Shown here piece after piece: positions 1-64,000 of a DNA stretch of 64,000 bases. Positions within the stretch are counted from its first letter, which is position 1; each line of letters starts with the position of its first letter. The stretch is from an uncultured Verrucomicrobiae bacterium (GTDB lineage: Bacteria; Verrucomicrobiota; Verrucomicrobiia; JADLBR01; CALLMV01). The notes under the pieces are model-generated. The model was not told where the DNA came from. It made no database searches and saw nothing but the letters and a program-made list of their open reading frames with translations. Position numbers and translations under genes: made by a program. The stretch lies in the NCBI GenBank assembly GCA_938005615.1, contig CALLMV010000011.1:3025-67024 (forward strand), in the 5' to 3' direction.

Positions 1-732
1 CGCAGAAAGATCAACCCGCGCACCACGCCGATGGAACTCGTAGCGGATCTAGTCACGATTGGCCAGCGCGTCACCCTCTGCCGTGGCGGGCGCGGCGGCC
101 TGGGCAACCAGCACTTCGCCACGCCCACACACCAAGCTCCCACCCACGCTCAGCCCGGGGAAAAAGGCGAGCAGGCCAGCTTTTACCTCGAACTCAAAAG
201 CCTCGCCGATGTCGGCTTTGTCGGCTTCCCCAACGCCGGCAAATCCACCCTGCTCGGTGCACTCACCAACGCCAAACCTCTCGTCGGTGCCTACCCCTTC
301 ACTACGCTTCATCCGCACGTCGGGATCCGCGAATTGCCCGACTACTCCCGCATCACCTTTGCTGACATCCCCGGCCTCATCCCGGGTGCGCACGAAGGCG
401 TGGGCTTGGGTCATGACTTTCTCCGCCACATCGAGCGCACCAAGCTGCTACTGTTTGTGCTCGATATGGCTGGCACAGAAAATCGCGATCCCGCCGATGA
501 CTTCACCATCCTGCTTCAAGAACTCGCGGCCTACTCTCCAGAGTTGGCCCGGCGCCCGCGCCTCATCGCAGCCAATAAATCCGACCACCCTGACTTCGCG
601 ATTTTTCTTCCGGAATTTCAACGGCGCTTCCCTTCAGAAACGATCCTCCCCATCTCCGCGCAAACGGGCTCCGGGCTGGAAAACCTGCTTGCACACATCA
701 CGGCGTTGCTACCCGCAAAACTGCCCGTGTAA
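1..732 (+). CDS. obgE: GTPase ObgE/CgtA (5'-partial)
   Basis: Frame is open from base 1. Contains GGRGGLGN, ELKSLADVGFVGFPNAGKST (G1), YPFTT (G2), DIPG (G3), GLGHDFLRHIERT and NKxD. Confidence 0.97.
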   Translation, partial: RRKINPRTTPMELVADLVTIGQRVTLCRGGRGGLGNQHFATPTHQAPTHAQPGEKGEQASFYLELKSLADVGFVGFPNAGKSTLLGALTNAKPLVGAYPFTTLHPHVGIRELPDYSRITFADIPGLIPGAHEGVGLGHDFLRHIERTKLLLFVLDMAGTENRDPADDFTILLQELAAYSPELARRPRLIAANKSDHPDFAIFLPEFQRRFPSETILPISAQTGSGLENLLAHITALLPAKLPV

Positions 733-776
733 AAAATCGGATTAAACAACGACATCGTTTATAGCACAAATATTTC

Positions 777-805
777 TTGAGATTCCGTCTCATTTAACGG
801 ATAAT
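777..805 (+). promoter_or_regulatory. sigma70-type promoter of feoAB overlapped by a Fur-like box
   Basis: TTGAGA(777-782)-N17-GATAAT(800-805), 5 nt before ATG 811. Palindrome TGAGA-ttccg-TCTCA at 778-792. Confidence 0.7.
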
Positions 806-810
806 GCTTC

Positions 811-1050
811 ATGTTTTTACAGCTCATGACACTTGATCAACTTCGTGGCAAGGAATGGATGAAGATCGTGCAAGTGCGCGGAGAATCCGATGCCACCATC
901 CGCCTGCACGCCCTGGGATTTTTGCCTGGCCGTAAAGTCCGCCACCGTAACACGGCCCTCTTCGGCGATCCCCTGGCTTATGAGTTGGAGGGGCAGAAGG
1001 TCAGCCTGCGTAAATCCGAAGCAGCCCTGGTGGAAGTCGAGCCTCTATGA
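811..1050 (+). CDS. feoA: Ferrous iron transport protein A
   Basis: 79 aa with RLHALGFLPG...FGDPLAYELEGQKVSLRKSEA, overlapping feoB. Alternative start at 826. Confidence 0.93.
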   Translation: MFLQLMTLDQLRGKEWMKIVQVRGESDATIRLHALGFLPGRKVRHRNTALFGDPLAYELEGQKVSLRKSEAALVEVEPL

Positions 1051-3278
1051 TCGCAGAAGCGCCGCAGAAAAAATCTGCAAGCTCCAGACTGCCCCGCATT
1101 GCCCTTTTCGGTAACCCTAATACCGGTAAGTCCACAATCTTTAACCAACTGACCGGTCTGCGGCAGCGCATCGCCAACTACCCCGGAATCACCGTCGAAA
1201 TGCACCTGGGCCGCTGCAGGATAAACGGCGCGCCAGTGGAGATCCTCGACCTGCCTGGCACTTATAGCCTCTCGGCGACCTCTCCGGATGAGCGCGTCGT
1301 TATAGAAATTCTGACCGGACAATCCGGCAAGCCGCCCCCCGACGTGATCGTCTGCATCCTCGACGCCACCAACTTGCGCCGCAATCTGTTCCTAGCTTCT
1401 CAACTGGCAGAATACTCCCTGCCCATGGTGCTTGTGCTCAATCAGTGGGATGAAGCCCGCCGCCGCGGCATCGCCCCCGACCCGGATGCCTTGGAGGAAA
1501 TCCTCGGCGTGCGCGTGGTGCCGACCGTGGGCATCAAGGGCGAGGGGCTCGACACCCTTCGTGAAGCCATCGCCGAAGCACTCGAACACCCACGCCGCAT
1601 GCGCCGCATCGAGTGGCATCCCGGCGTGCAGCAAGCCACCGCCAAGCTGCTTGAAGTCAGCAATGGCACTTTTTCCCCCGCCGAGGTGCAGCGCCTTATT
1701 TTCGATTCAGACAGCTCGCTCAAAAATCGCCGACCCGAACTGCGCCCGCAGATCGATGACCTTATTCACCAGGCCCGGGAATTGGTCCGCCACGAATCCG
1801 GCCTCAACCCCTACGCCGCCGAGGCCATCCTGCACTACTCGCACCTGGATCGCATCCTGGGCCGAGTGCTCAACGACTCGCAACGTGCGCTGAATCGCCA
1901 GGCTGATGAGACGATTGACTCCCTGCTCGTGCACCGCTTCTGGGGCAGCGTGATCTTCGTTGCCATTATGACGGTGATCTTCCAATCCGTGTATGCCTGG
2001 GCTGCGCCGTTCATGGCACTGTTCGAAAACTTTACAGCCTGGCTTCAAGCACTCGCAGCTCCACCGCTGGCGGCCTTCCCGCATTTCCAAAGTCTCGTTG
2101 TGGACGGCATCATCGCCGGTGTAGGCAGTGTCATCGTGTTTCTCCCGCAGATTTTTATTTTGTTTTTCTTCATCGCGCTGCTCGAAGACAGCGGCTACAT
2201 GGGGCGCGCCGCTTTCTTGATGGATAAACTCTTTGGCTGGTGCGGCCTGAACGGAAAAAGTTTTGTGCCCCTGCTTTCCAGCTTTGCCTGCGCCATCCCA
2301 GGAATCCTGGCCACGCGCGCGCTGGAAGATCCCAAAGCTCGCATTACCACGGTGCTCATGGCTCCGTTCATGAGCTGCTCCGCACGCCTGCCGGTTTACA
2401 TTTTGCTCATCGGCGCGTTCATCGAGCCAAGCTTTGGCCCTGTGGTCGCGGGGTGGACTTTGCTCGGCATGCACTTTGTCGGCCTGGCCTTGAGCCTGCC
2501 GTTTGCATGGATTTTTAACCGGCTCATGTTTCGCATTCCAAATCAACCGTTCATCTTGGAAATGACGTCCTACAAAATTCCCCACCTGCCCAATGTTCTG
2601 CTGCGCATGTGGGAGGGGGGTCGCGAGTTTCTGCTGCGTGCGGGCACTGTCATCCTCGCCTTCTCTGTCATTATTTGGGCGTTGCTTTACTTCCCCCGCA
2701 GTGCGGAAATCTCTGAGCAGACAACGGCCCGATTCATCACAGAGACCGTCGCGACCACCGGCCTCTCTGAGAGTGAGGTGCGTGAACTCCTGAATGACCC
2801 GGAATCGGAACTCTCCAGCGAACTTGAACACAGCTTGCAATCCGCCTGGGTCAGCCACAGCTACTTGGGCACGCTGGGCAAGGCGGTGCAGCCCCTCTTC
2901 GCACCCGCGGGCTTTGACTGGAAAATTACGCTCGGCATCCTTGCCAGCTTCCCCGCACGCGAAGTCATCATCGCCACACTCGGCATCATCTACAACCTGG
3001 GCAGCGAAGTGGATGAAGAAAGCGTCGGCCTGCGCGACCGCCTGGCCGCAGAGGTCTGGACAGAGGGCCCGCACGCGGGGCAGCCCGTCTTCACACTTCC
3101 CACGGTGTTTGCCCTGATGGTGTTCTTCGCGCTCTGCATGCAGTGCGGTAGCACCGTGGCTGTGATCGGACGCCAAATCGGTTGGCCTTGGGCGATCGGC
3201 TCATTTGTGTTTATGACCACGCTGGCATGGGCAGCAGCAGTGGTCATTTATCAATTGGGAAGCAGGATCAGTTTATGA
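1047..3278 (+). CDS. feoB: Ferrous iron transport protein B
   Basis: GNPNTGKST, NYPGIT, DLPGTYSL GTPase motifs. Membrane domain with LEDSGYM, PFMSCSARLPVY and CMQC. Confidence 0.98.
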   Translation: MIAEAPQKKSASSRLPRIALFGNPNTGKSTIFNQLTGLRQRIANYPGITVEMHLGRCRINGAPVEILDLPGTYSLSATSPDERVVIEILTGQSGKPPPDVIVCILDATNLRRNLFLASQLAEYSLPMVLVLNQWDEARRRGIAPDPDALEEILGVRVVPTVGIKGEGLDTLREAIAEALEHPRRMRRIEWHPGVQQATAKLLEVSNGTFSPAEVQRLIFDSDSSLKNRRPELRPQIDDLIHQARELVRHESGLNPYAAEAILHYSHLDRILGRVLNDSQRALNRQADETIDSLLVHRFWGSVIFVAIMTVIFQSVYAWAAPFMALFENFTAWLQALAAPPLAAFPHFQSLVVDGIIAGVGSVIVFLPQIFILFFFIALLEDSGYMGRAAFLMDKLFGWCGLNGKSFVPLLSSFACAIPGILATRALEDPKARITTVLMAPFMSCSARLPVYILLIGAFIEPSFGPVVAGWTLLGMHFVGLALSLPFAWIFNRLMFRIPNQPFILEMTSYKIPHLPNVLLRMWEGGREFLLRAGTVILAFSVIIWALLYFPRSAEISEQTTARFITETVATTGLSESEVRELLNDPESELSSELEHSLQSAWVSHSYLGTLGKAVQPLFAPAGFDWKITLGILASFPAREVIIATLGIIYNLGSEVDEESVGLRDRLAAEVWTEGPHAGQPVFTLPTVFALMVFFALCMQCGSTVAVIGRQIGWPWAIGSFVFMTTLAWAAAVVIYQLGSRISL

Positions 3279-3439
3279 AACTCCTCGACTTGCTCTTTAC
3301 ATTTTCTGCGCTCGCCTTAGCGGCTGGTTCTCTCTTGCGCAGCGTTTTGCATAAGAAAAAAAACAACTCTGCTTGCGGCGGATCCTGCGCATGTCCGAAA
3401 TCCCGCGCCAATCTCCGACACGCGCGTCCCACGAGGTAG
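3275..3439 (+). CDS. FeoB-associated Cys-rich small membrane protein
   Basis: ATGA overlap with the feoB stop. 54 aa: N-terminal TM helix, then KKKNNSACGGSCAC. Confidence 0.8.
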   Translation: MKLLDLLFTFSALALAAGSLLRSVLHKKKNNSACGGSCACPKSRANLRHARPTR

Positions 3440-3503
3440 CCCGTCTGCGGGATCACTGTTCCTGCTTCCCCTCAACACGCAAAACATCTAAACATGCGCT
3501 CTC

Positions 3504-5273
3504 ATGCAAACTTACCGCACACATCATTGCGCCCAGCTTCGCTCCGAGCACATTAACCAACGCGTCACCCTCTCCGGCTGGGTGGACTCGCGGCGCGACC
3601 ACGGCGGCGTGATCTTCATTGACCTGCGTGACCGCGAAGGCCTCACCCAGATTGTCTTCAAACCTGACACCGCCCCCGAGGCTGCTGCGACCGCCCACCA
3701 CCTGCGACCCGAGTTTGTGATTTGCGTTGAAGGCACCGTCTCCGCCCGCCTGCCAGGCACCACCAACACAAAACTGCCCACGGGGGAAATCGAAGTCGTT
3801 GCGGATAAAATCGAAATCCTGAACACCGCTGAAACGCCGCCCTTCCCGCTTGACGATACAGACAGCAACGAAGACCTCCGCCTTACCCACCGCTATCTCG
3901 ATCTGCGCCGGCCCAACATGCGCCACAAATTGCGCGAACGCCACCGCATCGTGCGCGCCATCCGCACCTCGCTTGATGAACAAGGTTTCATCGAAGTCGA
4001 AACTCCCATCCTTTCGAAATCCACGCCCGAAGGCGCACGCGACTTCCTCGTCCCTTCGCGCTTGACCCCTGGCACGTTCTACGCGCTGCCGCAGGCGCCG
4101 CAGCAATACAAACAATTGCTGATGGTGGCGGGTTTAGAAAAATATTACCAAATCGCCAAATGCTTCCGCGACGAAGACCTGCGCGCCGACCGCCAACCCG
4201 AGTTTACGCAGGTGGACATCGAAGCCAGCTTCATCACACGCAACGACATCATCGCCGTCGTCGAAAACATCCTCACCCGCGTGTGCCAAGAATCACTGGG
4301 CTTCACCCCGCCCACGCCCTTCCCGCGCCTCGCCTGGCGCGACGCAATGAACCGCTACGGCTCCGACAAACCCGACACGCGCTTCGGACTGGAGCTGCAG
4401 GACTTTTCCGACGTGTTCGCCGAGTCGCAGTTCAAAGTCTTCCGCACCGCGCTGGAGAAGGGTGGAGTCGTCAAGGCCCTGAACGCCAAAGGCCTCGCGT
4501 CCATTACCACTGGCCAAATCGAAAAACTTACCGAGACGGCCAAGCGACACGGCGCCGCAGGCCTCGCCTTCATCAAAATCGAAGGCGGTGAGTGGAAGTC
4601 GCCCATCGTGAAATTCTTTACCGAACGCGAAAAAAACTTCCTGCAAGAACGCCTCGATCTGGAAGAGGGCGACCTCGTGCTCTTCGGTGCCGATAAGTGG
4701 GAAACAGTGTGCGAAGTCCTCGGCCGCATCCGCCTCGAAGCCGCAGACATGCTCGGCCTGCTTAAGGACAATCGCGACTGGAATTTCCTCTGGGTCGTGG
4801 ATTTCCCACTGCTGCAGTGGAGTGAGGAAGACGGCAAATGGAACGCGGTGCATCACCCCTTCACTCGCCCGCTGACCGAAGACCGTGCCGCCCTGGAGGC
4901 CGGACGCTACGCCGACGTGCGCGCCGACGCCTACGACATCGTGCTCAACGGTGTGGAACTCGGCGGCGGCTCCATCCGAATCCACGAACGCGAGCTGCAA
5001 CAAAAAATGTTCTCCATCCTCGGTGTGAACGAAGAGCAGCAACAAACCCAGTTTGGCCACATCCTCAAAGCCTTCAGCTTTGGTGCCCCGCCCCACGGTG
5101 GCCTTGCGCTGGGTCTCGACCGCATGGTGATGCTCTTGACGGGATCGAACTCGATCCGCGAAGTCATCGCCTTCCCGAAAAACAACCGCGGTCAGGACCT
5201 GATGAGTGCCTCGCCCTCGACGGTTGAGGAAAAGCAACTGCGCGAACTGCGCATCGCCGTGGCCTCAAAATAA
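3504..5273 (+). CDS. aspS: Aspartate-tRNA(Asp/Asn) ligase
   Basis: [58 protein letters not shown]. Confidence 0.98.
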
Positions 5274-5301
5274 CACGGTGGGAAATACGCGGTCTCTCCG
5301 C

Positions 5302-5781
5302 TCAACTGCGTTTGATTTTCCGGAACGGCACACGCAACCCCTCGGCCTCAGCTAGGTCGCGCTGCCGTTCATCGAAAGTGAGGAAGCCCTTCATGCCCAA
5401 ATGCAAAGCCGTCGCCACATGCAAGATGTCTGCCAAGCGGTGACCCTCACGTGAGGTGTGGGTCGCACTCAAACGCTCTGCGATCGCATGGACATCCGCC
5501 CAGTCCACAGGAACCACGCGCATGATGCCAGCCGCCAAATCCGATTGGAAATCGCGCAGCATGGCACTCGCTTCGCGCAACCCGTAGCCCTTGGTGCGGT
5601 CTTTGCTGTGCAGTCGCATCTGAAGCCGCACCGATTGGCGAAACTCGAGAAGCAAAAGTGTCGAGACGGGGAGAGGTTCACGATGAGCATCACGCCACTT
5701 GATCGCTTGGGATGTGAAAATCTGAAGACGATATAAAGAGCATAAAAATGATGTGTCGGGAAAGTGATCCATCACGCTCAT
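5302..5781 (-). CDS. vapC: VapC-family PIN-domain toxin
   Basis: PIN motifs DTSFL, LLEF and R.ADILHVATAL...FLTFDERQ. Coupled to the upstream antitoxin. Confidence 0.9.
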   Translation of the reverse strand: MSVMDHFPDTSFLCSLYRLQIFTSQAIKWRDAHREPLPVSTLLLLEFRQSVRLQMRLHSKDRTKGYGLREASAMLRDFQSDLAAGIMRVVPVDWADVHAIAERLSATHTSREGHRLADILHVATALHLGMKGFLTFDERQRDLAEAEGLRVPFRKIKRS

Positions 5782-6041
5782 CCATCCTCACCCTCCAGCT
5801 CGTATTCGCGCATCTCCCGGATTTCTTGGAGAGTGAAGCATTTGTTCCCCCAGATTTTACGGAGACGTTCACGATAATTAGGGTGTTTGATCGAGGTTTT
5901 CGCAATCGCGCTTTTCTTCTTTGGCGAGAGCACGGCCACAGGCTGGCCGCGTTTCTGGATCTGAATGGTTTCGCCCTCGGCAAGCCAGCCCTCGATTTTA
6001 CTAAAGTTGTTCCTCAAATCGCGAACAGTGGCCGTCTTCAT
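5778..6041 (-). CDS. Phd/YefM-family antitoxin
   Basis: MKTATVRDLRNNFSKI...GETIQIQKRGQPVAVL is a Phd-type DNA-binding N-terminus. 4-nt overlap with the PIN gene. Confidence 0.9.
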   Translation of the reverse strand: MKTATVRDLRNNFSKIEGWLAEGETIQIQKRGQPVAVLSPKKKSAIAKTSIKHPNYRERLRKIWGNKCFTLQEIREMREYELEGEDG

Positions 6042-6075
6042 GTGGACATTTTATGTCCACATTTTGGCTTGTCAA
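6040..6075 (-). promoter_or_regulatory. TA promoter with perfect palindromic operator
   Basis: Minus strand TTGACA-N16-TAAAAT-N6-ATG. Inverted repeat ATGTGGACAT-TTT-ATGTCCACAT (6040-6062) covers the -10 and the start. Confidence 0.85.
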
Positions 6076-6117
6076 TAAGCCACGCCTTTTGATCTCTCCG
6101 GAAGCTTCCAGAATGAT

Positions 6118-6146
6118 TGGTGACCCATGCGGCCGATGGGTCACCA
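6118..6146. repeat. 11-bp inverted repeat hairpin (possible terminator or RNA stabiliser downstream of the TBDR gene)
   Basis: TGGTGACCCAT-GCGGCCG-ATGGGTCACCA, with no U-tract on either strand. Confidence 0.6.
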
Positions 6147-6256
6147 GGTTCGGTAAGCCGGTTCTATGCCGCAAGACGATGCGAGAATCTGTTTTGTGAA
6201 ATGAATATTTTGTGTCCTTTTGGCAGTTCTCTCTGGCGGGTTTTGAAGGAGCCGCA

Positions 6257-8722
6257 TCAGAACTTCCATTCGCCGGAGATGTAGTAACTGCGCCCGGGTT
6301 GCTGCTGGAGGAAGAAGGGTTCTTCGTAACGTTCATCAAAAATGTTGTTGATGCCGGCCACTACGCGGAATTGCCCAAAGCGTGTTTCGCCGAGTGTAGC
6401 TCCCGCGGAAACACCAAAAACGGTGAAGCCTTTAAGCGTGGGGAAGCCGCCTTTGCGAGAGCGTCCGGGATTGCCGAGGGCCTGATCGTTAATGCTGGCT
6501 GTTTGATCCTCGAAGTCCATCGCACTACGCCCTTCGATGCGGGCAAAGTATTCTTCAATCCAGGTGAGTCCGAGTTTCTTACGCCACTCGATGCCGTAGT
6601 TAAATATCCAATCGGGCACGCGCACCAGGTCGGCGTTTTCGGTGAACGTGCGCGCGGCATTGGCATAAGGCGTGAGCCGATCCCAAAACGTGTATGAGCC
6701 GCCCACCTCCACGCCGTAGAGGGTCACGTCGCCCACGTTGTCGTATTGCGCGGTGTTGATTCCCTCAATGATGCCCAGCTTGCGTTCGCCGATGTAGTCT
6801 GCGACGTGGTTGATGTAACCAGCGATCTCGAAGGAGAAATTTTGCGCGGTGCCTTTTGCGCCGATCTCCGCCGAGTAGCAGCGTTCCGGGTCGAGGCCGG
6901 GTTTACCAAGCACTTGGTTGGGCCCACCAATGTTGACAATGCCGCGTTGGTAACGTTCGCCCAAATCAGGCACGCGAAATCCACTGGCCAGCACACCGTA
7001 AGCCGAGATTTCGTCCGTCACGCGGTAGAGGGCGTTGATAGCGCCGGAGAGACCAAAGGCATCTTCGGAACTGTCGGAGATGGAGTCGCGCACTGAGAAG
7101 TAGTCCGCACGGATGGCGGGCGTCACATCCAGTTTACCATCCAGAAGTGTCGTGGTGTTTTGGGCGTAGGCGCCGAAGCGGAATTGCTCGGCGTCGGCAC
7201 GCACGCGACTGAAGGTCGATCGGCTGCCTTCTGCTGCCAGGCTGCTGCTGAGCGGACCGATCTGTTGACGAAGATCAAATCCAGGAAAAAAGAAATTTTG
7301 CAGATCAAACGGCGGAACGATGCGCTGGCCGATGATGGTTTGGTTGGGCAGAAAAGGCCCGGCCAGCACAGCGTTGGTGTTTGGGTTGGCCACCACGCGG
7401 CGCACTTCGCGCTCGGGCAAGTATGCGGTGTCGTAAGCGAAGTCTAAACCCGTAATGAGTTTATTATCCGTGGCCCAGTTGATCCGAGTTTGGAAGTTGA
7501 GTTCGTAGGTGTTCACTTCGTCATCGGTTAGCACCTCGGATGTGGAGAGTGGGCCGATCGGGCCGAGTGTGATGTCGGTAAAGAACAAAGACTCTCTGCG
7601 AAACTGTCGGCGAATCTGCTGCCAGGCGAATTCGGCTGCGGCGTATTCCAGCGGCGCAGAGTCGTTAGTGTATTCCAACTTCACCCCGCTCAGAGAGCGC
7701 TGATAGAGCGGGAAACTGAAATGAAACGGTGCGCTAATGAGGCGTGTGGAGCCATCAGCGATGGGGAAGTAAATATCCGGCGAGACTTGGTAAAATTGCC
7801 CGGGCACGGCATTGAATGGCGGCGTGGCTCCAGGGTTGACGACAGCGTTACCGGGCACCAGCACGCCGGGCGTGATCCCCTGCCCCGCGAAGGCACGCAC
7901 ACTGGGCAATGTGATTTTGTCGTTCAAAATGAGCACGTCGGTGTTGCGTGTGATTGCGCCGTGGAAGCGGAGTTTCAGGTTGTCGTTAAAGAAAATATCG
8001 AGCTTGCCCCAGGCGTTCCAGTTCTTGAAGGAGCCAGAGCGCGGGGGATCGCTGTTGGGCAGGTTGGGTTCATCAAAATCGCTGTAAGAACCCCCAGCCG
8101 CCAACCCCCAGCCGGGGCCGCCGAAGTCAAACCAGCCGCCGGTGCGGTGGGCATCAAACGCGGAATCAAAAGTGTAGCCCAGCGCACCGTTCGCTCCGAT
8201 CTCTTCGCGGCGGCGCGGCTGGCGGGTGATGACGTTAATCACGCCTCCAAAGGCGTCCGTGCCGTAGAGAACCGACGACGGCCCTTTGAGCACTTCGATG
8301 CGTTCGATGGAAAAGGTGTCGTAGAGTGAGAGATTACCGCCGCCGTAACCGATCCCCTGCCCGGCCTGGCGGATGCCATCGGTTAAGGTGAGCACGCGCT
8401 GCGCCCCCAGGCCGCGGATGGAGAAGCCCTCTTGAAAGTAGCTCGGTGCGCCCTCCGCCGGTGCGAGCGAGATGCCCGGAATCTGGCGGATGGCGTTGTC
8501 CACATCTACGAGGTTAGGCCGTTCATCCAGACTTTGCCGACTTATGGTGGTGATGGACTGGGGCACATCGAGTGGACTTTGCGCTTCCCCGCGCGACGCG
8601 GTGACCACGACCTGGATGTCGGCACGCTCTTGTGTGGCCGCTGTTTGTTGGGGGTGAACACTAGTGAGGGATGCCGCAAAGAAAAAAGCGGCTGTGAATG
8701 ATGAACTGTAATTTTTTTGCAT
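6257..8722 (-). CDS. TonB-dependent outer membrane receptor (heme/iron-chelate type)
   Basis: Signal peptide; plug VVVTASR...FSIRGLG...IERIEVLKGPSSVLYGTDAFGGVINVIT; FRVP/KPGL (FRAP/NPNL-like); C-terminal GEWKF. Start at 8722 preferred, 8752 possible. Confidence 0.93.
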   Translation of the reverse strand: MQKNYSSSFTAAFFFAASLTSVHPQQTAATQERADIQVVVTASRGEAQSPLDVPQSITTISRQSLDERPNLVDVDNAIRQIPGISLAPAEGAPSYFQEGFSIRGLGAQRVLTLTDGIRQAGQGIGYGGGNLSLYDTFSIERIEVLKGPSSVLYGTDAFGGVINVITRQPRRREEIGANGALGYTFDSAFDAHRTGGWFDFGGPGWGLAAGGSYSDFDEPNLPNSDPPRSGSFKNWNAWGKLDIFFNDNLKLRFHGAITRNTDVLILNDKITLPSVRAFAGQGITPGVLVPGNAVVNPGATPPFNAVPGQFYQVSPDIYFPIADGSTRLISAPFHFSFPLYQRSLSGVKLEYTNDSAPLEYAAAEFAWQQIRRQFRRESLFFTDITLGPIGPLSTSEVLTDDEVNTYELNFQTRINWATDNKLITGLDFAYDTAYLPEREVRRVVANPNTNAVLAGPFLPNQTIIGQRIVPPFDLQNFFFPGFDLRQQIGPLSSSLAAEGSRSTFSRVRADAEQFRFGAYAQNTTTLLDGKLDVTPAIRADYFSVRDSISDSSEDAFGLSGAINALYRVTDEISAYGVLASGFRVPDLGERYQRGIVNIGGPNQVLGKPGLDPERCYSAEIGAKGTAQNFSFEIAGYINHVADYIGERKLGIIEGINTAQYDNVGDVTLYGVEVGGSYTFWDRLTPYANAARTFTENADLVRVPDWIFNYGIEWRKKLGLTWIEEYFARIEGRSAMDFEDQTASINDQALGNPGRSRKGGFPTLKGFTVFGVSAGATLGETRFGQFRVVAGINNIFDERYEEPFFLQQQPGRSYYISGEWKF

Positions 8723-8762
8723 TTGCAAGTGTTTGAAATTTTTTCGGGACATGTCAATATTA

Positions 8763-8781
8763 AATGAGAAAGAGTCTCATT
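8763..8781. promoter_or_regulatory. Fur-like box upstream of the TBDR gene
   Basis: Perfect arms AATGAGA-aagag-TCTCATT, adjacent to a minus-strand TTGACA at 8752-8757. Confidence 0.7.
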
Positions 8782-8784
8782 ATA

Positions 8785-10569
8785 CTAAATCCTTCTTTCC
8801 TCGTATGCTGGTTTAAACAATCCAAGTCCCCTCGGGCGTGAGAGGCTACCGCCTTGAGAAAACTCTTTGGCCAGTTGTCTCATCTCTTCTGGGCTCGTGG
8901 GCCCTCCTCTTCGAGGCGTGGGATGTTCGGGTGTGGTTTCGATATGGACAGTTTGTGTAGGAAAGGCAAACTCTACACCGAGAGTGCGGGCCAAACGAAT
9001 GATCTCGAGGAAAATGCGCTGGCGTTCGACTAATTCTTCTGCCCATGTGGGGACAGTTACGAAGAAGTTTAGCAAAATGTTTAAGCTGCTAGCACCAAAA
9101 TCATTCAGAGTGACTTGGAAAGTTTCCTTGCGCGTTGTTGGGTTGGCAATGATGATGTTCTTGATGCCCTCGATGAAGGCTTCAATCTTCTCGGCCGAAG
9201 TGTCGTAGGTAATTCCTATTGTTGTTCTGACGCGTCGGTAGTTTCGCATTCCCAAGTTGTCAACTTGACCGGTAACGATCTCAGAGTTTGGAACTGAGAT
9301 TAAGGAATCGTAAAACGTGCGAATTCGTGTTGAACGAAAGCCGATTTCTTCCACGATGCCTTCACTATCTCCCACTTTCACCCAATGGCCAACCCTGAAT
9401 GGGTGATCTAACATAATGGCTATTGAGCCAAAAAAATTGGCTAGCGTGTCTTTGGCAGCCATCGCGACAGCCAAACCACCAATCCCCAAACCAGCAACCA
9501 ATGAAACTACGTTAAAGCCGAGGCCTTGAGCGGCAAAAAGAGTGCCCAAAATGAGTACGAAGATTCTGGCGCTTTGTGAAAGCAGTTTTACCAGGTGATG
9601 ATCAATGTTTCCTTTGTTGCGTGCCCTCTCGGTGGCTATCCTGCCAAGTGTTCCGGTGAAGGTTACACCTGCCCAAACGATCGAAATGTAAAAGGTCAAC
9701 TTGACTATTGTGAGTGTGATTGAAAGCGGAAGACCTGTTATTTCTAAAGCCTTTACCGAAAAATACCAAAAGCTAGAAGCAATTAACAAACTGACCGGCC
9801 ACTCCATTGACTTGAGACACTCGTGATTCCAGGCTGGACGAGAATTTTTCATCGTCATGCAAATGAAGCGAAGCGTAAGCGCCACGATCAGCCGAATCGT
9901 CAATCCCAACAATATGAGGAGGAACAATCCCAACCATTGCCAGAGGGCGAGTCCTAAGTAAATTTGGTTTGCCCAAGCCCATTGAATTTTGAACTCGGCC
10001 CCTAAGCCCGCACCCATCCCTCCGCCCTTAACGTAAGGCAGATGCTTCACTTGATTGTACATGAGGAAAGCATCCCGCACCGTCTCTGCGCTAAAGAGAA
10101 ACGACTGTTTGCCGTCTTCTGTGTTTTGCTTGGTAATAATGATTCGCGTGCCAAGCCAACTCCAGCGACTCAATTCGCTGGATGCCTCTTCATCCGGCAT
10201 TTTTTTGAAGTCTGGCACCGCCACTCGATCGATGACTTCTTTAAGGCGAATTGCGGCTTGTTGTGCTTCCTCGCTTCGAGCGATTGCAGGCAAAAGGCTC
10301 GTGTCCAGGCAAGATACTGCGATGGCCAACGGGCCTGTGCCCGGCTCGCCACGTTTGACTAGTTCCCGGCGCTGATTCATCGAATTCCAGAAAACCTCGA
10401 ATACCTCGCGCGGACTGGATAGATTGGGCTCTCTGAGAATTGCTAAAGCCGAGGGCGGCTCAGTGAGCTTATCCGCTTGAACCTCGTGATTAAATGAGCC
10501 GAAAGTAATGAGCAAAGCGACTAGCAAACTATTTGATTCACGGGAAATAGGACAAAATGTTTTGCGCAT
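8785..10569 (-). CDS. MscS-family mechanosensitive channel with N-terminal periplasmic domain
   Basis: GLGIGGLAVAMAAKDTLANFFG, PFRVGHWV, EEIGFRSTRIRT, FAFPTQT. Confidence 0.93.
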   Translation of the reverse strand: MRKTFCPISRESNSLLVALLITFGSFNHEVQADKLTEPPSALAILREPNLSSPREVFEVFWNSMNQRRELVKRGEPGTGPLAIAVSCLDTSLLPAIARSEEAQQAAIRLKEVIDRVAVPDFKKMPDEEASSELSRWSWLGTRIIITKQNTEDGKQSFLFSAETVRDAFLMYNQVKHLPYVKGGGMGAGLGAEFKIQWAWANQIYLGLALWQWLGLFLLILLGLTIRLIVALTLRFICMTMKNSRPAWNHECLKSMEWPVSLLIASSFWYFSVKALEITGLPLSITLTIVKLTFYISIVWAGVTFTGTLGRIATERARNKGNIDHHLVKLLSQSARIFVLILGTLFAAQGLGFNVVSLVAGLGIGGLAVAMAAKDTLANFFGSIAIMLDHPFRVGHWVKVGDSEGIVEEIGFRSTRIRTFYDSLISVPNSEIVTGQVDNLGMRNYRRVRTTIGITYDTSAEKIEAFIEGIKNIIIANPTTRKETFQVTLNDFGASSLNILLNFFVTVPTWAEELVERQRIFLEIIRLARTLGVEFAFPTQTVHIETTPEHPTPRRGGPTSPEEMRQLAKEFSQGGSLSRPRGLGLFKPAYEERRI

Positions 10570-10621
10570 TTTCTTTTCTTGATAAAGCCCATCATCAAAT
10601 CAAGCATGAATCCTGGAAGAC

Positions 10622-12058
10622 ATGACTGCCACCTTGGACAAATCCCCCTCAACAGTAAATTCACCTGCTATAAATAGCAAAAGTCGCCGCCCCCAAGCGG
10701 AGATCCCTAGTAACTGGGTGCTGCCCCACAGCATTGAAGCTGAGCGTTCCCTGCTTGGCTGTCTGATTGCCGCACCGCGCGATATGTCGCAAGAAGCCTC
10801 CTCGCGCCTGATCGAAGAGGTCTTTTACGACCAACGCCACCAGATCATCTACTCGGCCATTCGCACGCTCCACGAGGCCAATCTGCCCGTGGACACCGTC
10901 ACACTACCCCAAAAACTCACAGACGCCGGCGTGCTCGATGCTGTGGGCGGCTATGGATATATCGCACAAATTATCGCCGAAGTTCCTACGCCGACAAACA
11001 TCTTTACCTATGCAGAAATCGTCCGCGAAAAATACCTCCTGCGCCGCGTGATGGTCGCCTGCGCCGAGGTGTTGCAATCCGTTAAAGAAAACGCCGACGA
11101 TCCCAAACCAGTGCTTGAACTGGCCCAAGAACAATTCTTCGTTATCTCCCAAGACCGCATCGAAAAAGAAGCCCAACCCGTCTCCGAACTCGTCATCCCC
11201 GCCCTTCGTCTCATCGAGAAGTATTACCAAAACAAAGGCAAAGTTGTCGGCATCCCCTCGGGCTTTGCTGATCTGGACTCCCTCACCGGCGGTTTTCAAT
11301 CCGGCCAAATGGTCGTGATCGCCGCCCGCCCCGGCATGGGCAAGACCTCTTTTGCACTCAACGTCGCGGAACACGCCAGCGTGGACGCCAAAAAGGCCGT
11401 TGCCATCTTCTCCCTTGAAATGACCAATCAGGAACTCATGATGCGCCTGCTTGCTTCTCGTGCCCGTGTCAGCAGTCAGACTATCCGAAAAGGCTTCACC
11501 ACACAGGAGGACCTCATGCGCATTACACATGCCGCACACGAAATCAAGGACGCTCCGCTCTACTTCGATTCCACGGTAGGCCTTACCCTTGCCCAGCTCC
11601 GTACCCGCGCACGCCGACTCAAAAAACGCTACAACATCGACATGATCATCGTAGATTACCTGCAACTGATCATGCCACCAGCCCATCGGCGCAACGACAA
11701 CCGCGCCGTCGAAGTCGCAGAAATTTCCGGCGGAGTTAAGGCCATGGCTATGGAATTGGAAATTCCTGTTCTCGTCCTGTCCCAGCTCAACCGCAAACCC
11801 GACGAACGTGGAGGTCAGCCTCGCCTTTCCGACTTGCGCGAATCCGGCGCGATTGAGCAAGATGCCGATATCGTCGGCCTTCTTTACCGCCCCGAAAAAT
11901 ACGCAGACGACGATGAAGAACGGGGCACCCTCACAGGTGAAGCCATTCTCGACATCCAAAAACATCGCAATGGCCCTACCGAAAAAATATCCCTCACCTT
12001 CTTGGAACAACTCACCCGATTCGAAAATCGCTCGCTTTCTTCACAAGATTCCTTGTAA
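10622..12058 (+). CDS. dnaB: Replicative DNA helicase
   Basis: PHSIEAE, AARPGMGKT, FSLEM, IIVDYLQL, LSQLNR, SDLRESGAIEQDAD, KHRNGP. Confidence 0.98.
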   Translation: MTATLDKSPSTVNSPAINSKSRRPQAEIPSNWVLPHSIEAERSLLGCLIAAPRDMSQEASSRLIEEVFYDQRHQIIYSAIRTLHEANLPVDTVTLPQKLTDAGVLDAVGGYGYIAQIIAEVPTPTNIFTYAEIVREKYLLRRVMVACAEVLQSVKENADDPKPVLELAQEQFFVISQDRIEKEAQPVSELVIPALRLIEKYYQNKGKVVGIPSGFADLDSLTGGFQSGQMVVIAARPGMGKTSFALNVAEHASVDAKKAVAIFSLEMTNQELMMRLLASRARVSSQTIRKGFTTQEDLMRITHAAHEIKDAPLYFDSTVGLTLAQLRTRARRLKKRYNIDMIIVDYLQLIMPPAHRRNDNRAVEVAEISGGVKAMAMELEIPVLVLSQLNRKPDERGGQPRLSDLRESGAIEQDADIVGLLYRPEKYADDDEERGTLTGEAILDIQKHRNGPTEKISLTFLEQLTRFENRSLSSQDSL

Positions 12059-12090
12059 AAAAAAATTTTTTCACACACTATCGCCGAAAA

Positions 12091-14451
12091 ATGAGACTAG
12101 TTGCACAAACAATTGCCGCATTAATCCTTTCAACACACACACTCTTACCTCAAGCCCCCCGAGTTGAAGAACTCGACCCCCTGCCAAGTTCGACCCGACA
12201 GACTTCTGCGGCACGTGACCCCAGATTAACAGGTCCCAAAGTGACCGAAATCGTCATAGATTACATCGGTCCAAAATCCGTATCCGAGAGCGTCATCCTC
12301 TCAAACATGAGAACCGCCGTCGGCCAGGTTTACAGCGATCTGATAATTGAGGAGGACGTACGAAATCTCTTTAGGACGGGACTTTTTACTAACCTCCGCA
12401 TATTTTCTGAACCTCAGCGCGGAGGTGTTCGTGTACGTGTCATCGTTCAGCCTCGCCCGCTTGTCAGGCAAGTCACATTTGCAGGATGGTCTCAGATCCG
12501 CGAAAATACCCTTCGGCGCCAAATCAAAACCAAGCCTGGAGATAATCTGAGCGAACCCCAGCTAGCCGAAGATGCCCGAAAAATCCTCGAATACTACCAA
12601 TCCAAAGGCTTCAAGGATGCACGAGTGGAGTTTGACTACTCTACAGATCAAACCACAGGCCGGGCAAACGTAGTTTTCAAAATCGATGAGGGTAAACGCC
12701 AAATCATTCGCTCCATCACATTCAACGGCAACAAAGTGGTTCCATCCCGAGAGCTAATGCGTGCTATCAAAACTCGTCCGCGCAGCATCATCTCCTTTCT
12801 GTCCGGAACCGGGGTCCTCCAAGACACGCAATTTACACAAGACCTCCGTGCCATCGTCGAAACCTATCAAAAACGCGGATATATCGATGCCGCTGTTACA
12901 GACGTCGAATTCCGCCCAGCGGCTAAAGAATCTATCGATATTATCATCTCTGTGTTTGAAGGGATGCAATATCGCGTAGGCACCGTCGGCATCGAGGGCA
13001 ACCGCCTTTATACTACTGACAGGATACGCCAGAACTTGCGCATGAAAGAGGGTGAGATTTACTCCCCCCAAGGTATGGATGATGATATCAAAGCCATACG
13101 CGACCTCTACGGTGCCCAAGGCTATATCGATACACGCGTTCGCCCGGTGAATCGCCCCAGTGTTCAGACTGGAATTATGAACATCAATTACCAAATTGAT
13201 GAATCAGAAAAAAGCTTCGTCAACCGTGTGATCATTCAGGGTAACAACCGTACAAAAGATAAAGTTATCCGCCGCGAACTGGCCCTCGTCCCAGGTGATG
13301 TGTACAATACCGTGCGGGCCGAAGCCAGCCAGCAGCGTTTAATGAATCTCAACTACTTCTCAAAAGTTGACATCTCCCCTGAAGATACTCTCACGCCCGG
13401 TCAGAAAGACATGGTAGTGACTGTTGAGGAAAAGCGCACCGGTTCTTTCACATTCGGTGTCGGCTACTCCACGGTCGACAGTGTCATCGGCTTTGTGGAA
13501 TTAACTCAGAGCAACTTTGACATTACTAACTTCCCATCCTTCGTCGGGGCCGGCCAACGCTTCCGCGCTCGCGCTCAGTACGGCCTTCAGCGCCAAGACT
13601 ACGTAATATCTTTTACAGAGCCTTGGCTTTTTAACCAGCGACTCCTCTTTGGGGTCGAAGGCTTCTATCGCAACGCTCAATACCTTTCCTCTTTCTTCGA
13701 TGAAGAGAGGTACGGAATCAATCTTCGACTTGCTAGACCAATTACAAACTTCATTACCGCGCGCGCTGTGTACAGATTTGAGAATATCAACATCAACAAT
13801 GTTCGCTCCTACGCGCCACAATTCTTCAAGGATGAAGCCGGTTCGCGCATCCGTTCTGCAGGCGAACTAGGAATCACATTCGACAATCGCGACTCCCTCT
13901 TCCTTACTCGAAAAGGCACAAAAATAGATCTCTTCTTTGAGCTAGCCGGTGGTCCTTTCTTTGGTGACACCGACCTCTACCGCACCGGTTTTGAGGCCCG
14001 ACAGTACTTCAGCCTGCCCTTGGATCTCATCCTACAACTCGGAGCCACAGGTGCAGTTGTTGATCATTACGGTAATTCCAACCGCGTCCCAATATTCGAC
14101 CGCCTCTTCAACGGCGGAAATGACACCGTTCGCGGCTTCCGTTTTCGTGACATCGGCCCCTACATCGGCAACGGCGTACGCATTGGCGGTAAAACGATGC
14201 TCATTCTTAACAGCGAAATCACGTTCCCCATCATCAGCCGCGTTCGAGGAGCAGTGTTTGCCGATGGCGGTTATGTGAACGAAGAAGCATGGGATTTTGA
14301 TTTCAAAGACTTTAACGCTGGCGTCGGTTTCGGCGTAAGACTTGACCTTCCAATCGGCCCGCTTCGCCTTGACCTCGGCTTCCCTGTCATCACAGATAAA
14401 TTCAACGATCGTGGCATGCAATTCCACTTTAATGTTGGCTACCAATTCTGA
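12091..14451 (+). CDS. bamA: Outer membrane protein assembly factor BamA
   Basis: POTRA repeats (GNNRTKDKVIRREL), VRGF motif, C-terminal FHFNVGYQF. Confidence 0.96.
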   Translation: MRLVAQTIAALILSTHTLLPQAPRVEELDPLPSSTRQTSAARDPRLTGPKVTEIVIDYIGPKSVSESVILSNMRTAVGQVYSDLIIEEDVRNLFRTGLFTNLRIFSEPQRGGVRVRVIVQPRPLVRQVTFAGWSQIRENTLRRQIKTKPGDNLSEPQLAEDARKILEYYQSKGFKDARVEFDYSTDQTTGRANVVFKIDEGKRQIIRSITFNGNKVVPSRELMRAIKTRPRSIISFLSGTGVLQDTQFTQDLRAIVETYQKRGYIDAAVTDVEFRPAAKESIDIIISVFEGMQYRVGTVGIEGNRLYTTDRIRQNLRMKEGEIYSPQGMDDDIKAIRDLYGAQGYIDTRVRPVNRPSVQTGIMNINYQIDESEKSFVNRVIIQGNNRTKDKVIRRELALVPGDVYNTVRAEASQQRLMNLNYFSKVDISPEDTLTPGQKDMVVTVEEKRTGSFTFGVGYSTVDSVIGFVELTQSNFDITNFPSFVGAGQRFRARAQYGLQRQDYVISFTEPWLFNQRLLFGVEGFYRNAQYLSSFFDEERYGINLRLARPITNFITARAVYRFENININNVRSYAPQFFKDEAGSRIRSAGELGITFDNRDSLFLTRKGTKIDLFFELAGGPFFGDTDLYRTGFEARQYFSLPLDLILQLGATGAVVDHYGNSNRVPIFDRLFNGGNDTVRGFRFRDIGPYIGNGVRIGGKTMLILNSEITFPIISRVRGAVFADGGYVNEEAWDFDFKDFNAGVGFGVRLDLPIGPLRLDLGFPVITDKFNDRGMQFHFNVGYQF

Positions 14452-14507
14452 ACCAAACTTTCTATTCTCGTGTCCTAACCCCATAAAAAATAACCAGCTA
14501 ACAAACC

Positions 14508-15101
14508 ATGAAAAAAATTACACTCCTAACATCTTTACTTACACTCACACTACTTCACCTCACCCCAAACATTCAGGGCCAATCTGGTCCGGTCAAAGTT
14601 GGCACTGTTGACCTTAATCTGATCTTCGAAGAACACCCCAAAACGGCTGAGGCACGTCAGCGCATTTCAAAAGTTGAAGAAGGTTACAGAACTCAGGCCG
14701 AACTCAATCAAACCAACCTCCGCAAGGATTACGAAAAAGCTAACGAACTCAAAGCCCGCGCAGAAAACACAGCGCTATCTAAAGAACGCCGAGAAGCTGC
14801 GCAACAGGAGCTTGTCAACCTCGTGCGCGAAATCCAGCAGAAAGAACAAGAACTACAACGAACAACGGCCAGCAATGTGCAAAATATCCAGGAACTCATG
14901 CAAAATCTCAGAAGCGAAATTGTAGATGAAATAACCCTCATTGTAAAAGACTTCGCCAAAACCAACAACTACTCATTCGTCTTCGATAAAACAGGCCAAG
15001 GCCTCACCAGCGCCCCGATTGTTCTCTACGCTGCCGAGGGCCTTGACTTTAGTCAGGAAATTATCAAGCTCATCAAAGACAAATACGCCAAGAAAAATTA
15101 A
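14508..15101 (+). CDS. skp: OmpH/Skp periplasmic chaperone
   Basis: Signal peptide, KVGTVDL, coiled coil, YSFVFDK. Sits in bamA-skp-lpxD synteny. Confidence 0.92.
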   Translation: MKKITLLTSLLTLTLLHLTPNIQGQSGPVKVGTVDLNLIFEEHPKTAEARQRISKVEEGYRTQAELNQTNLRKDYEKANELKARAENTALSKERREAAQQELVNLVREIQQKEQELQRTTASNVQNIQELMQNLRSEIVDEITLIVKDFAKTNNYSFVFDKTGQGLTSAPIVLYAAEGLDFSQEIIKLIKDKYAKKN

Positions 15102-15122
15102 TTTTACTCACCAGCCCGGCCC

Positions 15123-16190
15123 ATGATCTCCATCCGGGAAATCGCGCAAAAATTATCTGCAGAAATTATCGGCGGCTCCCCTGACTCTACGATTACTGGA
15201 GTCGCCGGCCTGCGCGACGCACGCCCTGACCAAATCTCCTTCCTTGCCAACGAAAAATACTTCCGCGCTGCACTAGCCACACAAGCAGGCGCCGTTCTCA
15301 TTGCCAAGTCCGGCCGCCGTCCGCAGATCCCCGGTGCCCTAATGTTGGTGGAAAATCCCTCAACGGCATTCGCCCAAGTCTGTGCCCAATTTCACAAACC
15401 CCTGGCCGCTCCAACCCCTGGTATCCATCCTGCCGCGACCGTTCACCCCACAGCCACTGTTCATTCCACGGCCACAATAGGAGCGGGTGCAGTTATCGAA
15501 GCTGGCGCCAAAGTTGGCGCGCGCACCATCGTCTCCCCTCTCGCATACATCGGTGAAGAAGCCATTGTCGGCGAAGACTGCCTCATCCATCCCCACGTGA
15601 GCATTCTTCACCGCTGCGTGATCGGCAACCGCGTCATCATCCACGCCAACACCGTGATTGGCTCCGACGGCTTTGGTTTCGACATCTCGCAAGAATCCGC
15701 CGCTAAAATCCCCCAAATCGGAATCGTCCGCATCGATGACGACGTAGAAATCGGCAGCAACACCTCTGTAGATCGCGCTCGCTTTGGCCAAACCTGGATT
15801 CAGCAAGGCGCCAAAATTGACAACCTCGTCCAAATCGCCCACAACGTAGTCATCGGCCCCCACTGCCTCATCGCAGGCCAAAGCGGTATCGCCGGCAGTG
15901 CCCGCCTCGGCCGCCGCGTCATCATGGCCGGCCAGAGCGGCGTCAGCGGCCATCTCGAGATAGGCGATGGGGCCATCATCACCGGCCAGACCGGGGTCGG
16001 CAAAGACGTACCCGCCGGGCAGATCGTCTCCGGCTACCATGCCGAACCGATGCTTCAGCTCAAAAAACGTCTCGCCCATGAACGCCGCCTTCCGGAATAC
16101 GCCAAGCGGATCGCCCAGATCGAAAAACAATTGCAAGAACTGACCGCCCTGCTCAGCACCTCAAAAAGTCTGGAAGAAAAAAATTCCTAA
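15123..16190 (+). CDS. lpxD: UDP-3-O-(3-hydroxyacyl)glucosamine N-acyltransferase
   Basis: Hexapeptide repeats, IGSDGFGF, KIPQIG, TSVDRA, KIDNLVQIAHNV. Confidence 0.97.
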   Translation: MISIREIAQKLSAEIIGGSPDSTITGVAGLRDARPDQISFLANEKYFRAALATQAGAVLIAKSGRRPQIPGALMLVENPSTAFAQVCAQFHKPLAAPTPGIHPAATVHPTATVHSTATIGAGAVIEAGAKVGARTIVSPLAYIGEEAIVGEDCLIHPHVSILHRCVIGNRVIIHANTVIGSDGFGFDISQESAAKIPQIGIVRIDDDVEIGSNTSVDRARFGQTWIQQGAKIDNLVQIAHNVVIGPHCLIAGQSGIAGSARLGRRVIMAGQSGVSGHLEIGDGAIITGQTGVGKDVPAGQIVSGYHAEPMLQLKKRLAHERRLPEYAKRIAQIEKQLQELTALLSTSKSLEEKNS

Positions 16191-16205
16191 CATTTTTTCA
16201 GAAGC

Positions 16206-16220
16206 AGAGAATCATTCTCA
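16206..16220. promoter_or_regulatory. Fur-like box
   Basis: AGAGAATCATTCTCA, a near-perfect 7-1-7 palindrome matching the boxes at 778 and 8765. Confidence 0.6.
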
Positions 16221-16225
16221 GCATC

Positions 16226-16417
16226 ATGAAATTAATTGAAGCCCTGCCGACAGATAAAAAAACTCGGTATTTACTTCCCAGAATTCCACTTTCAGTGCGT
16301 TATGTTCTTCATCGCCCTTTGAGCCGGTTTCATAAACGACAAATGGGCTTTCATCGCTATCGTCACCACGGCACATCGGAAAACAAAAAGAGCTATCTTC
16401 TAATCTTGCGTGTCTAA
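16226..16417 (+). CDS. Possible small basic hypothetical protein
   Basis: 63-aa ATG ORF just after the Fur-like box, with no recognisable family. May be non-coding. Confidence 0.25.
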   Translation: MKLIEALPTDKKTRYLLPRIPLSVRYVLHRPLSRFHKRQMGFHRYRHHGTSENKKSYLLILRV

Positions 16418-16669
16418 ATCGACAAATCATATCAACTCGTGATCAACTAGAACCCGTCACCACATCGCTTCATGGTCTACACCGGCTTGGCAACCTTGCC
16501 TAAGCTAAAAGTTTATAAAATCAACGATCCCACGTCTCATCACAAAGCACCGCCTAGTCGGCAATCGTGCTGTGCAGATGAAGTTGTGACACGAGTTCAC
16601 TTTGAGAAGAACTATACCTCAATCAAAGCTCTTGATTTCGTTCTGATTCAGAATCAGAATAAACATCTT

Positions 16670-16743
16670 CGGGCCGTAGCGTAGCTTGGTAGCGCGCTTC
16701 CTTGGGGTGGAAGAGGTCCCGGGTTCAAATCCCGGCGGCCCGA
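16670..16743 (+). tRNA. tRNA-Pro(GGG)
   Basis: Acceptor CGGGCCG/CGGCCCG, anticodon arm CTTCC-TTGGGGT-GGAAG, T-loop GGTTCAAATCC. Confidence 0.97.
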
Positions 16744-16782
16744 CACCTCAAAAAAGTACTAGCAGAAAGCATTTGAGATTTT

Positions 16783-16853
16783 TGCGGGCAGAGGGAATCG
16801 AACCCTCGACCCAAGCTTGGGAAGCTCATGTTATACCATTTAACTATGCCCGC
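16783..16853 (-). tRNA. tRNA-Gly(CCC)
   Basis: Minus strand GCGGGCATAGTTAAATGGTA...GAGCTTCCCAAGCT...GGTTCGATTCCCTCTGCCCGCA. Confidence 0.96.
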
Positions 16854-16930
16854 TTGCGTCAGATAACATACTCAAAAAAGTTACATAAAATCAAGTCTGG
16901 CCGGATGAATTATCTGAGATCCTGTTCGGA

Positions 16931-17728
16931 TTAACTTGCTTTGACTCTGCGCCACATTTCATCCATCTCGTCAAGGCTCTTGCCTGAAATTCCTTGAGCT
17001 TCAATCAGCCGAAATCTGTGTTCAAACTTCCTGCTGGCGCGAGACAGCGCCACCTCTGCATCAATCCCGCACTTGCGTGCCCAGTTGACTACGGAAAATA
17101 ATAGATCACCGAACTCCTCCTCCAACTTTGCGTTGTCGTCTGCTGCTGCTAAATCCACACTTTTCCTGGCAGAATCACATTCCTTCAGTTCTTCGGATAC
17201 CTTCTGTCTAGCACCTTTATCATCAGGCCAATCAAAACCCACGCGAGATGCTTTTGACTGCAGCTTCTGCGCCCGTGCCAGTGCGGGCAAACTGACAGGC
17301 ACCCCGTCCAACACACTCTCGCGGTCAGTTTTCTCTCGGGACTTCAAAACTTCCCATTGTGAAAGAACCTCCTGCTTACTCTTGGCATCACTCATCTCAG
17401 AATGCCCATCCAGCGTGGGAAATGGGCGAAAAACATGAGGATGTCTTGCGATCATCTTGTGTACAATCACACGGCACACATCCTCCCAGCTAAACGCATC
17501 ACGCTCTGATGCAATTTGCGCGTGGAATACGATATGCAATAGCAAGTCCCCCAACTCCTCCAACAACTCCAGGTCCTCTTTTTTATCGATCGCTTCAATC
17601 AACTCATAACACTCTTCGATGAGTGCTCCACGCAAAGATTCATGAGTCTGCTCTCGATCCCAAGCACAACCCTGGGGAGAACGTAGCTTCTGCAAAATCG
17701 CAACCAAAATTTCCACTGGCTTGAGCAT
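16931..17728 (-). CDS. mazG: Nucleoside triphosphate pyrophosphohydrolase MazG
   Basis: LRSPQGCAWDREQT, EECYE, EELGDLL, RHPHVF; second domain GFDW and EEEFGDLLF. Confidence 0.96.
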   Translation of the reverse strand: MLKPVEILVAILQKLRSPQGCAWDREQTHESLRGALIEECYELIEAIDKKEDLELLEELGDLLLHIVFHAQIASERDAFSWEDVCRVIVHKMIARHPHVFRPFPTLDGHSEMSDAKSKQEVLSQWEVLKSREKTDRESVLDGVPVSLPALARAQKLQSKASRVGFDWPDDKGARQKVSEELKECDSARKSVDLAAADDNAKLEEEFGDLLFSVVNWARKCGIDAEVALSRASRKFEHRFRLIEAQGISGKSLDEMDEMWRRVKAS

Positions 17729-17736
17729 GGCTACAA

Positions 17737-17744
17737 ACTATAGT
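17737..17744. promoter_or_regulatory. Candidate bidirectional -10 element (ACTATAGT)
   Basis: The palindrome reads TATAGT on both strands, 8 and 9 nt from the divergent mazG and elbB start codons. Confidence 0.55.
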
Positions 17745-17753
17745 CGTTGCACT

Positions 17754-18437
17754 ATGGCACAAAACAAAAACATTGCAGTTGTCCTTTCTGGCTGCGGAGT
17801 GTACGACGGATCCGAAATCTCAGAAGCTGTGCTCACCCTTCTGCACATTTCTCGAGCTAAAGCCGAGGCTGCTTGCCTAGCACCCAACATTCCTCAGCGT
17901 GATGTCACCAATCACCTGGCAGGCGGACGCTGCGAAGGGGAAATACGCAACGTGCTGGTGGAGGCGGCAAGAATTGCAAGAGGCAAAATCAAGGACATCG
18001 CACACGCTGATCCCCAAGATTATCATGCAGCAATTTTCCCAGGCGGTTACGGCGCTGCTAAAAATCTTTCAAACTTCGCATCACTGGGCGCGAAATGTGA
18101 AGTACAACCCGCCGTCCACAAATTTATCACAAGCATGCATGCCGCAGGCAAACCTCTCGGCTTCATTTGCATCTCGCCCGCACTCGCAGCACGAGCGCTA
18201 GGCGAATTCAAACCTCTATTGACTATCGGTAATGATGCCACAACTGCCCAGACTCTCACTGAACTCGGCGCGACTCACATCTCCAGTGCTGTTGATGAGA
18301 TCTGCATCGATGAAACCAACAAAATTGTCTCTACCCCCGCCTACATGATTGAGGGTGCACAACTTGCAGACATTTCTTTAGGCATCGAAAAGCTTGTGAA
18401 GGCCGTTATAAAACTCATTCCTAAAAACGGAAAATAA
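17754..18437 (+). CDS. elbB: ElbB-family glyoxalase (DJ-1/PfpI superfamily)
   Basis: AVVLSGCGVYDGSEISE, RNVLVEAARIARG, PGGYGAAKNLS, CISP, STPAYM. Confidence 0.94.
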   Translation: MAQNKNIAVVLSGCGVYDGSEISEAVLTLLHISRAKAEAACLAPNIPQRDVTNHLAGGRCEGEIRNVLVEAARIARGKIKDIAHADPQDYHAAIFPGGYGAAKNLSNFASLGAKCEVQPAVHKFITSMHAAGKPLGFICISPALAARALGEFKPLLTIGNDATTAQTLTELGATHISSAVDEICIDETNKIVSTPAYMIEGAQLADISLGIEKLVKAVIKLIPKNGK

Positions 18438-18444
18438 CACTTTC

Positions 18445-19905
18445 GTGAAATCCAGAACCAACTCCACCTGGGGAGGGCGCTTTTCCCAAGCGCCCGATCA
18501 GCTCCTGCGAGACTTCACAGAATCAGTCTCATGCGACAGCCGCATAGCTGTGCAGGATATCCTTTGCTCTTTAGCCCATGCCGCTATGCTTCACAAACAG
18601 GGCATATTAACACGAAAAGAATACACCTCTATCAGAAAACATCTTCAGAACATCCACAAAGAAATCGTCTCAGGAAAGCTTGTCTGGAAAACCGAGCTTG
18701 AAGACGTTCATATGAATATCGAGTCGGAACTTACCCGACGCACTGCGGCTGGAGCAAAACTCCACACCGGTCGGTCGCGTAACGACCAAGTCGCCACCGA
18801 CCTTAAACTTTGGATACTGGATACTAGCGCAAGCCTTCGCGGACACATCCGCCTAATGCAAACCGCACTTCTTCTCTGGGCTCAGCGCCAAGGGCACTTT
18901 ATCATGCCTGGCTACACCCACCTCCAGCGCGCCCAACCCATCCTTCTTGCTCATCACCTCCTAGCTTACATAGAAATGCTACAACGCGACATCGGGCGAT
19001 TTCTTGACTGTGAAAAACGCACCCGAAGCTGCCCGCTGGGTTCAGGAGCGCTTGCTGGCAGCACCTTGCCCTTAGATCGCAATCATACTGCAAAAGAGCT
19101 CGGCTTCATCGACAGCAACGGGCGTCCACTGCTCACAGCCAACTCACTGGACGCAGTCAGCGATCGGGACCACGCTGTAGAATTCCTCTCCGCCTGTGCA
19201 CTGTGCGGCATTCACATCAGCCGCCTCTGTGAAGATCTTGTCTTGTGGTCCACTTCTGAGTTTTGCTTCATCCGCATCGGGGATGCCTTCACTACAGGCT
19301 CTTCCCTCATGCCACAGAAAAAAAACCCAGATATTGCAGAGCTAGCCCGCGGAAAAACCGGCCGTCTCATTGGCAATCTCGTTAACCTCCTAGTCACCCT
19401 CAAAGCTCTTCCTCTCTCTTACAACCGCGATTTGCAGGAGGGTAAACCTCCAGTTTTTGACTCCGCAGAAACACTGAGCCGCACATTGCAAGTGCTAGCT
19501 GCCATGATACACAACACGAACGCCATCCAAAGCAATTGTGAAGCCGCAGCATCCGATCCGCTTCTGCTTGCCACGGATGTCGCGGATGAATTAGTCCGTC
19601 ACGGAGTTCCCTTTCGTGATGCCCATCATATCGTTGGTGCTGCAGTAGCATATAGCGAAAAAAACAATTGCTCGCTCTTCAATATCCCAGAGCAAGAGGC
19701 AAAGAAAATTTCTCCGCTTCTACCCAAAGCGCTATCAGCAGCCAACAAACCACCCAAGCAGCAATTGAAAAAACGCAATATGCCAGGAGCTCCCAACCCG
19801 GAGCTTGTCAAAAAAGAAATCCTGCGCTGGCAGAAAATTTTAGCATCCAGCTCCAAAGAATCGTCCTCCACGTTACGCGCTAGTCACACTACCCGCAGTA
19901 ACTAA
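18445..19905 (+). CDS. argH: Argininosuccinate lyase
   Basis: WGGRF, EDVHMNIE, LHTGRSRNDQ, PGYTHLQRAQP, TGSSLMPQKKNPD. Confidence 0.97.
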   Translation: MKSRTNSTWGGRFSQAPDQLLRDFTESVSCDSRIAVQDILCSLAHAAMLHKQGILTRKEYTSIRKHLQNIHKEIVSGKLVWKTELEDVHMNIESELTRRTAAGAKLHTGRSRNDQVATDLKLWILDTSASLRGHIRLMQTALLLWAQRQGHFIMPGYTHLQRAQPILLAHHLLAYIEMLQRDIGRFLDCEKRTRSCPLGSGALAGSTLPLDRNHTAKELGFIDSNGRPLLTANSLDAVSDRDHAVEFLSACALCGIHISRLCEDLVLWSTSEFCFIRIGDAFTTGSSLMPQKKNPDIAELARGKTGRLIGNLVNLLVTLKALPLSYNRDLQEGKPPVFDSAETLSRTLQVLAAMIHNTNAIQSNCEAAASDPLLLATDVADELVRHGVPFRDAHHIVGAAVAYSEKNNCSLFNIPEQEAKKISPLLPKALSAANKPPKQQLKKRNMPGAPNPELVKKEILRWQKILASSSKESSSTLRASHTTRSN

Positions 19906-19928
19906 ACCCGGTGAGTTGGAGCAGAAAT

Positions 19929-20002
19929 TTGCGGGGGCCGGATTTGAACCGGCGGCCTTCAGGTTATGAGCCTGACGAGCTACCTGGCTGCTCCACCCCG
20001 CA
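19929..20002 (-). tRNA. tRNA-Met(CAT), initiator type
   Basis: Minus strand TGCGGGGTGGAGCAGCCAGGTAGCTCGTCAGGCTCATAACCTGA...GGTTCAAATCCGGCCCCCGCAA, an fMet-type body. Confidence 0.93.
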
Positions 20003-20103
20003 TTTTTAATGTATCTTCTTTCATCCTCACTGGTCAACAGAATTTTGTCGTGTTGACATTTTTTTTATGTCACTTCAATAGTAACAAACTAAAAAATTAT
20101 CCT

Positions 20104-20274
20104 ATGCCCCGCGAACAAATCATCCTTGAATGCTCTGAAGCTGCCAAAGAAGGAAAACCAGCCTCCAGATACTACAGCACGCGCAACAAGCGAACTAACC
20201 AAGAAAAAGTCGAAAAGAAGAAATACAATCCTTTCCTCAAGCGCCGCACTATCCACCGCGAAGTCAAATCGTGA
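20104..20274 (+). CDS. rpmG: 50S ribosomal protein L33 (no CxxC pairs)
   Basis: MPREQIILEC...YYSTRNKRT...KKKYNPFLKRRTIHREVK, 56 aa. Confidence 0.95.
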   Translation: MPREQIILECSEAAKEGKPASRYYSTRNKRTNQEKVEKKKYNPFLKRRTIHREVKS

Positions 20275-20275
20275 A

Positions 20276-20731
20276 GTGTCCCTCCCAAAGACACGTCCAC
20301 AAAGTTCTCCAGCTGCACTGCTGAGGAGTCTTGGTTTGCGAGCCACTCCCTGCCGCTTGGCCATAATCTCTTTCCTCAAAGGCAAACATAGCCCCAAACA
20401 CCTTGCAGAAATCCACGCCGCGCTGGGTGCCCGATACGATCTGGCAACAATCTTCCGCAACTTGCGCGAATTTCATCATGCTGGACTCGTTAGCACTCAC
20501 GACATGGGTGACCGCAAAAAGTGGTTTTCCCTGACTATGCCCGGATCCCCTCACAAGCACTACTTGCGTTGCACCCTCTGTGGCGAAACCCGCGAAATCT
20601 CACAATGCCTTTGGCACGATGCGGACAGACACATCGCCCAGAAATACGGCTATAGACTAGTCAGCCACAAACTTGAATTCACAGGCATCTGCCCAGGCTG
20701 TACAACAGTCCACTCGACAAAAATCAGATAA
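20276..20731 (+). CDS. Fur-family metal-responsive regulator (Zur/Fur-like)
   Basis: GLRATPCRLAI, ATIFRNL helix, HKHYLRCTLCG, HKLEFTGICPGC. GTG start 1 nt after the rpmG stop. Confidence 0.92.
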   Translation: MSLPKTRPQSSPAALLRSLGLRATPCRLAIISFLKGKHSPKHLAEIHAALGARYDLATIFRNLREFHHAGLVSTHDMGDRKKWFSLTMPGSPHKHYLRCTLCGETREISQCLWHDADRHIAQKYGYRLVSHKLEFTGICPGCTTVHSTKIR

Positions 20732-20733
20732 CT

Positions 20734-21738
20734 ATGAAAAAACATCCAACCCAACGAATAACAGCCCTTGCTCTATTGATCGCATTCCTGAGCCTACTCA
20801 CTTTTCTAAAAGCAAATCCCGAACAATTTACAGTTGCCACTTTTAACGTTCAAAACTGGGGTCGTACAGGCAGGTTTCTAGACGGCGAGTTTCAGCAAAA
20901 TGTGATGAAACCTCAGAGCGAACGCGATGCAGTTATATCAATCATCCGTGAACTCAATGCTGACGTCATCATCGTTCAAGAAATCATCCTCGAAGAGGCC
21001 GAAATTAATGTGCGGGATATCATCTCCGCGCTCAAACGCTCTGGCATGGATTACCCACACAACCTCCTCAGTACCGGTTCGGACGGGCGCATCGGCATCC
21101 TCGTGCTCAGCCGCCTTCCTTTCCTAGAAAAAAATGTACTTAACGAAGATGAATATCGCTTGCGTGACGACACCGGTAAATTGCACGTCTTTCGTGTACA
21201 GCGTGGATTTGCCTACGTAGCTGTTGCCCCACAAAAGGGCATGAGAATAGATATCCTTGGTGCCCACTTTAAAAGCCGACTCCCCCACTCTGTCTTCAAG
21301 AACGACGAACAAGGAATATCCGGAGAGCTCCAAATGCGACGCCAGGAAGCCTTGTTGCTCCGCAGTCACGTGCTAAAAATTTTGCATGAACGCCCGGACG
21401 CTCACATCATCGTCGCCGGTGACCTGAACGACACTACCAGGCACCGCAACAATCCGCCCGGCCCTATCGAAATCCTCGCAGGCCAATTTGGGGAACCCAA
21501 CCGACTCACCATCCTTGATATCACAGACAACGTCGGCGACTACTGGACGCACTACTTTCACGCCCAAAGATCCTATGACCGCATTGATATGATTCTCGTC
21601 ACGCAGAACCTCGCCTCAAGCTTCATCTCGGAAAAATCTTTTGTTTATCGCAAAAGTCCTAACGGCCCCGATTGGCGCGACGCCTCAGACCATCGAGCAG
21701 TTCGCGCTGTGTTCCGTATCGAAGGCAGTACAAACTAA
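20734..21738 (+). CDS. Secreted endonuclease/exonuclease/phosphatase (EEP) family protein
   Basis: Signal peptide; ATFNVQN, VQEI, HFKS, AGDLND, RIDMIL, ASDH motifs. Confidence 0.9.
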   Translation: MKKHPTQRITALALLIAFLSLLTFLKANPEQFTVATFNVQNWGRTGRFLDGEFQQNVMKPQSERDAVISIIRELNADVIIVQEIILEEAEINVRDIISALKRSGMDYPHNLLSTGSDGRIGILVLSRLPFLEKNVLNEDEYRLRDDTGKLHVFRVQRGFAYVAVAPQKGMRIDILGAHFKSRLPHSVFKNDEQGISGELQMRRQEALLLRSHVLKILHERPDAHIIVAGDLNDTTRHRNNPPGPIEILAGQFGEPNRLTILDITDNVGDYWTHYFHAQRSYDRIDMILVTQNLASSFISEKSFVYRKSPNGPDWRDASDHRAVRAVFRIEGSTN

Positions 21739-21741
21739 ACG

Positions 21742-23397
21742 GTGTCGCAGTTAAAAATAGCAGTGCACTCCACTCTACAAGTCCCCCCCACTTACACCTC
21801 TCGCATCAGCCGAGAAGCCGCACGCCGCCGCACTTTTGCCATCATCTCCCATCCCGACGCCGGGAAAACCACGCTCACAGAAAAATTCCTCCTCTACGGG
21901 GGGGCCCTTCACCTAGCCGGCAGCGTGACTGCACGTAAAAACCAACGTGCCGCCACAAGTGATTGGATGGCTCTTGAACGCGAACGCGGAATTTCCATCA
22001 CCTCCACTGTCCTCCAGTTCGAGTATCGCGACCGGGTCATCAACCTGCTGGACACCCCGGGCCACCGCGATTTTTCTGAAGATACCTACCGCGTACTCAC
22101 TGCAGTGGATGCGGCTGTTATGGTCATCGATGCGGGCAAAGGCATCGAATCGCAGACACGCAAACTCTTTGAAGTCTGCCGCAAACGCGGTGTACCCATC
22201 TTCACATTCATGAACAAACTCGACCGTCCGGCCCGCAGCCCTGTGGAGCTCTGCGACGAACTGGAATCTGTACTCGGCATTGCTGCCTGTCCCATGAACT
22301 GGCCATTGGGCGATGGAGCAGACTTTCGGGGTGTGTACGACCGCCTGCAAAAACAAGTACATCTCTTCGAGCGCACACCGGGCGGAGCCTACCGCGCGCC
22401 TGTGCAAGTCGCCGGTCTCGAGGATCCCGCTGTGCGAAATACTCTCTCTGAATCCGTCTACGCTCGCGCCACGGAAGAGTTGGAACTGCTCACCGGTGCC
22501 GGGGCCGAATTTGATCACAGACGTGTCCTGTCTGGTGAACTCACCCCTGTCTTTTTTGGCAGCGCCGCTAACAACTTTGGAGTCCAACTCCTGCTCGACA
22601 ATTTTACAGAACTCGCACCCCAGCCACTCCCTCGCCGTGCACAGCAGCGCCTCGTACATCCGGAAGAAGAGACCTTCTCCGGCTTTGTCTTTAAAATCCA
22701 AGCCAACATGAATCCCCGTCATCGAGATCGCATGACGTTTATCCGCATCGTCTCTGGACGCTTCGAACGTGACATGACGGTGACCCAGGCCTCCACTGGC
22801 AAAAAAATCCGCCTTTCCAACGCCCAAAAAATGTTCGCCCAAGACCGAGAGACCCTCGACGAAGCTTGGCCTGGAGACGTCATCGGCATCGTCGGCAACC
22901 ACGACTTCACCATTGGCGAAACCCTCTCGCCCGACGGCCTGCTTTCGTTTCACGAAATTCCGCGATTTGCCCCGGAATGCTTCGCCCTGCTCATCAACAA
23001 CAGCACTGCCAAATACAAACGCTTTCGCGAAGGGCTTGACCAACTCCTCAAAGAGGGTGTCGCGCAGCTCTTCGAACTGGAACAATCCCATCAAAAAATC
23101 CCACTCATTGGTGCTGTAGGTCCCCTGCAATTCGAGGTGCTTCACCACCGCCTTACAGAGGAATACGGTGCGGACTGCCGCATCGAAAACGCCGCTTGGA
23201 ATACCGTGCGCTGGCTTAGGCACAAGCACTCCGCAAACACCGCCACCTTGCCCCCATTACCCAGTGGGGCGACTTTCGCGCGTGATCCGGCCAACCGCCT
23301 TGTCGCCCTGTTTACCAGTGATTGGTCCGCACGTTTCTTTGCAGAGCAGAATCCGGAATGGATCTGTGAGAGCCAACCTCTTGAGTCAAATTCCTGA
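21742..23397 (+). CDS. prfC: Peptide chain release factor 3
   Basis: RRRTFAIISHPDAGKTTLTEK, SDWM..ERERGISI, DTPGH.DFSEDTYR, FKIQANMNP.HRDR. Exact start uncertain. Confidence 0.97.
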   Translation: MSQLKIAVHSTLQVPPTYTSRISREAARRRTFAIISHPDAGKTTLTEKFLLYGGALHLAGSVTARKNQRAATSDWMALERERGISITSTVLQFEYRDRVINLLDTPGHRDFSEDTYRVLTAVDAAVMVIDAGKGIESQTRKLFEVCRKRGVPIFTFMNKLDRPARSPVELCDELESVLGIAACPMNWPLGDGADFRGVYDRLQKQVHLFERTPGGAYRAPVQVAGLEDPAVRNTLSESVYARATEELELLTGAGAEFDHRRVLSGELTPVFFGSAANNFGVQLLLDNFTELAPQPLPRRAQQRLVHPEEETFSGFVFKIQANMNPRHRDRMTFIRIVSGRFERDMTVTQASTGKKIRLSNAQKMFAQDRETLDEAWPGDVIGIVGNHDFTIGETLSPDGLLSFHEIPRFAPECFALLINNSTAKYKRFREGLDQLLKEGVAQLFELEQSHQKIPLIGAVGPLQFEVLHHRLTEEYGADCRIENAAWNTVRWLRHKHSANTATLPPLPSGATFARDPANRLVALFTSDWSARFFAEQNPEWICESQPLESNS

Positions 23398-23434
23398 AGC
23401 TGAATGGGCTATCACACCCTACGAGCCTTTTGAC

Positions 23435-23506
23435 TGGGCGGTGAGGGGTTCGAACCCCCGACCCTCCGAGTGTAAATCGGATGCTCTACCACTAAGCTAA
23501 CCGCCC
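23435..23506 (-). tRNA. tRNA-Val(TAC)
   Basis: Minus strand GGGCGGTTAGCTTAGTGGTAGAGCATCCGATTTACACTCGGA...GGTTCGAACCCCTCACCGCCCA. Confidence 0.96.
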
Positions 23507-23510
23507 TGAG

Positions 23511-24002
23511 TTAAAAGGGGACGTAAGCAGCACGTCCGTCTCCCTTCACCTCAATTATACCGTTGCCGTGGATTGCGACAACCTCAAAAAAAATGGTATA
23601 TCGTGCTGCATCTATTTGATTGAGATCAAAGTAGCGCACACCGGTAGAGGCGAAATGAAAGTCACCTGCCAATTCGGGCTGTCGTCGCTCTATGGCCGGG
23701 CATTGGAAGTGCATTTTTCTGATCCCATAGGGTGCCAGAAGGTGTGCCACCATGTCCATATGTGTTGGGAAGTAGTCATTGAGATTCACGTTGTCCGATT
23801 TATGTTCCGCCACATAGCTCAAACTAGCTTGCCCGAGCTTGCCGCGAAGTGAAAGGCATTGGACAAAGTTAGTAGTATTCATAGCCGAATTTACTACTGG
23901 GAAGGACAAAGCGACTAAGATTGATATCACTGAAATGGTAACCAGGGCCTCCACGAGGGAAAGCCCTGTCTGCAAAGCGAACTGCCTGCTTCTCACAGGC
24001 AT
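23511..24002 (-). CDS. Prepilin-type N-terminal cleavage/methylation protein with H-X9-DG motif
   Basis: Class III signal G|LSLVEALVTISVISILVAL, FQCP, and C-terminal H-GNGIIEVKG-DG. Confidence 0.88.
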   Translation of the reverse strand: MPVRSRQFALQTGLSLVEALVTISVISILVALSFPVVNSAMNTTNFVQCLSLRGKLGQASLSYVAEHKSDNVNLNDYFPTHMDMVAHLLAPYGIRKMHFQCPAIERRQPELAGDFHFASTGVRYFDLNQIDAARYTIFFEVVAIHGNGIIEVKGDGRAAYVPF

Positions 24003-24008
24003 GAGAGT

Positions 24009-24632
24009 TTACCGGAAGATTTTGACTCTACCGATGCCTTGGAGGGCTTGGCCGCCAGCAACTTCGATGATGGTAGTGCTGTTTCCTGTCACGTCTATCG
24101 GTCCCATAGATGACTGTAGAGTAAAGACGGAGAATATCTGGGAGTTATCGTCGCGATAGTTGATCGATCTGAAAAATTTTCCCGCAGTCACTTTCACATT
24201 TTTGAGAATCCCTTCCTGAGTAAACTGAACATCTGAGCCGCTGCCTATTTTTTGTGCGGAATAGCTAAATGTGTAGCTTATATCATTTGCCCGGTTGATA
24301 ATGGGGCTTGCCAAGCTAGGGCCAGGTGACAAGGGAAAAACACTAAACGTGGCTGCAGAGATGGGATTAGATAACCCGCCCAAGAACATCCTTCCATTTG
24401 CGCCGCCGGTTACAAAACCAAACTCTGTAAATGCCAAAGAAAAGTTAAACAGGCCAGATACGTTTATCCCAAAACTTGGACCTGGGTTGTAGATGTGAAA
24501 AACGGGGAAAACGATCGCCGAGTAACTACCTACGGCGCCTGAACCAAACCTGAAGCTTTGTGCTTGGGATGAGGTGGTAGCCGTTGCCAGTATTGCTGCT
24601 GCTAACAATGTGGTTAATGTCATTTTTTTCAT
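24009..24632 (-). CDS. Secreted beta-rich hypothetical protein
   Basis: Sec signal MKKMTLTTLLAAAILATATTSSQA|Q, AAGGAG upstream, G/S/F-rich mature part. Confidence 0.85.
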   Translation of the reverse strand: MKKMTLTTLLAAAILATATTSSQAQSFRFGSGAVGSYSAIVFPVFHIYNPGPSFGINVSGLFNFSLAFTEFGFVTGGANGRMFLGGLSNPISAATFSVFPLSPGPSLASPIINRANDISYTFSYSAQKIGSGSDVQFTQEGILKNVKVTAGKFFRSINYRDDNSQIFSVFTLQSSMGPIDVTGNSTTIIEVAGGQALQGIGRVKIFR

Positions 24633-24646
24633 TTATCATTTCTCCT

Positions 24647-27049
24647 TTAGTTGAGTGATTTGAGCTGTTCGAGAGTAAGTGTTTCTATAGGGTTAAGAAA
24701 TTCACCAGTTGGAGTGATTAGTCTTGGGCTAACGAAAATCATGAGGTTTTTCTTGATAACTCTACTAACTTTAGACCGAAAGAGGCGACCAATCAAGGGA
24801 ATATCTCCAACAATCGGCACTTTGTCGTTGATGGTTTGATTATCTTCGCGAAGAAGTCCGCCAAGTACGAGTGTTTGTCCGTCAAAGACCTGCACGCTCG
24901 TGCGTATGGTGCGGGTATTGAAAACAGGCATATTGATGATATTAGGAGTCAAAGGCAAATTAGCATTTCTGTTTAAGGGATTTAAAATAGGCTCACCGTA
25001 ATTGATAAACCCTTCGAACTCTGTAACTTCTGGGATAAGATCCATGCTGATAGTAAAGTTGTCAGGACCAACTTGGGGGCGGACATCGAGGACGACACCG
25101 ACTTCTTTTTCTTCAAACTCTGCTGGGAAGGAAGGAGCAACTACGGGTGTAGCAATTTGGGTTCCTCCACCTCCGCCGCCGCCTCCTCCACCAGTGTTAT
25201 TAAAATTTTGGGGAAATTCTGGCTTGTCGTACTCGCTGGGGTAGTAGAAGCGGCGGATAATTTTGATATTAGCGCGCTCGCCGGAGCGTGCGATGACTTT
25301 GGGTGCGGAAAGCACGTCAAAGCCATTCTTCTGCGAGAGTGCGCGTATCATGACGTCGAAATTGTATCCCACGGCCTGAACGGCAAAGTTCAGCTTGTTA
25401 GAGATGGGATCAGTGTTTGCGCCGCGATTGGCGTTTAGCAGGGCATCAATGGAGCGGGTAGGCAGGTCGAGAGAAGTTCTCAAACCGTTGAGGTTGTTGA
25501 GGCCGTTCATGTTATTGTCGGAGAGGTCGCCACGGGCGTAAGTATAATTGCCGTCCTTGACGACGTTCATCGCGGTTGAAATTTCGTCGAGATCGGACTG
25601 ATTAATTTCAGTAAATTTAGTCTCGATCATGACTTGGGGTACAACTTCGAGGTCTGAGCCAATGAGCATGTCTATGATTTCGATTTGCTGCGGGGTGTTG
25701 CGGACGGTGAGCCGTCCAGTCGCGCTGGAATAAACGACGGATGAGCCCGCGGCATCAAAGCTCACACCACGACTAATGAGTGCCTGTTTGACATCAAGAG
25801 TACCAGCTGTGGTAATGTTGTCCTGGAGTTGCACCCTGCGACGTCTGCCGGTGCCCGTCTCTTCTGCTCTGGCGGCTGAAGTGGTTAGGAAGTCGGGGCG
25901 TACTAGGTAATCCTTGGTGATGAGTTGGTTGGTCTCGGCGGTCAGTGGAACAATGGTGATGGCGAATTCGCCAATTTGAAATTTAACGTTGGCAAGTTGG
26001 CAGGCGTATCTGAGCACTTCGAGCATGGGCATATCGGTCACAGTCATCGTCACGTCTCTGGTCTCAGTATCACCTACGCGGGATACGAAGTTGAATCCGC
26101 GTTTGTCTGGAGAGGGGTCAAGCTCTTTGCTGCGGATGTTCAGGAAGTTGATGACGTCGCCGATGCTGGCTTGATTGAAGGAGACACGTGGAACGATCAT
26201 TTGGGATAGTCTCCGCTCGATGGATTGGGTGCTGCTTTGGTCTATCACAGTACCCCCACCTTGGTAGGCAGCCACGACCTCCTGAGGAATTGGGCTTTCC
26301 CAGGCAGCGTTAACTTCGGTGAGTCGCTCCTCACGGGTGCTGAGTTTGGCAGCGCGAGCGTGGCGCATTTTTTGGTCGTAAACACGGCGGAGCATTTGCC
26401 GTGCTGTTCTGTTGTAGGGGTCAACTACGAGCACTTGTTGAAACTTGCTCTCTGCAGCATCAAACTGACCTGTTTTGAGGAAAGCCTCGCCCTCGGAGAG
26501 TAGGTTCTTTACTTCAACGATGCTGCGCATGAGGCGCGGAGTGACTGCTGCACCTTCGGGCCAGATGACTTCATTATCCGGACCGACTTCCACGCCCATA
26601 GCCGCATAGAGCTCGCGGCGCAAACGCAACACACGGGAGTTTTCAGGCGCGTAAGCGTAGGCTTCCTCGAGGCGTTCACGGGCGATGTTTAGGTCATCGG
26701 CGACGAGTGATTCTCGGGCTAGTTCGACAAGGCAGATGGCTATGCTGTCGTAGATGCGAGCCTGGAGTTCCGCGGAGCGAGGCGCAAGAGGCGGCAGCAG
26801 AGTTGAAGCCGAGCGTAAAATGGGAAGTGCCTCGCTGTATTTGTTTTGCGCCATGAGATCCACAGATTCGTTGTAGAGTTCCTGGGCACGAACGGCGGCA
26901 TCCTCTCTTTTTTGTCTTTCATTTTGGACAATTTGCGTGGCTGTTTGAGCCTCGGCAGGGATGCTCTGAAGCACTGCCAATCCAACCAGGGTGATGATAG
27001 TAACTGTGGGTTTCATATTTTGAGTTGTGTTGTTTTTGATTGTTCTCAT
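24647..27049 (-). CDS. Secretin, Amuc_1098-like (copy 2), with N-terminal TPR-like region
   Basis: QVMIETKFTE, LSAPKV, GVVLDVRPQV, EFEGFINYGEPI, DGQTLVLGGL, DKVPIVGDIPLIGRLFRS. Alternative start at 27016. Confidence 0.93.
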   Translation of the reverse strand: MRTIKNNTTQNMKPTVTIITLVGLAVLQSIPAEAQTATQIVQNERQKREDAAVRAQELYNESVDLMAQNKYSEALPILRSASTLLPPLAPRSAELQARIYDSIAICLVELARESLVADDLNIARERLEEAYAYAPENSRVLRLRRELYAAMGVEVGPDNEVIWPEGAAVTPRLMRSIVEVKNLLSEGEAFLKTGQFDAAESKFQQVLVVDPYNRTARQMLRRVYDQKMRHARAAKLSTREERLTEVNAAWESPIPQEVVAAYQGGGTVIDQSSTQSIERRLSQMIVPRVSFNQASIGDVINFLNIRSKELDPSPDKRGFNFVSRVGDTETRDVTMTVTDMPMLEVLRYACQLANVKFQIGEFAITIVPLTAETNQLITKDYLVRPDFLTTSAARAEETGTGRRRRVQLQDNITTAGTLDVKQALISRGVSFDAAGSSVVYSSATGRLTVRNTPQQIEIIDMLIGSDLEVVPQVMIETKFTEINQSDLDEISTAMNVVKDGNYTYARGDLSDNNMNGLNNLNGLRTSLDLPTRSIDALLNANRGANTDPISNKLNFAVQAVGYNFDVMIRALSQKNGFDVLSAPKVIARSGERANIKIIRRFYYPSEYDKPEFPQNFNNTGGGGGGGGGGTQIATPVVAPSFPAEFEEKEVGVVLDVRPQVGPDNFTISMDLIPEVTEFEGFINYGEPILNPLNRNANLPLTPNIINMPVFNTRTIRTSVQVFDGQTLVLGGLLREDNQTINDKVPIVGDIPLIGRLFRSKVSRVIKKNLMIFVSPRLITPTGEFLNPIETLTLEQLKSLN

Positions 27050-27055
27050 GAGCGT

Positions 27056-29473
27056 TTATTTCCCGCGAGTCTTTTCGGGTGCGGCTTCTGCTATGGTTTT
27101 TGCTCCTCCGAGAGAGGTTGAGATTGGTCTGCCAGACCAGCGTTCGACACGGTCGAAGACAGGCGTGTTGGAAAAGAGATCGTCATCGCGTCTGCCTCTG
27201 ACGTTAAAGGGGTCTCCGTCCGGTTTTACAAGGTCGCAGGTCACAAAGATAATGAGATTTTTCTTAAGACTCTGTTCGATTTTCGAGCGGAACAGGCGGC
27301 CGATCAGCGGGATGTCTCCGAGGAAGGGGATTTTATCGTTGACCGTCTGGTAGTCATCTCGGATGAGTCCTCCGATGGCGACGGTCTGGCCGTCGGATAT
27401 TTGCACTTTGGTTTCTATGGAGCGTAGGTTGAAGACGGGTTTATTAATGACGTTTTGAACCAGCGGTGTGACTTGGCCTGTGGTAAAATCCAGCGTGGAG
27501 ATGGGGGATCCGTAGTTGATGAATCCCTCGAAGTCCAGCACGCGAGGGGCTAGAGTCAGGTCAATAGTTAAACGGTCTGGAGCCACTTGCGGTGTAGCAT
27601 TAAGAATGACGCCTGTATCCTCTTTGGTAAAAGTGGTGGGGGTGGAGGGGACGACGAGGCGGATGGCGGTTCCGTTAGGCAGCAGGGTGGTGTTTCCGTC
27701 AAACTCTGCGTTTTCGTATTCATCAGGGAAGAAGAATTCGCGGATGATTTTAATTTCAGCTTCCTGTCCGCTGCGGACGGTTACACTAGGCACTGCGAGT
27801 AGGTCGCTGCCAGTTTTTTGTGAGAGGGCGTAAACTAGCATTTCAAATTCAAACTGGGAGAGAGTTAGCCCGGCTTGGATGGCATGGCCAATGGGGCCGA
27901 GTGCACCCAGCGCCTGGCCCAGCAGGCCGTCAATGGCGTTTTGGACGATTGCCTCTCCGGCCACGCTGAGCTCAGGTGGCAGGGGGGCAAAGATGTCTGT
28001 GGGATCGAAACGAGGCGCTGAGGTGCGCAGACCAGGCGTGTCGGTCAGTTGGCTTTGTCCGCGACCTTTGCGGTTGAGGTTCCACCTGAAGGACATTTCT
28101 TCAAGGTCGTTTTGATTCACTTCCATGAAGCGGGTGGCAATGTTTACTTGGGGGATGAGTTCGTTGTCGTCTTGCAGGGCTTGTTCAATGAGCTGAATAT
28201 TGCTGAATGTGTTGGCAACAATCAGCTTGCTGCCGATGGGCTGGTAAGTGGCAAAAGAGCCAGGAGCGTCAAATGTCACGCCCAGTTGTGAGAGACGTTC
28301 TGTAACTTGTCTGCGCTGATCTTCGATGTTATCCGCAGCGGGTGGGAAAAACCCGGATGCAACGCGAAATTCTCTGGTGATGAGATCTTCGATGTTTTCA
28401 GCAGAAGGAGCGATGTAAACGGCGAATTCTTCTACGCGGTAGATGAGTCCAACTTGGTCCGCGATAAGGTCGAGCACTGCGCCTAAGGGGAGATTACTGA
28501 CGGCAAGTGTGACAAAGTTCGAGGCCTCAATGGAGGGCTTGACAATCAGGTTAACCCCCTTGCCTTCAGGATCTGCAATCCGCGCCTTGTCGCGGAGTAG
28601 TGCAATTGCTCGCTCGAGCTCGGTTCCATCGAAGTTGACTTGATCAATGATGATTGAGTTGAGTTTTTCTGTGATTCTGGCGATGTTGGTGATCCGCTGG
28701 CTACGGCCACCGCCCATTTGGGCGTCACTCACAAGAGTCGTTTTTCTGATGGGGTTACTCCACCCTGCTTCAACTTCGTACAGCATGCGTTCGCGAGTCT
28801 GGGTTCGTGCCTCCAGGTAGTAACGATTTTTTAGCTTAGCAACTTCCTTAATTCCTTCGCGTGCGGCAACATTATATGGGTCGAGCACGAGGATTTTCCG
28901 GTAGCGGTCGTCAGCTTTATCAAACTGGGAGGTGGCACGAGCGTTGGCAGCTTCATCGAAGTAGCGATTCACTCGGCTGAGCGCGATCAGAAATTCTTGA
29001 GTCATGGCCGGAGCAATGTCTGCAGGAATTTCTTTAACTGGTATCCCGAGTTCTGAAGCTGAAACCGCATAGATTTTTTGGAGGTCTCTGTTACCGGGGT
29101 CGACGGCTAGTACCTCTTTGGAGAGGTCGTGAGCAGTCTGATAATCACGTCGTGCAAACGCCTGGCGTGCGAGCTGAGTGTTAGCCAGGGTGAGACCTGT
29201 GACTGCTCGGCGATAGACTTCCTGAGTCGCAGGTGCCTCTGTGAGATTGTTGATCACGTAACGGAAGCGGTTGGCGGCCGCAGCGTATTGCTCTGCTGCG
29301 AGTAGCCTGTTGCCGTGAACCACTGCTTCGCGAGCCACATTTAACAATTGAACTCGGCGAGCGGTCTCCGAGCTTTGCGCAAATGTATTATGAGGGATTG
29401 CTAAACTCAGCATCATTAGCGTGAGGGGGATCACCCCGGATGAGATGATTGTGTGGTGGCTATTTTTGTTCAT
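27056..29473 (-). CDS. Secretin, Amuc_1098-like (copy 1), with N-terminal TPR-like region
   Basis: QVNIATRFME, DFEGFINYGSPI, DGQTVAIGGL, DKIPFLGDIPLIGRLFRS. Signal peptide from 29473 (29500 possible). Confidence 0.93.
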   Translation of the reverse strand: MNKNSHHTIISSGVIPLTLMMLSLAIPHNTFAQSSETARRVQLLNVAREAVVHGNRLLAAEQYAAAANRFRYVINNLTEAPATQEVYRRAVTGLTLANTQLARQAFARRDYQTAHDLSKEVLAVDPGNRDLQKIYAVSASELGIPVKEIPADIAPAMTQEFLIALSRVNRYFDEAANARATSQFDKADDRYRKILVLDPYNVAAREGIKEVAKLKNRYYLEARTQTRERMLYEVEAGWSNPIRKTTLVSDAQMGGGRSQRITNIARITEKLNSIIIDQVNFDGTELERAIALLRDKARIADPEGKGVNLIVKPSIEASNFVTLAVSNLPLGAVLDLIADQVGLIYRVEEFAVYIAPSAENIEDLITREFRVASGFFPPAADNIEDQRRQVTERLSQLGVTFDAPGSFATYQPIGSKLIVANTFSNIQLIEQALQDDNELIPQVNIATRFMEVNQNDLEEMSFRWNLNRKGRGQSQLTDTPGLRTSAPRFDPTDIFAPLPPELSVAGEAIVQNAIDGLLGQALGALGPIGHAIQAGLTLSQFEFEMLVYALSQKTGSDLLAVPSVTVRSGQEAEIKIIREFFFPDEYENAEFDGNTTLLPNGTAIRLVVPSTPTTFTKEDTGVILNATPQVAPDRLTIDLTLAPRVLDFEGFINYGSPISTLDFTTGQVTPLVQNVINKPVFNLRSIETKVQISDGQTVAIGGLIRDDYQTVNDKIPFLGDIPLIGRLFRSKIEQSLKKNLIIFVTCDLVKPDGDPFNVRGRRDDDLFSNTPVFDRVERWSGRPISTSLGGAKTIAEAAPEKTRGK

Positions 29474-29535
29474 TTGGGTGATTTTGTACTGTGGGTTCAT
29501 AAACTCAAGAACGGATCTTTGGAATAATGGTTGTC

Positions 29536-30597
29536 TTAAAAGAATATTTCGGTAGAAGTTTCTGTAGGTTGTTGTGGGGTGGGTTGGGGTGCTGTACGCG
29601 ATATCCACTCCTCTTCATGGGGAAGTGGCGGATGAAGTTCAAATCTGGCTCCAGTAGTAATTTCCTCTACAATTGCACTAGATTGGCCATCTTTCTCACC
29701 AACGCTAATGAGTTTAAACTTCTGGCCGCGTAGTAAGAAATCTCTGGAGACTCGAGCTTCTATGATTTCGGAGACGGGTCCAGCGGAAAGGTCGCGCAAA
29801 AACATGATGGATTCAGGGGAGTCAATTTCTCTGCCTAAAATAAGCGTCACCTTCTCCCCAGTAATCGTGTGTTGGAGATCCAGCTCTGAGTCATCGAATT
29901 CTCGATCTCCTTCTATTCTTGGGTCGAAACGCACTTCTACTTTACGCCGAAATTGACCGACCTTCCATTCTTCGATCACATCACCGAACACCACGAAAGG
30001 GCTCCTGTTTCTGCGATCTTTTGCGTCTTGAAAGTTAAGCTGATAATTCATCACGCCATCAAGTTCGTTGTATGCCCGGAAAATCATGCGGAATGGGATT
30101 TTTCTGCTGTCCACTATACGAAGCTTAGTGATATGAGGCGGATGGCTCTGGGAATCAGTCGGATTAGTGCCAGCTACGAATTCATCTTTGTTGAGGAAAC
30201 CATCACCATCGGGATCTTGAATGCCAACAAAGGGATCAGCCAGCGACAGGGAGTATCTGGACTTCCACTCACGAGGGATGCCGTATTTGTCAGTGGCTTG
30301 GGCATCGTAAACTTTGATGAGACCCTTATCAGGGAGAAACTCAATGGGCCGAGAAACGACGAGGCGATGGGTGCTTGCTGGCTCCTGCCAAGGGGAAAAA
30401 GCAGAGAACTGACGGGTGAGGTTTGAAAATTTCCCATCATCAGGATCCTTGGGCAGCGGCACTTCGCGCATTGTAGCACTTATTTGTCCCAATGAATAGT
30501 TTCCTGGCTGAATAGCAACAAATACAGCGATCACTGTGAGGATGACAAGTGCCAGAGATAGTGAAAATTTCTCCCAATGCTGGACGATAATATTCAT
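29536..30597 (-). CDS. Amuc_1099-like pilus system protein
   Basis: N-terminal TM; DPDGDGFLNKDEFVAGTNPTD...HP motif; ATGA overlap with the upstream gene; matching position in the cluster. Confidence 0.78.
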   Translation of the reverse strand: MNIIVQHWEKFSLSLALVILTVIAVFVAIQPGNYSLGQISATMREVPLPKDPDDGKFSNLTRQFSAFSPWQEPASTHRLVVSRPIEFLPDKGLIKVYDAQATDKYGIPREWKSRYSLSLADPFVGIQDPDGDGFLNKDEFVAGTNPTDSQSHPPHITKLRIVDSRKIPFRMIFRAYNELDGVMNYQLNFQDAKDRRNRSPFVVFGDVIEEWKVGQFRRKVEVRFDPRIEGDREFDDSELDLQHTITGEKVTLILGREIDSPESIMFLRDLSAGPVSEIIEARVSRDFLLRGQKFKLISVGEKDGQSSAIVEEITTGARFELHPPLPHEEEWISRTAPQPTPQQPTETSTEIFF

Positions 30598-31601
30598 TTT
30601 ACCTGCTCCTGCGAATTTTTCCAACCGATGTAATCAATCCTCATGGCCACTCTAATGGTCTCATTGCCGACTATGATGACTGGAGCAATGCTACCAGGCA
30701 AGATTCCCGGGATAGCCGATGTGCCGCCGGCGGTCTGAGTTCTGCCGGCAGTAGCAGTTCCGGCTGCAGCAGCTCGAAGCTGCTCGATCGTGGGTAAACT
30801 GCTCTTAGAGTTTTCGATGTCCATAACGCGAATAACGTAATATGGATTCGGTGGGTTATTTTCTCTCTTCTCGCTGGTAATATCTGGCGGCTTAGAAAAG
30901 TGATTGACAATTCTGCGCAATGAACTTTCGTCAGATTCAAATTCGACGACAAAAGGAAGAATTTCGTAGGAGAGATTTTGCGAAAAACTCACCGGCGGGA
31001 TGTAGTCAAGATCTACGTTCTGGGCTCTGACACCCGTAGCAGCATCTAAGGCACCACCTGGGGGCGAAGTCTCGATGAGCATGCGACGTACAGCGTATAT
31101 ACGTGACACTCGGGTTTCGATGAGTTTCTCTACGATATTTTCCACGAGTTTAAGCTGTTTGGAGAGTTGCGCGGTATCTTCTGCCACAGGGGTATTAGTC
31201 GCGTAGAGGGAGAATCCAAATTGGAAGTTTTCCGGTATGGTGATCCCAGCGTTTTGGCAATCCTCTATTAATTTTTGTTTTGTTCTAGCAAAAAGGGATT
31301 GGAACATAGTACCCGAAATCTCCTCGGTGTTTATTGCTGCGGCGGCGAGCGCATCAAGGCTTGGACGAATATCTTTTTCCAACCGATTGTTGTTTTCTTG
31401 CAGAGTGTTCAAATTGGCTTGACTGGGAAAGTTGGGTCTGGATTGAAGACGGTTGTGCTCAGTTCTGGTCTGTTGAAGTGACGCTTCCAATTCGACAACT
31501 TGCTGGTTGGTCAAATACCAACCGAAAGAACCGGCAGCAATGATTATCGTAGAAATTCCGGCCATCGCCAGTATTGCAGGACTGAGTTTATTCTGTGCCA
31601 T
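30594..31601 (-). CDS. Amuc_1100-like pilus system protein (PilO-like position)
   Basis: N-terminal TM, coiled coil, FQFGFSLY...P...QL, YEILPFVVEF, C-terminal IVGNETIRVAMRIDYI. Lies downstream of the PilM-like gene. Confidence 0.78.
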   Translation of the reverse strand: MAQNKLSPAILAMAGISTIIIAAGSFGWYLTNQQVVELEASLQQTRTEHNRLQSRPNFPSQANLNTLQENNNRLEKDIRPSLDALAAAAINTEEISGTMFQSLFARTKQKLIEDCQNAGITIPENFQFGFSLYATNTPVAEDTAQLSKQLKLVENIVEKLIETRVSRIYAVRRMLIETSPPGGALDAATGVRAQNVDLDYIPPVSFSQNLSYEILPFVVEFESDESSLRRIVNHFSKPPDITSEKRENNPPNPYYVIRVMDIENSKSSLPTIEQLRAAAAGTATAGRTQTAGGTSAIPGILPGSIAPVIIVGNETIRVAMRIDYIGWKNSQEQVK

Positions 31602-31602
31602 G

Positions 31603-33387
31603 TCAGGGAATGAGTGAAATTGGTTCTTTTAAGGGTATAGTAATCTCAAAACGCAACGCAATGTTGCGGTCAGCCGCATCGACATCGCGTTTAATGAGAC
31701 CTTGTTTGTCAACCTCTTCCTTGGTAAGTGCAAAAGGACTATTCGCAGCAAGGATATTTTTAACGAAATCATCTACACGAGATTCTCCCATGAGTCCCAC
31801 GTCTTCTTGGGAATCCATTAGACTGGAACGGTCGTAAGACTCATAAAAGCCGGCAAGTCGGATATGACTGATGAGCGCCTCGGTGCTTTCTGTTGTTTGG
31901 ACACGACGACCTGTTCGCGTTTCCGTCAAAGCCTGGTTGGGAAGGAATGTAACGGGCTTCTCACCGCTCAGAGGCTCTATGTCGGTAAGCCAAATTCCCG
32001 TAACTGCATTTTCGTTCAAGTATTCAAGCAATTCGATCCAGCGTTGTTTATCGATCGAGAGGGCCAGGATTTGGCTGCCGATGTTTTTTAAGGTGGCTGC
32101 CCTTTTTTCTTCAACCTCCATTTTTCTGAGGATGGAGTTGCGCTCAGAGAGCTCTGTTTGCAGTGCATTTTTTTCTGCTGCAACCACGTTTGATTTAAGC
32201 AAATTCGCAACGATGGGAACGGCAAAGGCCGCAGCGAGAATCAATGATGTTGTTGCAATCAGCGTGGATTTCTTTCTGGCTTCAAGTTTGTTACGCACAG
32301 AATTTGGCACGAGATTGATTTCTACAGGAGTCTGAGGAAGAAATCTTGTGGCCAATCCCACTACTGTTCCGAACCTGTGGGCCGTTTCGGCAAACTTGGC
32401 AGTATCTGCGCCAGGTGCAGCTTCAACATTTCTTAAGGGGTTAAAGTATTCAACTTCACAAGAAAGCTTTTCTTTCAAGAAAAGATCCATGTAGGCTAGA
32501 GAAGCTGTACCCCCAGCGAGCAAAATCTTACTGGGACTGCTACCGCCGTGCTGAGTGCGATAAAAACTAATCGACCTGACTATTTCTGCATGCAGTCTGG
32601 TCATGACGGTGCGAATGATTTTGGAAACCCTAGCGGCCACCTCGTCGGGGGGGTCTTCATAGCCTCCTCCCAAACCAACAAAGCCTTTGCCTTGTTTAAT
32701 AATCTCGGACGCAGCAAAGGGCTCCTTCAAGTCTTGCGCGATAGACTGGGTGATTTGATTGCCTGCGATAGGAACGCCCCGGATAAAGATTCTTCCATTT
32801 TCTGAAAAGACCAATTGAGTGGCCTTGGCGCCCATATCAACAAAAAGAATACACCCGTCAACATTCGGATAGTTAAACCTCAGAGCGTTGTAAGAAGCCA
32901 GGGGAGAAACGTCCACAAACTCGGCCAAGTTGCCTGAGGCCACGACAGCAGCATTGATTTGGTCTAAAATGTCAGATTTTATCGCGACAATAATGCACTC
33001 CAGGTCGCTAGATGTTGCCCCGGAAATGAGTTGGTAGTCCCAGACAACTTCGTTCATTTGAAAAGGCACATTTTGCTGAGCCTCAAATTTGACCATCTGG
33101 CTGATTTGAGACGGAGCAGTAGCTGGAAGACGAACGATTCTTGTAAAAACCAGTTGGCCGGATACTGAGAACGCCACCCGCGCGGACTTCACACCAATCT
33201 GTGAGCAAATAGATTTCAACACGCCAATTAATGAAGCAAATGTCGTTTCATCAGTAGACGCAAGCTCGAGGGGTTGCTCCAACAGGTTTATGACTCGCAA
33301 TCCACCACCCTGACTGATCTCAAAATGTCCGGCATGGACTGAGTGCGTACCGATATCGAAAGTGATAATTGGAGATTGGCGGCTCAT
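31603..33387 (-). CDS. pilM: PilM-like actin-fold pilus assembly protein with PilN-like C-terminus (Amuc_1101-like)
   Basis: DIGTHSV, FEAQQNVPF..EVVWDYQ, VDMGAKAT, EIVRSISFYRTQ, LAGG, then INLVP + TM + coiled coil. Confidence 0.9.
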   Translation of the reverse strand: MSRQSPIITFDIGTHSVHAGHFEISQGGGLRVINLLEQPLELASTDETTFASLIGVLKSICSQIGVKSARVAFSVSGQLVFTRIVRLPATAPSQISQMVKFEAQQNVPFQMNEVVWDYQLISGATSSDLECIIVAIKSDILDQINAAVVASGNLAEFVDVSPLASYNALRFNYPNVDGCILFVDMGAKATQLVFSENGRIFIRGVPIAGNQITQSIAQDLKEPFAASEIIKQGKGFVGLGGGYEDPPDEVAARVSKIIRTVMTRLHAEIVRSISFYRTQHGGSSPSKILLAGGTASLAYMDLFLKEKLSCEVEYFNPLRNVEAAPGADTAKFAETAHRFGTVVGLATRFLPQTPVEINLVPNSVRNKLEARKKSTLIATTSLILAAAFAVPIVANLLKSNVVAAEKNALQTELSERNSILRKMEVEEKRAATLKNIGSQILALSIDKQRWIELLEYLNENAVTGIWLTDIEPLSGEKPVTFLPNQALTETRTGRRVQTTESTEALISHIRLAGFYESYDRSSLMDSQEDVGLMGESRVDDFVKNILAANSPFALTKEEVDKQGLIKRDVDAADRNIALRFEITIPLKEPISLIP

Positions 33388-33390
33388 TGT

Positions 33391-34077
33391 TTACTTGAGG
33401 CTGGTTTTGTAAGGGCGATAGTATCTATCCCAAAAATCGTTCATCCACGGTGTTTCCGAAATAGGAAGAAGCACACCGGTCTTTCCTTCCTTCCTAAACC
33501 AATCGGGGTTATCTCCTGCACGACTACCTCTTTCGCGAAGCTCAACTTCAATAACAGCCTTACTATTGTAGGACACTTCAACAGCAACATTCGACGCACT
33601 TCTAATTCTGCTTTCTCCGCCAAATCTTTCTACCCAAGTTGGTGGGATAAACGCAATGAAAGCCATTTGGCGAGCGGGTTTGAGATGAGCGAAGCTTTGA
33701 GACAAGGAAAACACTTGCCTTTGATCGAATTCCACATCATCCCGGCTCGGCTCAGGAGTAAGCCAATGAATTTTAACTTCTAAATCTTTGATGTAGTCCA
33801 GACGCCTTATCAAATCTTCAGGTATGGCTTCAATGACTACTTCAATCTGCACCCAGTTCACTATGTCAATTAGTCGTGTGCGAACGCTCGTAGAGCGTGG
33901 GGGCTCTACCGATTCTATGGTTATTGATCGAGGTTGAGCTGAAAATCCTCTGACGGTTTCCACTCCTTGGGCGCTTGAGCTGAGAGGTGAAATCATAAGC
34001 AGCCCCAAGAGCAGATTCATTAGAAAAATAGGCATTAAAGTTGATACTCGGATGACGGATTTGGTTTTGAGGACCAT
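33391..34077 (-). CDS. Amuc_1102-like exported pilus-associated protein
   Basis: Signal peptide, WVQIEV, C-terminal GVLLPISETPW...WDRY. First gene of the cluster; start uncertain (34077/34035). Confidence 0.72.
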   Translation of the reverse strand: MVLKTKSVIRVSTLMPIFLMNLLLGLLMISPLSSSAQGVETVRGFSAQPRSITIESVEPPRSTSVRTRLIDIVNWVQIEVVIEAIPEDLIRRLDYIKDLEVKIHWLTPEPSRDDVEFDQRQVFSLSQSFAHLKPARQMAFIAFIPPTWVERFGGESRIRSASNVAVEVSYNSKAVIEVELRERGSRAGDNPDWFRKEGKTGVLLPISETPWMNDFWDRYYRPYKTSLK

Positions 34078-34142
34078 GTCTCTGATTAGGCGAGAACACT
34101 TTCTACGGTCAATGCGGAAAAATTGTTTGCTAAAAAAATTCA

Positions 34143-34676
34143 CTAAATTGTAACCAAAGAAACAAGCCGTTCGTAGGGCACCGTCTCCACCCTCATCTGA
34201 AGCATTTTGTCTGTATCAAACACGAAACGAGCTGTGAGAAAATGACCGTCCAGTACAGCCGGCAGCCAGTATCTATCGTCCTGCCACATCCGCTCAAAGG
34301 GAATTCGTGAGACTTCTACCCAAAACGGGATAGCCTCATCTGTTTCTCTCAAATTTCCTGTTAACGAGTTAGCAAGAAAAACGTGACACCGCATGGCATA
34401 ACCGTCAGTAAACTGAAAATCGATCGAAGCATGGTGTGATGGTGACACCGGCTCGACACCGACTTCTTCACGCGTCTCCCGCACTGCGGCCTCGATTGCC
34501 GTTTCTCCCGGCTCTAAACGACCACCGGGGGCGTTGACTTTCCCGGCACCTAGGCCGCGCTTTTTTTCTATGAGCAAGAGCTTGTCTCCACTGCGAATAA
34601 ATGACAGGACGGCTGTCTCCCGTGGGATCCACCCTCGCCAATCAAAATCCGCCCATCTACTGCTGTTGCAGATCAT
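34143..34676 (-). CDS. NUDIX hydrolase (8-oxo-dGTPase/MTH1-like)
   Basis: KKRGLGAGKVNAPGGRLEPGETAIEAAVRETREEVG Nudix box; MWQDDRYWLP. Confidence 0.92.
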   Translation of the reverse strand: MICNSSRWADFDWRGWIPRETAVLSFIRSGDKLLLIEKKRGLGAGKVNAPGGRLEPGETAIEAAVRETREEVGVEPVSPSHHASIDFQFTDGYAMRCHVFLANSLTGNLRETDEAIPFWVEVSRIPFERMWQDDRYWLPAVLDGHFLTARFVFDTDKMLQMRVETVPYERLVSLVTI

Positions 34677-35248
34677 GCGGTTTGCGGCTTGGGGATCATG
34701 CCCATTTTACGGGCATATTCAAAAATTCCACCGGCTTGCACCACAGGCAGCACCTCTCCCAAGGGTTTAAGCAAATGGATCTGACCGGCAAATTCCAGGG
34801 TATTGTTTTTAAAGTTCACAGTCGCCAAGTCGCCGGTTTTCAATATATCACACAATCGCTCTGCGGAATCATATGGAAAAACTTCGCCGGTAGCGACGCA
34901 ATTTCTGAAAAAAATGCGCGCGTAACTTTGAGCAACAACAACTTTTACACCAGCCGCACCTAGAGCAATCGGTGCGTGTTCCCGCGAGGAGCCACAGCCG
35001 AAATTCTTTCCTGCAATTACGATAGGATATGCGCTCTTCATTGAGCCTTCAGGCACTAATCTCACGGGGTAAAGCGATTCGGGCAGGCCAGCCAGTGCAT
35101 AGCTCCCCAACTTCTCATACTCCTCGGGAATTGTGGGCACCAAGTTCAAGTATTCTGCTGGTATGATCTGATCGGTATCGATGTTGTCAGAAACAACATA
35201 AACAGGTCCTGTTACAATGTCTTCAAAACTCTTGGACTTAATGCTCAT
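34673..35248 (-). CDS. leuD: 3-isopropylmalate dehydratase small subunit
   Basis: DNIDTDQIIPA, NFGCGSSREHAP, SYARIFFRN. Confidence 0.92.
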   Translation of the reverse strand: MSIKSKSFEDIVTGPVYVVSDNIDTDQIIPAEYLNLVPTIPEEYEKLGSYALAGLPESLYPVRLVPEGSMKSAYPIVIAGKNFGCGSSREHAPIALGAAGVKVVVAQSYARIFFRNCVATGEVFPYDSAERLCDILKTGDLATVNFKNNTLEFAGQIHLLKPLGEVLPVVQAGGIFEYARKMGMIPKPQTA

Positions 35249-35251
35249 AAT

Positions 35252-36631
35252 TTACTCCGATAAAAACTCTCTTGGATCTGTAATGTAACCTGTCAAAGCA
35301 GACGCCGCCACAGTATATGGCGACGCCAAGTAAACACGCGACTCCTTATGCCCCATCCTACCAGGAAAATTTCGATTTGTTGCTGAAATGCAGCTCATCG
35401 GCTTGTTAATCCTACCAAATGTATCCTGCGGACCGCCAAGACATGCGGCGCATGACGCATTCTCCGTCATCAATACGCCTGCGCTCTCAAGTCTTTCCCA
35501 AACAGATTTCCCTTCCCATACGATAGACTGCAGCTCCCGCACTACCGTCGGGGTGGCTGGCACCCCAAAAGTGTCAATTTTCACCCGCCTGTTTCCGATT
35601 ACTTTTGCGAAAGCCAAGAAATCTGATGTTTTTCCTCCGGTACAAGAACCTATATAGGCTCTATCCAGCGTGACTTTATTCAAGTCCTTAGCCAGAGCTC
35701 TGTTGCCTGGATCTGGGTGTTGGGCAACCGTCGGTTCAATTTTGCTTAAATCGAATTTCCTATCGTAGCAAAAATGCTGATCCCGATCAAGTTCGACAGG
35801 CGTATATTCCTGACGCGTGCCGTTTTTTCTTGTGGATTCTCTCACATAATCCTCTGTCAGCCGGTCATAAGGAAATACTCCGTTTTTTCCTCCTGCTTCA
35901 ATCGCCATGTTCGCAATAGTCATTCGGTCATCCATATTCAGCGATGCGACCCCTGGTCCTTCGTATTGCATTGCACGGTAAGTGGCACCATCAAAACCGA
36001 TATCCCCAATGATATGAAGAATGACGTCTTTGGCCATCACTCCAAATGGCAACTCACCTTCAAGCCAGAAGCGCATTGTTTCAGGCACTTTCAGTAAGAT
36101 TTTACCGGTGCCTAATACAAACCCGGCATCAGTGTTACCGATTCCAGTGGCAAACATGTTGAAAGCGCCTGCCATACAAGTATGAGAATCAGTGCCTACC
36201 AGAATTTCACCGGGTCGACAGTGCCCCTTTTCAGGCAGAGCGGTGTGACAAACACCTGCAAAAGATGAACCGTATTGGCGCTTGAGCTGCCCTTTAGAAG
36301 GATCAAACTCCCACTTGGCATCAGCGCCGTCCCCATCAATTACATCGTAAAAGTAGGGAATCCCTTGTTCCCTGACGAAATTGCGCAAAATGTCCACATT
36401 ACGATTCGATTTACTGTCGGCTGTAAAAATGTAGTGGTCAGGAATGATCACTACACGAGATTTGTCCCAAACCTTAGCATTCTGTCCAAACTCCCGTTTA
36501 AATACCCCGATCGTGCCAGGTCCGCAGACATCATGCGTTAGTAAAGTATCGACATTCACCCAGACGTTTTCCCCAGCGGAAACACTGGATCGACCAGAAG
36601 CACGCGCCAGTAATTTTTCGGTAAGAGTCAT
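35252..36631 (-). CDS. leuC: 3-isopropylmalate dehydratase large subunit
   Basis: TLTEK, HDVCGPG, PDH, GVCH, GTDSHTC, IGSCTGG, CAACLG, TNRNFPGRMG. Confidence 0.93.
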   Translation of the reverse strand: MTLTEKLLARASGRSSVSAGENVWVNVDTLLTHDVCGPGTIGVFKREFGQNAKVWDKSRVVIIPDHYIFTADSKSNRNVDILRNFVREQGIPYFYDVIDGDGADAKWEFDPSKGQLKRQYGSSFAGVCHTALPEKGHCRPGEILVGTDSHTCMAGAFNMFATGIGNTDAGFVLGTGKILLKVPETMRFWLEGELPFGVMAKDVILHIIGDIGFDGATYRAMQYEGPGVASLNMDDRMTIANMAIEAGGKNGVFPYDRLTEDYVRESTRKNGTRQEYTPVELDRDQHFCYDRKFDLSKIEPTVAQHPDPGNRALAKDLNKVTLDRAYIGSCTGGKTSDFLAFAKVIGNRRVKIDTFGVPATPTVVRELQSIVWEGKSVWERLESAGVLMTENASCAACLGGPQDTFGRINKPMSCISATNRNFPGRMGHKESRVYLASPYTVAASALTGYITDPREFLSE

Positions 36632-36976
36632 ATTGCTCTTTTAAAGCCACAGAAAAAAAAAGCAATGAAACGCTAAAAAAAAGTTAAAGAAAGATTTCAC
36701 AAAAAACGAACTGTTAGTCCACAAGTCTACATATAAAAATATCATAAACTTGACTAAATAGTTTGCTATGTTATTTTAAGTCTAAATTCTGAAATTTATG
36801 TCTTACAACGTAATTTTGTTAAAGCAGATGAATGCAGATCTTATATTTTGTAGTCCAATCAGTAGGTTTAACACTTTTATCTATTCAGAAGTTATTGCAA
36901 GAATTTCAATTATATGCAACCGTGCATGGCCACAATTAAAATAAAACTTAGACAGATAAATGCCGTAAGAATCTGA

Positions 36977-38599
36977 GTGAAAATCAATAAATATTCACGT
37001 AAACGAAATGGGTTGATAATTTTTTCTGTGACTATTATTATTTCTGTTTCTATTGTTTTTAAAAAAAAAGATATTGCTAAGTCAATAAATGATCTAAGCG
37101 GACTATTTCATTTATCTCAAGCGCGTAGATTGTTATCTGATGTTAAATACGACTTAGCCTTAAATCACCTAAAAAAAGTAATCACAATTCATCAAGATTC
37201 AGTAGAGGCTTGGGAAATGATTGTTCTTATATCCAAAGAAATCAATGACGAACAACTTTTGCTAAGGGCGTTATCTAAACTATCAGTCTTAGACCAAAGA
37301 AGCAAAGCTAATGCAGTTGAGTTTCTCAAACTAGCACGTAATTCCAAACAAAGTTACTTGGCAGCACCTCTTTTAAGTTTAATCATAGACTCTCACCCAT
37401 CCCGTCCAGAAATTCTTCATGAGAGTGCACTTATACTAATTTCTCTTGGTCTGACAAATTCTGCCGGAAATCTTCTTGGCGAAGCTATAAAACTTAACCC
37501 TGAAAATAATGAAATTATTTTTGCAAAATCTACACTTGATTTGCTATCTGATAACAGTCAAACTCTTGCAAGAGCCACTAATAGCTTAGAGCAAATTCGA
37601 CTAACTGACAAAAAATTTTCAATACCAGCAACAATTAATTTGATAAACTATTTCAGAGATAACAACACTACAAGAGCTTTAGAACTATTAGCGCAAGCCA
37701 AAAAAATCGAACCAGATAACTGGGCGCTAAGACTTTTGGAATTAGACCTCTCGTACAAGGCCGGTGAAGAGGAGTTGCCTCTGCTTTTCGAAAATATACT
37801 ACCTCTGGCTGATTCTGAAGAAAAATTTATTGAATTAATCATCAGAGTCGCAAAATATCAAAGTCCAGAAGCAGCTCATAATTTCATTAACAACTTAACT
37901 ACTGATAATATAACAAGCGCAACAAAAGATTACTTACGCTTACCGGTATTCTGGTTAACTAATGACTATAATTCGATCTTAGATGCGACTGAAGATCTAT
38001 CAATCAGAATTGATGAAAAGAGAGCTGCTAACATGTTGTTGTGGCGCGTTAGAGCGTTAACAAAAATTAATCCAACACTAGCAACTAACACCTTAAATAA
38101 GTTTATTAACAAATTTTCAAACAGCCCCAAAATATTAATAGATTCTGTTGAATTATTGAAATCTTGGAATTTACAAGAGTACACCAGACCCGTTTTACAA
38201 AGATTGGTTGATTCACGTGGTCCCTATCTGTACTATAGCTTAGTTTTGTTATTAGAGCAGGCTCATTTAGAGGGAGATATCCTTTTGCTACTCAATACAA
38301 CTTCTCAATTGCTTGAAATACAGCCAGATAACCCTATTTTACAGTTTAACTTTGTAACATTAGCGCTAGAAGCAAATGTCAATATTCCTAAAGCAGAAAA
38401 AATTGCTGAGTCACTTTATCGTTCCTACCCGAATGAGCCAGGATTGCTTCATCTTTACGCACAGGCATTGGCAGCTAATGGAAGACAAGAAAAAGCTTTA
38501 GAGTTATACGATTCATTGTCTAGCAGTGACTTGAAAACAACACCGATCATCTTTTCATATGAGGCATTATTACTCAAAAATCTTCATGATATGAAATAA
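36977..38599 (+). CDS. Membrane-anchored tetratricopeptide-repeat protein (AT-rich)
   Basis: N-terminal TM, then helical repeats (EAIKLNPENN, QAKKIEPDN, LLEIQPDNP, YAQALAANGRQEKALELY). Confidence 0.8.
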   Translation: MKINKYSRKRNGLIIFSVTIIISVSIVFKKKDIAKSINDLSGLFHLSQARRLLSDVKYDLALNHLKKVITIHQDSVEAWEMIVLISKEINDEQLLLRALSKLSVLDQRSKANAVEFLKLARNSKQSYLAAPLLSLIIDSHPSRPEILHESALILISLGLTNSAGNLLGEAIKLNPENNEIIFAKSTLDLLSDNSQTLARATNSLEQIRLTDKKFSIPATINLINYFRDNNTTRALELLAQAKKIEPDNWALRLLELDLSYKAGEEELPLLFENILPLADSEEKFIELIIRVAKYQSPEAAHNFINNLTTDNITSATKDYLRLPVFWLTNDYNSILDATEDLSIRIDEKRAANMLLWRVRALTKINPTLATNTLNKFINKFSNSPKILIDSVELLKSWNLQEYTRPVLQRLVDSRGPYLYYSLVLLLEQAHLEGDILLLLNTTSQLLEIQPDNPILQFNFVTLALEANVNIPKAEKIAESLYRSYPNEPGLLHLYAQALAANGRQEKALELYDSLSSSDLKTTPIIFSYEALLLKNLHDMK

Positions 38600-38843
38600 A
38601 CTCAAATATATTTTAAGCATTTTTGAAGCATGTACTAGAAGTCATATTATCTAGTATATTGTTTTTTTGGTTATCAGGTTATGATAATTACTAAATTGTT
38701 AATAATACTTTCTAACTAATTTAGACTTTATAACATTGAGAATTTTTACTTCCATCATTAGTTAGCCATTTTCAACACTTTATGTTGAGTATTTTTTTAA
38801 TTTGCTTCTTTCCCGTTTCTTAATAATATTAAAAGACCTATAC

Positions 38844-39623
38844 CTAAAACCCTATACTGTTGCCTCCGTCGACTGGCAAATTTACACCAGTAATAAATGA
38901 GGCCGCATCGGAGCACAAGAATACAGCCGCGAAAGCAACCTCCTCCGCTTGGCCCATGCGGCCGAGCGGAGTCCTTCCAAAAACTTTTGCCTTGCGTTGA
39001 GGATCTGCATTTAATGCCTTGTCTGTCATGGCTGAGTAAATGAATCCGGGTGCAATAGAGTTTACTCGAATGCCATGTTCGCCCAGCTCAGAAGCTAGTT
39101 CGACAGTAAGTCCTAGCACAGCGGATTTTGAAGCGGCGTATGCTGCGACTCGTGTCAATCCATACATAGCTGCCATAGAGGTAATGTTGAGGATAACACC
39201 TTGTTTGCGAGGCAACATTTTTTTTACAACTTCTCTTGTCAAAGAAAATAGGCCTAAAACATTCGTTTGCTGAATGTTGGCACATTCTTCGTCTGTTATC
39301 TCCCAAAAATCTTTTTTTAGATTAATACCTGCGTTGTTAACTAGGATATCAATATCACCAAATTTAGTTGCTACGTCCTGCACCAAATGAGGAATTTTAG
39401 TCAAATCGGAAACATCGCCTACTACGTATGAAACTTCGTCACCTATTTCCTTCGATGCTTGCTGAAGAACTTCTTCTCTACGTCCTGTAATAACTACACG
39501 TGCACCAGCAGTGACAAAGGCTTTAGTGATGGCGAGTCCTATTCCAGTTCCACCACCCGTTACCAAAGCTAATTTTTTCTCCAAAGAAAATTTTTTTATA
39601 AAATCGAAATTTGTTTCTTTCAT
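38844..39623 (-). CDS. SDR-family oxidoreductase (gluconate 5-dehydrogenase/KduD-like)
   Basis: ALVTGGGTGIG, NNAG, YAASK, RTPLGRMG, VDGG. Confidence 0.93.
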   Translation of the reverse strand: MKETNFDFIKKFSLEKKLALVTGGGTGIGLAITKAFVTAGARVVITGRREEVLQQASKEIGDEVSYVVGDVSDLTKIPHLVQDVATKFGDIDILVNNAGINLKKDFWEITDEECANIQQTNVLGLFSLTREVVKKMLPRKQGVILNITSMAAMYGLTRVAAYAASKSAVLGLTVELASELGEHGIRVNSIAPGFIYSAMTDKALNADPQRKAKVFGRTPLGRMGQAEEVAFAAVFLCSDAASFITGVNLPVDGGNSIGF

Positions 39624-39687
39624 AAAGCAATATTATTTAGTCTTTTTTAGTATTGAACCAAAATATATTTCGGGAGCAGCCTTATTA

Positions 39688-40605
39688 TTATCTAAACTCG
39701 TGAATGACTGGATTCCCCGCAAAGTAGTTGTTAAGGTTTTCAAGTTCCGAAAGAAGTTGACGCCTTAAAATTACTGCTCTGTCGGATAGTTTTTTTTGCT
39801 CAAGTGCGTACTCTTCGCGACCCTGAATGGTCTCGATCCTGATGGGATCAAAACCCAGCTCACGCAAATCGTAGGGGCTGGCTCGCATGTCCAATTCCCT
39901 TGCACTAATGGCCAAATTCAAGCTGTGCAGAACCGTTTCAGAACTCACCCAAGGGTGAAATTTCATTGCCCACTTGTACAAATCCATATTTACGTGTACG
40001 CAACCGGGTTGCTCTAATTGATATCGAGTGCTGGAATTGGGCTGTAAGACGTTAAGCGGACGAGCTTCTTCTGAAAAAAATCGGAATGCATCAAAATGCG
40101 AGCAATGAATTTCTCTGCTTTCAAGAAATTTTTCCAGTTCATGTTCACTCACTCTTAAACTGTAATTATGTCTCAAACTGCTTGAACGATAGACCATCGC
40201 CCATTCGTGCAAACCAAAACATCCGAAATTAGCTTTTTGATTATTAATCGCACGTAATAAACCGATCACCCACAGCAAGGAATCTAGCCTCCTCTGAGGA
40301 AATTGTTCGCAGTCTATCCAGGCGCCTTCTTCAGTAAAATGCCAAGCTCTATCTGAAAAAACATCCTCTCTACCCGCACCTTCTAGTACAACGCCTATGC
40401 CGGGAGTCCACTCCCTGAGCCGCGCAGGCCGCACGCTGTAATATTCAAATAGAAAATCATAAACAGGATGCTTTTTGCCGGCAGCTCGACGAATTTGATG
40501 CTGCTGTAACCATGGCTCAACTTGATGTAAGTACGATATTCGTAAGTCTTGCCACTCTTCAAACTTAAGACTACGCATCGAGTATTGGAATCCTAAAGAA
40601 TGCAT
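39688..40605 (-). CDS. Conserved uncharacterised protein (family often auto-labelled 3-methyladenine DNA glycosylase)
   Basis: HPVYDFLFEYY, FGCFGLHEWAMVY, CSHFDAFRFF, EQPGCVHVNMDLYKW, LDMRASPYDL. Confidence 0.8.
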   Translation of the reverse strand: MHSLGFQYSMRSLKFEEWQDLRISYLHQVEPWLQQHQIRRAAGKKHPVYDFLFEYYSVRPARLREWTPGIGVVLEGAGREDVFSDRAWHFTEEGAWIDCEQFPQRRLDSLLWVIGLLRAINNQKANFGCFGLHEWAMVYRSSSLRHNYSLRVSEHELEKFLESREIHCSHFDAFRFFSEEARPLNVLQPNSSTRYQLEQPGCVHVNMDLYKWAMKFHPWVSSETVLHSLNLAISARELDMRASPYDLRELGFDPIRIETIQGREEYALEQKKLSDRAVILRRQLLSELENLNNYFAGNPVIHEFR

Positions 40606-40683
40606 ACATGCCCATTAACAAATCAAAAAAACATCGCAACTAGCACTTGTGACACACCACGCCTCTTGCCATAAACCCAGATC

Positions 40684-42129
40684 ATGCCCAGACGGAATGA
40701 CATTCACTCCATCCTCCTGATCGGCTCTGGCCCAATCATTATCGGCCAGGCCTGTGAATTTGATTACTCAGGTGCACAAGCCTGCAAAGCGCTTCGTGAG
40801 GAAGGTTACCGCGTGATTCTCATAAACTCTAATCCTGCAACAATTATGACGGACCCAGAGTTCGCAGAAGCCACCTACATCGAACCCATTACCCCCGAAG
40901 TCGTCGAGAAAATCATTCTGCGCGAACGCCCCGATGCACTATTGCCCACTCTTGGCGGTCAGACAGCTCTGAATTGTGCAATGTCTCTACATCGCGAAGG
41001 AGTCCTTCAACGTCACGGCGTCCAACTGCTCGGCGCCAACGCCGCCGCTATTGAGAAAGGCGAAAATCGCGAGCTCTTCAAAAAAGCCATGTTGCGAATA
41101 GGTCTCGATGTTGCCCGCTCTGGTACTGCCCACTCACTTGACGAAGCCCGAGAGATTGCTATGCAGATCGGTGCATTCCCACTCATCATCCGACCAGCCT
41201 TCACTCTGGGCGGCACAGGAGGTGGTATCGCCTACAACCGGGAAGAATTTGACCAGATCGCTTCCCGGGGGCTCGACCTCTCACCCGTCTCAGAAATCCT
41301 TGTGGAAGAATCGCTTGTGGGTTGGAAAGAGTTTGAAATGGAAGTCATGCGCGACCGCAATGACAACTGTGTGATCATCTGCTCAATTGAAAACCTTGAT
41401 CCAATGGGTGTTCACACGGGAGACTCGATCACAGTTGCCCCTATCCAGACCCTAACGGATAGGGAATACCAAAGAATGCGAGACGCCTCTATCGCCGTTA
41501 TCCGCGAAATTGGTGTTGAGACCGGTGGCTCAAATATCCAATTTGCCGTCTGTCCAAAAACGGGGCGCATGATCGTGATCGAAATGAATCCGCGTGTCTC
41601 CCGCTCATCGGCACTTGCATCCAAAGCTACCGGTTTTCCTATCGCAAAAATTGCTGCAAAACTTGCTGTTGGTTATACTCTAGACGAACTTCCTAACGAC
41701 ATCACCAAACGCACACCAGCTTGTTTTGAACCAGCCATTGATTATGTAGTTACCAAAATCCCACGCTTTACCTTCGAAAAATTTCCCGGTGCAGACACCA
41801 CACTAACAACGGCCATGAAATCCGTCGGCGAAGTTATGGCTATCGGTCGAACCTTTCCCGAATCCCTCCAGAAAGCACTTCGCTCACTGGAGACCGGTGC
41901 CCACGGCCTATCCGGTGGAAAATCCGGCGGAGATACCCCGCCACCACGCACCGAAATTGAACAAAAACTGCGCACTCCCAACCCCGAGCGCATTTTCTTC
42001 TTGCGCCACGCCCTGCGCTCCGGATTTTCCATTCCAGAAATTCATGCGCTCACAGGGATTGACCCTTGGTTTCTCGATCAAATCTCACTGATTGTTCAAA
42101 CCGAAGAACAACTTCGCACCTGCATCTAG
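40684..42129 (+). CDS. carB: Carbamoyl-phosphate synthase large subunit, N-terminal half only
   Basis: MPRR...[52 protein letters not shown]. Stops at 481 aa. Confidence 0.92.
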
Positions 42130-43127
42130 TGAACGTCCAAAGCCAGCTAGTTCCTCAACAAGCGCTGCGAACTGCACTCACCTGGCTGTTGAAAATATTC
42201 ATCAGCGTCCTACTTCTCGCCTGGTTTTTTTCCACACGAAATATTGACTGGCAAAATCTTAAATCTCTGTTGAGCCAGCTCCATGTCAGTCACTTTTTGC
42301 TGGCAACTATACTTTGGGTAATCCTGCTTGCTCTTGGCGGATGGCGCTGGAAGGTTCTTTTATCAGCACTCAACATGCCTGTCACCAACGCCACATGTAT
42401 CCGTCTCACACTTGCCGCGGTCTTTTTCTCTACCATCTCTTTTGGACCACTCGCTGCAGACGGCCTGCGTACTTGGTGGATGTCGCGCATCCATCCAGGC
42501 CGTACCACAGCGATAATTATTACTCTCGTGGTAGACAGGATTTGCGGCCTAGTTGCACTGGGAATCATTTGCCTAGCGATTTTCCCATCACAGTGGTCAA
42601 CCTTGATATCCAAACCTTCCACAGCCGCCATCCTTGGAATTGTTCTCTCAATCTTAGGTGGAACGCTTTTGCTTCTGCTCTTTTCCCTTCTTTTTCGAGA
42701 ATCCAATCCCGACACAACACCAGGCTGGATACAACACCTCCCCCTACAGAAACAACGCAAGGACCTCGCTGCCGCAATCGGCGCTTATTGGTGCAAGCCC
42801 CAAGCTGCCGTACAAGCTCTCATGATCTCGCTGATCATCCAATCGCTTTCTGTGCTGAGCGGCCTTTTTATATTCTGGAGCCTCCGGCTCGAATTTCCAA
42901 TCCTCTACGGTGCGTCAACAATACCGCTTATCAACGTCCTGCAAGCCCTTCCCATCACTATCATGGGCCTTGGCATACGCGAAACAACTGTCGCAGAACT
43001 ATTCCGCCACATCACCCAGTTCCCCGAACCAGCACTAGCCTTCTCGCTTCTCAACCTCCTAATCAACCTGCTAGGAGCGTTTGTCGGCCTTATTTGCTGG
43101 CTCACCCTCAAAACCAGCAAATCCTGA
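42129..43127 (+). CDS. Lysylphosphatidylglycerol synthase TM/flippase-like (UPF0104) membrane protein
   Basis: Multi-TM, RWKVLL, VVDRICG, LPITIMGLGIRE. GTG overlaps the carB stop. Confidence 0.85.
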   Translation: MNVQSQLVPQQALRTALTWLLKIFISVLLLAWFFSTRNIDWQNLKSLLSQLHVSHFLLATILWVILLALGGWRWKVLLSALNMPVTNATCIRLTLAAVFFSTISFGPLAADGLRTWWMSRIHPGRTTAIIITLVVDRICGLVALGIICLAIFPSQWSTLISKPSTAAILGIVLSILGGTLLLLLFSLLFRESNPDTTPGWIQHLPLQKQRKDLAAAIGAYWCKPQAAVQALMISLIIQSLSVLSGLFIFWSLRLEFPILYGASTIPLINVLQALPITIMGLGIRETTVAELFRHITQFPEPALAFSLLNLLINLLGAFVGLICWLTLKTSKS

Positions 43128-43193
43128 TACCTCCCACTAAATTCACCAGTTTACCTCGACTCCTGAACACTGCAAAGTAAGGTAATCTGTAAT

Positions 43194-43448
43194 ATGATGA
43201 AAGCCAAAGTCCTCGTCACCCCTAAGCAAGGCATTCTCGATCCCCAAGGCGTGGCCGTCCAACATGCCATGTCCCAACTCGGCATGTCTTGCGTCACAGA
43301 AGCCCGCGTTGGCAAAGTCATCGAACTTACTTTCACGGGCGAAAATGAACAAAAAACCCGAGAAAAACTCGATCAGCTCTGCCAAGAACTCCTGTCCAAC
43401 CCTGTCGTCGAAGACTATCATATCCTCTGGGAGGGAAAAACAGCATGA
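43194..43448 (+). CDS. purS: Phosphoribosylformylglycinamidine synthase subunit PurS
   Basis: ILDPQG, RVGK, LLSNPVVEDY. Confidence 0.96.
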   Translation: MMKAKVLVTPKQGILDPQGVAVQHAMSQLGMSCVTEARVGKVIELTFTGENEQKTREKLDQLCQELLSNPVVEDYHILWEGKTA

Positions 43449-44119
43449 AATGGGGCATCGTGCGCTTTCCCGGCTCCAACTGTGACCAAGACCTCTACCA
43501 CGTCATTCGTTACATCCTTGGCCAAAAAGCTACTTATCTCTGGCACAAAGATACCGACCTCCAAAACTGTGACATCATCGCCCTGCCTGGCGGCTTCTCC
43601 TACGGCGACTATCTTCGCTGTGGCGCAATCGCCCGATTCTCCCCCATCATGCAAGAAGTCCTGGCTCATGCTTCTCGTGGCGGACCAATCATCGGCATCT
43701 GTAACGGCTTTCAAGTTCTCTGCGAATCACAGCTTCTTCCAGGCGCTCTCATCCGCAACCGTACTCTTCACTTCGTCTGCCAACACGTCCACCTCCTAGG
43801 CGAAGGCCCGGCACTAAAGCAAACCAAACTCTACGTCCCGATAGCTCACGGAGAAGGCTGTTACTACAACAGTCCCGATGGTCTCAAGAAACTCGAATAC
43901 GAAAACCAGATCCTCCTGCGCTATTGCAGCCCCCAAGGCACGATTACTGAGGAAGATAATCCTAACGGCTCCCTTAATAACATTGCCGCCATCTGCTCCC
44001 CAAACCGCCGCATCTGGGGAATGATGCCCCACCCTGAGCGTGCATGCGAAGCTGCCCTCGGGTCCACAGATGGTCTCACTCTCTTTCGATGCTTCCTCCA
44101 ACAGATCTCAACCGCATAG
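43445..44119 (+). CDS. purQ: FGAM synthase subunit PurQ
   Basis: FPGSNCD, PGGFSYGDYLRCG, GICNGFQ, MMPHPER. Confidence 0.97.
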   Translation: MKWGIVRFPGSNCDQDLYHVIRYILGQKATYLWHKDTDLQNCDIIALPGGFSYGDYLRCGAIARFSPIMQEVLAHASRGGPIIGICNGFQVLCESQLLPGALIRNRTLHFVCQHVHLLGEGPALKQTKLYVPIAHGEGCYYNSPDGLKKLEYENQILLRYCSPQGTITEEDNPNGSLNNIAAICSPNRRIWGMMPHPERACEAALGSTDGLTLFRCFLQQISTA

Positions 44120-44122
44120 CAA

Positions 44123-46426
44123 ATGAACAACACCCTCAATACACAAGACACCTTCACCACAGCAGCGCGGCTTGGCCTCACAGAGCACGAAACGCAACTC
44201 GTTCTTCAAATCCTTGGCCGCAACCCTACATTCACAGAGCTTGGGATCTTCTCCGTCATGTGGAGTGAACACTGCTCCTACAAATGCTCCAAACCACTAC
44301 TAAAAAAATTTCCAACAACTGGCTCTTCTGTTATCATAAAAGCAGGAGAAGAAAACGCCGGAATTCTCGATATCGGAGACGGATGGGCCATCTGCTTCAA
44401 AATAGAATCTCACAACCATCCAAGTGCCATAGAACCATTCCAAGGTGCTGCAACAGGAGTCGGCGGCATCATCCGCGACATCTTCACTATGGGCGCACGA
44501 CCCATCCTCCTCGCCAACTCCCTGCGCTTTGGCGAAATCCGCGGCCACAACCCACAAGCCCTGCATAACCGGCGCCTGCTCGCTGGAGTTGTCGCCGGCA
44601 TCGCTCACTATGGCAACTGCATCGGCTTACCAACAGTTGCGGGCGAAGTCAGCTTCGATCCCGCCTACGAGGGCAACCCGCTCGTCAATGTCTTCTGCCT
44701 CGGCATACTCAGACATCAAGACATCCGCCTGGGCCGCGCCTCAGGCCCTGGCAACCCCGTTATTTACGTAGGTGCTAAAACTGGCCGAGACGGCGTCGCC
44801 GGCGCCTCCTTTGCCTCCCGCGATCTGACAGAGGATTCTAAAAAAGACCGTCCCGCCGTCCAAGTCGGCGACCCCTTTACAGAAAAACTTCTCCTGGAAG
44901 CCTGCCTCGAACTCTTCCAAGATGCAGAAGCCGTCGTTGGCATCCAAGACATGGGCGCCGCCGGCCTGACCTGTTCCACCTGCGAAACTGCAGCCCGTGG
45001 TAATTCCGGCATCGAAATCGAGCTCGACCTTGTTCCGCAACGTGAGACCGACCTAGATTCTTTCTCGATCATGCTCAGCGAATCTCAGGAACGCATGCTC
45101 ATCATTGCCCGCAAAGGCCACGAGGACCGCGTTCTTAATACTTTCAAGAAATGGGACTTAGATGCTGCCATCATCGGTACCGTCACAGAAGACGGCCTCA
45201 TGCGAGTAAATCAGCATGGAACTCCCGTGGCAGAAATACCCGCACGACGCCTCACCAACGAAGCACCGATCTACCGTTTATTGGCACAACCCCCTGCATC
45301 CTCCACCCACATCCCGCCTCAGCCAAATCTCAACAATTTAGAACTCACCGCCGCACTCGGCGCACTTCTCTCATCCCCCACCATCGCTAGCAAACGCTGG
45401 ATCTACCGCCAATTCGACCACATGGTTCGTCTCGGGACGATTCTTTCCCCCGGGCACGATGCCGCTGTCATCCGCATACCCATCCACGAAGACTCCGCCG
45501 AGTCACCCGCTTACAAATACATTGCCCTCAGCCTGGACTGTAACGGCCACCACTGCGCCCTCGACCCATACACAGGCGCACAACTCGCCGTTTACGAATG
45601 CGCCCGCAACCTTGCTTGCACCGGGGCCCGACCGATCGGCCTCACCGATAATCTCAACTTTGGTAACCCACACAACCCCCATGTTTTTTGGCAGCTTGAA
45701 CAAGCCACAGAAGGCATCGCCCAGGCTTGCATCCACCTTGGCATCCCCGTCACCGGCGGCAATGTCTCACTCTACAACCAATCCCCCCTCGGACCTATTG
45801 ACCCTACACCCACTGTCGCCATCGTCGGCCTTATCGACGATCCCTCCCACATCACCCCCAGCTACTTCCCGACTCCCGAACTCGATATCTGGTTACTTGG
45901 TCACCCCTACGGCCATCTGGGCGGCTCCCAATTTGCCAAAGAAATTCTTGGCAAAAAATCTGGACCCTGCCCGCAGCTTAACCCAGAACAAGAACTGGCC
46001 CTGCACCACCTCCTCCGTCAACTCATTGCCCAAGGACATATCGCCTCTGCACACGACTGCTCCGAAGGTGGACTCGCCGTTGCCATAGCCGAGTGCTGTT
46101 TCCACCCACTTCATCCTGTGTCAGCCCACTGCGACCTCACCTGCTTCTTGAACCCCCCAGCTCAGACCTGTTCATTTGCCGAACTACTCTACAACGAATT
46201 TCCCACTCGTGTTGTTATCAGCGCAAATCAAAATAATGCTCAAAAGATCTTGGAATCAGCACAGGCTCATCACATCCCAGCTACTAAAATTGGCCGCACC
46301 ACGCCGCACGATAGTCCACTCACCCTCCAGCTTGCTAACCACAAACTAACATTCGACCGCGCGCAACTTTACAGCTCCTGGGCCACAGCACTGGAAAGCA
46401 TCATGCAACTGCAGCCAACCACCTGA
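44123..46426 (+). CDS. purL: FGAM synthase subunit PurL
   Basis: [39 protein letters not shown]. Confidence 0.97.
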
Positions 46427-46429
46427 CCC

Positions 46430-47896
46430 ATGCCACCCACACCAAGCCACATCCCCCGCGAAGAATGCGGCATCTTCGGCGTGTTTGGACACCCCGATGC
46501 CGCACAGCTCACTTACTTCGGCCTCTACGCCCTCCAGCACCGAGGCCAAGAAAGTGCAGGCATCGTCACCTCCTGGCCCGGCGGAGGGCCCTTCAAACGC
46601 CACCGCGGTATGGGCTTGGTATCTCAAGTCTTTGACGAAAACATTCTCAAGACACTTGATGGTGATCGCGCCATCGGTCACGTCCGCTACTCCACCACAG
46701 GCTCCAGCCTTCTACGCAATGCCCAACCCTTGGTTGCCGAGACTGCAGCCGGCCAAGTCGCCATCGCTCACAACGGCAACTTGGTAAACGCCGGCCCCTT
46801 GCGCCGTGAGCTTGAAACATCCGGATCAATCTTTCAAACCACTACAGACAGCGAGATCATCCTCCACCTCATTGCCCGCGGCTTATCCGAATCGGGCGGT
46901 ATCCTACACAATGCCTTACATCGCATCCTCGGCGCCTACTCCCTCCTCATCCTTGGCGAAGAGGAGATAATCGCTGTCCGCGATCCCCACGGCTTCCGAC
47001 CCCTCTGCTACGGCCGACTTGGCCAGGCCCACATCTTTTCCAGCGAAAGTTGCGCCTTCGATCTGATCGGAGCTCAATACGTGCGTGAACTCCATCCCGG
47101 TGAAGTCTTTGCCGTAGGACTGCAAGGACCGCGTACCATCGAAGACCTCAGCCGCAAAAAACGCTCTGCCCTCTGCGTCTTTGAACACGTATACTTTGCA
47201 AGACCCGACAGCATCCTCGATGGTCACCCTGTGTCTGAATCCCGCAAAGAAATGGGCCGCAGACTCGCCCGGCTCCATCCAGTCGATGCCGACATCGTCG
47301 TACCAGTGCCCGACTCCGGTAACTACGCGGCTCAGGGCTACTCTGAAGAAAGCGGCATTCCCCTCGAGCACGCTTTTGTTCGCAACCATTACGTCGGCCG
47401 TACCTTTCTTCAACCTACTCAACTCATTCGCGACTTCAGCGTGCGTGTCAAACTCAACCTCATTCGTCCCCTCGTCCAAGGCAAGCGGGTCGTCGTCGTC
47501 GATGACTCGATCGTCCGCGGCACAACCTCCCGAGCCCGTGTCGTCAACCTCCGAGAAGCAGGTGCCCGTGAAGTCCACGTGCGCATCTCCTGCCCTCCGC
47601 ACAAACACCCCTGCTTTTACGGAATTGACTTCCCCGACCCCGCCAAGCTCATCGCGAACCAACTCCCCCCAGAAAAAATAGCCGAATACCTTGGTGCCGA
47701 TTCCTTAGGCTATCTCGATGTGGATAACATGACGTATGCAGCGGGTGGTCCACGTCATAACTACTGCACGGCCTGCTTCACGGGCTTTTACCCAGAACCC
47801 TACGACTTCTCAACAGATAAACTCATCCTCGAACAACGGCGCTACACCACGCAAAGTCTCCTCCCACCTCACGATCAACGCACACTCCAGCTCTAA
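46430..47896 (+). CDS. purF: Amidophosphoribosyltransferase
   Basis: EECGIFG, LQHRGQE, GHVRYST, VVVVDDSIVRGTT, CFYGID. Confidence 0.97.
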   Translation: MPPTPSHIPREECGIFGVFGHPDAAQLTYFGLYALQHRGQESAGIVTSWPGGGPFKRHRGMGLVSQVFDENILKTLDGDRAIGHVRYSTTGSSLLRNAQPLVAETAAGQVAIAHNGNLVNAGPLRRELETSGSIFQTTTDSEIILHLIARGLSESGGILHNALHRILGAYSLLILGEEEIIAVRDPHGFRPLCYGRLGQAHIFSSESCAFDLIGAQYVRELHPGEVFAVGLQGPRTIEDLSRKKRSALCVFEHVYFARPDSILDGHPVSESRKEMGRRLARLHPVDADIVVPVPDSGNYAAQGYSEESGIPLEHAFVRNHYVGRTFLQPTQLIRDFSVRVKLNLIRPLVQGKRVVVVDDSIVRGTTSRARVVNLREAGAREVHVRISCPPHKHPCFYGIDFPDPAKLIANQLPPEKIAEYLGADSLGYLDVDNMTYAAGGPRHNYCTACFTGFYPEPYDFSTDKLILEQRRYTTQSLLPPHDQRTLQL

Positions 47897-47915
47897 CAAC
47901 ATACCTCCACTGGCC

Positions 47916-48856
47916 TTATTTTTCCCTGCGACAACCTTTCAGCCGTGCTGGGTGTCTATTACGTTTAACCCAACCGCTGAAGAGCAAGCCTCCATTTGCC
48001 GCATCTCGTGGTGCACATCCCATCCGTGCTCGAAACTGGCGGGAAAAATAATTTGGATCGGCAAACCCACAGCGCGCCGCCACTTCCGCCACCCCTAACT
48101 CCGGCTCATGCCTCAACAAATCGGCCGCCCGCTGCAGCCGCCGCTCCAGCACGTAAACCGTCGGACTGCGCCCCGCCACTTCACGGAAACGACGGTAAAA
48201 CGTCCGCACCGACATCCCCGCCTCCGCTGCCATGCGCGCTACCGGCAGCTCTTCAGCCAGACGCAATTCAATCCAACTGAAAAGCCGTCCAAACACCGGC
48301 ATCGGACGCTGCATACGGCAAGATCCCGCCAGCCTGTGCTGTCGCGCCAACAATCCCACCAACAAAATCAGGCAGGCTTCCGCCAACAAATGGCCCCCTC
48401 TGCGCCGCGCGAAGCCTCCTCCTCTATTCGATCCGCCCACTCCGCCGCCTGGCGCAAACCGGCCGCATCCAAGTGCAGCCGGTTGGTATAACCGTCCCGC
48501 TGCCATCCCGCGGCCGCCAGCGTAAACAACGCATGAAAGCCGGGCAACCCGCCCAGCTCTCTCTTCAGATGCGGTATCAGATCCTTCCTCACTAACACAT
48601 TCACCAGGTGTAGCCCCCGGGTGGCATCATACCCATGCGCCCGCCGCGGATCAATCACCAGCACATCCCCCGCACCCACGCGATGCCGGTAATTCCCCGT
48701 CACATGTTCCCCGGTCCCCGCCAAAATGATCACGATTTCGTAAAACTCGTGCCGGTGCTGCGGTGTCGGCACCTGCCTCACTTCCCTGTGCACCACCACC
48801 CGCGCCCGCGCATCACGGAAATAATCCTTGTGCCGCAGTGCTCCCGTCCGACTCAT
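47916..48856 (-). pseudogene. RhaR/RhaS-like AraC-family regulator, frameshifted
   Basis: The cupin sensor (HRHEFYEIVII) and the AraC HTH (MSVRTFYRRF...CGFADPNYFSRQF) are in different frames, switching at the C5 run 48394-48398. Confidence 0.8.
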
Positions 48857-48925
48857 GGCAGGATTATGCTAAATTTTGGCAGTATATTCAAGGCAGCTCA
48901 ACCCAGATGTGCTTGGCTAAAATTC

Positions 48926-51232
48926 ATGAACACCTCAACCGCTGATGCTTCTATCTTTAGAGATGTCCGATGGATCGCCTCACCCGTTGTGGGTGGCCCC
49001 CGCACCAGCGCCCCGGCTCCTTATCTCCGGAAATCCTTCCGCCTGACCTCCGCTCCGTTACGGGCCTGCCTACATGTCACCGCACTGGGCTGCTACCAGG
49101 CTGAGATCAACGGCCAAAGCGTTCATGACACCGTCTTTGTCCCAGGCTGGACGGATTACCGCGTCCGCATTCCCTATCAATCTTACGACGTCACCAATCT
49201 CCTGCGCGGCGGGGATAACGCCCTCGGAGCGATTCTGGGCGATGGCTGGTATTGCGGCCACATTGCCGAAAAAGACCGCCAGTTTTATGGCGACCGCCCT
49301 CGCTTCCTCGCCCGTCTGGAAGCCACTTTGCCCGATGGCCAGACGTTCTCACTGGCCACCGATGGCTCTTGGAAAACCACTACCGGCCCCATCCTCCAAA
49401 GCGACCTGATCATGGGCGAAAGCTACGACGCCCGCTTGGAGTTAGGGCCCTGGTCGTCTCCCGCATTTGACGACTCCGCCTGGCTCCCCGTCCGTGTCGA
49501 AGCGGATCCCGGCGTCAGCCTGGTCGCGCAAACCTGGCCCCCGGTGCGTCGCCAGGAAATCCTCCCCGGCCGACCCTGTGGTCAGCAAAATCTGCCCTGG
49601 GCTCCCAAGTTCCATCGCTTTGACCTGGGCCAGAACATCACCGGCCGCCTCCGCATCAGCGTGCGCGGCAAACGCGGCACCACCCTCAGCCTCGTCCACG
49701 CCGAAGTCCTTAACCCGGATGGCTCGCTCTACACCGAAAACCTCCGCTCCGCCCGCGCCACCGATCATTACACGCTGCGCGGGGGAGACGCTGAAACTTG
49801 GGAACCTCGCTTCACCTTCCATGGCTTCCGCTACGCCGAAATCCGCTGGCAGGGCCAGAGCGATGATCTGGAGATCCTGTCCGTGGAAGGCATCGTGCTC
49901 CACTCCGACACTCCGCGCACCGGTCATTTTTCCTGTTCCCATCCCTTGCTCAACCAACTCACTCACAACATCCTCTGGGGTCAAAAGGGCAATTTCCTGG
50001 AAGTGCCCACCGATTGCCCCCAACGCGATGAGCGCCTCGGCTGGACCGGAGACGCCCAGGTCTTCATCCGCACCGCCACCTTCTTTATGGATGTCCATGG
50101 TTTCTTTCGCAAATGGCTCCAGGACATGCGCGATGCCCAAGGCACCGCGGGGGATATTCCCCCGGTCATCCCCCACACCGGTTCCTTCGGCCTGCCCGGC
50201 GATGGCGGCCCCGCCTGGGCCGATGCCGCTTTCATCTGCCCCTGGACCATCTACCAACGTTACGGCGATCTCGACATCCTGCGCGATCATTACGACTGCA
50301 TGGCCCGCTACATGGCCTACCTGGAAAAAGAAAAAGTGCTCGGCTTTATCCGCTGTCACCCGGAAAAAGATGGCTGGGGCGGCTTTGGCGACTGGCTGGC
50401 CCTCGACGGCAGCGGTCGGATCGATGGCGGCACACCCAAGGACCTCATCGGTACCGCCTTCTATGCCCACAACGCCGACATCCTCGCCCAAACCGCTAAG
50501 TTGTTAGACCACTCCGATGATGCCTCCCGTTGGCGTGCCCTGCACCAAAACATTGTTCAGGCGTTCCGGAACCGCTTTGTCACTCCAGACGGACTGATCG
50601 CCGCCGGCACCCAAACTGCCTACGTTCTGGCCCTGCACTTTCATCTGGTGCCCGAGGTGGTGCGCTCGGTAACCGCACGGCAGTTGGTTCGTCTGATCGA
50701 ACTCAACGGCTGGAAACTGGGCACGGGATTTGTCGGCACGCCTTACCTCCTGCACGTGCTCGAAGCCACCGGCCATTTGGACGTGGCCTACCGCCTGCTC
50801 GAACAGGAGGCGTTTCCTTCCTGGCTCTTCCCGGTAAAAAATGGGGCCACCACGATTTGGGAACGCTGGGATGGCTGGACCCCGGAAAAAGGCTTCCAGG
50901 ATAAGGGCATGAATTCCTTCAACCACTATGCCTACGGCGCGGTGGGTGATTGGATGGTCAGCACCGTGGCCGGCTTGGAAGCCGCTGCCCCCGGATACAA
51001 GGAAATCCTCTTCAAGCCCCGCCCCGGCGGCAGCCTCACCCACGCCGAAGCCCGCCTGCACACTCCGCATGGCGAAACCGCCATCCGCTGGGAACTCAAA
51101 GACCAAACCCTTCAGCTCCAGCTCACCGTCCCCCAGGGAACCATGGCCACCCTTTCCCTTCCGCCTGGCTGGTCTGCTTCAAAAACCTCGTTAGAGCCCG
51201 GCACGCATGCCCTGCAGGCGGTCAAGGGCTGA
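48926..51232 (+). CDS. Alpha-L-rhamnosidase (GH78)
   Basis: PGWTDY, DLGQN, PRFTFHGFRY, PTDCPQRDERLGWTGD, GATTIWERWD, MNSFNHYAYG. No signal peptide. Confidence 0.95.
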   Translation: MNTSTADASIFRDVRWIASPVVGGPRTSAPAPYLRKSFRLTSAPLRACLHVTALGCYQAEINGQSVHDTVFVPGWTDYRVRIPYQSYDVTNLLRGGDNALGAILGDGWYCGHIAEKDRQFYGDRPRFLARLEATLPDGQTFSLATDGSWKTTTGPILQSDLIMGESYDARLELGPWSSPAFDDSAWLPVRVEADPGVSLVAQTWPPVRRQEILPGRPCGQQNLPWAPKFHRFDLGQNITGRLRISVRGKRGTTLSLVHAEVLNPDGSLYTENLRSARATDHYTLRGGDAETWEPRFTFHGFRYAEIRWQGQSDDLEILSVEGIVLHSDTPRTGHFSCSHPLLNQLTHNILWGQKGNFLEVPTDCPQRDERLGWTGDAQVFIRTATFFMDVHGFFRKWLQDMRDAQGTAGDIPPVIPHTGSFGLPGDGGPAWADAAFICPWTIYQRYGDLDILRDHYDCMARYMAYLEKEKVLGFIRCHPEKDGWGGFGDWLALDGSGRIDGGTPKDLIGTAFYAHNADILAQTAKLLDHSDDASRWRALHQNIVQAFRNRFVTPDGLIAAGTQTAYVLALHFHLVPEVVRSVTARQLVRLIELNGWKLGTGFVGTPYLLHVLEATGHLDVAYRLLEQEAFPSWLFPVKNGATTIWERWDGWTPEKGFQDKGMNSFNHYAYGAVGDWMVSTVAGLEAAAPGYKEILFKPRPGGSLTHAEARLHTPHGETAIRWELKDQTLQLQLTVPQGTMATLSLPPGWSASKTSLEPGTHALQAVKG

Positions 51233-51258
51233 TTTGCCCCGGCACCGTTTCCCAACGC

Positions 51259-51582
51259 CTAAATTTGAAATAGTTCCGGCGGCATGTTCCAGCGGACCAG
51301 CGCATCCCCTTGGCGGTCCGCCGTCAGCAAAAATTCCGCCCAGCCGGTGTTTTCCAAAGAGACCACCGGACAAAGGATGTCATCGCGCAGCTTCTGTTCG
51401 CCGCGCCGCACCACATCATTCAGCATGCCACCCGCAGTCCCCCCGTGGCAGATCGCCAAATAGCAACCCGTGGGCAAACCCGCCGCCTCGGCCATAAACT
51501 CCCGCACCCGCCGACCAAATGGCACCTCCCACGCCTGATGGCGGTCCGGCTCACCAAAACCACAGTCCTGCCCGTAAGGCAA
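51259..51582 (-). pseudogene. Histidine phosphatase family C-terminal fragment
   Basis: LAICHGG...SLENTGWAEF...LVRWN resembles the C-half of phosphoglycerate-mutase-like enzymes. The RHG N-terminus is missing and an in-frame stop lies just upstream. Confidence 0.55.
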
Positions 51583-52001
51583 ACAATGCCGGTCTCAAAG
51601 GCTAAAAATTATCCTGTAAATAGAACGATCAGAGATGAATACCAGTAGTAGGCCCAAGCAACCGACTGTGTGTTTCAGGCTGAGCTTATTGCAAACCAAA
51701 TGATCACGTAAAATTGCCACGTGTGAGGCGAGACTCCACGGAATAAAATGACCACTGCAAGCTGACTTCCGCGTTGTTAAAAAGTACTAAACAAAGCAGT
51801 TGTCGAGCAAGATGAAGAGACCTACGCACTGCCAACCACAACTTCGCCGGACAACAGAATTACTACGGAACATAGCCTCTGTAGTTCGTTAAATATTTTT
51901 TTACTCACGATCAACATACATCCCCGCTTTGTAACTCATTCTCGCAAAACACCAACAATTTACTTCCCAACTTAAAGACTAATTTACTAGCCTCCCCCAC
52001 C

Positions 52002-53249
52002 ATGAAAATCGTACTAGCATATTCGGGCGGTCTCGATACCTCGGTCATCCTTAAATGGCTCAAAGAGACCTATAACGCTGACATAATTGCATTCTGTGCA
52101 GACATTGGGCAAGAGGAGGAACTCCATGGCCTTGAAGAAAAAGCTCTCGCCACGGGAGCTTCCCGCTGCATCATTTCCGATCTGCGCGAAGAATTTGCCG
52201 CCGACTTTATTTACCCGCTGATGCAGGCTGGTGCACTTTACGAAAATCAATACTACTTAGGTACCTCTATAGCTCGGCCTCTGATTGCCAAACGCATGAT
52301 TGAAATCGCGCGCGAAACCGGCGCAGCAGCAATAGCCCATGGGGCCACAGGCAAAGGCAACGACCAAGTACGATTTGAACTAACCGCAGCAGCACTTGCG
52401 CCCGAGATCCAAGTGATCGCGCCCTGGCGTATTCCTCAATTCCGCCAACAATTTCCTGGTCGCCAAGAAATGATAGCGTATGCCACCAAAAACCAGATTA
52501 ACGTCGAAGCCAGTGCCAGAAAACCTTATTCAATGGATAGGAATCTCCTCCACATCTCATACGAAGCCGGCCTACTTGAAGACATCTGGCTCGACGCCTC
52601 TGCTCCTGAACACCGCGAAATGTTCAAACTTTCCACAGACCCTGTTCTCGCACCAGACACCCCCGAATACGTCGAATTAGACTTTGTCAAGGGCTGCTGC
52701 ACTACACTGCGTGCAGCTAAAATCCCGGATTCTGGGCATCCCATGACACCACTTCAAGTTATGCAACACCTCAACCGACTAGGTGGTACCCACGGCATCG
52801 GCCGTGTTGACTTAGTTGAAAACCGCTTCGTCGGCATGAAATCCCGAGGCGTTTATGAAACCCCCGGCGGAGCCATTCTTCACCACGCACATATGCAGCT
52901 TGAATCTATTACACTTGATCGCGAAGTCATGCGTCTTAAGCACTCCATTTTGCCCAAGTATGCAGAGCTTGTTTATTACGGCTTCTGGTTTGCACCAGAA
53001 CGCCACTTCCTTCAGGCTGCTATCACAGAATCACAAAAATACGTCAATGGCACCGTCCGACTGAAACTTTACAAAGGAAACATTATCACTGCTGGTCGCA
53101 AATCCCCTGATTCCCTCTACAACGAAACCATCGCCACAATGGAAGCAGACGGCCAGCAACTCTACAACCAGGACGATGCCACCGGATTTATCCGCCTAAA
53201 CGCTTTGCGACTAAAAGTCGCAGCACACGCAGGCCGTATACTAACATAA
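52002..53249 (+). CDS. argG: Argininosuccinate synthase
   Basis: [41 protein letters not shown]. Confidence 0.98.
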
Positions 53250-53332
53250 TAAAGTAATAGCTTAGCCCAGGCTACAATCCGTGTTAAAAGCTACAATTTG
53301 TATCTAACCGTATGATCGAAAAGAACTGAAAC

Positions 53333-53962
53333 TCACTTGCTTTTCACCACCTCACCACATAGTTCGAGAAAATTCTGCAACAACTTTAATCCCACCTCCT
53401 GGCTTTTTTCCGGATGGAACTGCACTCCATAGAGATTTCTGCGCCACAGTACAGAAGGGAATTTAGCCCCGTGTTCAGTCACACCGTACTCAACTTCAGC
53501 CTTCAAAGGTTGCCCATAAAAAGAGTGATCGAAATAAAAATACTCTCCATCAGCAATTCCCTTAAACAGTGAACACCTGCTAGACGCCTCACACACAGAG
53601 TTCCATCCCATGTGAGGAACCATGGGTGCCACAGCACCAAATTTCACCACACGCCCCCGAACGATTCCAAGTCCCGTAATATTCAACGCCTCCTCGCTCG
53701 TCTCAAACAAAGCTTGCAAGCCTAAACAGATCCCAAGGTAGTACCCACCAGAAAGGATCCATTCCCTAAGCGCGCTTCCAAGCTCACTTTCCTGAAGACG
53801 CAACATGCAATCGCCAAAAGCACCTTGACCCGGAAATACCACACCTTTTACGTCAGAAAGTCCTTGCGGCTCACTCACTACGCGTACGCTCGCACCACAC
53901 TTTTGCAACGCTCGCTCTACGCTCCGCAAATTTCCCATTCCATAATCTATCAGCGCGACCAT
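53333..53962 (-). CDS. hisH: Imidazole glycerol phosphate synthase subunit HisH
   Basis: IDYGMGNLRSV, PGQGAF, GICLGLQ, VPHMGWN, QFHPEKS. Confidence 0.96.
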   Translation of the reverse strand: MVALIDYGMGNLRSVERALQKCGASVRVVSEPQGLSDVKGVVFPGQGAFGDCMLRLQESELGSALREWILSGGYYLGICLGLQALFETSEEALNITGLGIVRGRVVKFGAVAPMVPHMGWNSVCEASSRCSLFKGIADGEYFYFDHSFYGQPLKAEVEYGVTEHGAKFPSVLWRRNLYGVQFHPEKSQEVGLKLLQNFLELCGEVVKSK

Positions 53963-54139
53963 CGTTTGAAGGTGCTCTCTTTCCCTTCTTCCCGTCAAGC
54001 ATTCCCAAATTACACTGATTATGCGGCTATTATGCCAGCTTTAGTCTCATTATTACGGTACATAAATATGCTCTCTTTTGGAGCATACGCCCCTCTAAAG
54101 AGCTTAATTCTAAATTCGTGCAATGAGAATAACTCAATT

Positions 54140-54427
54140 ATGATCAGTTCAAGTATTTTATCTATTCCGAAAGACCCCTCCAACTCTCTACTTGGTGAAT
54201 ATATCTCACTATCCGAATTCATGCCCTCCGAACTTATTCTCCAGATTAAGCCGAATAACCAAGCTGTTTTCAGCATGAACTCTTACCCAATCACAGGCAC
54301 ATACACCATAGAGGACAAGGTGATCACCATTCATTTGACTGATGGCAGTAGGCAGGTTTTTATTATTGATACCGAAAACGAAGGATCACTCATTCACGAC
54401 TTCACGAAAGCTGTTTTTGTCAAGTAA
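54140..54427 (+). CDS. Small hypothetical beta-rich protein (start uncertain)
   Basis: The C-terminal part (GTYTIEDKVITIHL...) looks protein-like. The longer ORF overlaps hisH. Confidence 0.45.
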   Translation: MISSSILSIPKDPSNSLLGEYISLSEFMPSELILQIKPNNQAVFSMNSYPITGTYTIEDKVITIHLTDGSRQVFIIDTENEGSLIHDFTKAVFVK

Positions 54428-54631
54428 AAGTAACAATCCAAATATCCATGAACATTTAAAGCGCACTTCACGCAGAATCATACAACACAAATCTTGCGTT
54501 TTTGTGCAAATTCTCTGAGGGCACCCGTAAATGCTACTAATTGTACACCCTTCCCAAACAAATGCTATTACACCACATCTAATTGTGCTCAATAACACGC
54601 TTTTGCTGGACAAATTGTGCAAAACCTGTGA

Positions 54632-57391
<2,760 letters not shown>

Positions 57392-57395
<4 letters not shown>

Positions 57396-57607
57396 AAATC
57401 CAATACTTCCCAGCAACTGACACCCTCTCCATAGAACTCTCAGATTCCCCTGCTGCAGACACCCGCCTCATCACAGACAACATCACCCTCGATCTCGACG
57501 CCCAAGGACAGCCCGTCGCCCTCGACATCGATCAAGCCTCAAAATACATCAACCTCACAACCCTAGATCTCTCCAAAATACCATTCCCCGTCCATCAAAC
57601 AATCTGA
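57392..57607 (+). CDS. DUF2283-family putative antitoxin
   Basis: MKIQYFPATDTLSIEL...ITLDLDAQGQPVALDI pattern. Confidence 0.85.
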
Positions 57608-57624
57608 ACCAAACAGCAACCGCC

Positions 57625-60225
57625 ATGTCCCTCTTTGCCCAAAACGAACGCCCCGACAAAATCAACGTCGCCGAAGAAATCAAAAACTCCTTCCTCGACT
57701 ACTCCATGTCCGTCATCATTTCCCGCGCCCTCCCCGACGTGCGCGACGGACTCAAACCCTCCCAACGCCGCATCCTCTACGCCATGCGCGAACTCGGCGT
57801 CCTCCCGGGCCGCAAAACTCTCAAATGCGCACGTATCGTCGGCGAAACCATTGGTAAATACCACCCCCACGGCGACCAAGCCGTTTACCCCACCCTCGTC
57901 AACATGGCCCAAACCTGGTCCATGCGCGACACCCTCGTGGACGGCCAAGGCAACTTCGGCTCCATCGAAGGCGACCCCCCCGCCGCCATGCGCTACACCG
58001 AAGCGCGCCTCACCCATCTCGGCGCTGCCCTCATGGAAGACATGGACAAAAACACCGTGGACTTCCAACCCAACTACGACGAAAACGAAACCGAGCCCAC
58101 CGTCCTCCCCGCCGCCTTCCCCAACCTCCTCGTCAACGGCGGCACTGGCATCGCCGTCGGCATGGCTACCAACATCCCCCCGCACAACCTTGGCGAAGTT
58201 GTGGACGCTATCTGCGCGCAAATCGACAACCCCGCCATCACCATCGCGGGACTCATGAAACACATCAAAGGCCCTGACTTTCCCACGGGCGGCATCCTCG
58301 TCGGCATCGAAGGCATTAAAAACTACTTCGCCACCGGACGCGGCGGCCTCAAGCTCCGCGCCAAACTCCACACCGAAGAGCTCAAAGGCGGCAAAGAAAT
58401 CATCGTCGTGGACGAAGTCCCCTACAACGTCAACCCCGCCGCTGTCGAAACCCGCATCGCCGAACTCGTCAACGAAAAACAACTCCCCGAAATCACCAAC
58501 GTTCGTAACGAATCCGACGAAAACATCCGCCTTGTCATCGAACTCAAACGCGATGCCAACACCAAAGTTGTCATCAACAAACTTTACAACCTTACCGCAC
58601 TCCAAAGTTCCTTTAGCGCCAACATCCTCGCTATCGATCAGCGGCGCCCCAAAACCCTTAACCTCAAAGAACTCATCTCCTGCTACATCGAACACCGCCG
58701 CGAAGTTATCCTCCGGCGCACCCGATTCGAACTGGCCGCTGCGGAAAAACGTGCCGACACCCTCGAAGCCTACCTCATCGCCATCGCCAACCTCGACGAA
58801 TTCATCCGCATCATCCGTGAATCCCGCAACCGCGACGAAGCTAAAATAAAACTCCTCGGCTACGAATTCCCCCGCAAAGCCGCAGAAAAATTCGGCATCC
58901 TCATCCGCTCCGAAGCCCGCCTCAATAACGGCCTCTACACCTTCACCGACCAACAAGTCGATGCCATCCTCGAACTCCGCCTCTACCAACTCACCGGCCT
59001 GGAAATCGACAAAGTCAAAAAAGAATACGCCGACATCCTCGCCACCATCACCGACCTCCAAGACATCCTCGCCCGTGAAGAACGCGTCCTCGGCATCATC
59101 AAAACCGACCTACGCACCATCAAAGAAAAATACGCCACCCCCCGCCGCACCCAGATCGTCCCCGACGAAGGCGAAATGCAGATCGAAGACCTCATCGCCA
59201 ACGAAGGCATGATCATCACCCTCACCCACAACGGCCTCATCAAACGCACCCCCACCTCCTCCTACCGCACCCAGCGTCGCGGCGGCGGCGGCGTCCTCGG
59301 CGTGAAATCCCCCGGCGATACCCCCGACACCCCCGACGCCACCGACTTCGTCGAACGTCTCTTCACCGCCTCCACACACGACTACCTGATGTTCTTTACC
59401 AACACCGGCCGCGTCTACGTGGAACGCGTCCACGAAATCCCCGAAGGCACCCGCACCTCCCGCGGCCGTAACATCGCCAACGTCCTCGAACTCCAATCCT
59501 CAGAAAAAATTGTCGCCCTCCTCCGCGTCGAATCCCGCCGCGATTCCCAAGGCAACGACATCACCTGGAACGCCCCCGACAAATTCGTCTTCTTCTCCAC
59601 GCGCCAAGGCACCGTCAAAAAGACCCCGCTCGACGCCTTCGCCAACGTCCGCAAAGGCGGCATTATCGCCATCGGTATCGAACACGGCGACACCCTCATC
59701 CAGGTCCAACTCACCTCTGGCCACGACGACATCGTCCTCATCACTCGCCACGGCATGAGCATCCGCTTCAGCGAGGAAGACGTCCGCTCCATGGGCCGCC
59801 CCGCCGCCGGCGTCAAAGGCATCTCACTCGAAAAGGATGACCACGTCGTCGCCTCGGTGATCGTCGAAAACGACGCCCAGCTCCTCGTCGCCGGCGAAAA
59901 CGGCGTCGGCAAACGCACCGGCTTCGAAGAATACCGCAAACAATCCCGCGGCGGTAAAGGCATCATCACAATGAAAACCGGCGAAAAAACCGGCCTCGTG
60001 GCCGGCGCCCTCACCGTGCGCGACGACACCGAAATCATGTGCATTTCCTCCAACGGCAAAATGGTCCGCATCCGTGCCGCCGAAATCCGCGAAGCCGGCC
60101 GCAACACCATGGGTGTGCGCCTCGTCAATCTCGCCGAAGGCCACAAACTCATTGCCATGGCCCCTGTCGTCGATACCGAGCAGGATGATTCCGAACCTAA
60201 AGACTCCAACGCAACGACGGCCTAA
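57625..60225 (+). CDS. gyrA: DNA gyrase subunit A
   Basis: [34 protein letters not shown], GyrA-box-like QRRGGGG, beta-pinwheel repeats. Confidence 0.97.
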
Positions 60226-60240
60226 GTCAACCGCTCTTCC

Positions 60241-60570
60241 GTGAACGCCTCAAACCCCTGGCTCTGGCTTCTCATCGCCGGCACATGCGAAGTTATCTAT
60301 GCCCTCATCATGCCGCACAGCAAATCCTTCACCCGCATTGTACCCTCCGCCTTCACCATCCTCTTCATCGCCCTAAGCATGTATTGCCTCTCCTTGGCCA
60401 TGCGTAGCCTACCGGTAGGCACCGCTTATGCCGTGTGGGTGGGCATTGGCGCATGCGGCACCGCAATCGCAGGCATCTTCTTTCTTCAGGAATCCCGAGA
60501 TCCAATGCGCCTTATCGGGCTAGGGCTTATCGTTTGCGGGATTGTGCTGCTTAAAATCACGCACAAATAG
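60241..60570 (+). CDS. sugE: SMR-family efflux protein (SugE/Gdx-like)
   Basis: W..LLIAG..EV, LPVGTAYAVWVGIGA, 4 TM helices. Confidence 0.85.
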   Translation: MNASNPWLWLLIAGTCEVIYALIMPHSKSFTRIVPSAFTILFIALSMYCLSLAMRSLPVGTAYAVWVGIGACGTAIAGIFFLQESRDPMRLIGLGLIVCGIVLLKITHK

Positions 60571-60736
60571 CTTGCGCCTACTGCCAGCGATTAAAATGAC
60601 AATTTCATTTTTTATATATCAAAACTTTTTAACATAGTATTTTTATAACACTTAAACTTTTTGATATTTATGTTATTTGAGCTCAGTTGACTCAGTCTGA
60701 CTAAGCGTTCACGGGTCTCATCTCTGCCGAGACGTC

Positions 60737-61516
60737 TCAGGTAGATACTCGGAGACCATCATAAGCGGGGCGAATGTGAGCGGGCAACCGTTTGCAAAGT
60801 ACATCGTAATCCATGTGATGCGTCATGTGTGTCAGAAACGTACGCTGGGCACCACACTCAGCACTGACAGCCAGCGCCTCATTTAGCGTCAGATGCGTCG
60901 GATGCTCTTCATAACGCAAAGCATCCAGCACCATCACTTCACAGCCATGCGCTAATTTTCTGGCTCGCGAAGGGACGTCTTTGCAATCAGTATAATACGC
61001 TAAGCGATGGCCAGTGCCATGTTCATGAAACAGTAATCCCAGGACTTGCAGACTTCCATGAGGCATCAGCGTGGTGTGGATCGTCACCCCCGGCAGTTCT
61101 AATGTATCTCCGATGAGATTGAGCCGGAACGCTGGGTAACCCTTGTAGCGGGGCTTATCCATAATCGCATACGGGTAAATTTCCGCAACTCGATTGAGTC
61201 CCTCGTCGGTTGAGTAAACATCAATTGCACTAGAATCGCGTTGGTCACAAAATCTTCGTAAATCATCCATGCCCATAACGTGGTCTGAATGGCCGTGAGT
61301 CAGGATAAAGTAATCGATCTTCTCTATTTTGTTGGAAATACACTGAAGGCGAAACTCTGGAGCGGCATCAATTTGGATGTGCAATCCGGCGGCAATCACA
61401 TGTGCACTTGTGCGCGTGCGCCAATTCTTGGGGTTGTTCAGATCGCACTTGTGTTCATGAAACGCGATCATCGGCACGCCCTGGGATGTGCCCGTGCCAA
61501 GAAAAATCAGTTCCAT
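60737..61516 (-). CDS. MBL-fold metallohydrolase (PhnP-like)
   Basis: FLGTGTSQGVP, THGHSDHVMGMDDLR, YYTDC, HPTH, THMTH, AYDG. Confidence 0.92.
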   Translation of the reverse strand: MELIFLGTGTSQGVPMIAFHEHKCDLNNPKNWRTRTSAHVIAAGLHIQIDAAPEFRLQCISNKIEKIDYFILTHGHSDHVMGMDDLRRFCDQRDSSAIDVYSTDEGLNRVAEIYPYAIMDKPRYKGYPAFRLNLIGDTLELPGVTIHTTLMPHGSLQVLGLLFHEHGTGHRLAYYTDCKDVPSRARKLAHGCEVMVLDALRYEEHPTHLTLNEALAVSAECGAQRTFLTHMTHHMDYDVLCKRLPAHIRPAYDGLRVST

Positions 61517-62058
61517 TTTGCGGGAAGTTGAGCTTGGTCGGACACTTCTGCAAGCTCACGTTTGCACTGGAAAAAAGCGCGGAGAATCTCGAGGCATTCC
61601 TGGTTCATCAAACCCGTTGTGACAATTGGATGGCTCTGAAACGTGCTCACCTCATGCAAGGCTAAGGCACCGCCCAGGCAGCCAAGCTTATCGTCGCTCA
61701 CAGCGTATACAACGCGTGAAATGCGCGACATGATAATTGCCCCTGCGCACATCGGGCAAGGCTCCTTGGTAACATAAAGCGTACAACCATTAAGTCGCCA
61801 GTCACCCAACGTACTAGCTGCCTGAGTGATCGCGAGTAATTCGGCGTGGGCGGTGGGATCTTTGAGGGTTTCAACCTGGTTATGGGCACAGGCGACGATT
61901 TGCCCCTCACTCTCGATCACAGCACCTACAGGCACTTCACCCGCACGCCAAGCATCTATCGCGAGATTGTAAGCATGGCTCAGAAAAAAAGTATCATCAC
62001 GCATCAGAGATGAAGGAAATTTCTTAGGAAAAGGACATGGCGGTAAGGTCAGAGACAC
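61507..62058 (-). CDS. tadA: tRNA-specific adenosine deaminase
   Basis: GEVPVGAV, DPTAHAE, LYVTKEPCPMCAGA. Confidence 0.93.
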   Translation of the reverse strand: MSLTLPPCPFPKKFPSSLMRDDTFFLSHAYNLAIDAWRAGEVPVGAVIESEGQIVACAHNQVETLKDPTAHAELLAITQAASTLGDWRLNGCTLYVTKEPCPMCAGAIIMSRISRVVYAVSDDKLGCLGGALALHEVSTFQSHPIVTTGLMNQECLEILRAFFQCKRELAEVSDQAQLPAKWN

Positions 62059-62209
62059 GGTTTAGGCTAACGCGAAAAATTCCGCGGGTAAAGTGAAGTT
62101 GTGTAGTTTGAGTGGACAAGATATCTGGTGTGAAAGATTGCTTGAGAAACCTGGAAAATATTTCTGAGAGATTTCTTGAAAATAATTTACCACGTGTTAA
62201 TGCGAGGCA

Positions 62210-62665
62210 ATGTCCAGAAATATCCCTTTTTTCTTACGGTTTGCAACCGTTACCCTTCCAGCATTGCTGATTGTAGCTTCGTGCGCCCCTAAGAGGGATA
62301 CTGTGCCCTTAGTTAAAGTCGATGAACCTGCGTCGATCAATACGAGGGACACGTTGCCCATCCCCGAGCCAACGCCACCTCCCTATGACCGCTTTCCTCA
62401 GCCAGGAGATGCCGGTCGTTACCCCGACGATCGTGGAGTCAATATACCCTCTGGCAGCAATCGGCTTCCTCCTCCGACTACTGCGACTAGCGCACCGCGC
62501 TATCCTTGGGGTCGTAAAATTGCCGGTCGCCCCGGTTTTGTACTGAGCCCCCACGCCCCTGACCAAGGCATAGTGGATGTAACGGATCCTACTACCGGTC
62601 AGCCCTACCCCAGGGGAACAGAGGTTCAGTGTCCATTCACCAACAGAATATTCCTTGTACCTTGA
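62210..62665 (+). CDS. Proline-rich lipoprotein with conserved C-terminal domain
   Basis: Lipobox IVAS|C, Pro-rich linker, C-terminal PGFVLSPHAP..G.VDV...G.EVQCPFTNRIFLVP. Confidence 0.8.
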   Translation: MSRNIPFFLRFATVTLPALLIVASCAPKRDTVPLVKVDEPASINTRDTLPIPEPTPPPYDRFPQPGDAGRYPDDRGVNIPSGSNRLPPPTTATSAPRYPWGRKIAGRPGFVLSPHAPDQGIVDVTDPTTGQPYPRGTEVQCPFTNRIFLVP

Positions 62666-62727
62666 GGTATTATAACCTCGCACTTGGCGGGATTGTGTTT
62701 GCTGTAATATAGTGGCAATAAAACTTA

Positions 62728-63648
62728 ATGGCCAGGGGCACACAAGACATCGTTGCTGCACTTCTCGCTTCCTACGAAAAATTTGGGGTGATCAACCATG
62801 TGGATGGGTTGAATCTACCGACCAAGGAAGGCGTAGGTTCGATTTGTGCTGAATTACTCCGGTTGCTGTTCCCCGGATTTTTTGAGGATCACGTTGTTCA
62901 CTCCAGTGAGATTGCAGAAAAAACTGGCTGTTTGATCGAACGTTTGCGACCCATGATGGAAACCGAAGTTCGCCGCAGTTTGGAATTCGGTTACCAGCAA
63001 GGCCTCGCCACAAAATGTGCGCCACAGGATAGTGCGCAAGTTCTAGAAGAATTCTTCCGCTCACTCGACGCGGTGCGTGAGCTGCTGGTTCAAGATGTAG
63101 AGGCTGCTTACCGCGGCGATCCCGCGGCCAGTTGTCGGGAAGAAGTCGTGCTATCCTATCCATGCATCGAAGCCCTTTCAATGCAGCGTTGCGCTCATGT
63201 GCTCTTTTCGATCGGGGTGCCTCTGCTGCCCCGCATGCTCACGGAATGGGCTCATAGCCGCACGGGGATTGATCTTCACCCCGGCGCCAAAATTGGTGGA
63301 GGCCTGTTTATAGATCACGGCACAGGTGTCGTTGTGGGAGAAACAAGTGTGATTGGACGCGATGTGAAAATTTACCAGGGCGTCACTCTTGGTGCGAAAT
63401 CCTTCCGCCGCAACCAGGATGGCTCACTGGTCAAAGGTTTGCAGCGCCATCCCATCATAGAAGACGAAGTCACCATTTACGCTGGGGCCACGATCCTCGG
63501 GGGCGACACTGTTGTGGGCGCACGCAGCATAATCGGAGGCAATGTTTGGCTAGTGGACTCTGTGCCACCAGATTCGATCGTTCTCATGGAAGGAGGCCGG
63601 GCCGTGGTGCAAAACAGACTTCGAGCCGCCGCCGATTACCAGATTTGA
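62728..63648 (+). CDS. cysE: Serine O-acetyltransferase
   Basis: GDPAA, TGIDLHPGAKIG, FIDHGTGVVVGET, YQGVTLGA, RHP. Confidence 0.93.
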   Translation: MARGTQDIVAALLASYEKFGVINHVDGLNLPTKEGVGSICAELLRLLFPGFFEDHVVHSSEIAEKTGCLIERLRPMMETEVRRSLEFGYQQGLATKCAPQDSAQVLEEFFRSLDAVRELLVQDVEAAYRGDPAASCREEVVLSYPCIEALSMQRCAHVLFSIGVPLLPRMLTEWAHSRTGIDLHPGAKIGGGLFIDHGTGVVVGETSVIGRDVKIYQGVTLGAKSFRRNQDGSLVKGLQRHPIIEDEVTIYAGATILGGDTVVGARSIIGGNVWLVDSVPPDSIVLMEGGRAVVQNRLRAAADYQI

Positions 63649-64000
63649 ATGAAGCGCATCTACCTCGATTACAACGCGACAACCCCGCTTGATCCTGTGG
63701 TCGCCGACGCAATGTCAGATTGGATCACAGACATTGATGCCCACGGCAATCCCAGCAGCATCCACGCCGAGGGGCGACGAGCACGGGGTGCGATTGACGA
63801 GGCACGCCAACTTTGCGCTTCTTTGCTCGGAGCCAAGGAGCACGAAATTATTTTCTGCGGAAGCGGCACGGAGGCGAACAATCTCGGAGTGATCGGTCTC
63901 GCACTTGCGGCCGTGAGCAACGGTCGCACACGCCATATCGTCGTATCCGCTGTCGAACATCACGCCGTGCTCCACGCGGCTGAGCGACTGCGCGATCTGC
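63649..64000 (+). CDS. Cysteine desulfurase (IscS/NifS family), 3'-partial
   Basis: MKRIYLDYNATTP, GNPSSIH, FCGSGTEANN, SAVEHHAV. Runs off the window end. Confidence 0.93.
   Translation, partial: MKRIYLDYNATTPLDPVVADAMSDWITDIDAHGNPSSIHAEGRRARGAIDEARQLCASLLGAKEHEIIFCGSGTEANNLGVIGLALAAVSNGRTRHIVVSAVEHHAVLHAAERLRDL

Follow-up and report, generated by a model that had tools for sequence, protein, structure and literature searches.

An operon of the Amuc_1102-1098 type carries two intact secretin genes in tandem, and the pair is old: it is fixed in the order (9/9 genomes) and both copies are under purifying selection. The operon type is known; the twin secretin is the part for which a full-text literature search found no description, in line with the expectation of the initial annotation that this arrangement had not been characterised before. 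We are close to certain of the descriptive part of this account, namely the anatomy of the locus, the conservation of the pair, the selection acting on it and its independent recurrences.

Anatomy of the operon

The window (the whole stretch of 64,000 nucleotides analysed) is part of a MAG of 51 contigs that is 75.7% complete. The source is a marine verrucomicrobium. We identified eight closely spaced genes on the minus strand at window positions 34143..23511 (all gene coordinates given here are on this strand), each ORF where the initial annotation had placed it. A promoter and terminator scan stayed at background, with 21 and 18 sites where 15.6 and 16.0 would be expected, and gave no usable operon boundaries. 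All five Amuc families proposed for the cluster are matched by NCBIfam models in an HMM check. Four of the five matches fall below the equivalog cut-offs, and the window proteins are thus distant relatives of these families.

The first gene (33391..34143) encodes an Amuc_1102-like exported protein of 250 aa, for which a likely start at 34077, the one chosen in the initial annotation, leads into a signal peptide. Its match to Amuc_1102_rel (NF042424; 30.1 bits, E 3.2e-07, below the cut-off of 55) covers model positions 14-180 of 186, and the gene is first in the cluster in relatives too, a position that fits the family. Only chance-level rows were found among PDB sequences at E<=10. The PilM-PilN fusion (31603..33387, 594 aa, Amuc_1101 family) has an actin-like PilM domain in the cytoplasm, joined by a single membrane helix to a part in the periplasm. 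Pfam PilM_2 (PF11104; 118.7 bits, cut-off 27) and TIGR01175 pilM (137.6 bits, cut-off 133) match its N-terminal residues (11-348 and 4-348), and Amuc_1101_fam matches over positions 1-606 of 608 at 501.8 bits, below the cut-off of 650. This is the one PilM_2 match in the genome.

The PilO position is taken by an Amuc_1100-like protein of 335 aa (30594..31601), which matches Amuc_1100_fam (NF038287) over positions 12-325 of 326 at 124 bits, below the cut-off of 180, and the solved Amuc_1100 chains 6lad, 6kny and 6laf with phmmer E of 5e-06 to 2e-05. In the PilP position is a 362 aa protein of the Amuc_1099 family (29536..30624); Amuc_1099_fam (NF042425; 83.9 bits, cut-off 50) is the sole Amuc model of the five whose cut-off is passed. 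The protein carries a membrane helix at its N-terminus and a DxDxDG stretch of Ca-binding-like appearance, with weak TSP3_bac / EF-hand matches at residues 137-157, and gave only chance-level rows among PDB sequences.

Downstream of the secretins is a gene (24009..24632) for a small signal-peptide protein of 207 aa, initially taken for an orphan and candidate cargo. It is not an orphan: homologues occupy the same position after the down secretin in 7/8 order relatives and in genome G016. The idea of cargo is without support, and the protein models as a small 8-stranded beta-barrel (AF2, pLDDT 62.5). The family is narrow, since a profile search of 1.84 billion representatives gave 23 at E<=0.001, and a word-index search returned the protein itself only. 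VIA Z scores of the model (at most 9.6 to designed barrels; 8.0-8.5 to OmpA/NspA/OprF-type barrels and a Dot/Icm porin) are at the level of a common arrangement, and for this reason we assign it to no family.

The last gene (23511..24002) encodes a type IV prepilin-like protein of 163 aa and retains its initial description as an H-X9-DG pilin. The prepilin motif is G|LSLVE, with Gly-1, Glu+5 (invariant in 9/9 aligned homologues) and then a hydrophobic helix; prepilin HMMs score just below their cut-offs (N_methyl 17.0 vs 21.2 bits, TIGR02532 13.9 vs 16.3 bits). Near the C-terminus is the H-X9-DG sequence HGNGIIEVKGDG, found in 7/9 aligned homologues with the Asp invariant. We take 'H-X9-DG prepilin-like proteins' to be the name that fits this C-terminal His-X9-Asp-Gly; among NCBIfam models, none so named matched the protein at E<=0.1. 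The prepilin gene follows the beta-barrel gene in 6/8 order relatives.

The locus is of the Amuc_1102-1098 / MUL2 type and is the verrucomicrobial counterpart of the pilMNOPQ operon. Common to both are a PilM domain, a PilN-like membrane part, two small bitopic/periplasmic proteins and a secretin in last place. In the window, however, PilM and PilN form a single protein, the PilO and PilP positions are filled by members of the Amuc_1100 and Amuc_1099 families, and the secretins are twin, carry an N-terminal TPR domain and score far under the PilQ model. Lacking from the cluster are genes for an ATPase, PilC and a prepilin peptidase. The initial annotation was right about this, but not in reading it as a mark of a variant machine: pilMNOPQ operons (Pseudomonas, Myxococcus) are themselves normally without these genes, and given the parallel their absence is to be expected. 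As with pilMNOPQ, ATPases and PilC are encoded elsewhere in the genome. We identified three PilB/GspE-type ATPases (two in tandem with PilC beside dprA on contig C17, one on C24), two full PilC-type platforms (C17 and C5) and two PilT-like ATPases (both on C4). No gene for a prepilin peptidase turned up in the MAG, which is incomplete.

The same families in the same order (1102-like, PilM-type 1101, 1100, 1099, TPR-secretin) form the Amuc_1098-1102 cluster of Akkermansia muciniphila, whose products are known as pili-like proteins. Published work equates the MUL2 locus with amuc_1099-1102 and describes the MUL genes as required for mucin accumulation. The cluster is therefore not an undescribed system, as had been suggested; it is the known Amuc_1098-1102 / MUL2 locus. 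What differs is the tandem of secretins, followed by the beta-barrel and prepilin genes, where Akkermansia-like clusters have one secretin. The initial statement that the Akkermansia cluster has one secretin holds; Akkermansia-like genomes also encode a second Amuc_1098-family gene that is unlinked and without pilus neighbours.

Two diverged secretins

Secretin A ('up', 27056..29608, 850 aa) and secretin B ('down', 24647..27049, 800 aa) are TPR-secretins of the Amuc_1098 family, with 6 nt between the stop codon of A and the ATG of B. Both ORFs are full-length. They share 33% sequence identity over 739 aa (E 3e-123) and both carry FEGFINYG.PI and GDIPLIGRLFRS, so the initial reading of an intact, well-diverged pair with common motifs is borne out. 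The likely start of secretin A is Met37 (29500) or Met46 (29473), before the signal peptide. Pfam Secretin (PF00263, cut-off 27.5) matches A at 124.0 and B at 124.3 bits over positions 1-168 of 169. Scores against Amuc_1098_fam (NF042912, an equivalog model with a cut-off of 750 bits) are 532.2 bits for A (positions 26-804 of 805) and 584.8 bits for B (positions 18-803 of 805). Both have the TPR + N-domains + secretin architecture. On these profile scores, A and B are placed as distant members of a wider Amuc_1098 family, below the NCBI equivalog threshold. Cut-offs for PilQ (TIGR02515, 284.35) and GspD (TIGR02517, 351.35) are not reached by either (110.8 and 110.0 bits, C-terminal part only, and 123.2 and 134.6 bits).

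The AF2 model of secretin B (mean pLDDT 77.4) comprises a TPR domain (34-249), two N-domains and a secretin barrel (552-778). Its best Foldseek match is V. cholerae PilQ (6w6m, E 9e-22), confirming the secretin fold. The barrel fold and conserved C-terminal core are common to the solved secretins listed (PilQ, GspD, InvG, RcpA, pIV; Foldseek E 9e-22 to 3e-11, phmmer E 3e-18 and weaker). Each of these is a homomeric ring, the entries having 12-15 identical chains, so for the solved entries listed it is correct that characterised secretins are homo-oligomers; none is of the Amuc_1098 family and none, judging by titles, is from a two-secretin locus.

In an alignment of 52 sequences, 18/18 invariant family positions are present in both copies, those of the C-terminal core included. 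Over the last ~100 columns of the alignment, up and down copies have 37 strongly conserved positions in common and differ at 2. The region between the N3-like hairpin and the barrel carries a separate conserved motif in each clade, SFRWN...TDTPGLR in up copies and AMNVVK...NNMDGLNxLDGLRS in down copies, and the loops of secretin B are unlike those of secretin A. The poly-Gly loop of secretin B was considered as the mark of a special gate and rejected; it is not conserved in down-copy orthologues.

A survey of twin-secretin synteny, with a phylogeny, finds the up/down pair in all nine genomes of the order. Gene order A1102-A1101-A1100-A1099-up-down is kept in 8/8 order relatives, complete or as far as the locus extended. 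Up copies of the relatives match secretin A best (37-48% identity) and down copies secretin B (41-47%), and in a tree of 66 rows the up copies (9 rows) and the down copies (8 rows) fall into separate clades, each with SH-aLRT 100. Congeneric pairs give a dN/dS of 0.04-0.17 for up copies and of 0.11-0.12 for down copies. By longest-ORF calls, the two ORFs overlap, abut or lie <=19 nt apart in the 8 relatives, a spacing that fits coupled translation. One down copy, in G008, is present as two ORFs (640 and 201 aa).

Outside the order, many further families of the class have tandem pairs as well. Further pairs with separate up and down clades were found in families f52/f11/f26/f51/f28/f20, along with a recent tandem duplication in G207 (end branches 0.025 and 0.028). 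The tree indicates that tandem secretin pairs derive from at least three duplications in the class. The count is left at this minimum because an AU test on a 26-row subset (LG+G4) did not reject a single duplication common to the window's order and f48/f46/f32/f41 (p-AU 0.074). A contig scan recovered 79 loci, many of them ending at contig ends and mostly from Chthoniobacterales and Verrucomicrobiales; a second tandem secretin core was present in 5/79 of these often truncated loci.

One machine or separate channels

In our best explanation the operon encodes one half of a type IV pilus-like machine, that for alignment and the outer membrane, and its motors and platforms are encoded elsewhere. 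The tandem secretin duplication preceded the radiation of the order, each copy has acquired its own conserved periplasmic loops, and the barrel-forming C-terminal core has stayed alike in both. The two paralogues would dock on the single PilM-N / Amuc_1100 / Amuc_1099 set, in the simplest form as a mixed ring or as two rings in fixed proportion. That they are non-redundant, co-expressed parts of one machine is, in our judgement, an even call. By analogy with what is reported of the Akkermansia locus, its probable role is to attach to polymeric glycans and take them up.

A pair fold of the cores of A and B gave an ipSAE of 0.42 against 0.00 for the best control, graded 'weak support', with partner pLDDT of at least 66 and runs agreeing in at least 73% of contacts. 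The mark used is reached by 116/157 solved complexes and 2/215 mismatches, and passes at <=0.60 comprise only 18/157 solved complexes and both of the passing mismatches. The pass may come from likeness to the solved homomeric secretins. The stricter idea, that the paralogues form one obligate hetero-oligomeric ring, would make this the first natural one, fixed by a ratchet as in duplicated homomeric ring subunits and several times independently in Verrucomicrobiae; we regard it as rather unlikely.

Alternatively, A and B may form two separate homo-oligomeric channels that serve different type IV filament-family machines or cargo (for example, pilus extrusion in one case and uptake of DNA or a polymer, or protein secretion, in the other) and are neighbours for historical reasons only. 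We hold this as a tentative possibility. With three PilB/GspE-type ATPases, a second PilC and two PilT-like genes in the genome, two channels could serve two different machines, and A and B are the only secretin genes found in the MAG. However, the MAG is 75.7% complete, and more complete order relatives have additional, non-Amuc_1098 secretin-domain genes that may serve the other machines (G001 has 4 secretin-domain matches, among them an ORF of 768 aa on a different contig). The background-level promoter and terminator scans weigh against one machine. The homomeric rings of all solved secretins listed argue for separate channels and against one machine, and the conserved paralogue-specific loops suggest different partners; there is, however, a single PilM-N/PilO/PilP-position set for docking, and the barrel core is without insulating divergence. 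The unlinked second copy of Akkermansia-like genomes is unlike a 1:1 ring there, although it stems from a separate duplication. Precedent exists in M. xanthus, where three secretin paralogues (gspD, pilQ and mxan_RS15055) are reported to have separate roles and to be all expressed (PMC12475490). The M. xanthus genes are spread over different systems and loci, whereas the window pair are mutual closest relatives in one operon with a single set of alignment proteins. The tight or overlapping spacing in 9/9 genomes also speaks for one machine, as independent channels need no fixed order.

It is improbable that one copy is not a working conduit and is instead a dosage duplicate or a protein with a structural role in the envelope. 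No other outer-membrane protein of Akkermansia is reported to come near Amuc_1098 in abundance, so the family may double as an envelope scaffold, and duplications are recurrent, that in G207 being very recent. A dosage duplicate would not, however, last at 33% identity with two separately conserved motif sets across the order, and all of the invariant family positions are kept in both copies. Very nearly negligible is the chance of an assembly artefact or a decaying pseudogene, despite the origin of the sequence in a MAG of 51 contigs and the split down copy of G008, which also counts against one machine. A 22,372-base contig of sequencing run X2 spans 23400-34300, contigs of runs X1 and X3 bridge the A/B junction, and no indels are listed, the three DNA runs being from one marine study and one of them possibly the assembly source. 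In addition, the pair recurs throughout the order, both ORFs are open over 800-850 codons and dN/dS values are far under 1. To the extent that sequence data can decide, two of the outcomes that would have undone the initial reading, a degenerate copy and an assembly artefact, are ruled out.

Meaning of the secretin pair

Type II and III secretion, type IV pili, competence and the export of filamentous phage all use secretins as their gates in the outer membrane. The pair provides a natural system in which to ask whether secretin rings can be heteromeric, or how one alignment complex can serve two gates. By phylogeny, tandem pairs similar to that of the window have re-arisen in other lineages of the Verrucomicrobiae. 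The locus type is tied, in published work, to host and algal glycan uptake, and the second, unstudied paralogue in Akkermansia-like genomes means that the finding bears on Akkermansia work as well.

Gene content of the cluster and the rest of the pilus machinery

The eight ORFs lie in series on the - strand of the window, with neighbors either overlapping slightly or no more than a few dozen bases apart. A convergent release-factor-3 gene forms the downstream boundary, and aconitase-family (leuC/leuD-like) and NUDIX genes in the same orientation lie upstream. All five "Amuc" families were matched (NCBIfam) in the gene order of Akkermansia: an Amuc_1102-like ORF (34143..33391; Amuc_1102_rel, 30.1 bits, cut-off 55), a fusion of a PilM domain with a PilN-like part (33387..31603; Amuc_1101_fam, 501.8 bits, cut-off 650; PilM models were passed), an Amuc_1100-like ORF (31601..30594; Amuc_1100_fam, 124 bits, cut-off 180) that also matches solved Amuc_1100 chains (E 5e-06), an Amuc_1099-family ORF (30624..29536; Amuc_1099_fam, 83.9 bits, cut-off 50), and the secretins A (29608..27056; Amuc_1098_fam, 532.2 bits) and B (27049..24647; 584.8 bits), each of which covers almost all 805 model positions (cut-off 750) and carries a Pfam Secretin domain (124 bits). 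Next are genes for a 207-aa signal-peptide protein (24632..24009) and a prepilin (24002..23511) with a G|LSLVE motif and a C-terminal H-X9-DG. The eight-gene, two-secretin cluster of the initial annotation was thus recovered with all its parts, including the motifs quoted as common to both secretins and the 6 nt between the stop of secretin A and the ATG of secretin B.

The Amuc_1099-family protein contains DPDGDGFLNKDEF (30154-30216, - strand), a weak match to bacterial TSP3 / EF-hand calcium-binding motifs. Window positions 36000-40000 have a G+C of 0.37-0.38, compared with about 0.5 around them, and encode a TPR protein of 540 aa, a short-chain dehydrogenase and a protein of 305 aa that matches no Pfam family.

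The cluster has the same layout as a pilMNOPQ operon: a PilM domain and PilN-like part (here fused), two small envelope proteins and a secretin. The pilMNOPQ operons of Pseudomonas and Myxococcus also normally lack ATPases, PilC and peptidase. The absence of these components from the cluster, noted in the initial annotation, stands, with ATPases and PilC encoded on other contigs, but given this layout it does not mark a variant system. Contig C17 (L072:9446-14079) carries tandem genes for two MshEN-domain ATPases of the PilB/GspE type and, after them, a PilC-type gene. C24 encodes a third PilB-type ATPase, C5 has a second PilC-type gene, and C4 (L075:7575-10050) encodes two tandem PilT-like (retraction-type) ATPases of 467 and 352 aa. 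A prepilin peptidase was not found in the source genome, a 75.7% complete marine MAG (1.67 Mb, 51 contigs), so absence is not implied. The motor ATPase on C17 is duplicated in tandem, as is the secretin. About 1.3 kb from the C17 set, on the other strand, is dprA, a neighbor that hints at natural competence.

The 207-aa protein had been described as an orphan and candidate cargo. Positional homologues (18-28% identity) occur directly after the downstream secretin in seven of the eight order relatives and in the compared genome G016; the GxY...GLF start is conserved and the C-terminus is basic. The protein is therefore not an orphan, and we found no evidence of a cargo role. It is modelled, with modest confidence (pLDDT 62.5), as an 8-stranded beta-barrel, with structural matches at a level that the tool calls common. 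A profile search of 1.84 billion proteins recovered only 23 representatives. This is an accessory protein of restricted lineage distribution. The prepilin gene comes next in six of the eight relatives. In other tandem-secretin lineages the second secretin is the last gene of the cluster and is followed by a dephospho-CoA-kinase-like gene.

Integrity, age and structure of the two secretins

Secretins A and B are collinear along their whole length, with 33% identity over 739 residues (E 3e-123). Window positions 23400-34300 are covered by one 22,372-base contig of X2, and contigs of X1 and X3 bridge the A/B junction (all three are DNA sequencing runs of one marine study, one of them possibly the source sample); no insertions or deletions are listed for these contigs. 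Two adjacent Amuc_1098-family genes are present in 9/9 genomes of the order in the collection. These observations argue against an assembly artefact, and dN/dS between congeneric genomes (upstream copy 0.04-0.17, downstream copy 0.11-0.12) argues against a degenerate copy; we find it hardly credible that the pair is an artefact or includes a pseudogene. In one relative, G008 (L022:6040-8434), the downstream secretin is split into two overlapping ORFs (640 and 201 aa), owing either to a frameshift or to misassembly of this 83% complete genome. The X1 assembly is broken into short contigs exactly over 24544-25259, where X2 reads through, which suggests strain variation in this part of secretin B.

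The gene order of the window is matched in the eight relatives, whose upstream copies have secretin A as best match (37-48% identity) and whose downstream copies have secretin B (41-47%). In a 66-protein tree (a quick IQ-TREE search without bootstraps), the upstream copies of the order form a clade of 9 rows and the downstream copies one of 8 rows, both with SH-aLRT 100. The pair in all nine genomes, the separate clades and the low dN/dS together show that the duplication predates the order and that both copies are being kept.

Secretin B, modelled with AF2 at a mean pLDDT of 77.4, comprises a signal peptide, a helical TPR domain (residues 34-249), two alpha/beta N-domains (273-368 and 377-464), a long hairpin (472-498), a stretch of low confidence (499-549) and a barrel (552-778). 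Foldseek ranked V. cholerae PilQ first (E 9e-22), then GspD, InvG, BfpB, RcpA and pIV. In the alignment of the order's 17 secretin copies, the last about 100 columns include 37 strongly conserved positions at which the two clades agree and 2 conserved positions at which they differ. The region from hairpin to barrel contains motifs that are fixed within each clade but unlike between clades (SFRWN...TDTPGLR upstream, AMNVVK...NNMDGLNxLDGLRS downstream). The paralogues thus have the ring-forming core in common and differ in conserved periplasmic loops. A surface loop of secretin B contains a run of about 10 glycines (25163-25195, - strand) that is not conserved in orthologues.

Recurrence of secretin pairs in the class

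An Amuc_1098-family match (E<=1e-80) was identified in 213 of 301 sampled genomes of the class. About half of these (107, counted by hand from a per-genome table with at most three candidates scored per genome) have two or three such genes. Tandem pairs were located by coordinates in the families numbered f11, f17 (genome G207 only), f20, f26, f28, f51 and f52, and also in f32, f38, f41, f46 and f48 (5/5 genomes checked). In f4 (Akkermansia-like), where scores exceed the equivalog cut-off, and in f36, the copies are located on separate contigs or at distances of hundreds of kilobases.

The tree places a separate duplication in f52/f11/f26/f51/f28/f20 (upstream clade of 6 rows at 100, downstream clade of 6 rows at 100, joined at 96) and within-family duplications in f4 and f36. 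In a subset test, one duplication common to the f48/f46/f32/f41 group and the order of the window was not rejected (p-AU 0.074). The safe statement is that there were at least three independent duplications. The G207 tandem duplication (L035:8210-13479) is very recent, with end branches of 0.025 and 0.028, and offers a view of how the process begins. A second secretin core lies beside the first in only 5 of 79 named loci, which are mostly from Chthoniobacterales and Verrucomicrobiales and many of which end early at contig ends; the pair is therefore lineage-specific, not universal.

The second Amuc_1098-family TPR-secretin of Akkermansia-like genomes is unlinked and has no pilus gene neighbors (L042:7147-9672 in G149; L025, L027). 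From relative position in G149, Amuc_1638 is the candidate for this copy in Akkermansia; a full-text literature search returned no mention of this locus tag. The first N-domain (Amuc_1098 model ~241-360) also matches many other ORFs in relatives, whose products range from 140-226 aa up to a repeat-containing protein of 2485 aa (e.g., G030:C16:676206-676835 and G004:C90:27222-27524), and is probably a mobile domain.

Joint or separate action, and the role of the system

We propose that A and B would act together, docking on a single alignment set. Fresh duplicates of a homomeric ring subunit are expected to co-assemble unless this is selected against. The two genes share an operon, with overlapping or minimal spacing in 9/9 order genomes, the barrel core shows no divergence between A and B, and tandem pairs have been kept repeatedly over long times. 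The only PilM in the source genome is that of the window operon, leaving one alignment set available for docking. A joint fold of the N3-plus-barrel segments of both secretins gave an ipSAE of 0.42 (best of 3 controls 0.00; partner pLDDT at least 66; contacts agreeing between runs for at least 73%), classed as "weak support": the mark was reached by 116/157 solved complexes and 2/215 mismatches, but at 0.60 or under by only 18/157 solved complexes and both passing mismatches. This score may reflect mere likeness to homomeric secretins, because such rings are solved. We give about even chances to both paralogues serving one machine, as a mixed ring or as rings in fixed ratio, and consider a true mixed ring of A and B rather unlikely.

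Separate channels for separate machines are a somewhat doubtful alternative. The solved secretins listed are all homomers, more than one motor and platform set is encoded in the source genome, the loops specific to each paralogue suggest that their partners differ, and the Akkermansia-like second copy stands apart from pilus genes; the shared operon and the single PilM favor joint action instead. We regard a structural or dosage-related function for one copy as improbable.

The initial annotation ranked the cluster as the best candidate for an undescribed system in the window. The operon type (Amuc_1098-1102 / MUL2) is already known, but no description of a conserved twin secretin was found in the full-text literature search, which did not extend to the figures and supplements of PMC13174399 or to the primary MUL paper. 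Figure 2B of PMC13174399 draws a "secretion system channel protein" in the MUL2 synteny, and the twin secretin may already be displayed there, in the supplements or in the primary paper.

Amuc_1098 is described as a secretin located in the outer membrane of Akkermansia and as the most abundant protein there (PMC4960237). The locus amuc_1099-1102, termed "MUL2", keeps its synteny in aquatic Akkermansiaceae and in other Verrucomicrobiales (PMC13174399), and MUL genes are reviewed as required for the intracellular accumulation of mucin products (PMC12418764). By analogy, the likeliest extrapolation is that the system of the source organism would function in attachment to, and uptake of, polymeric glycans.
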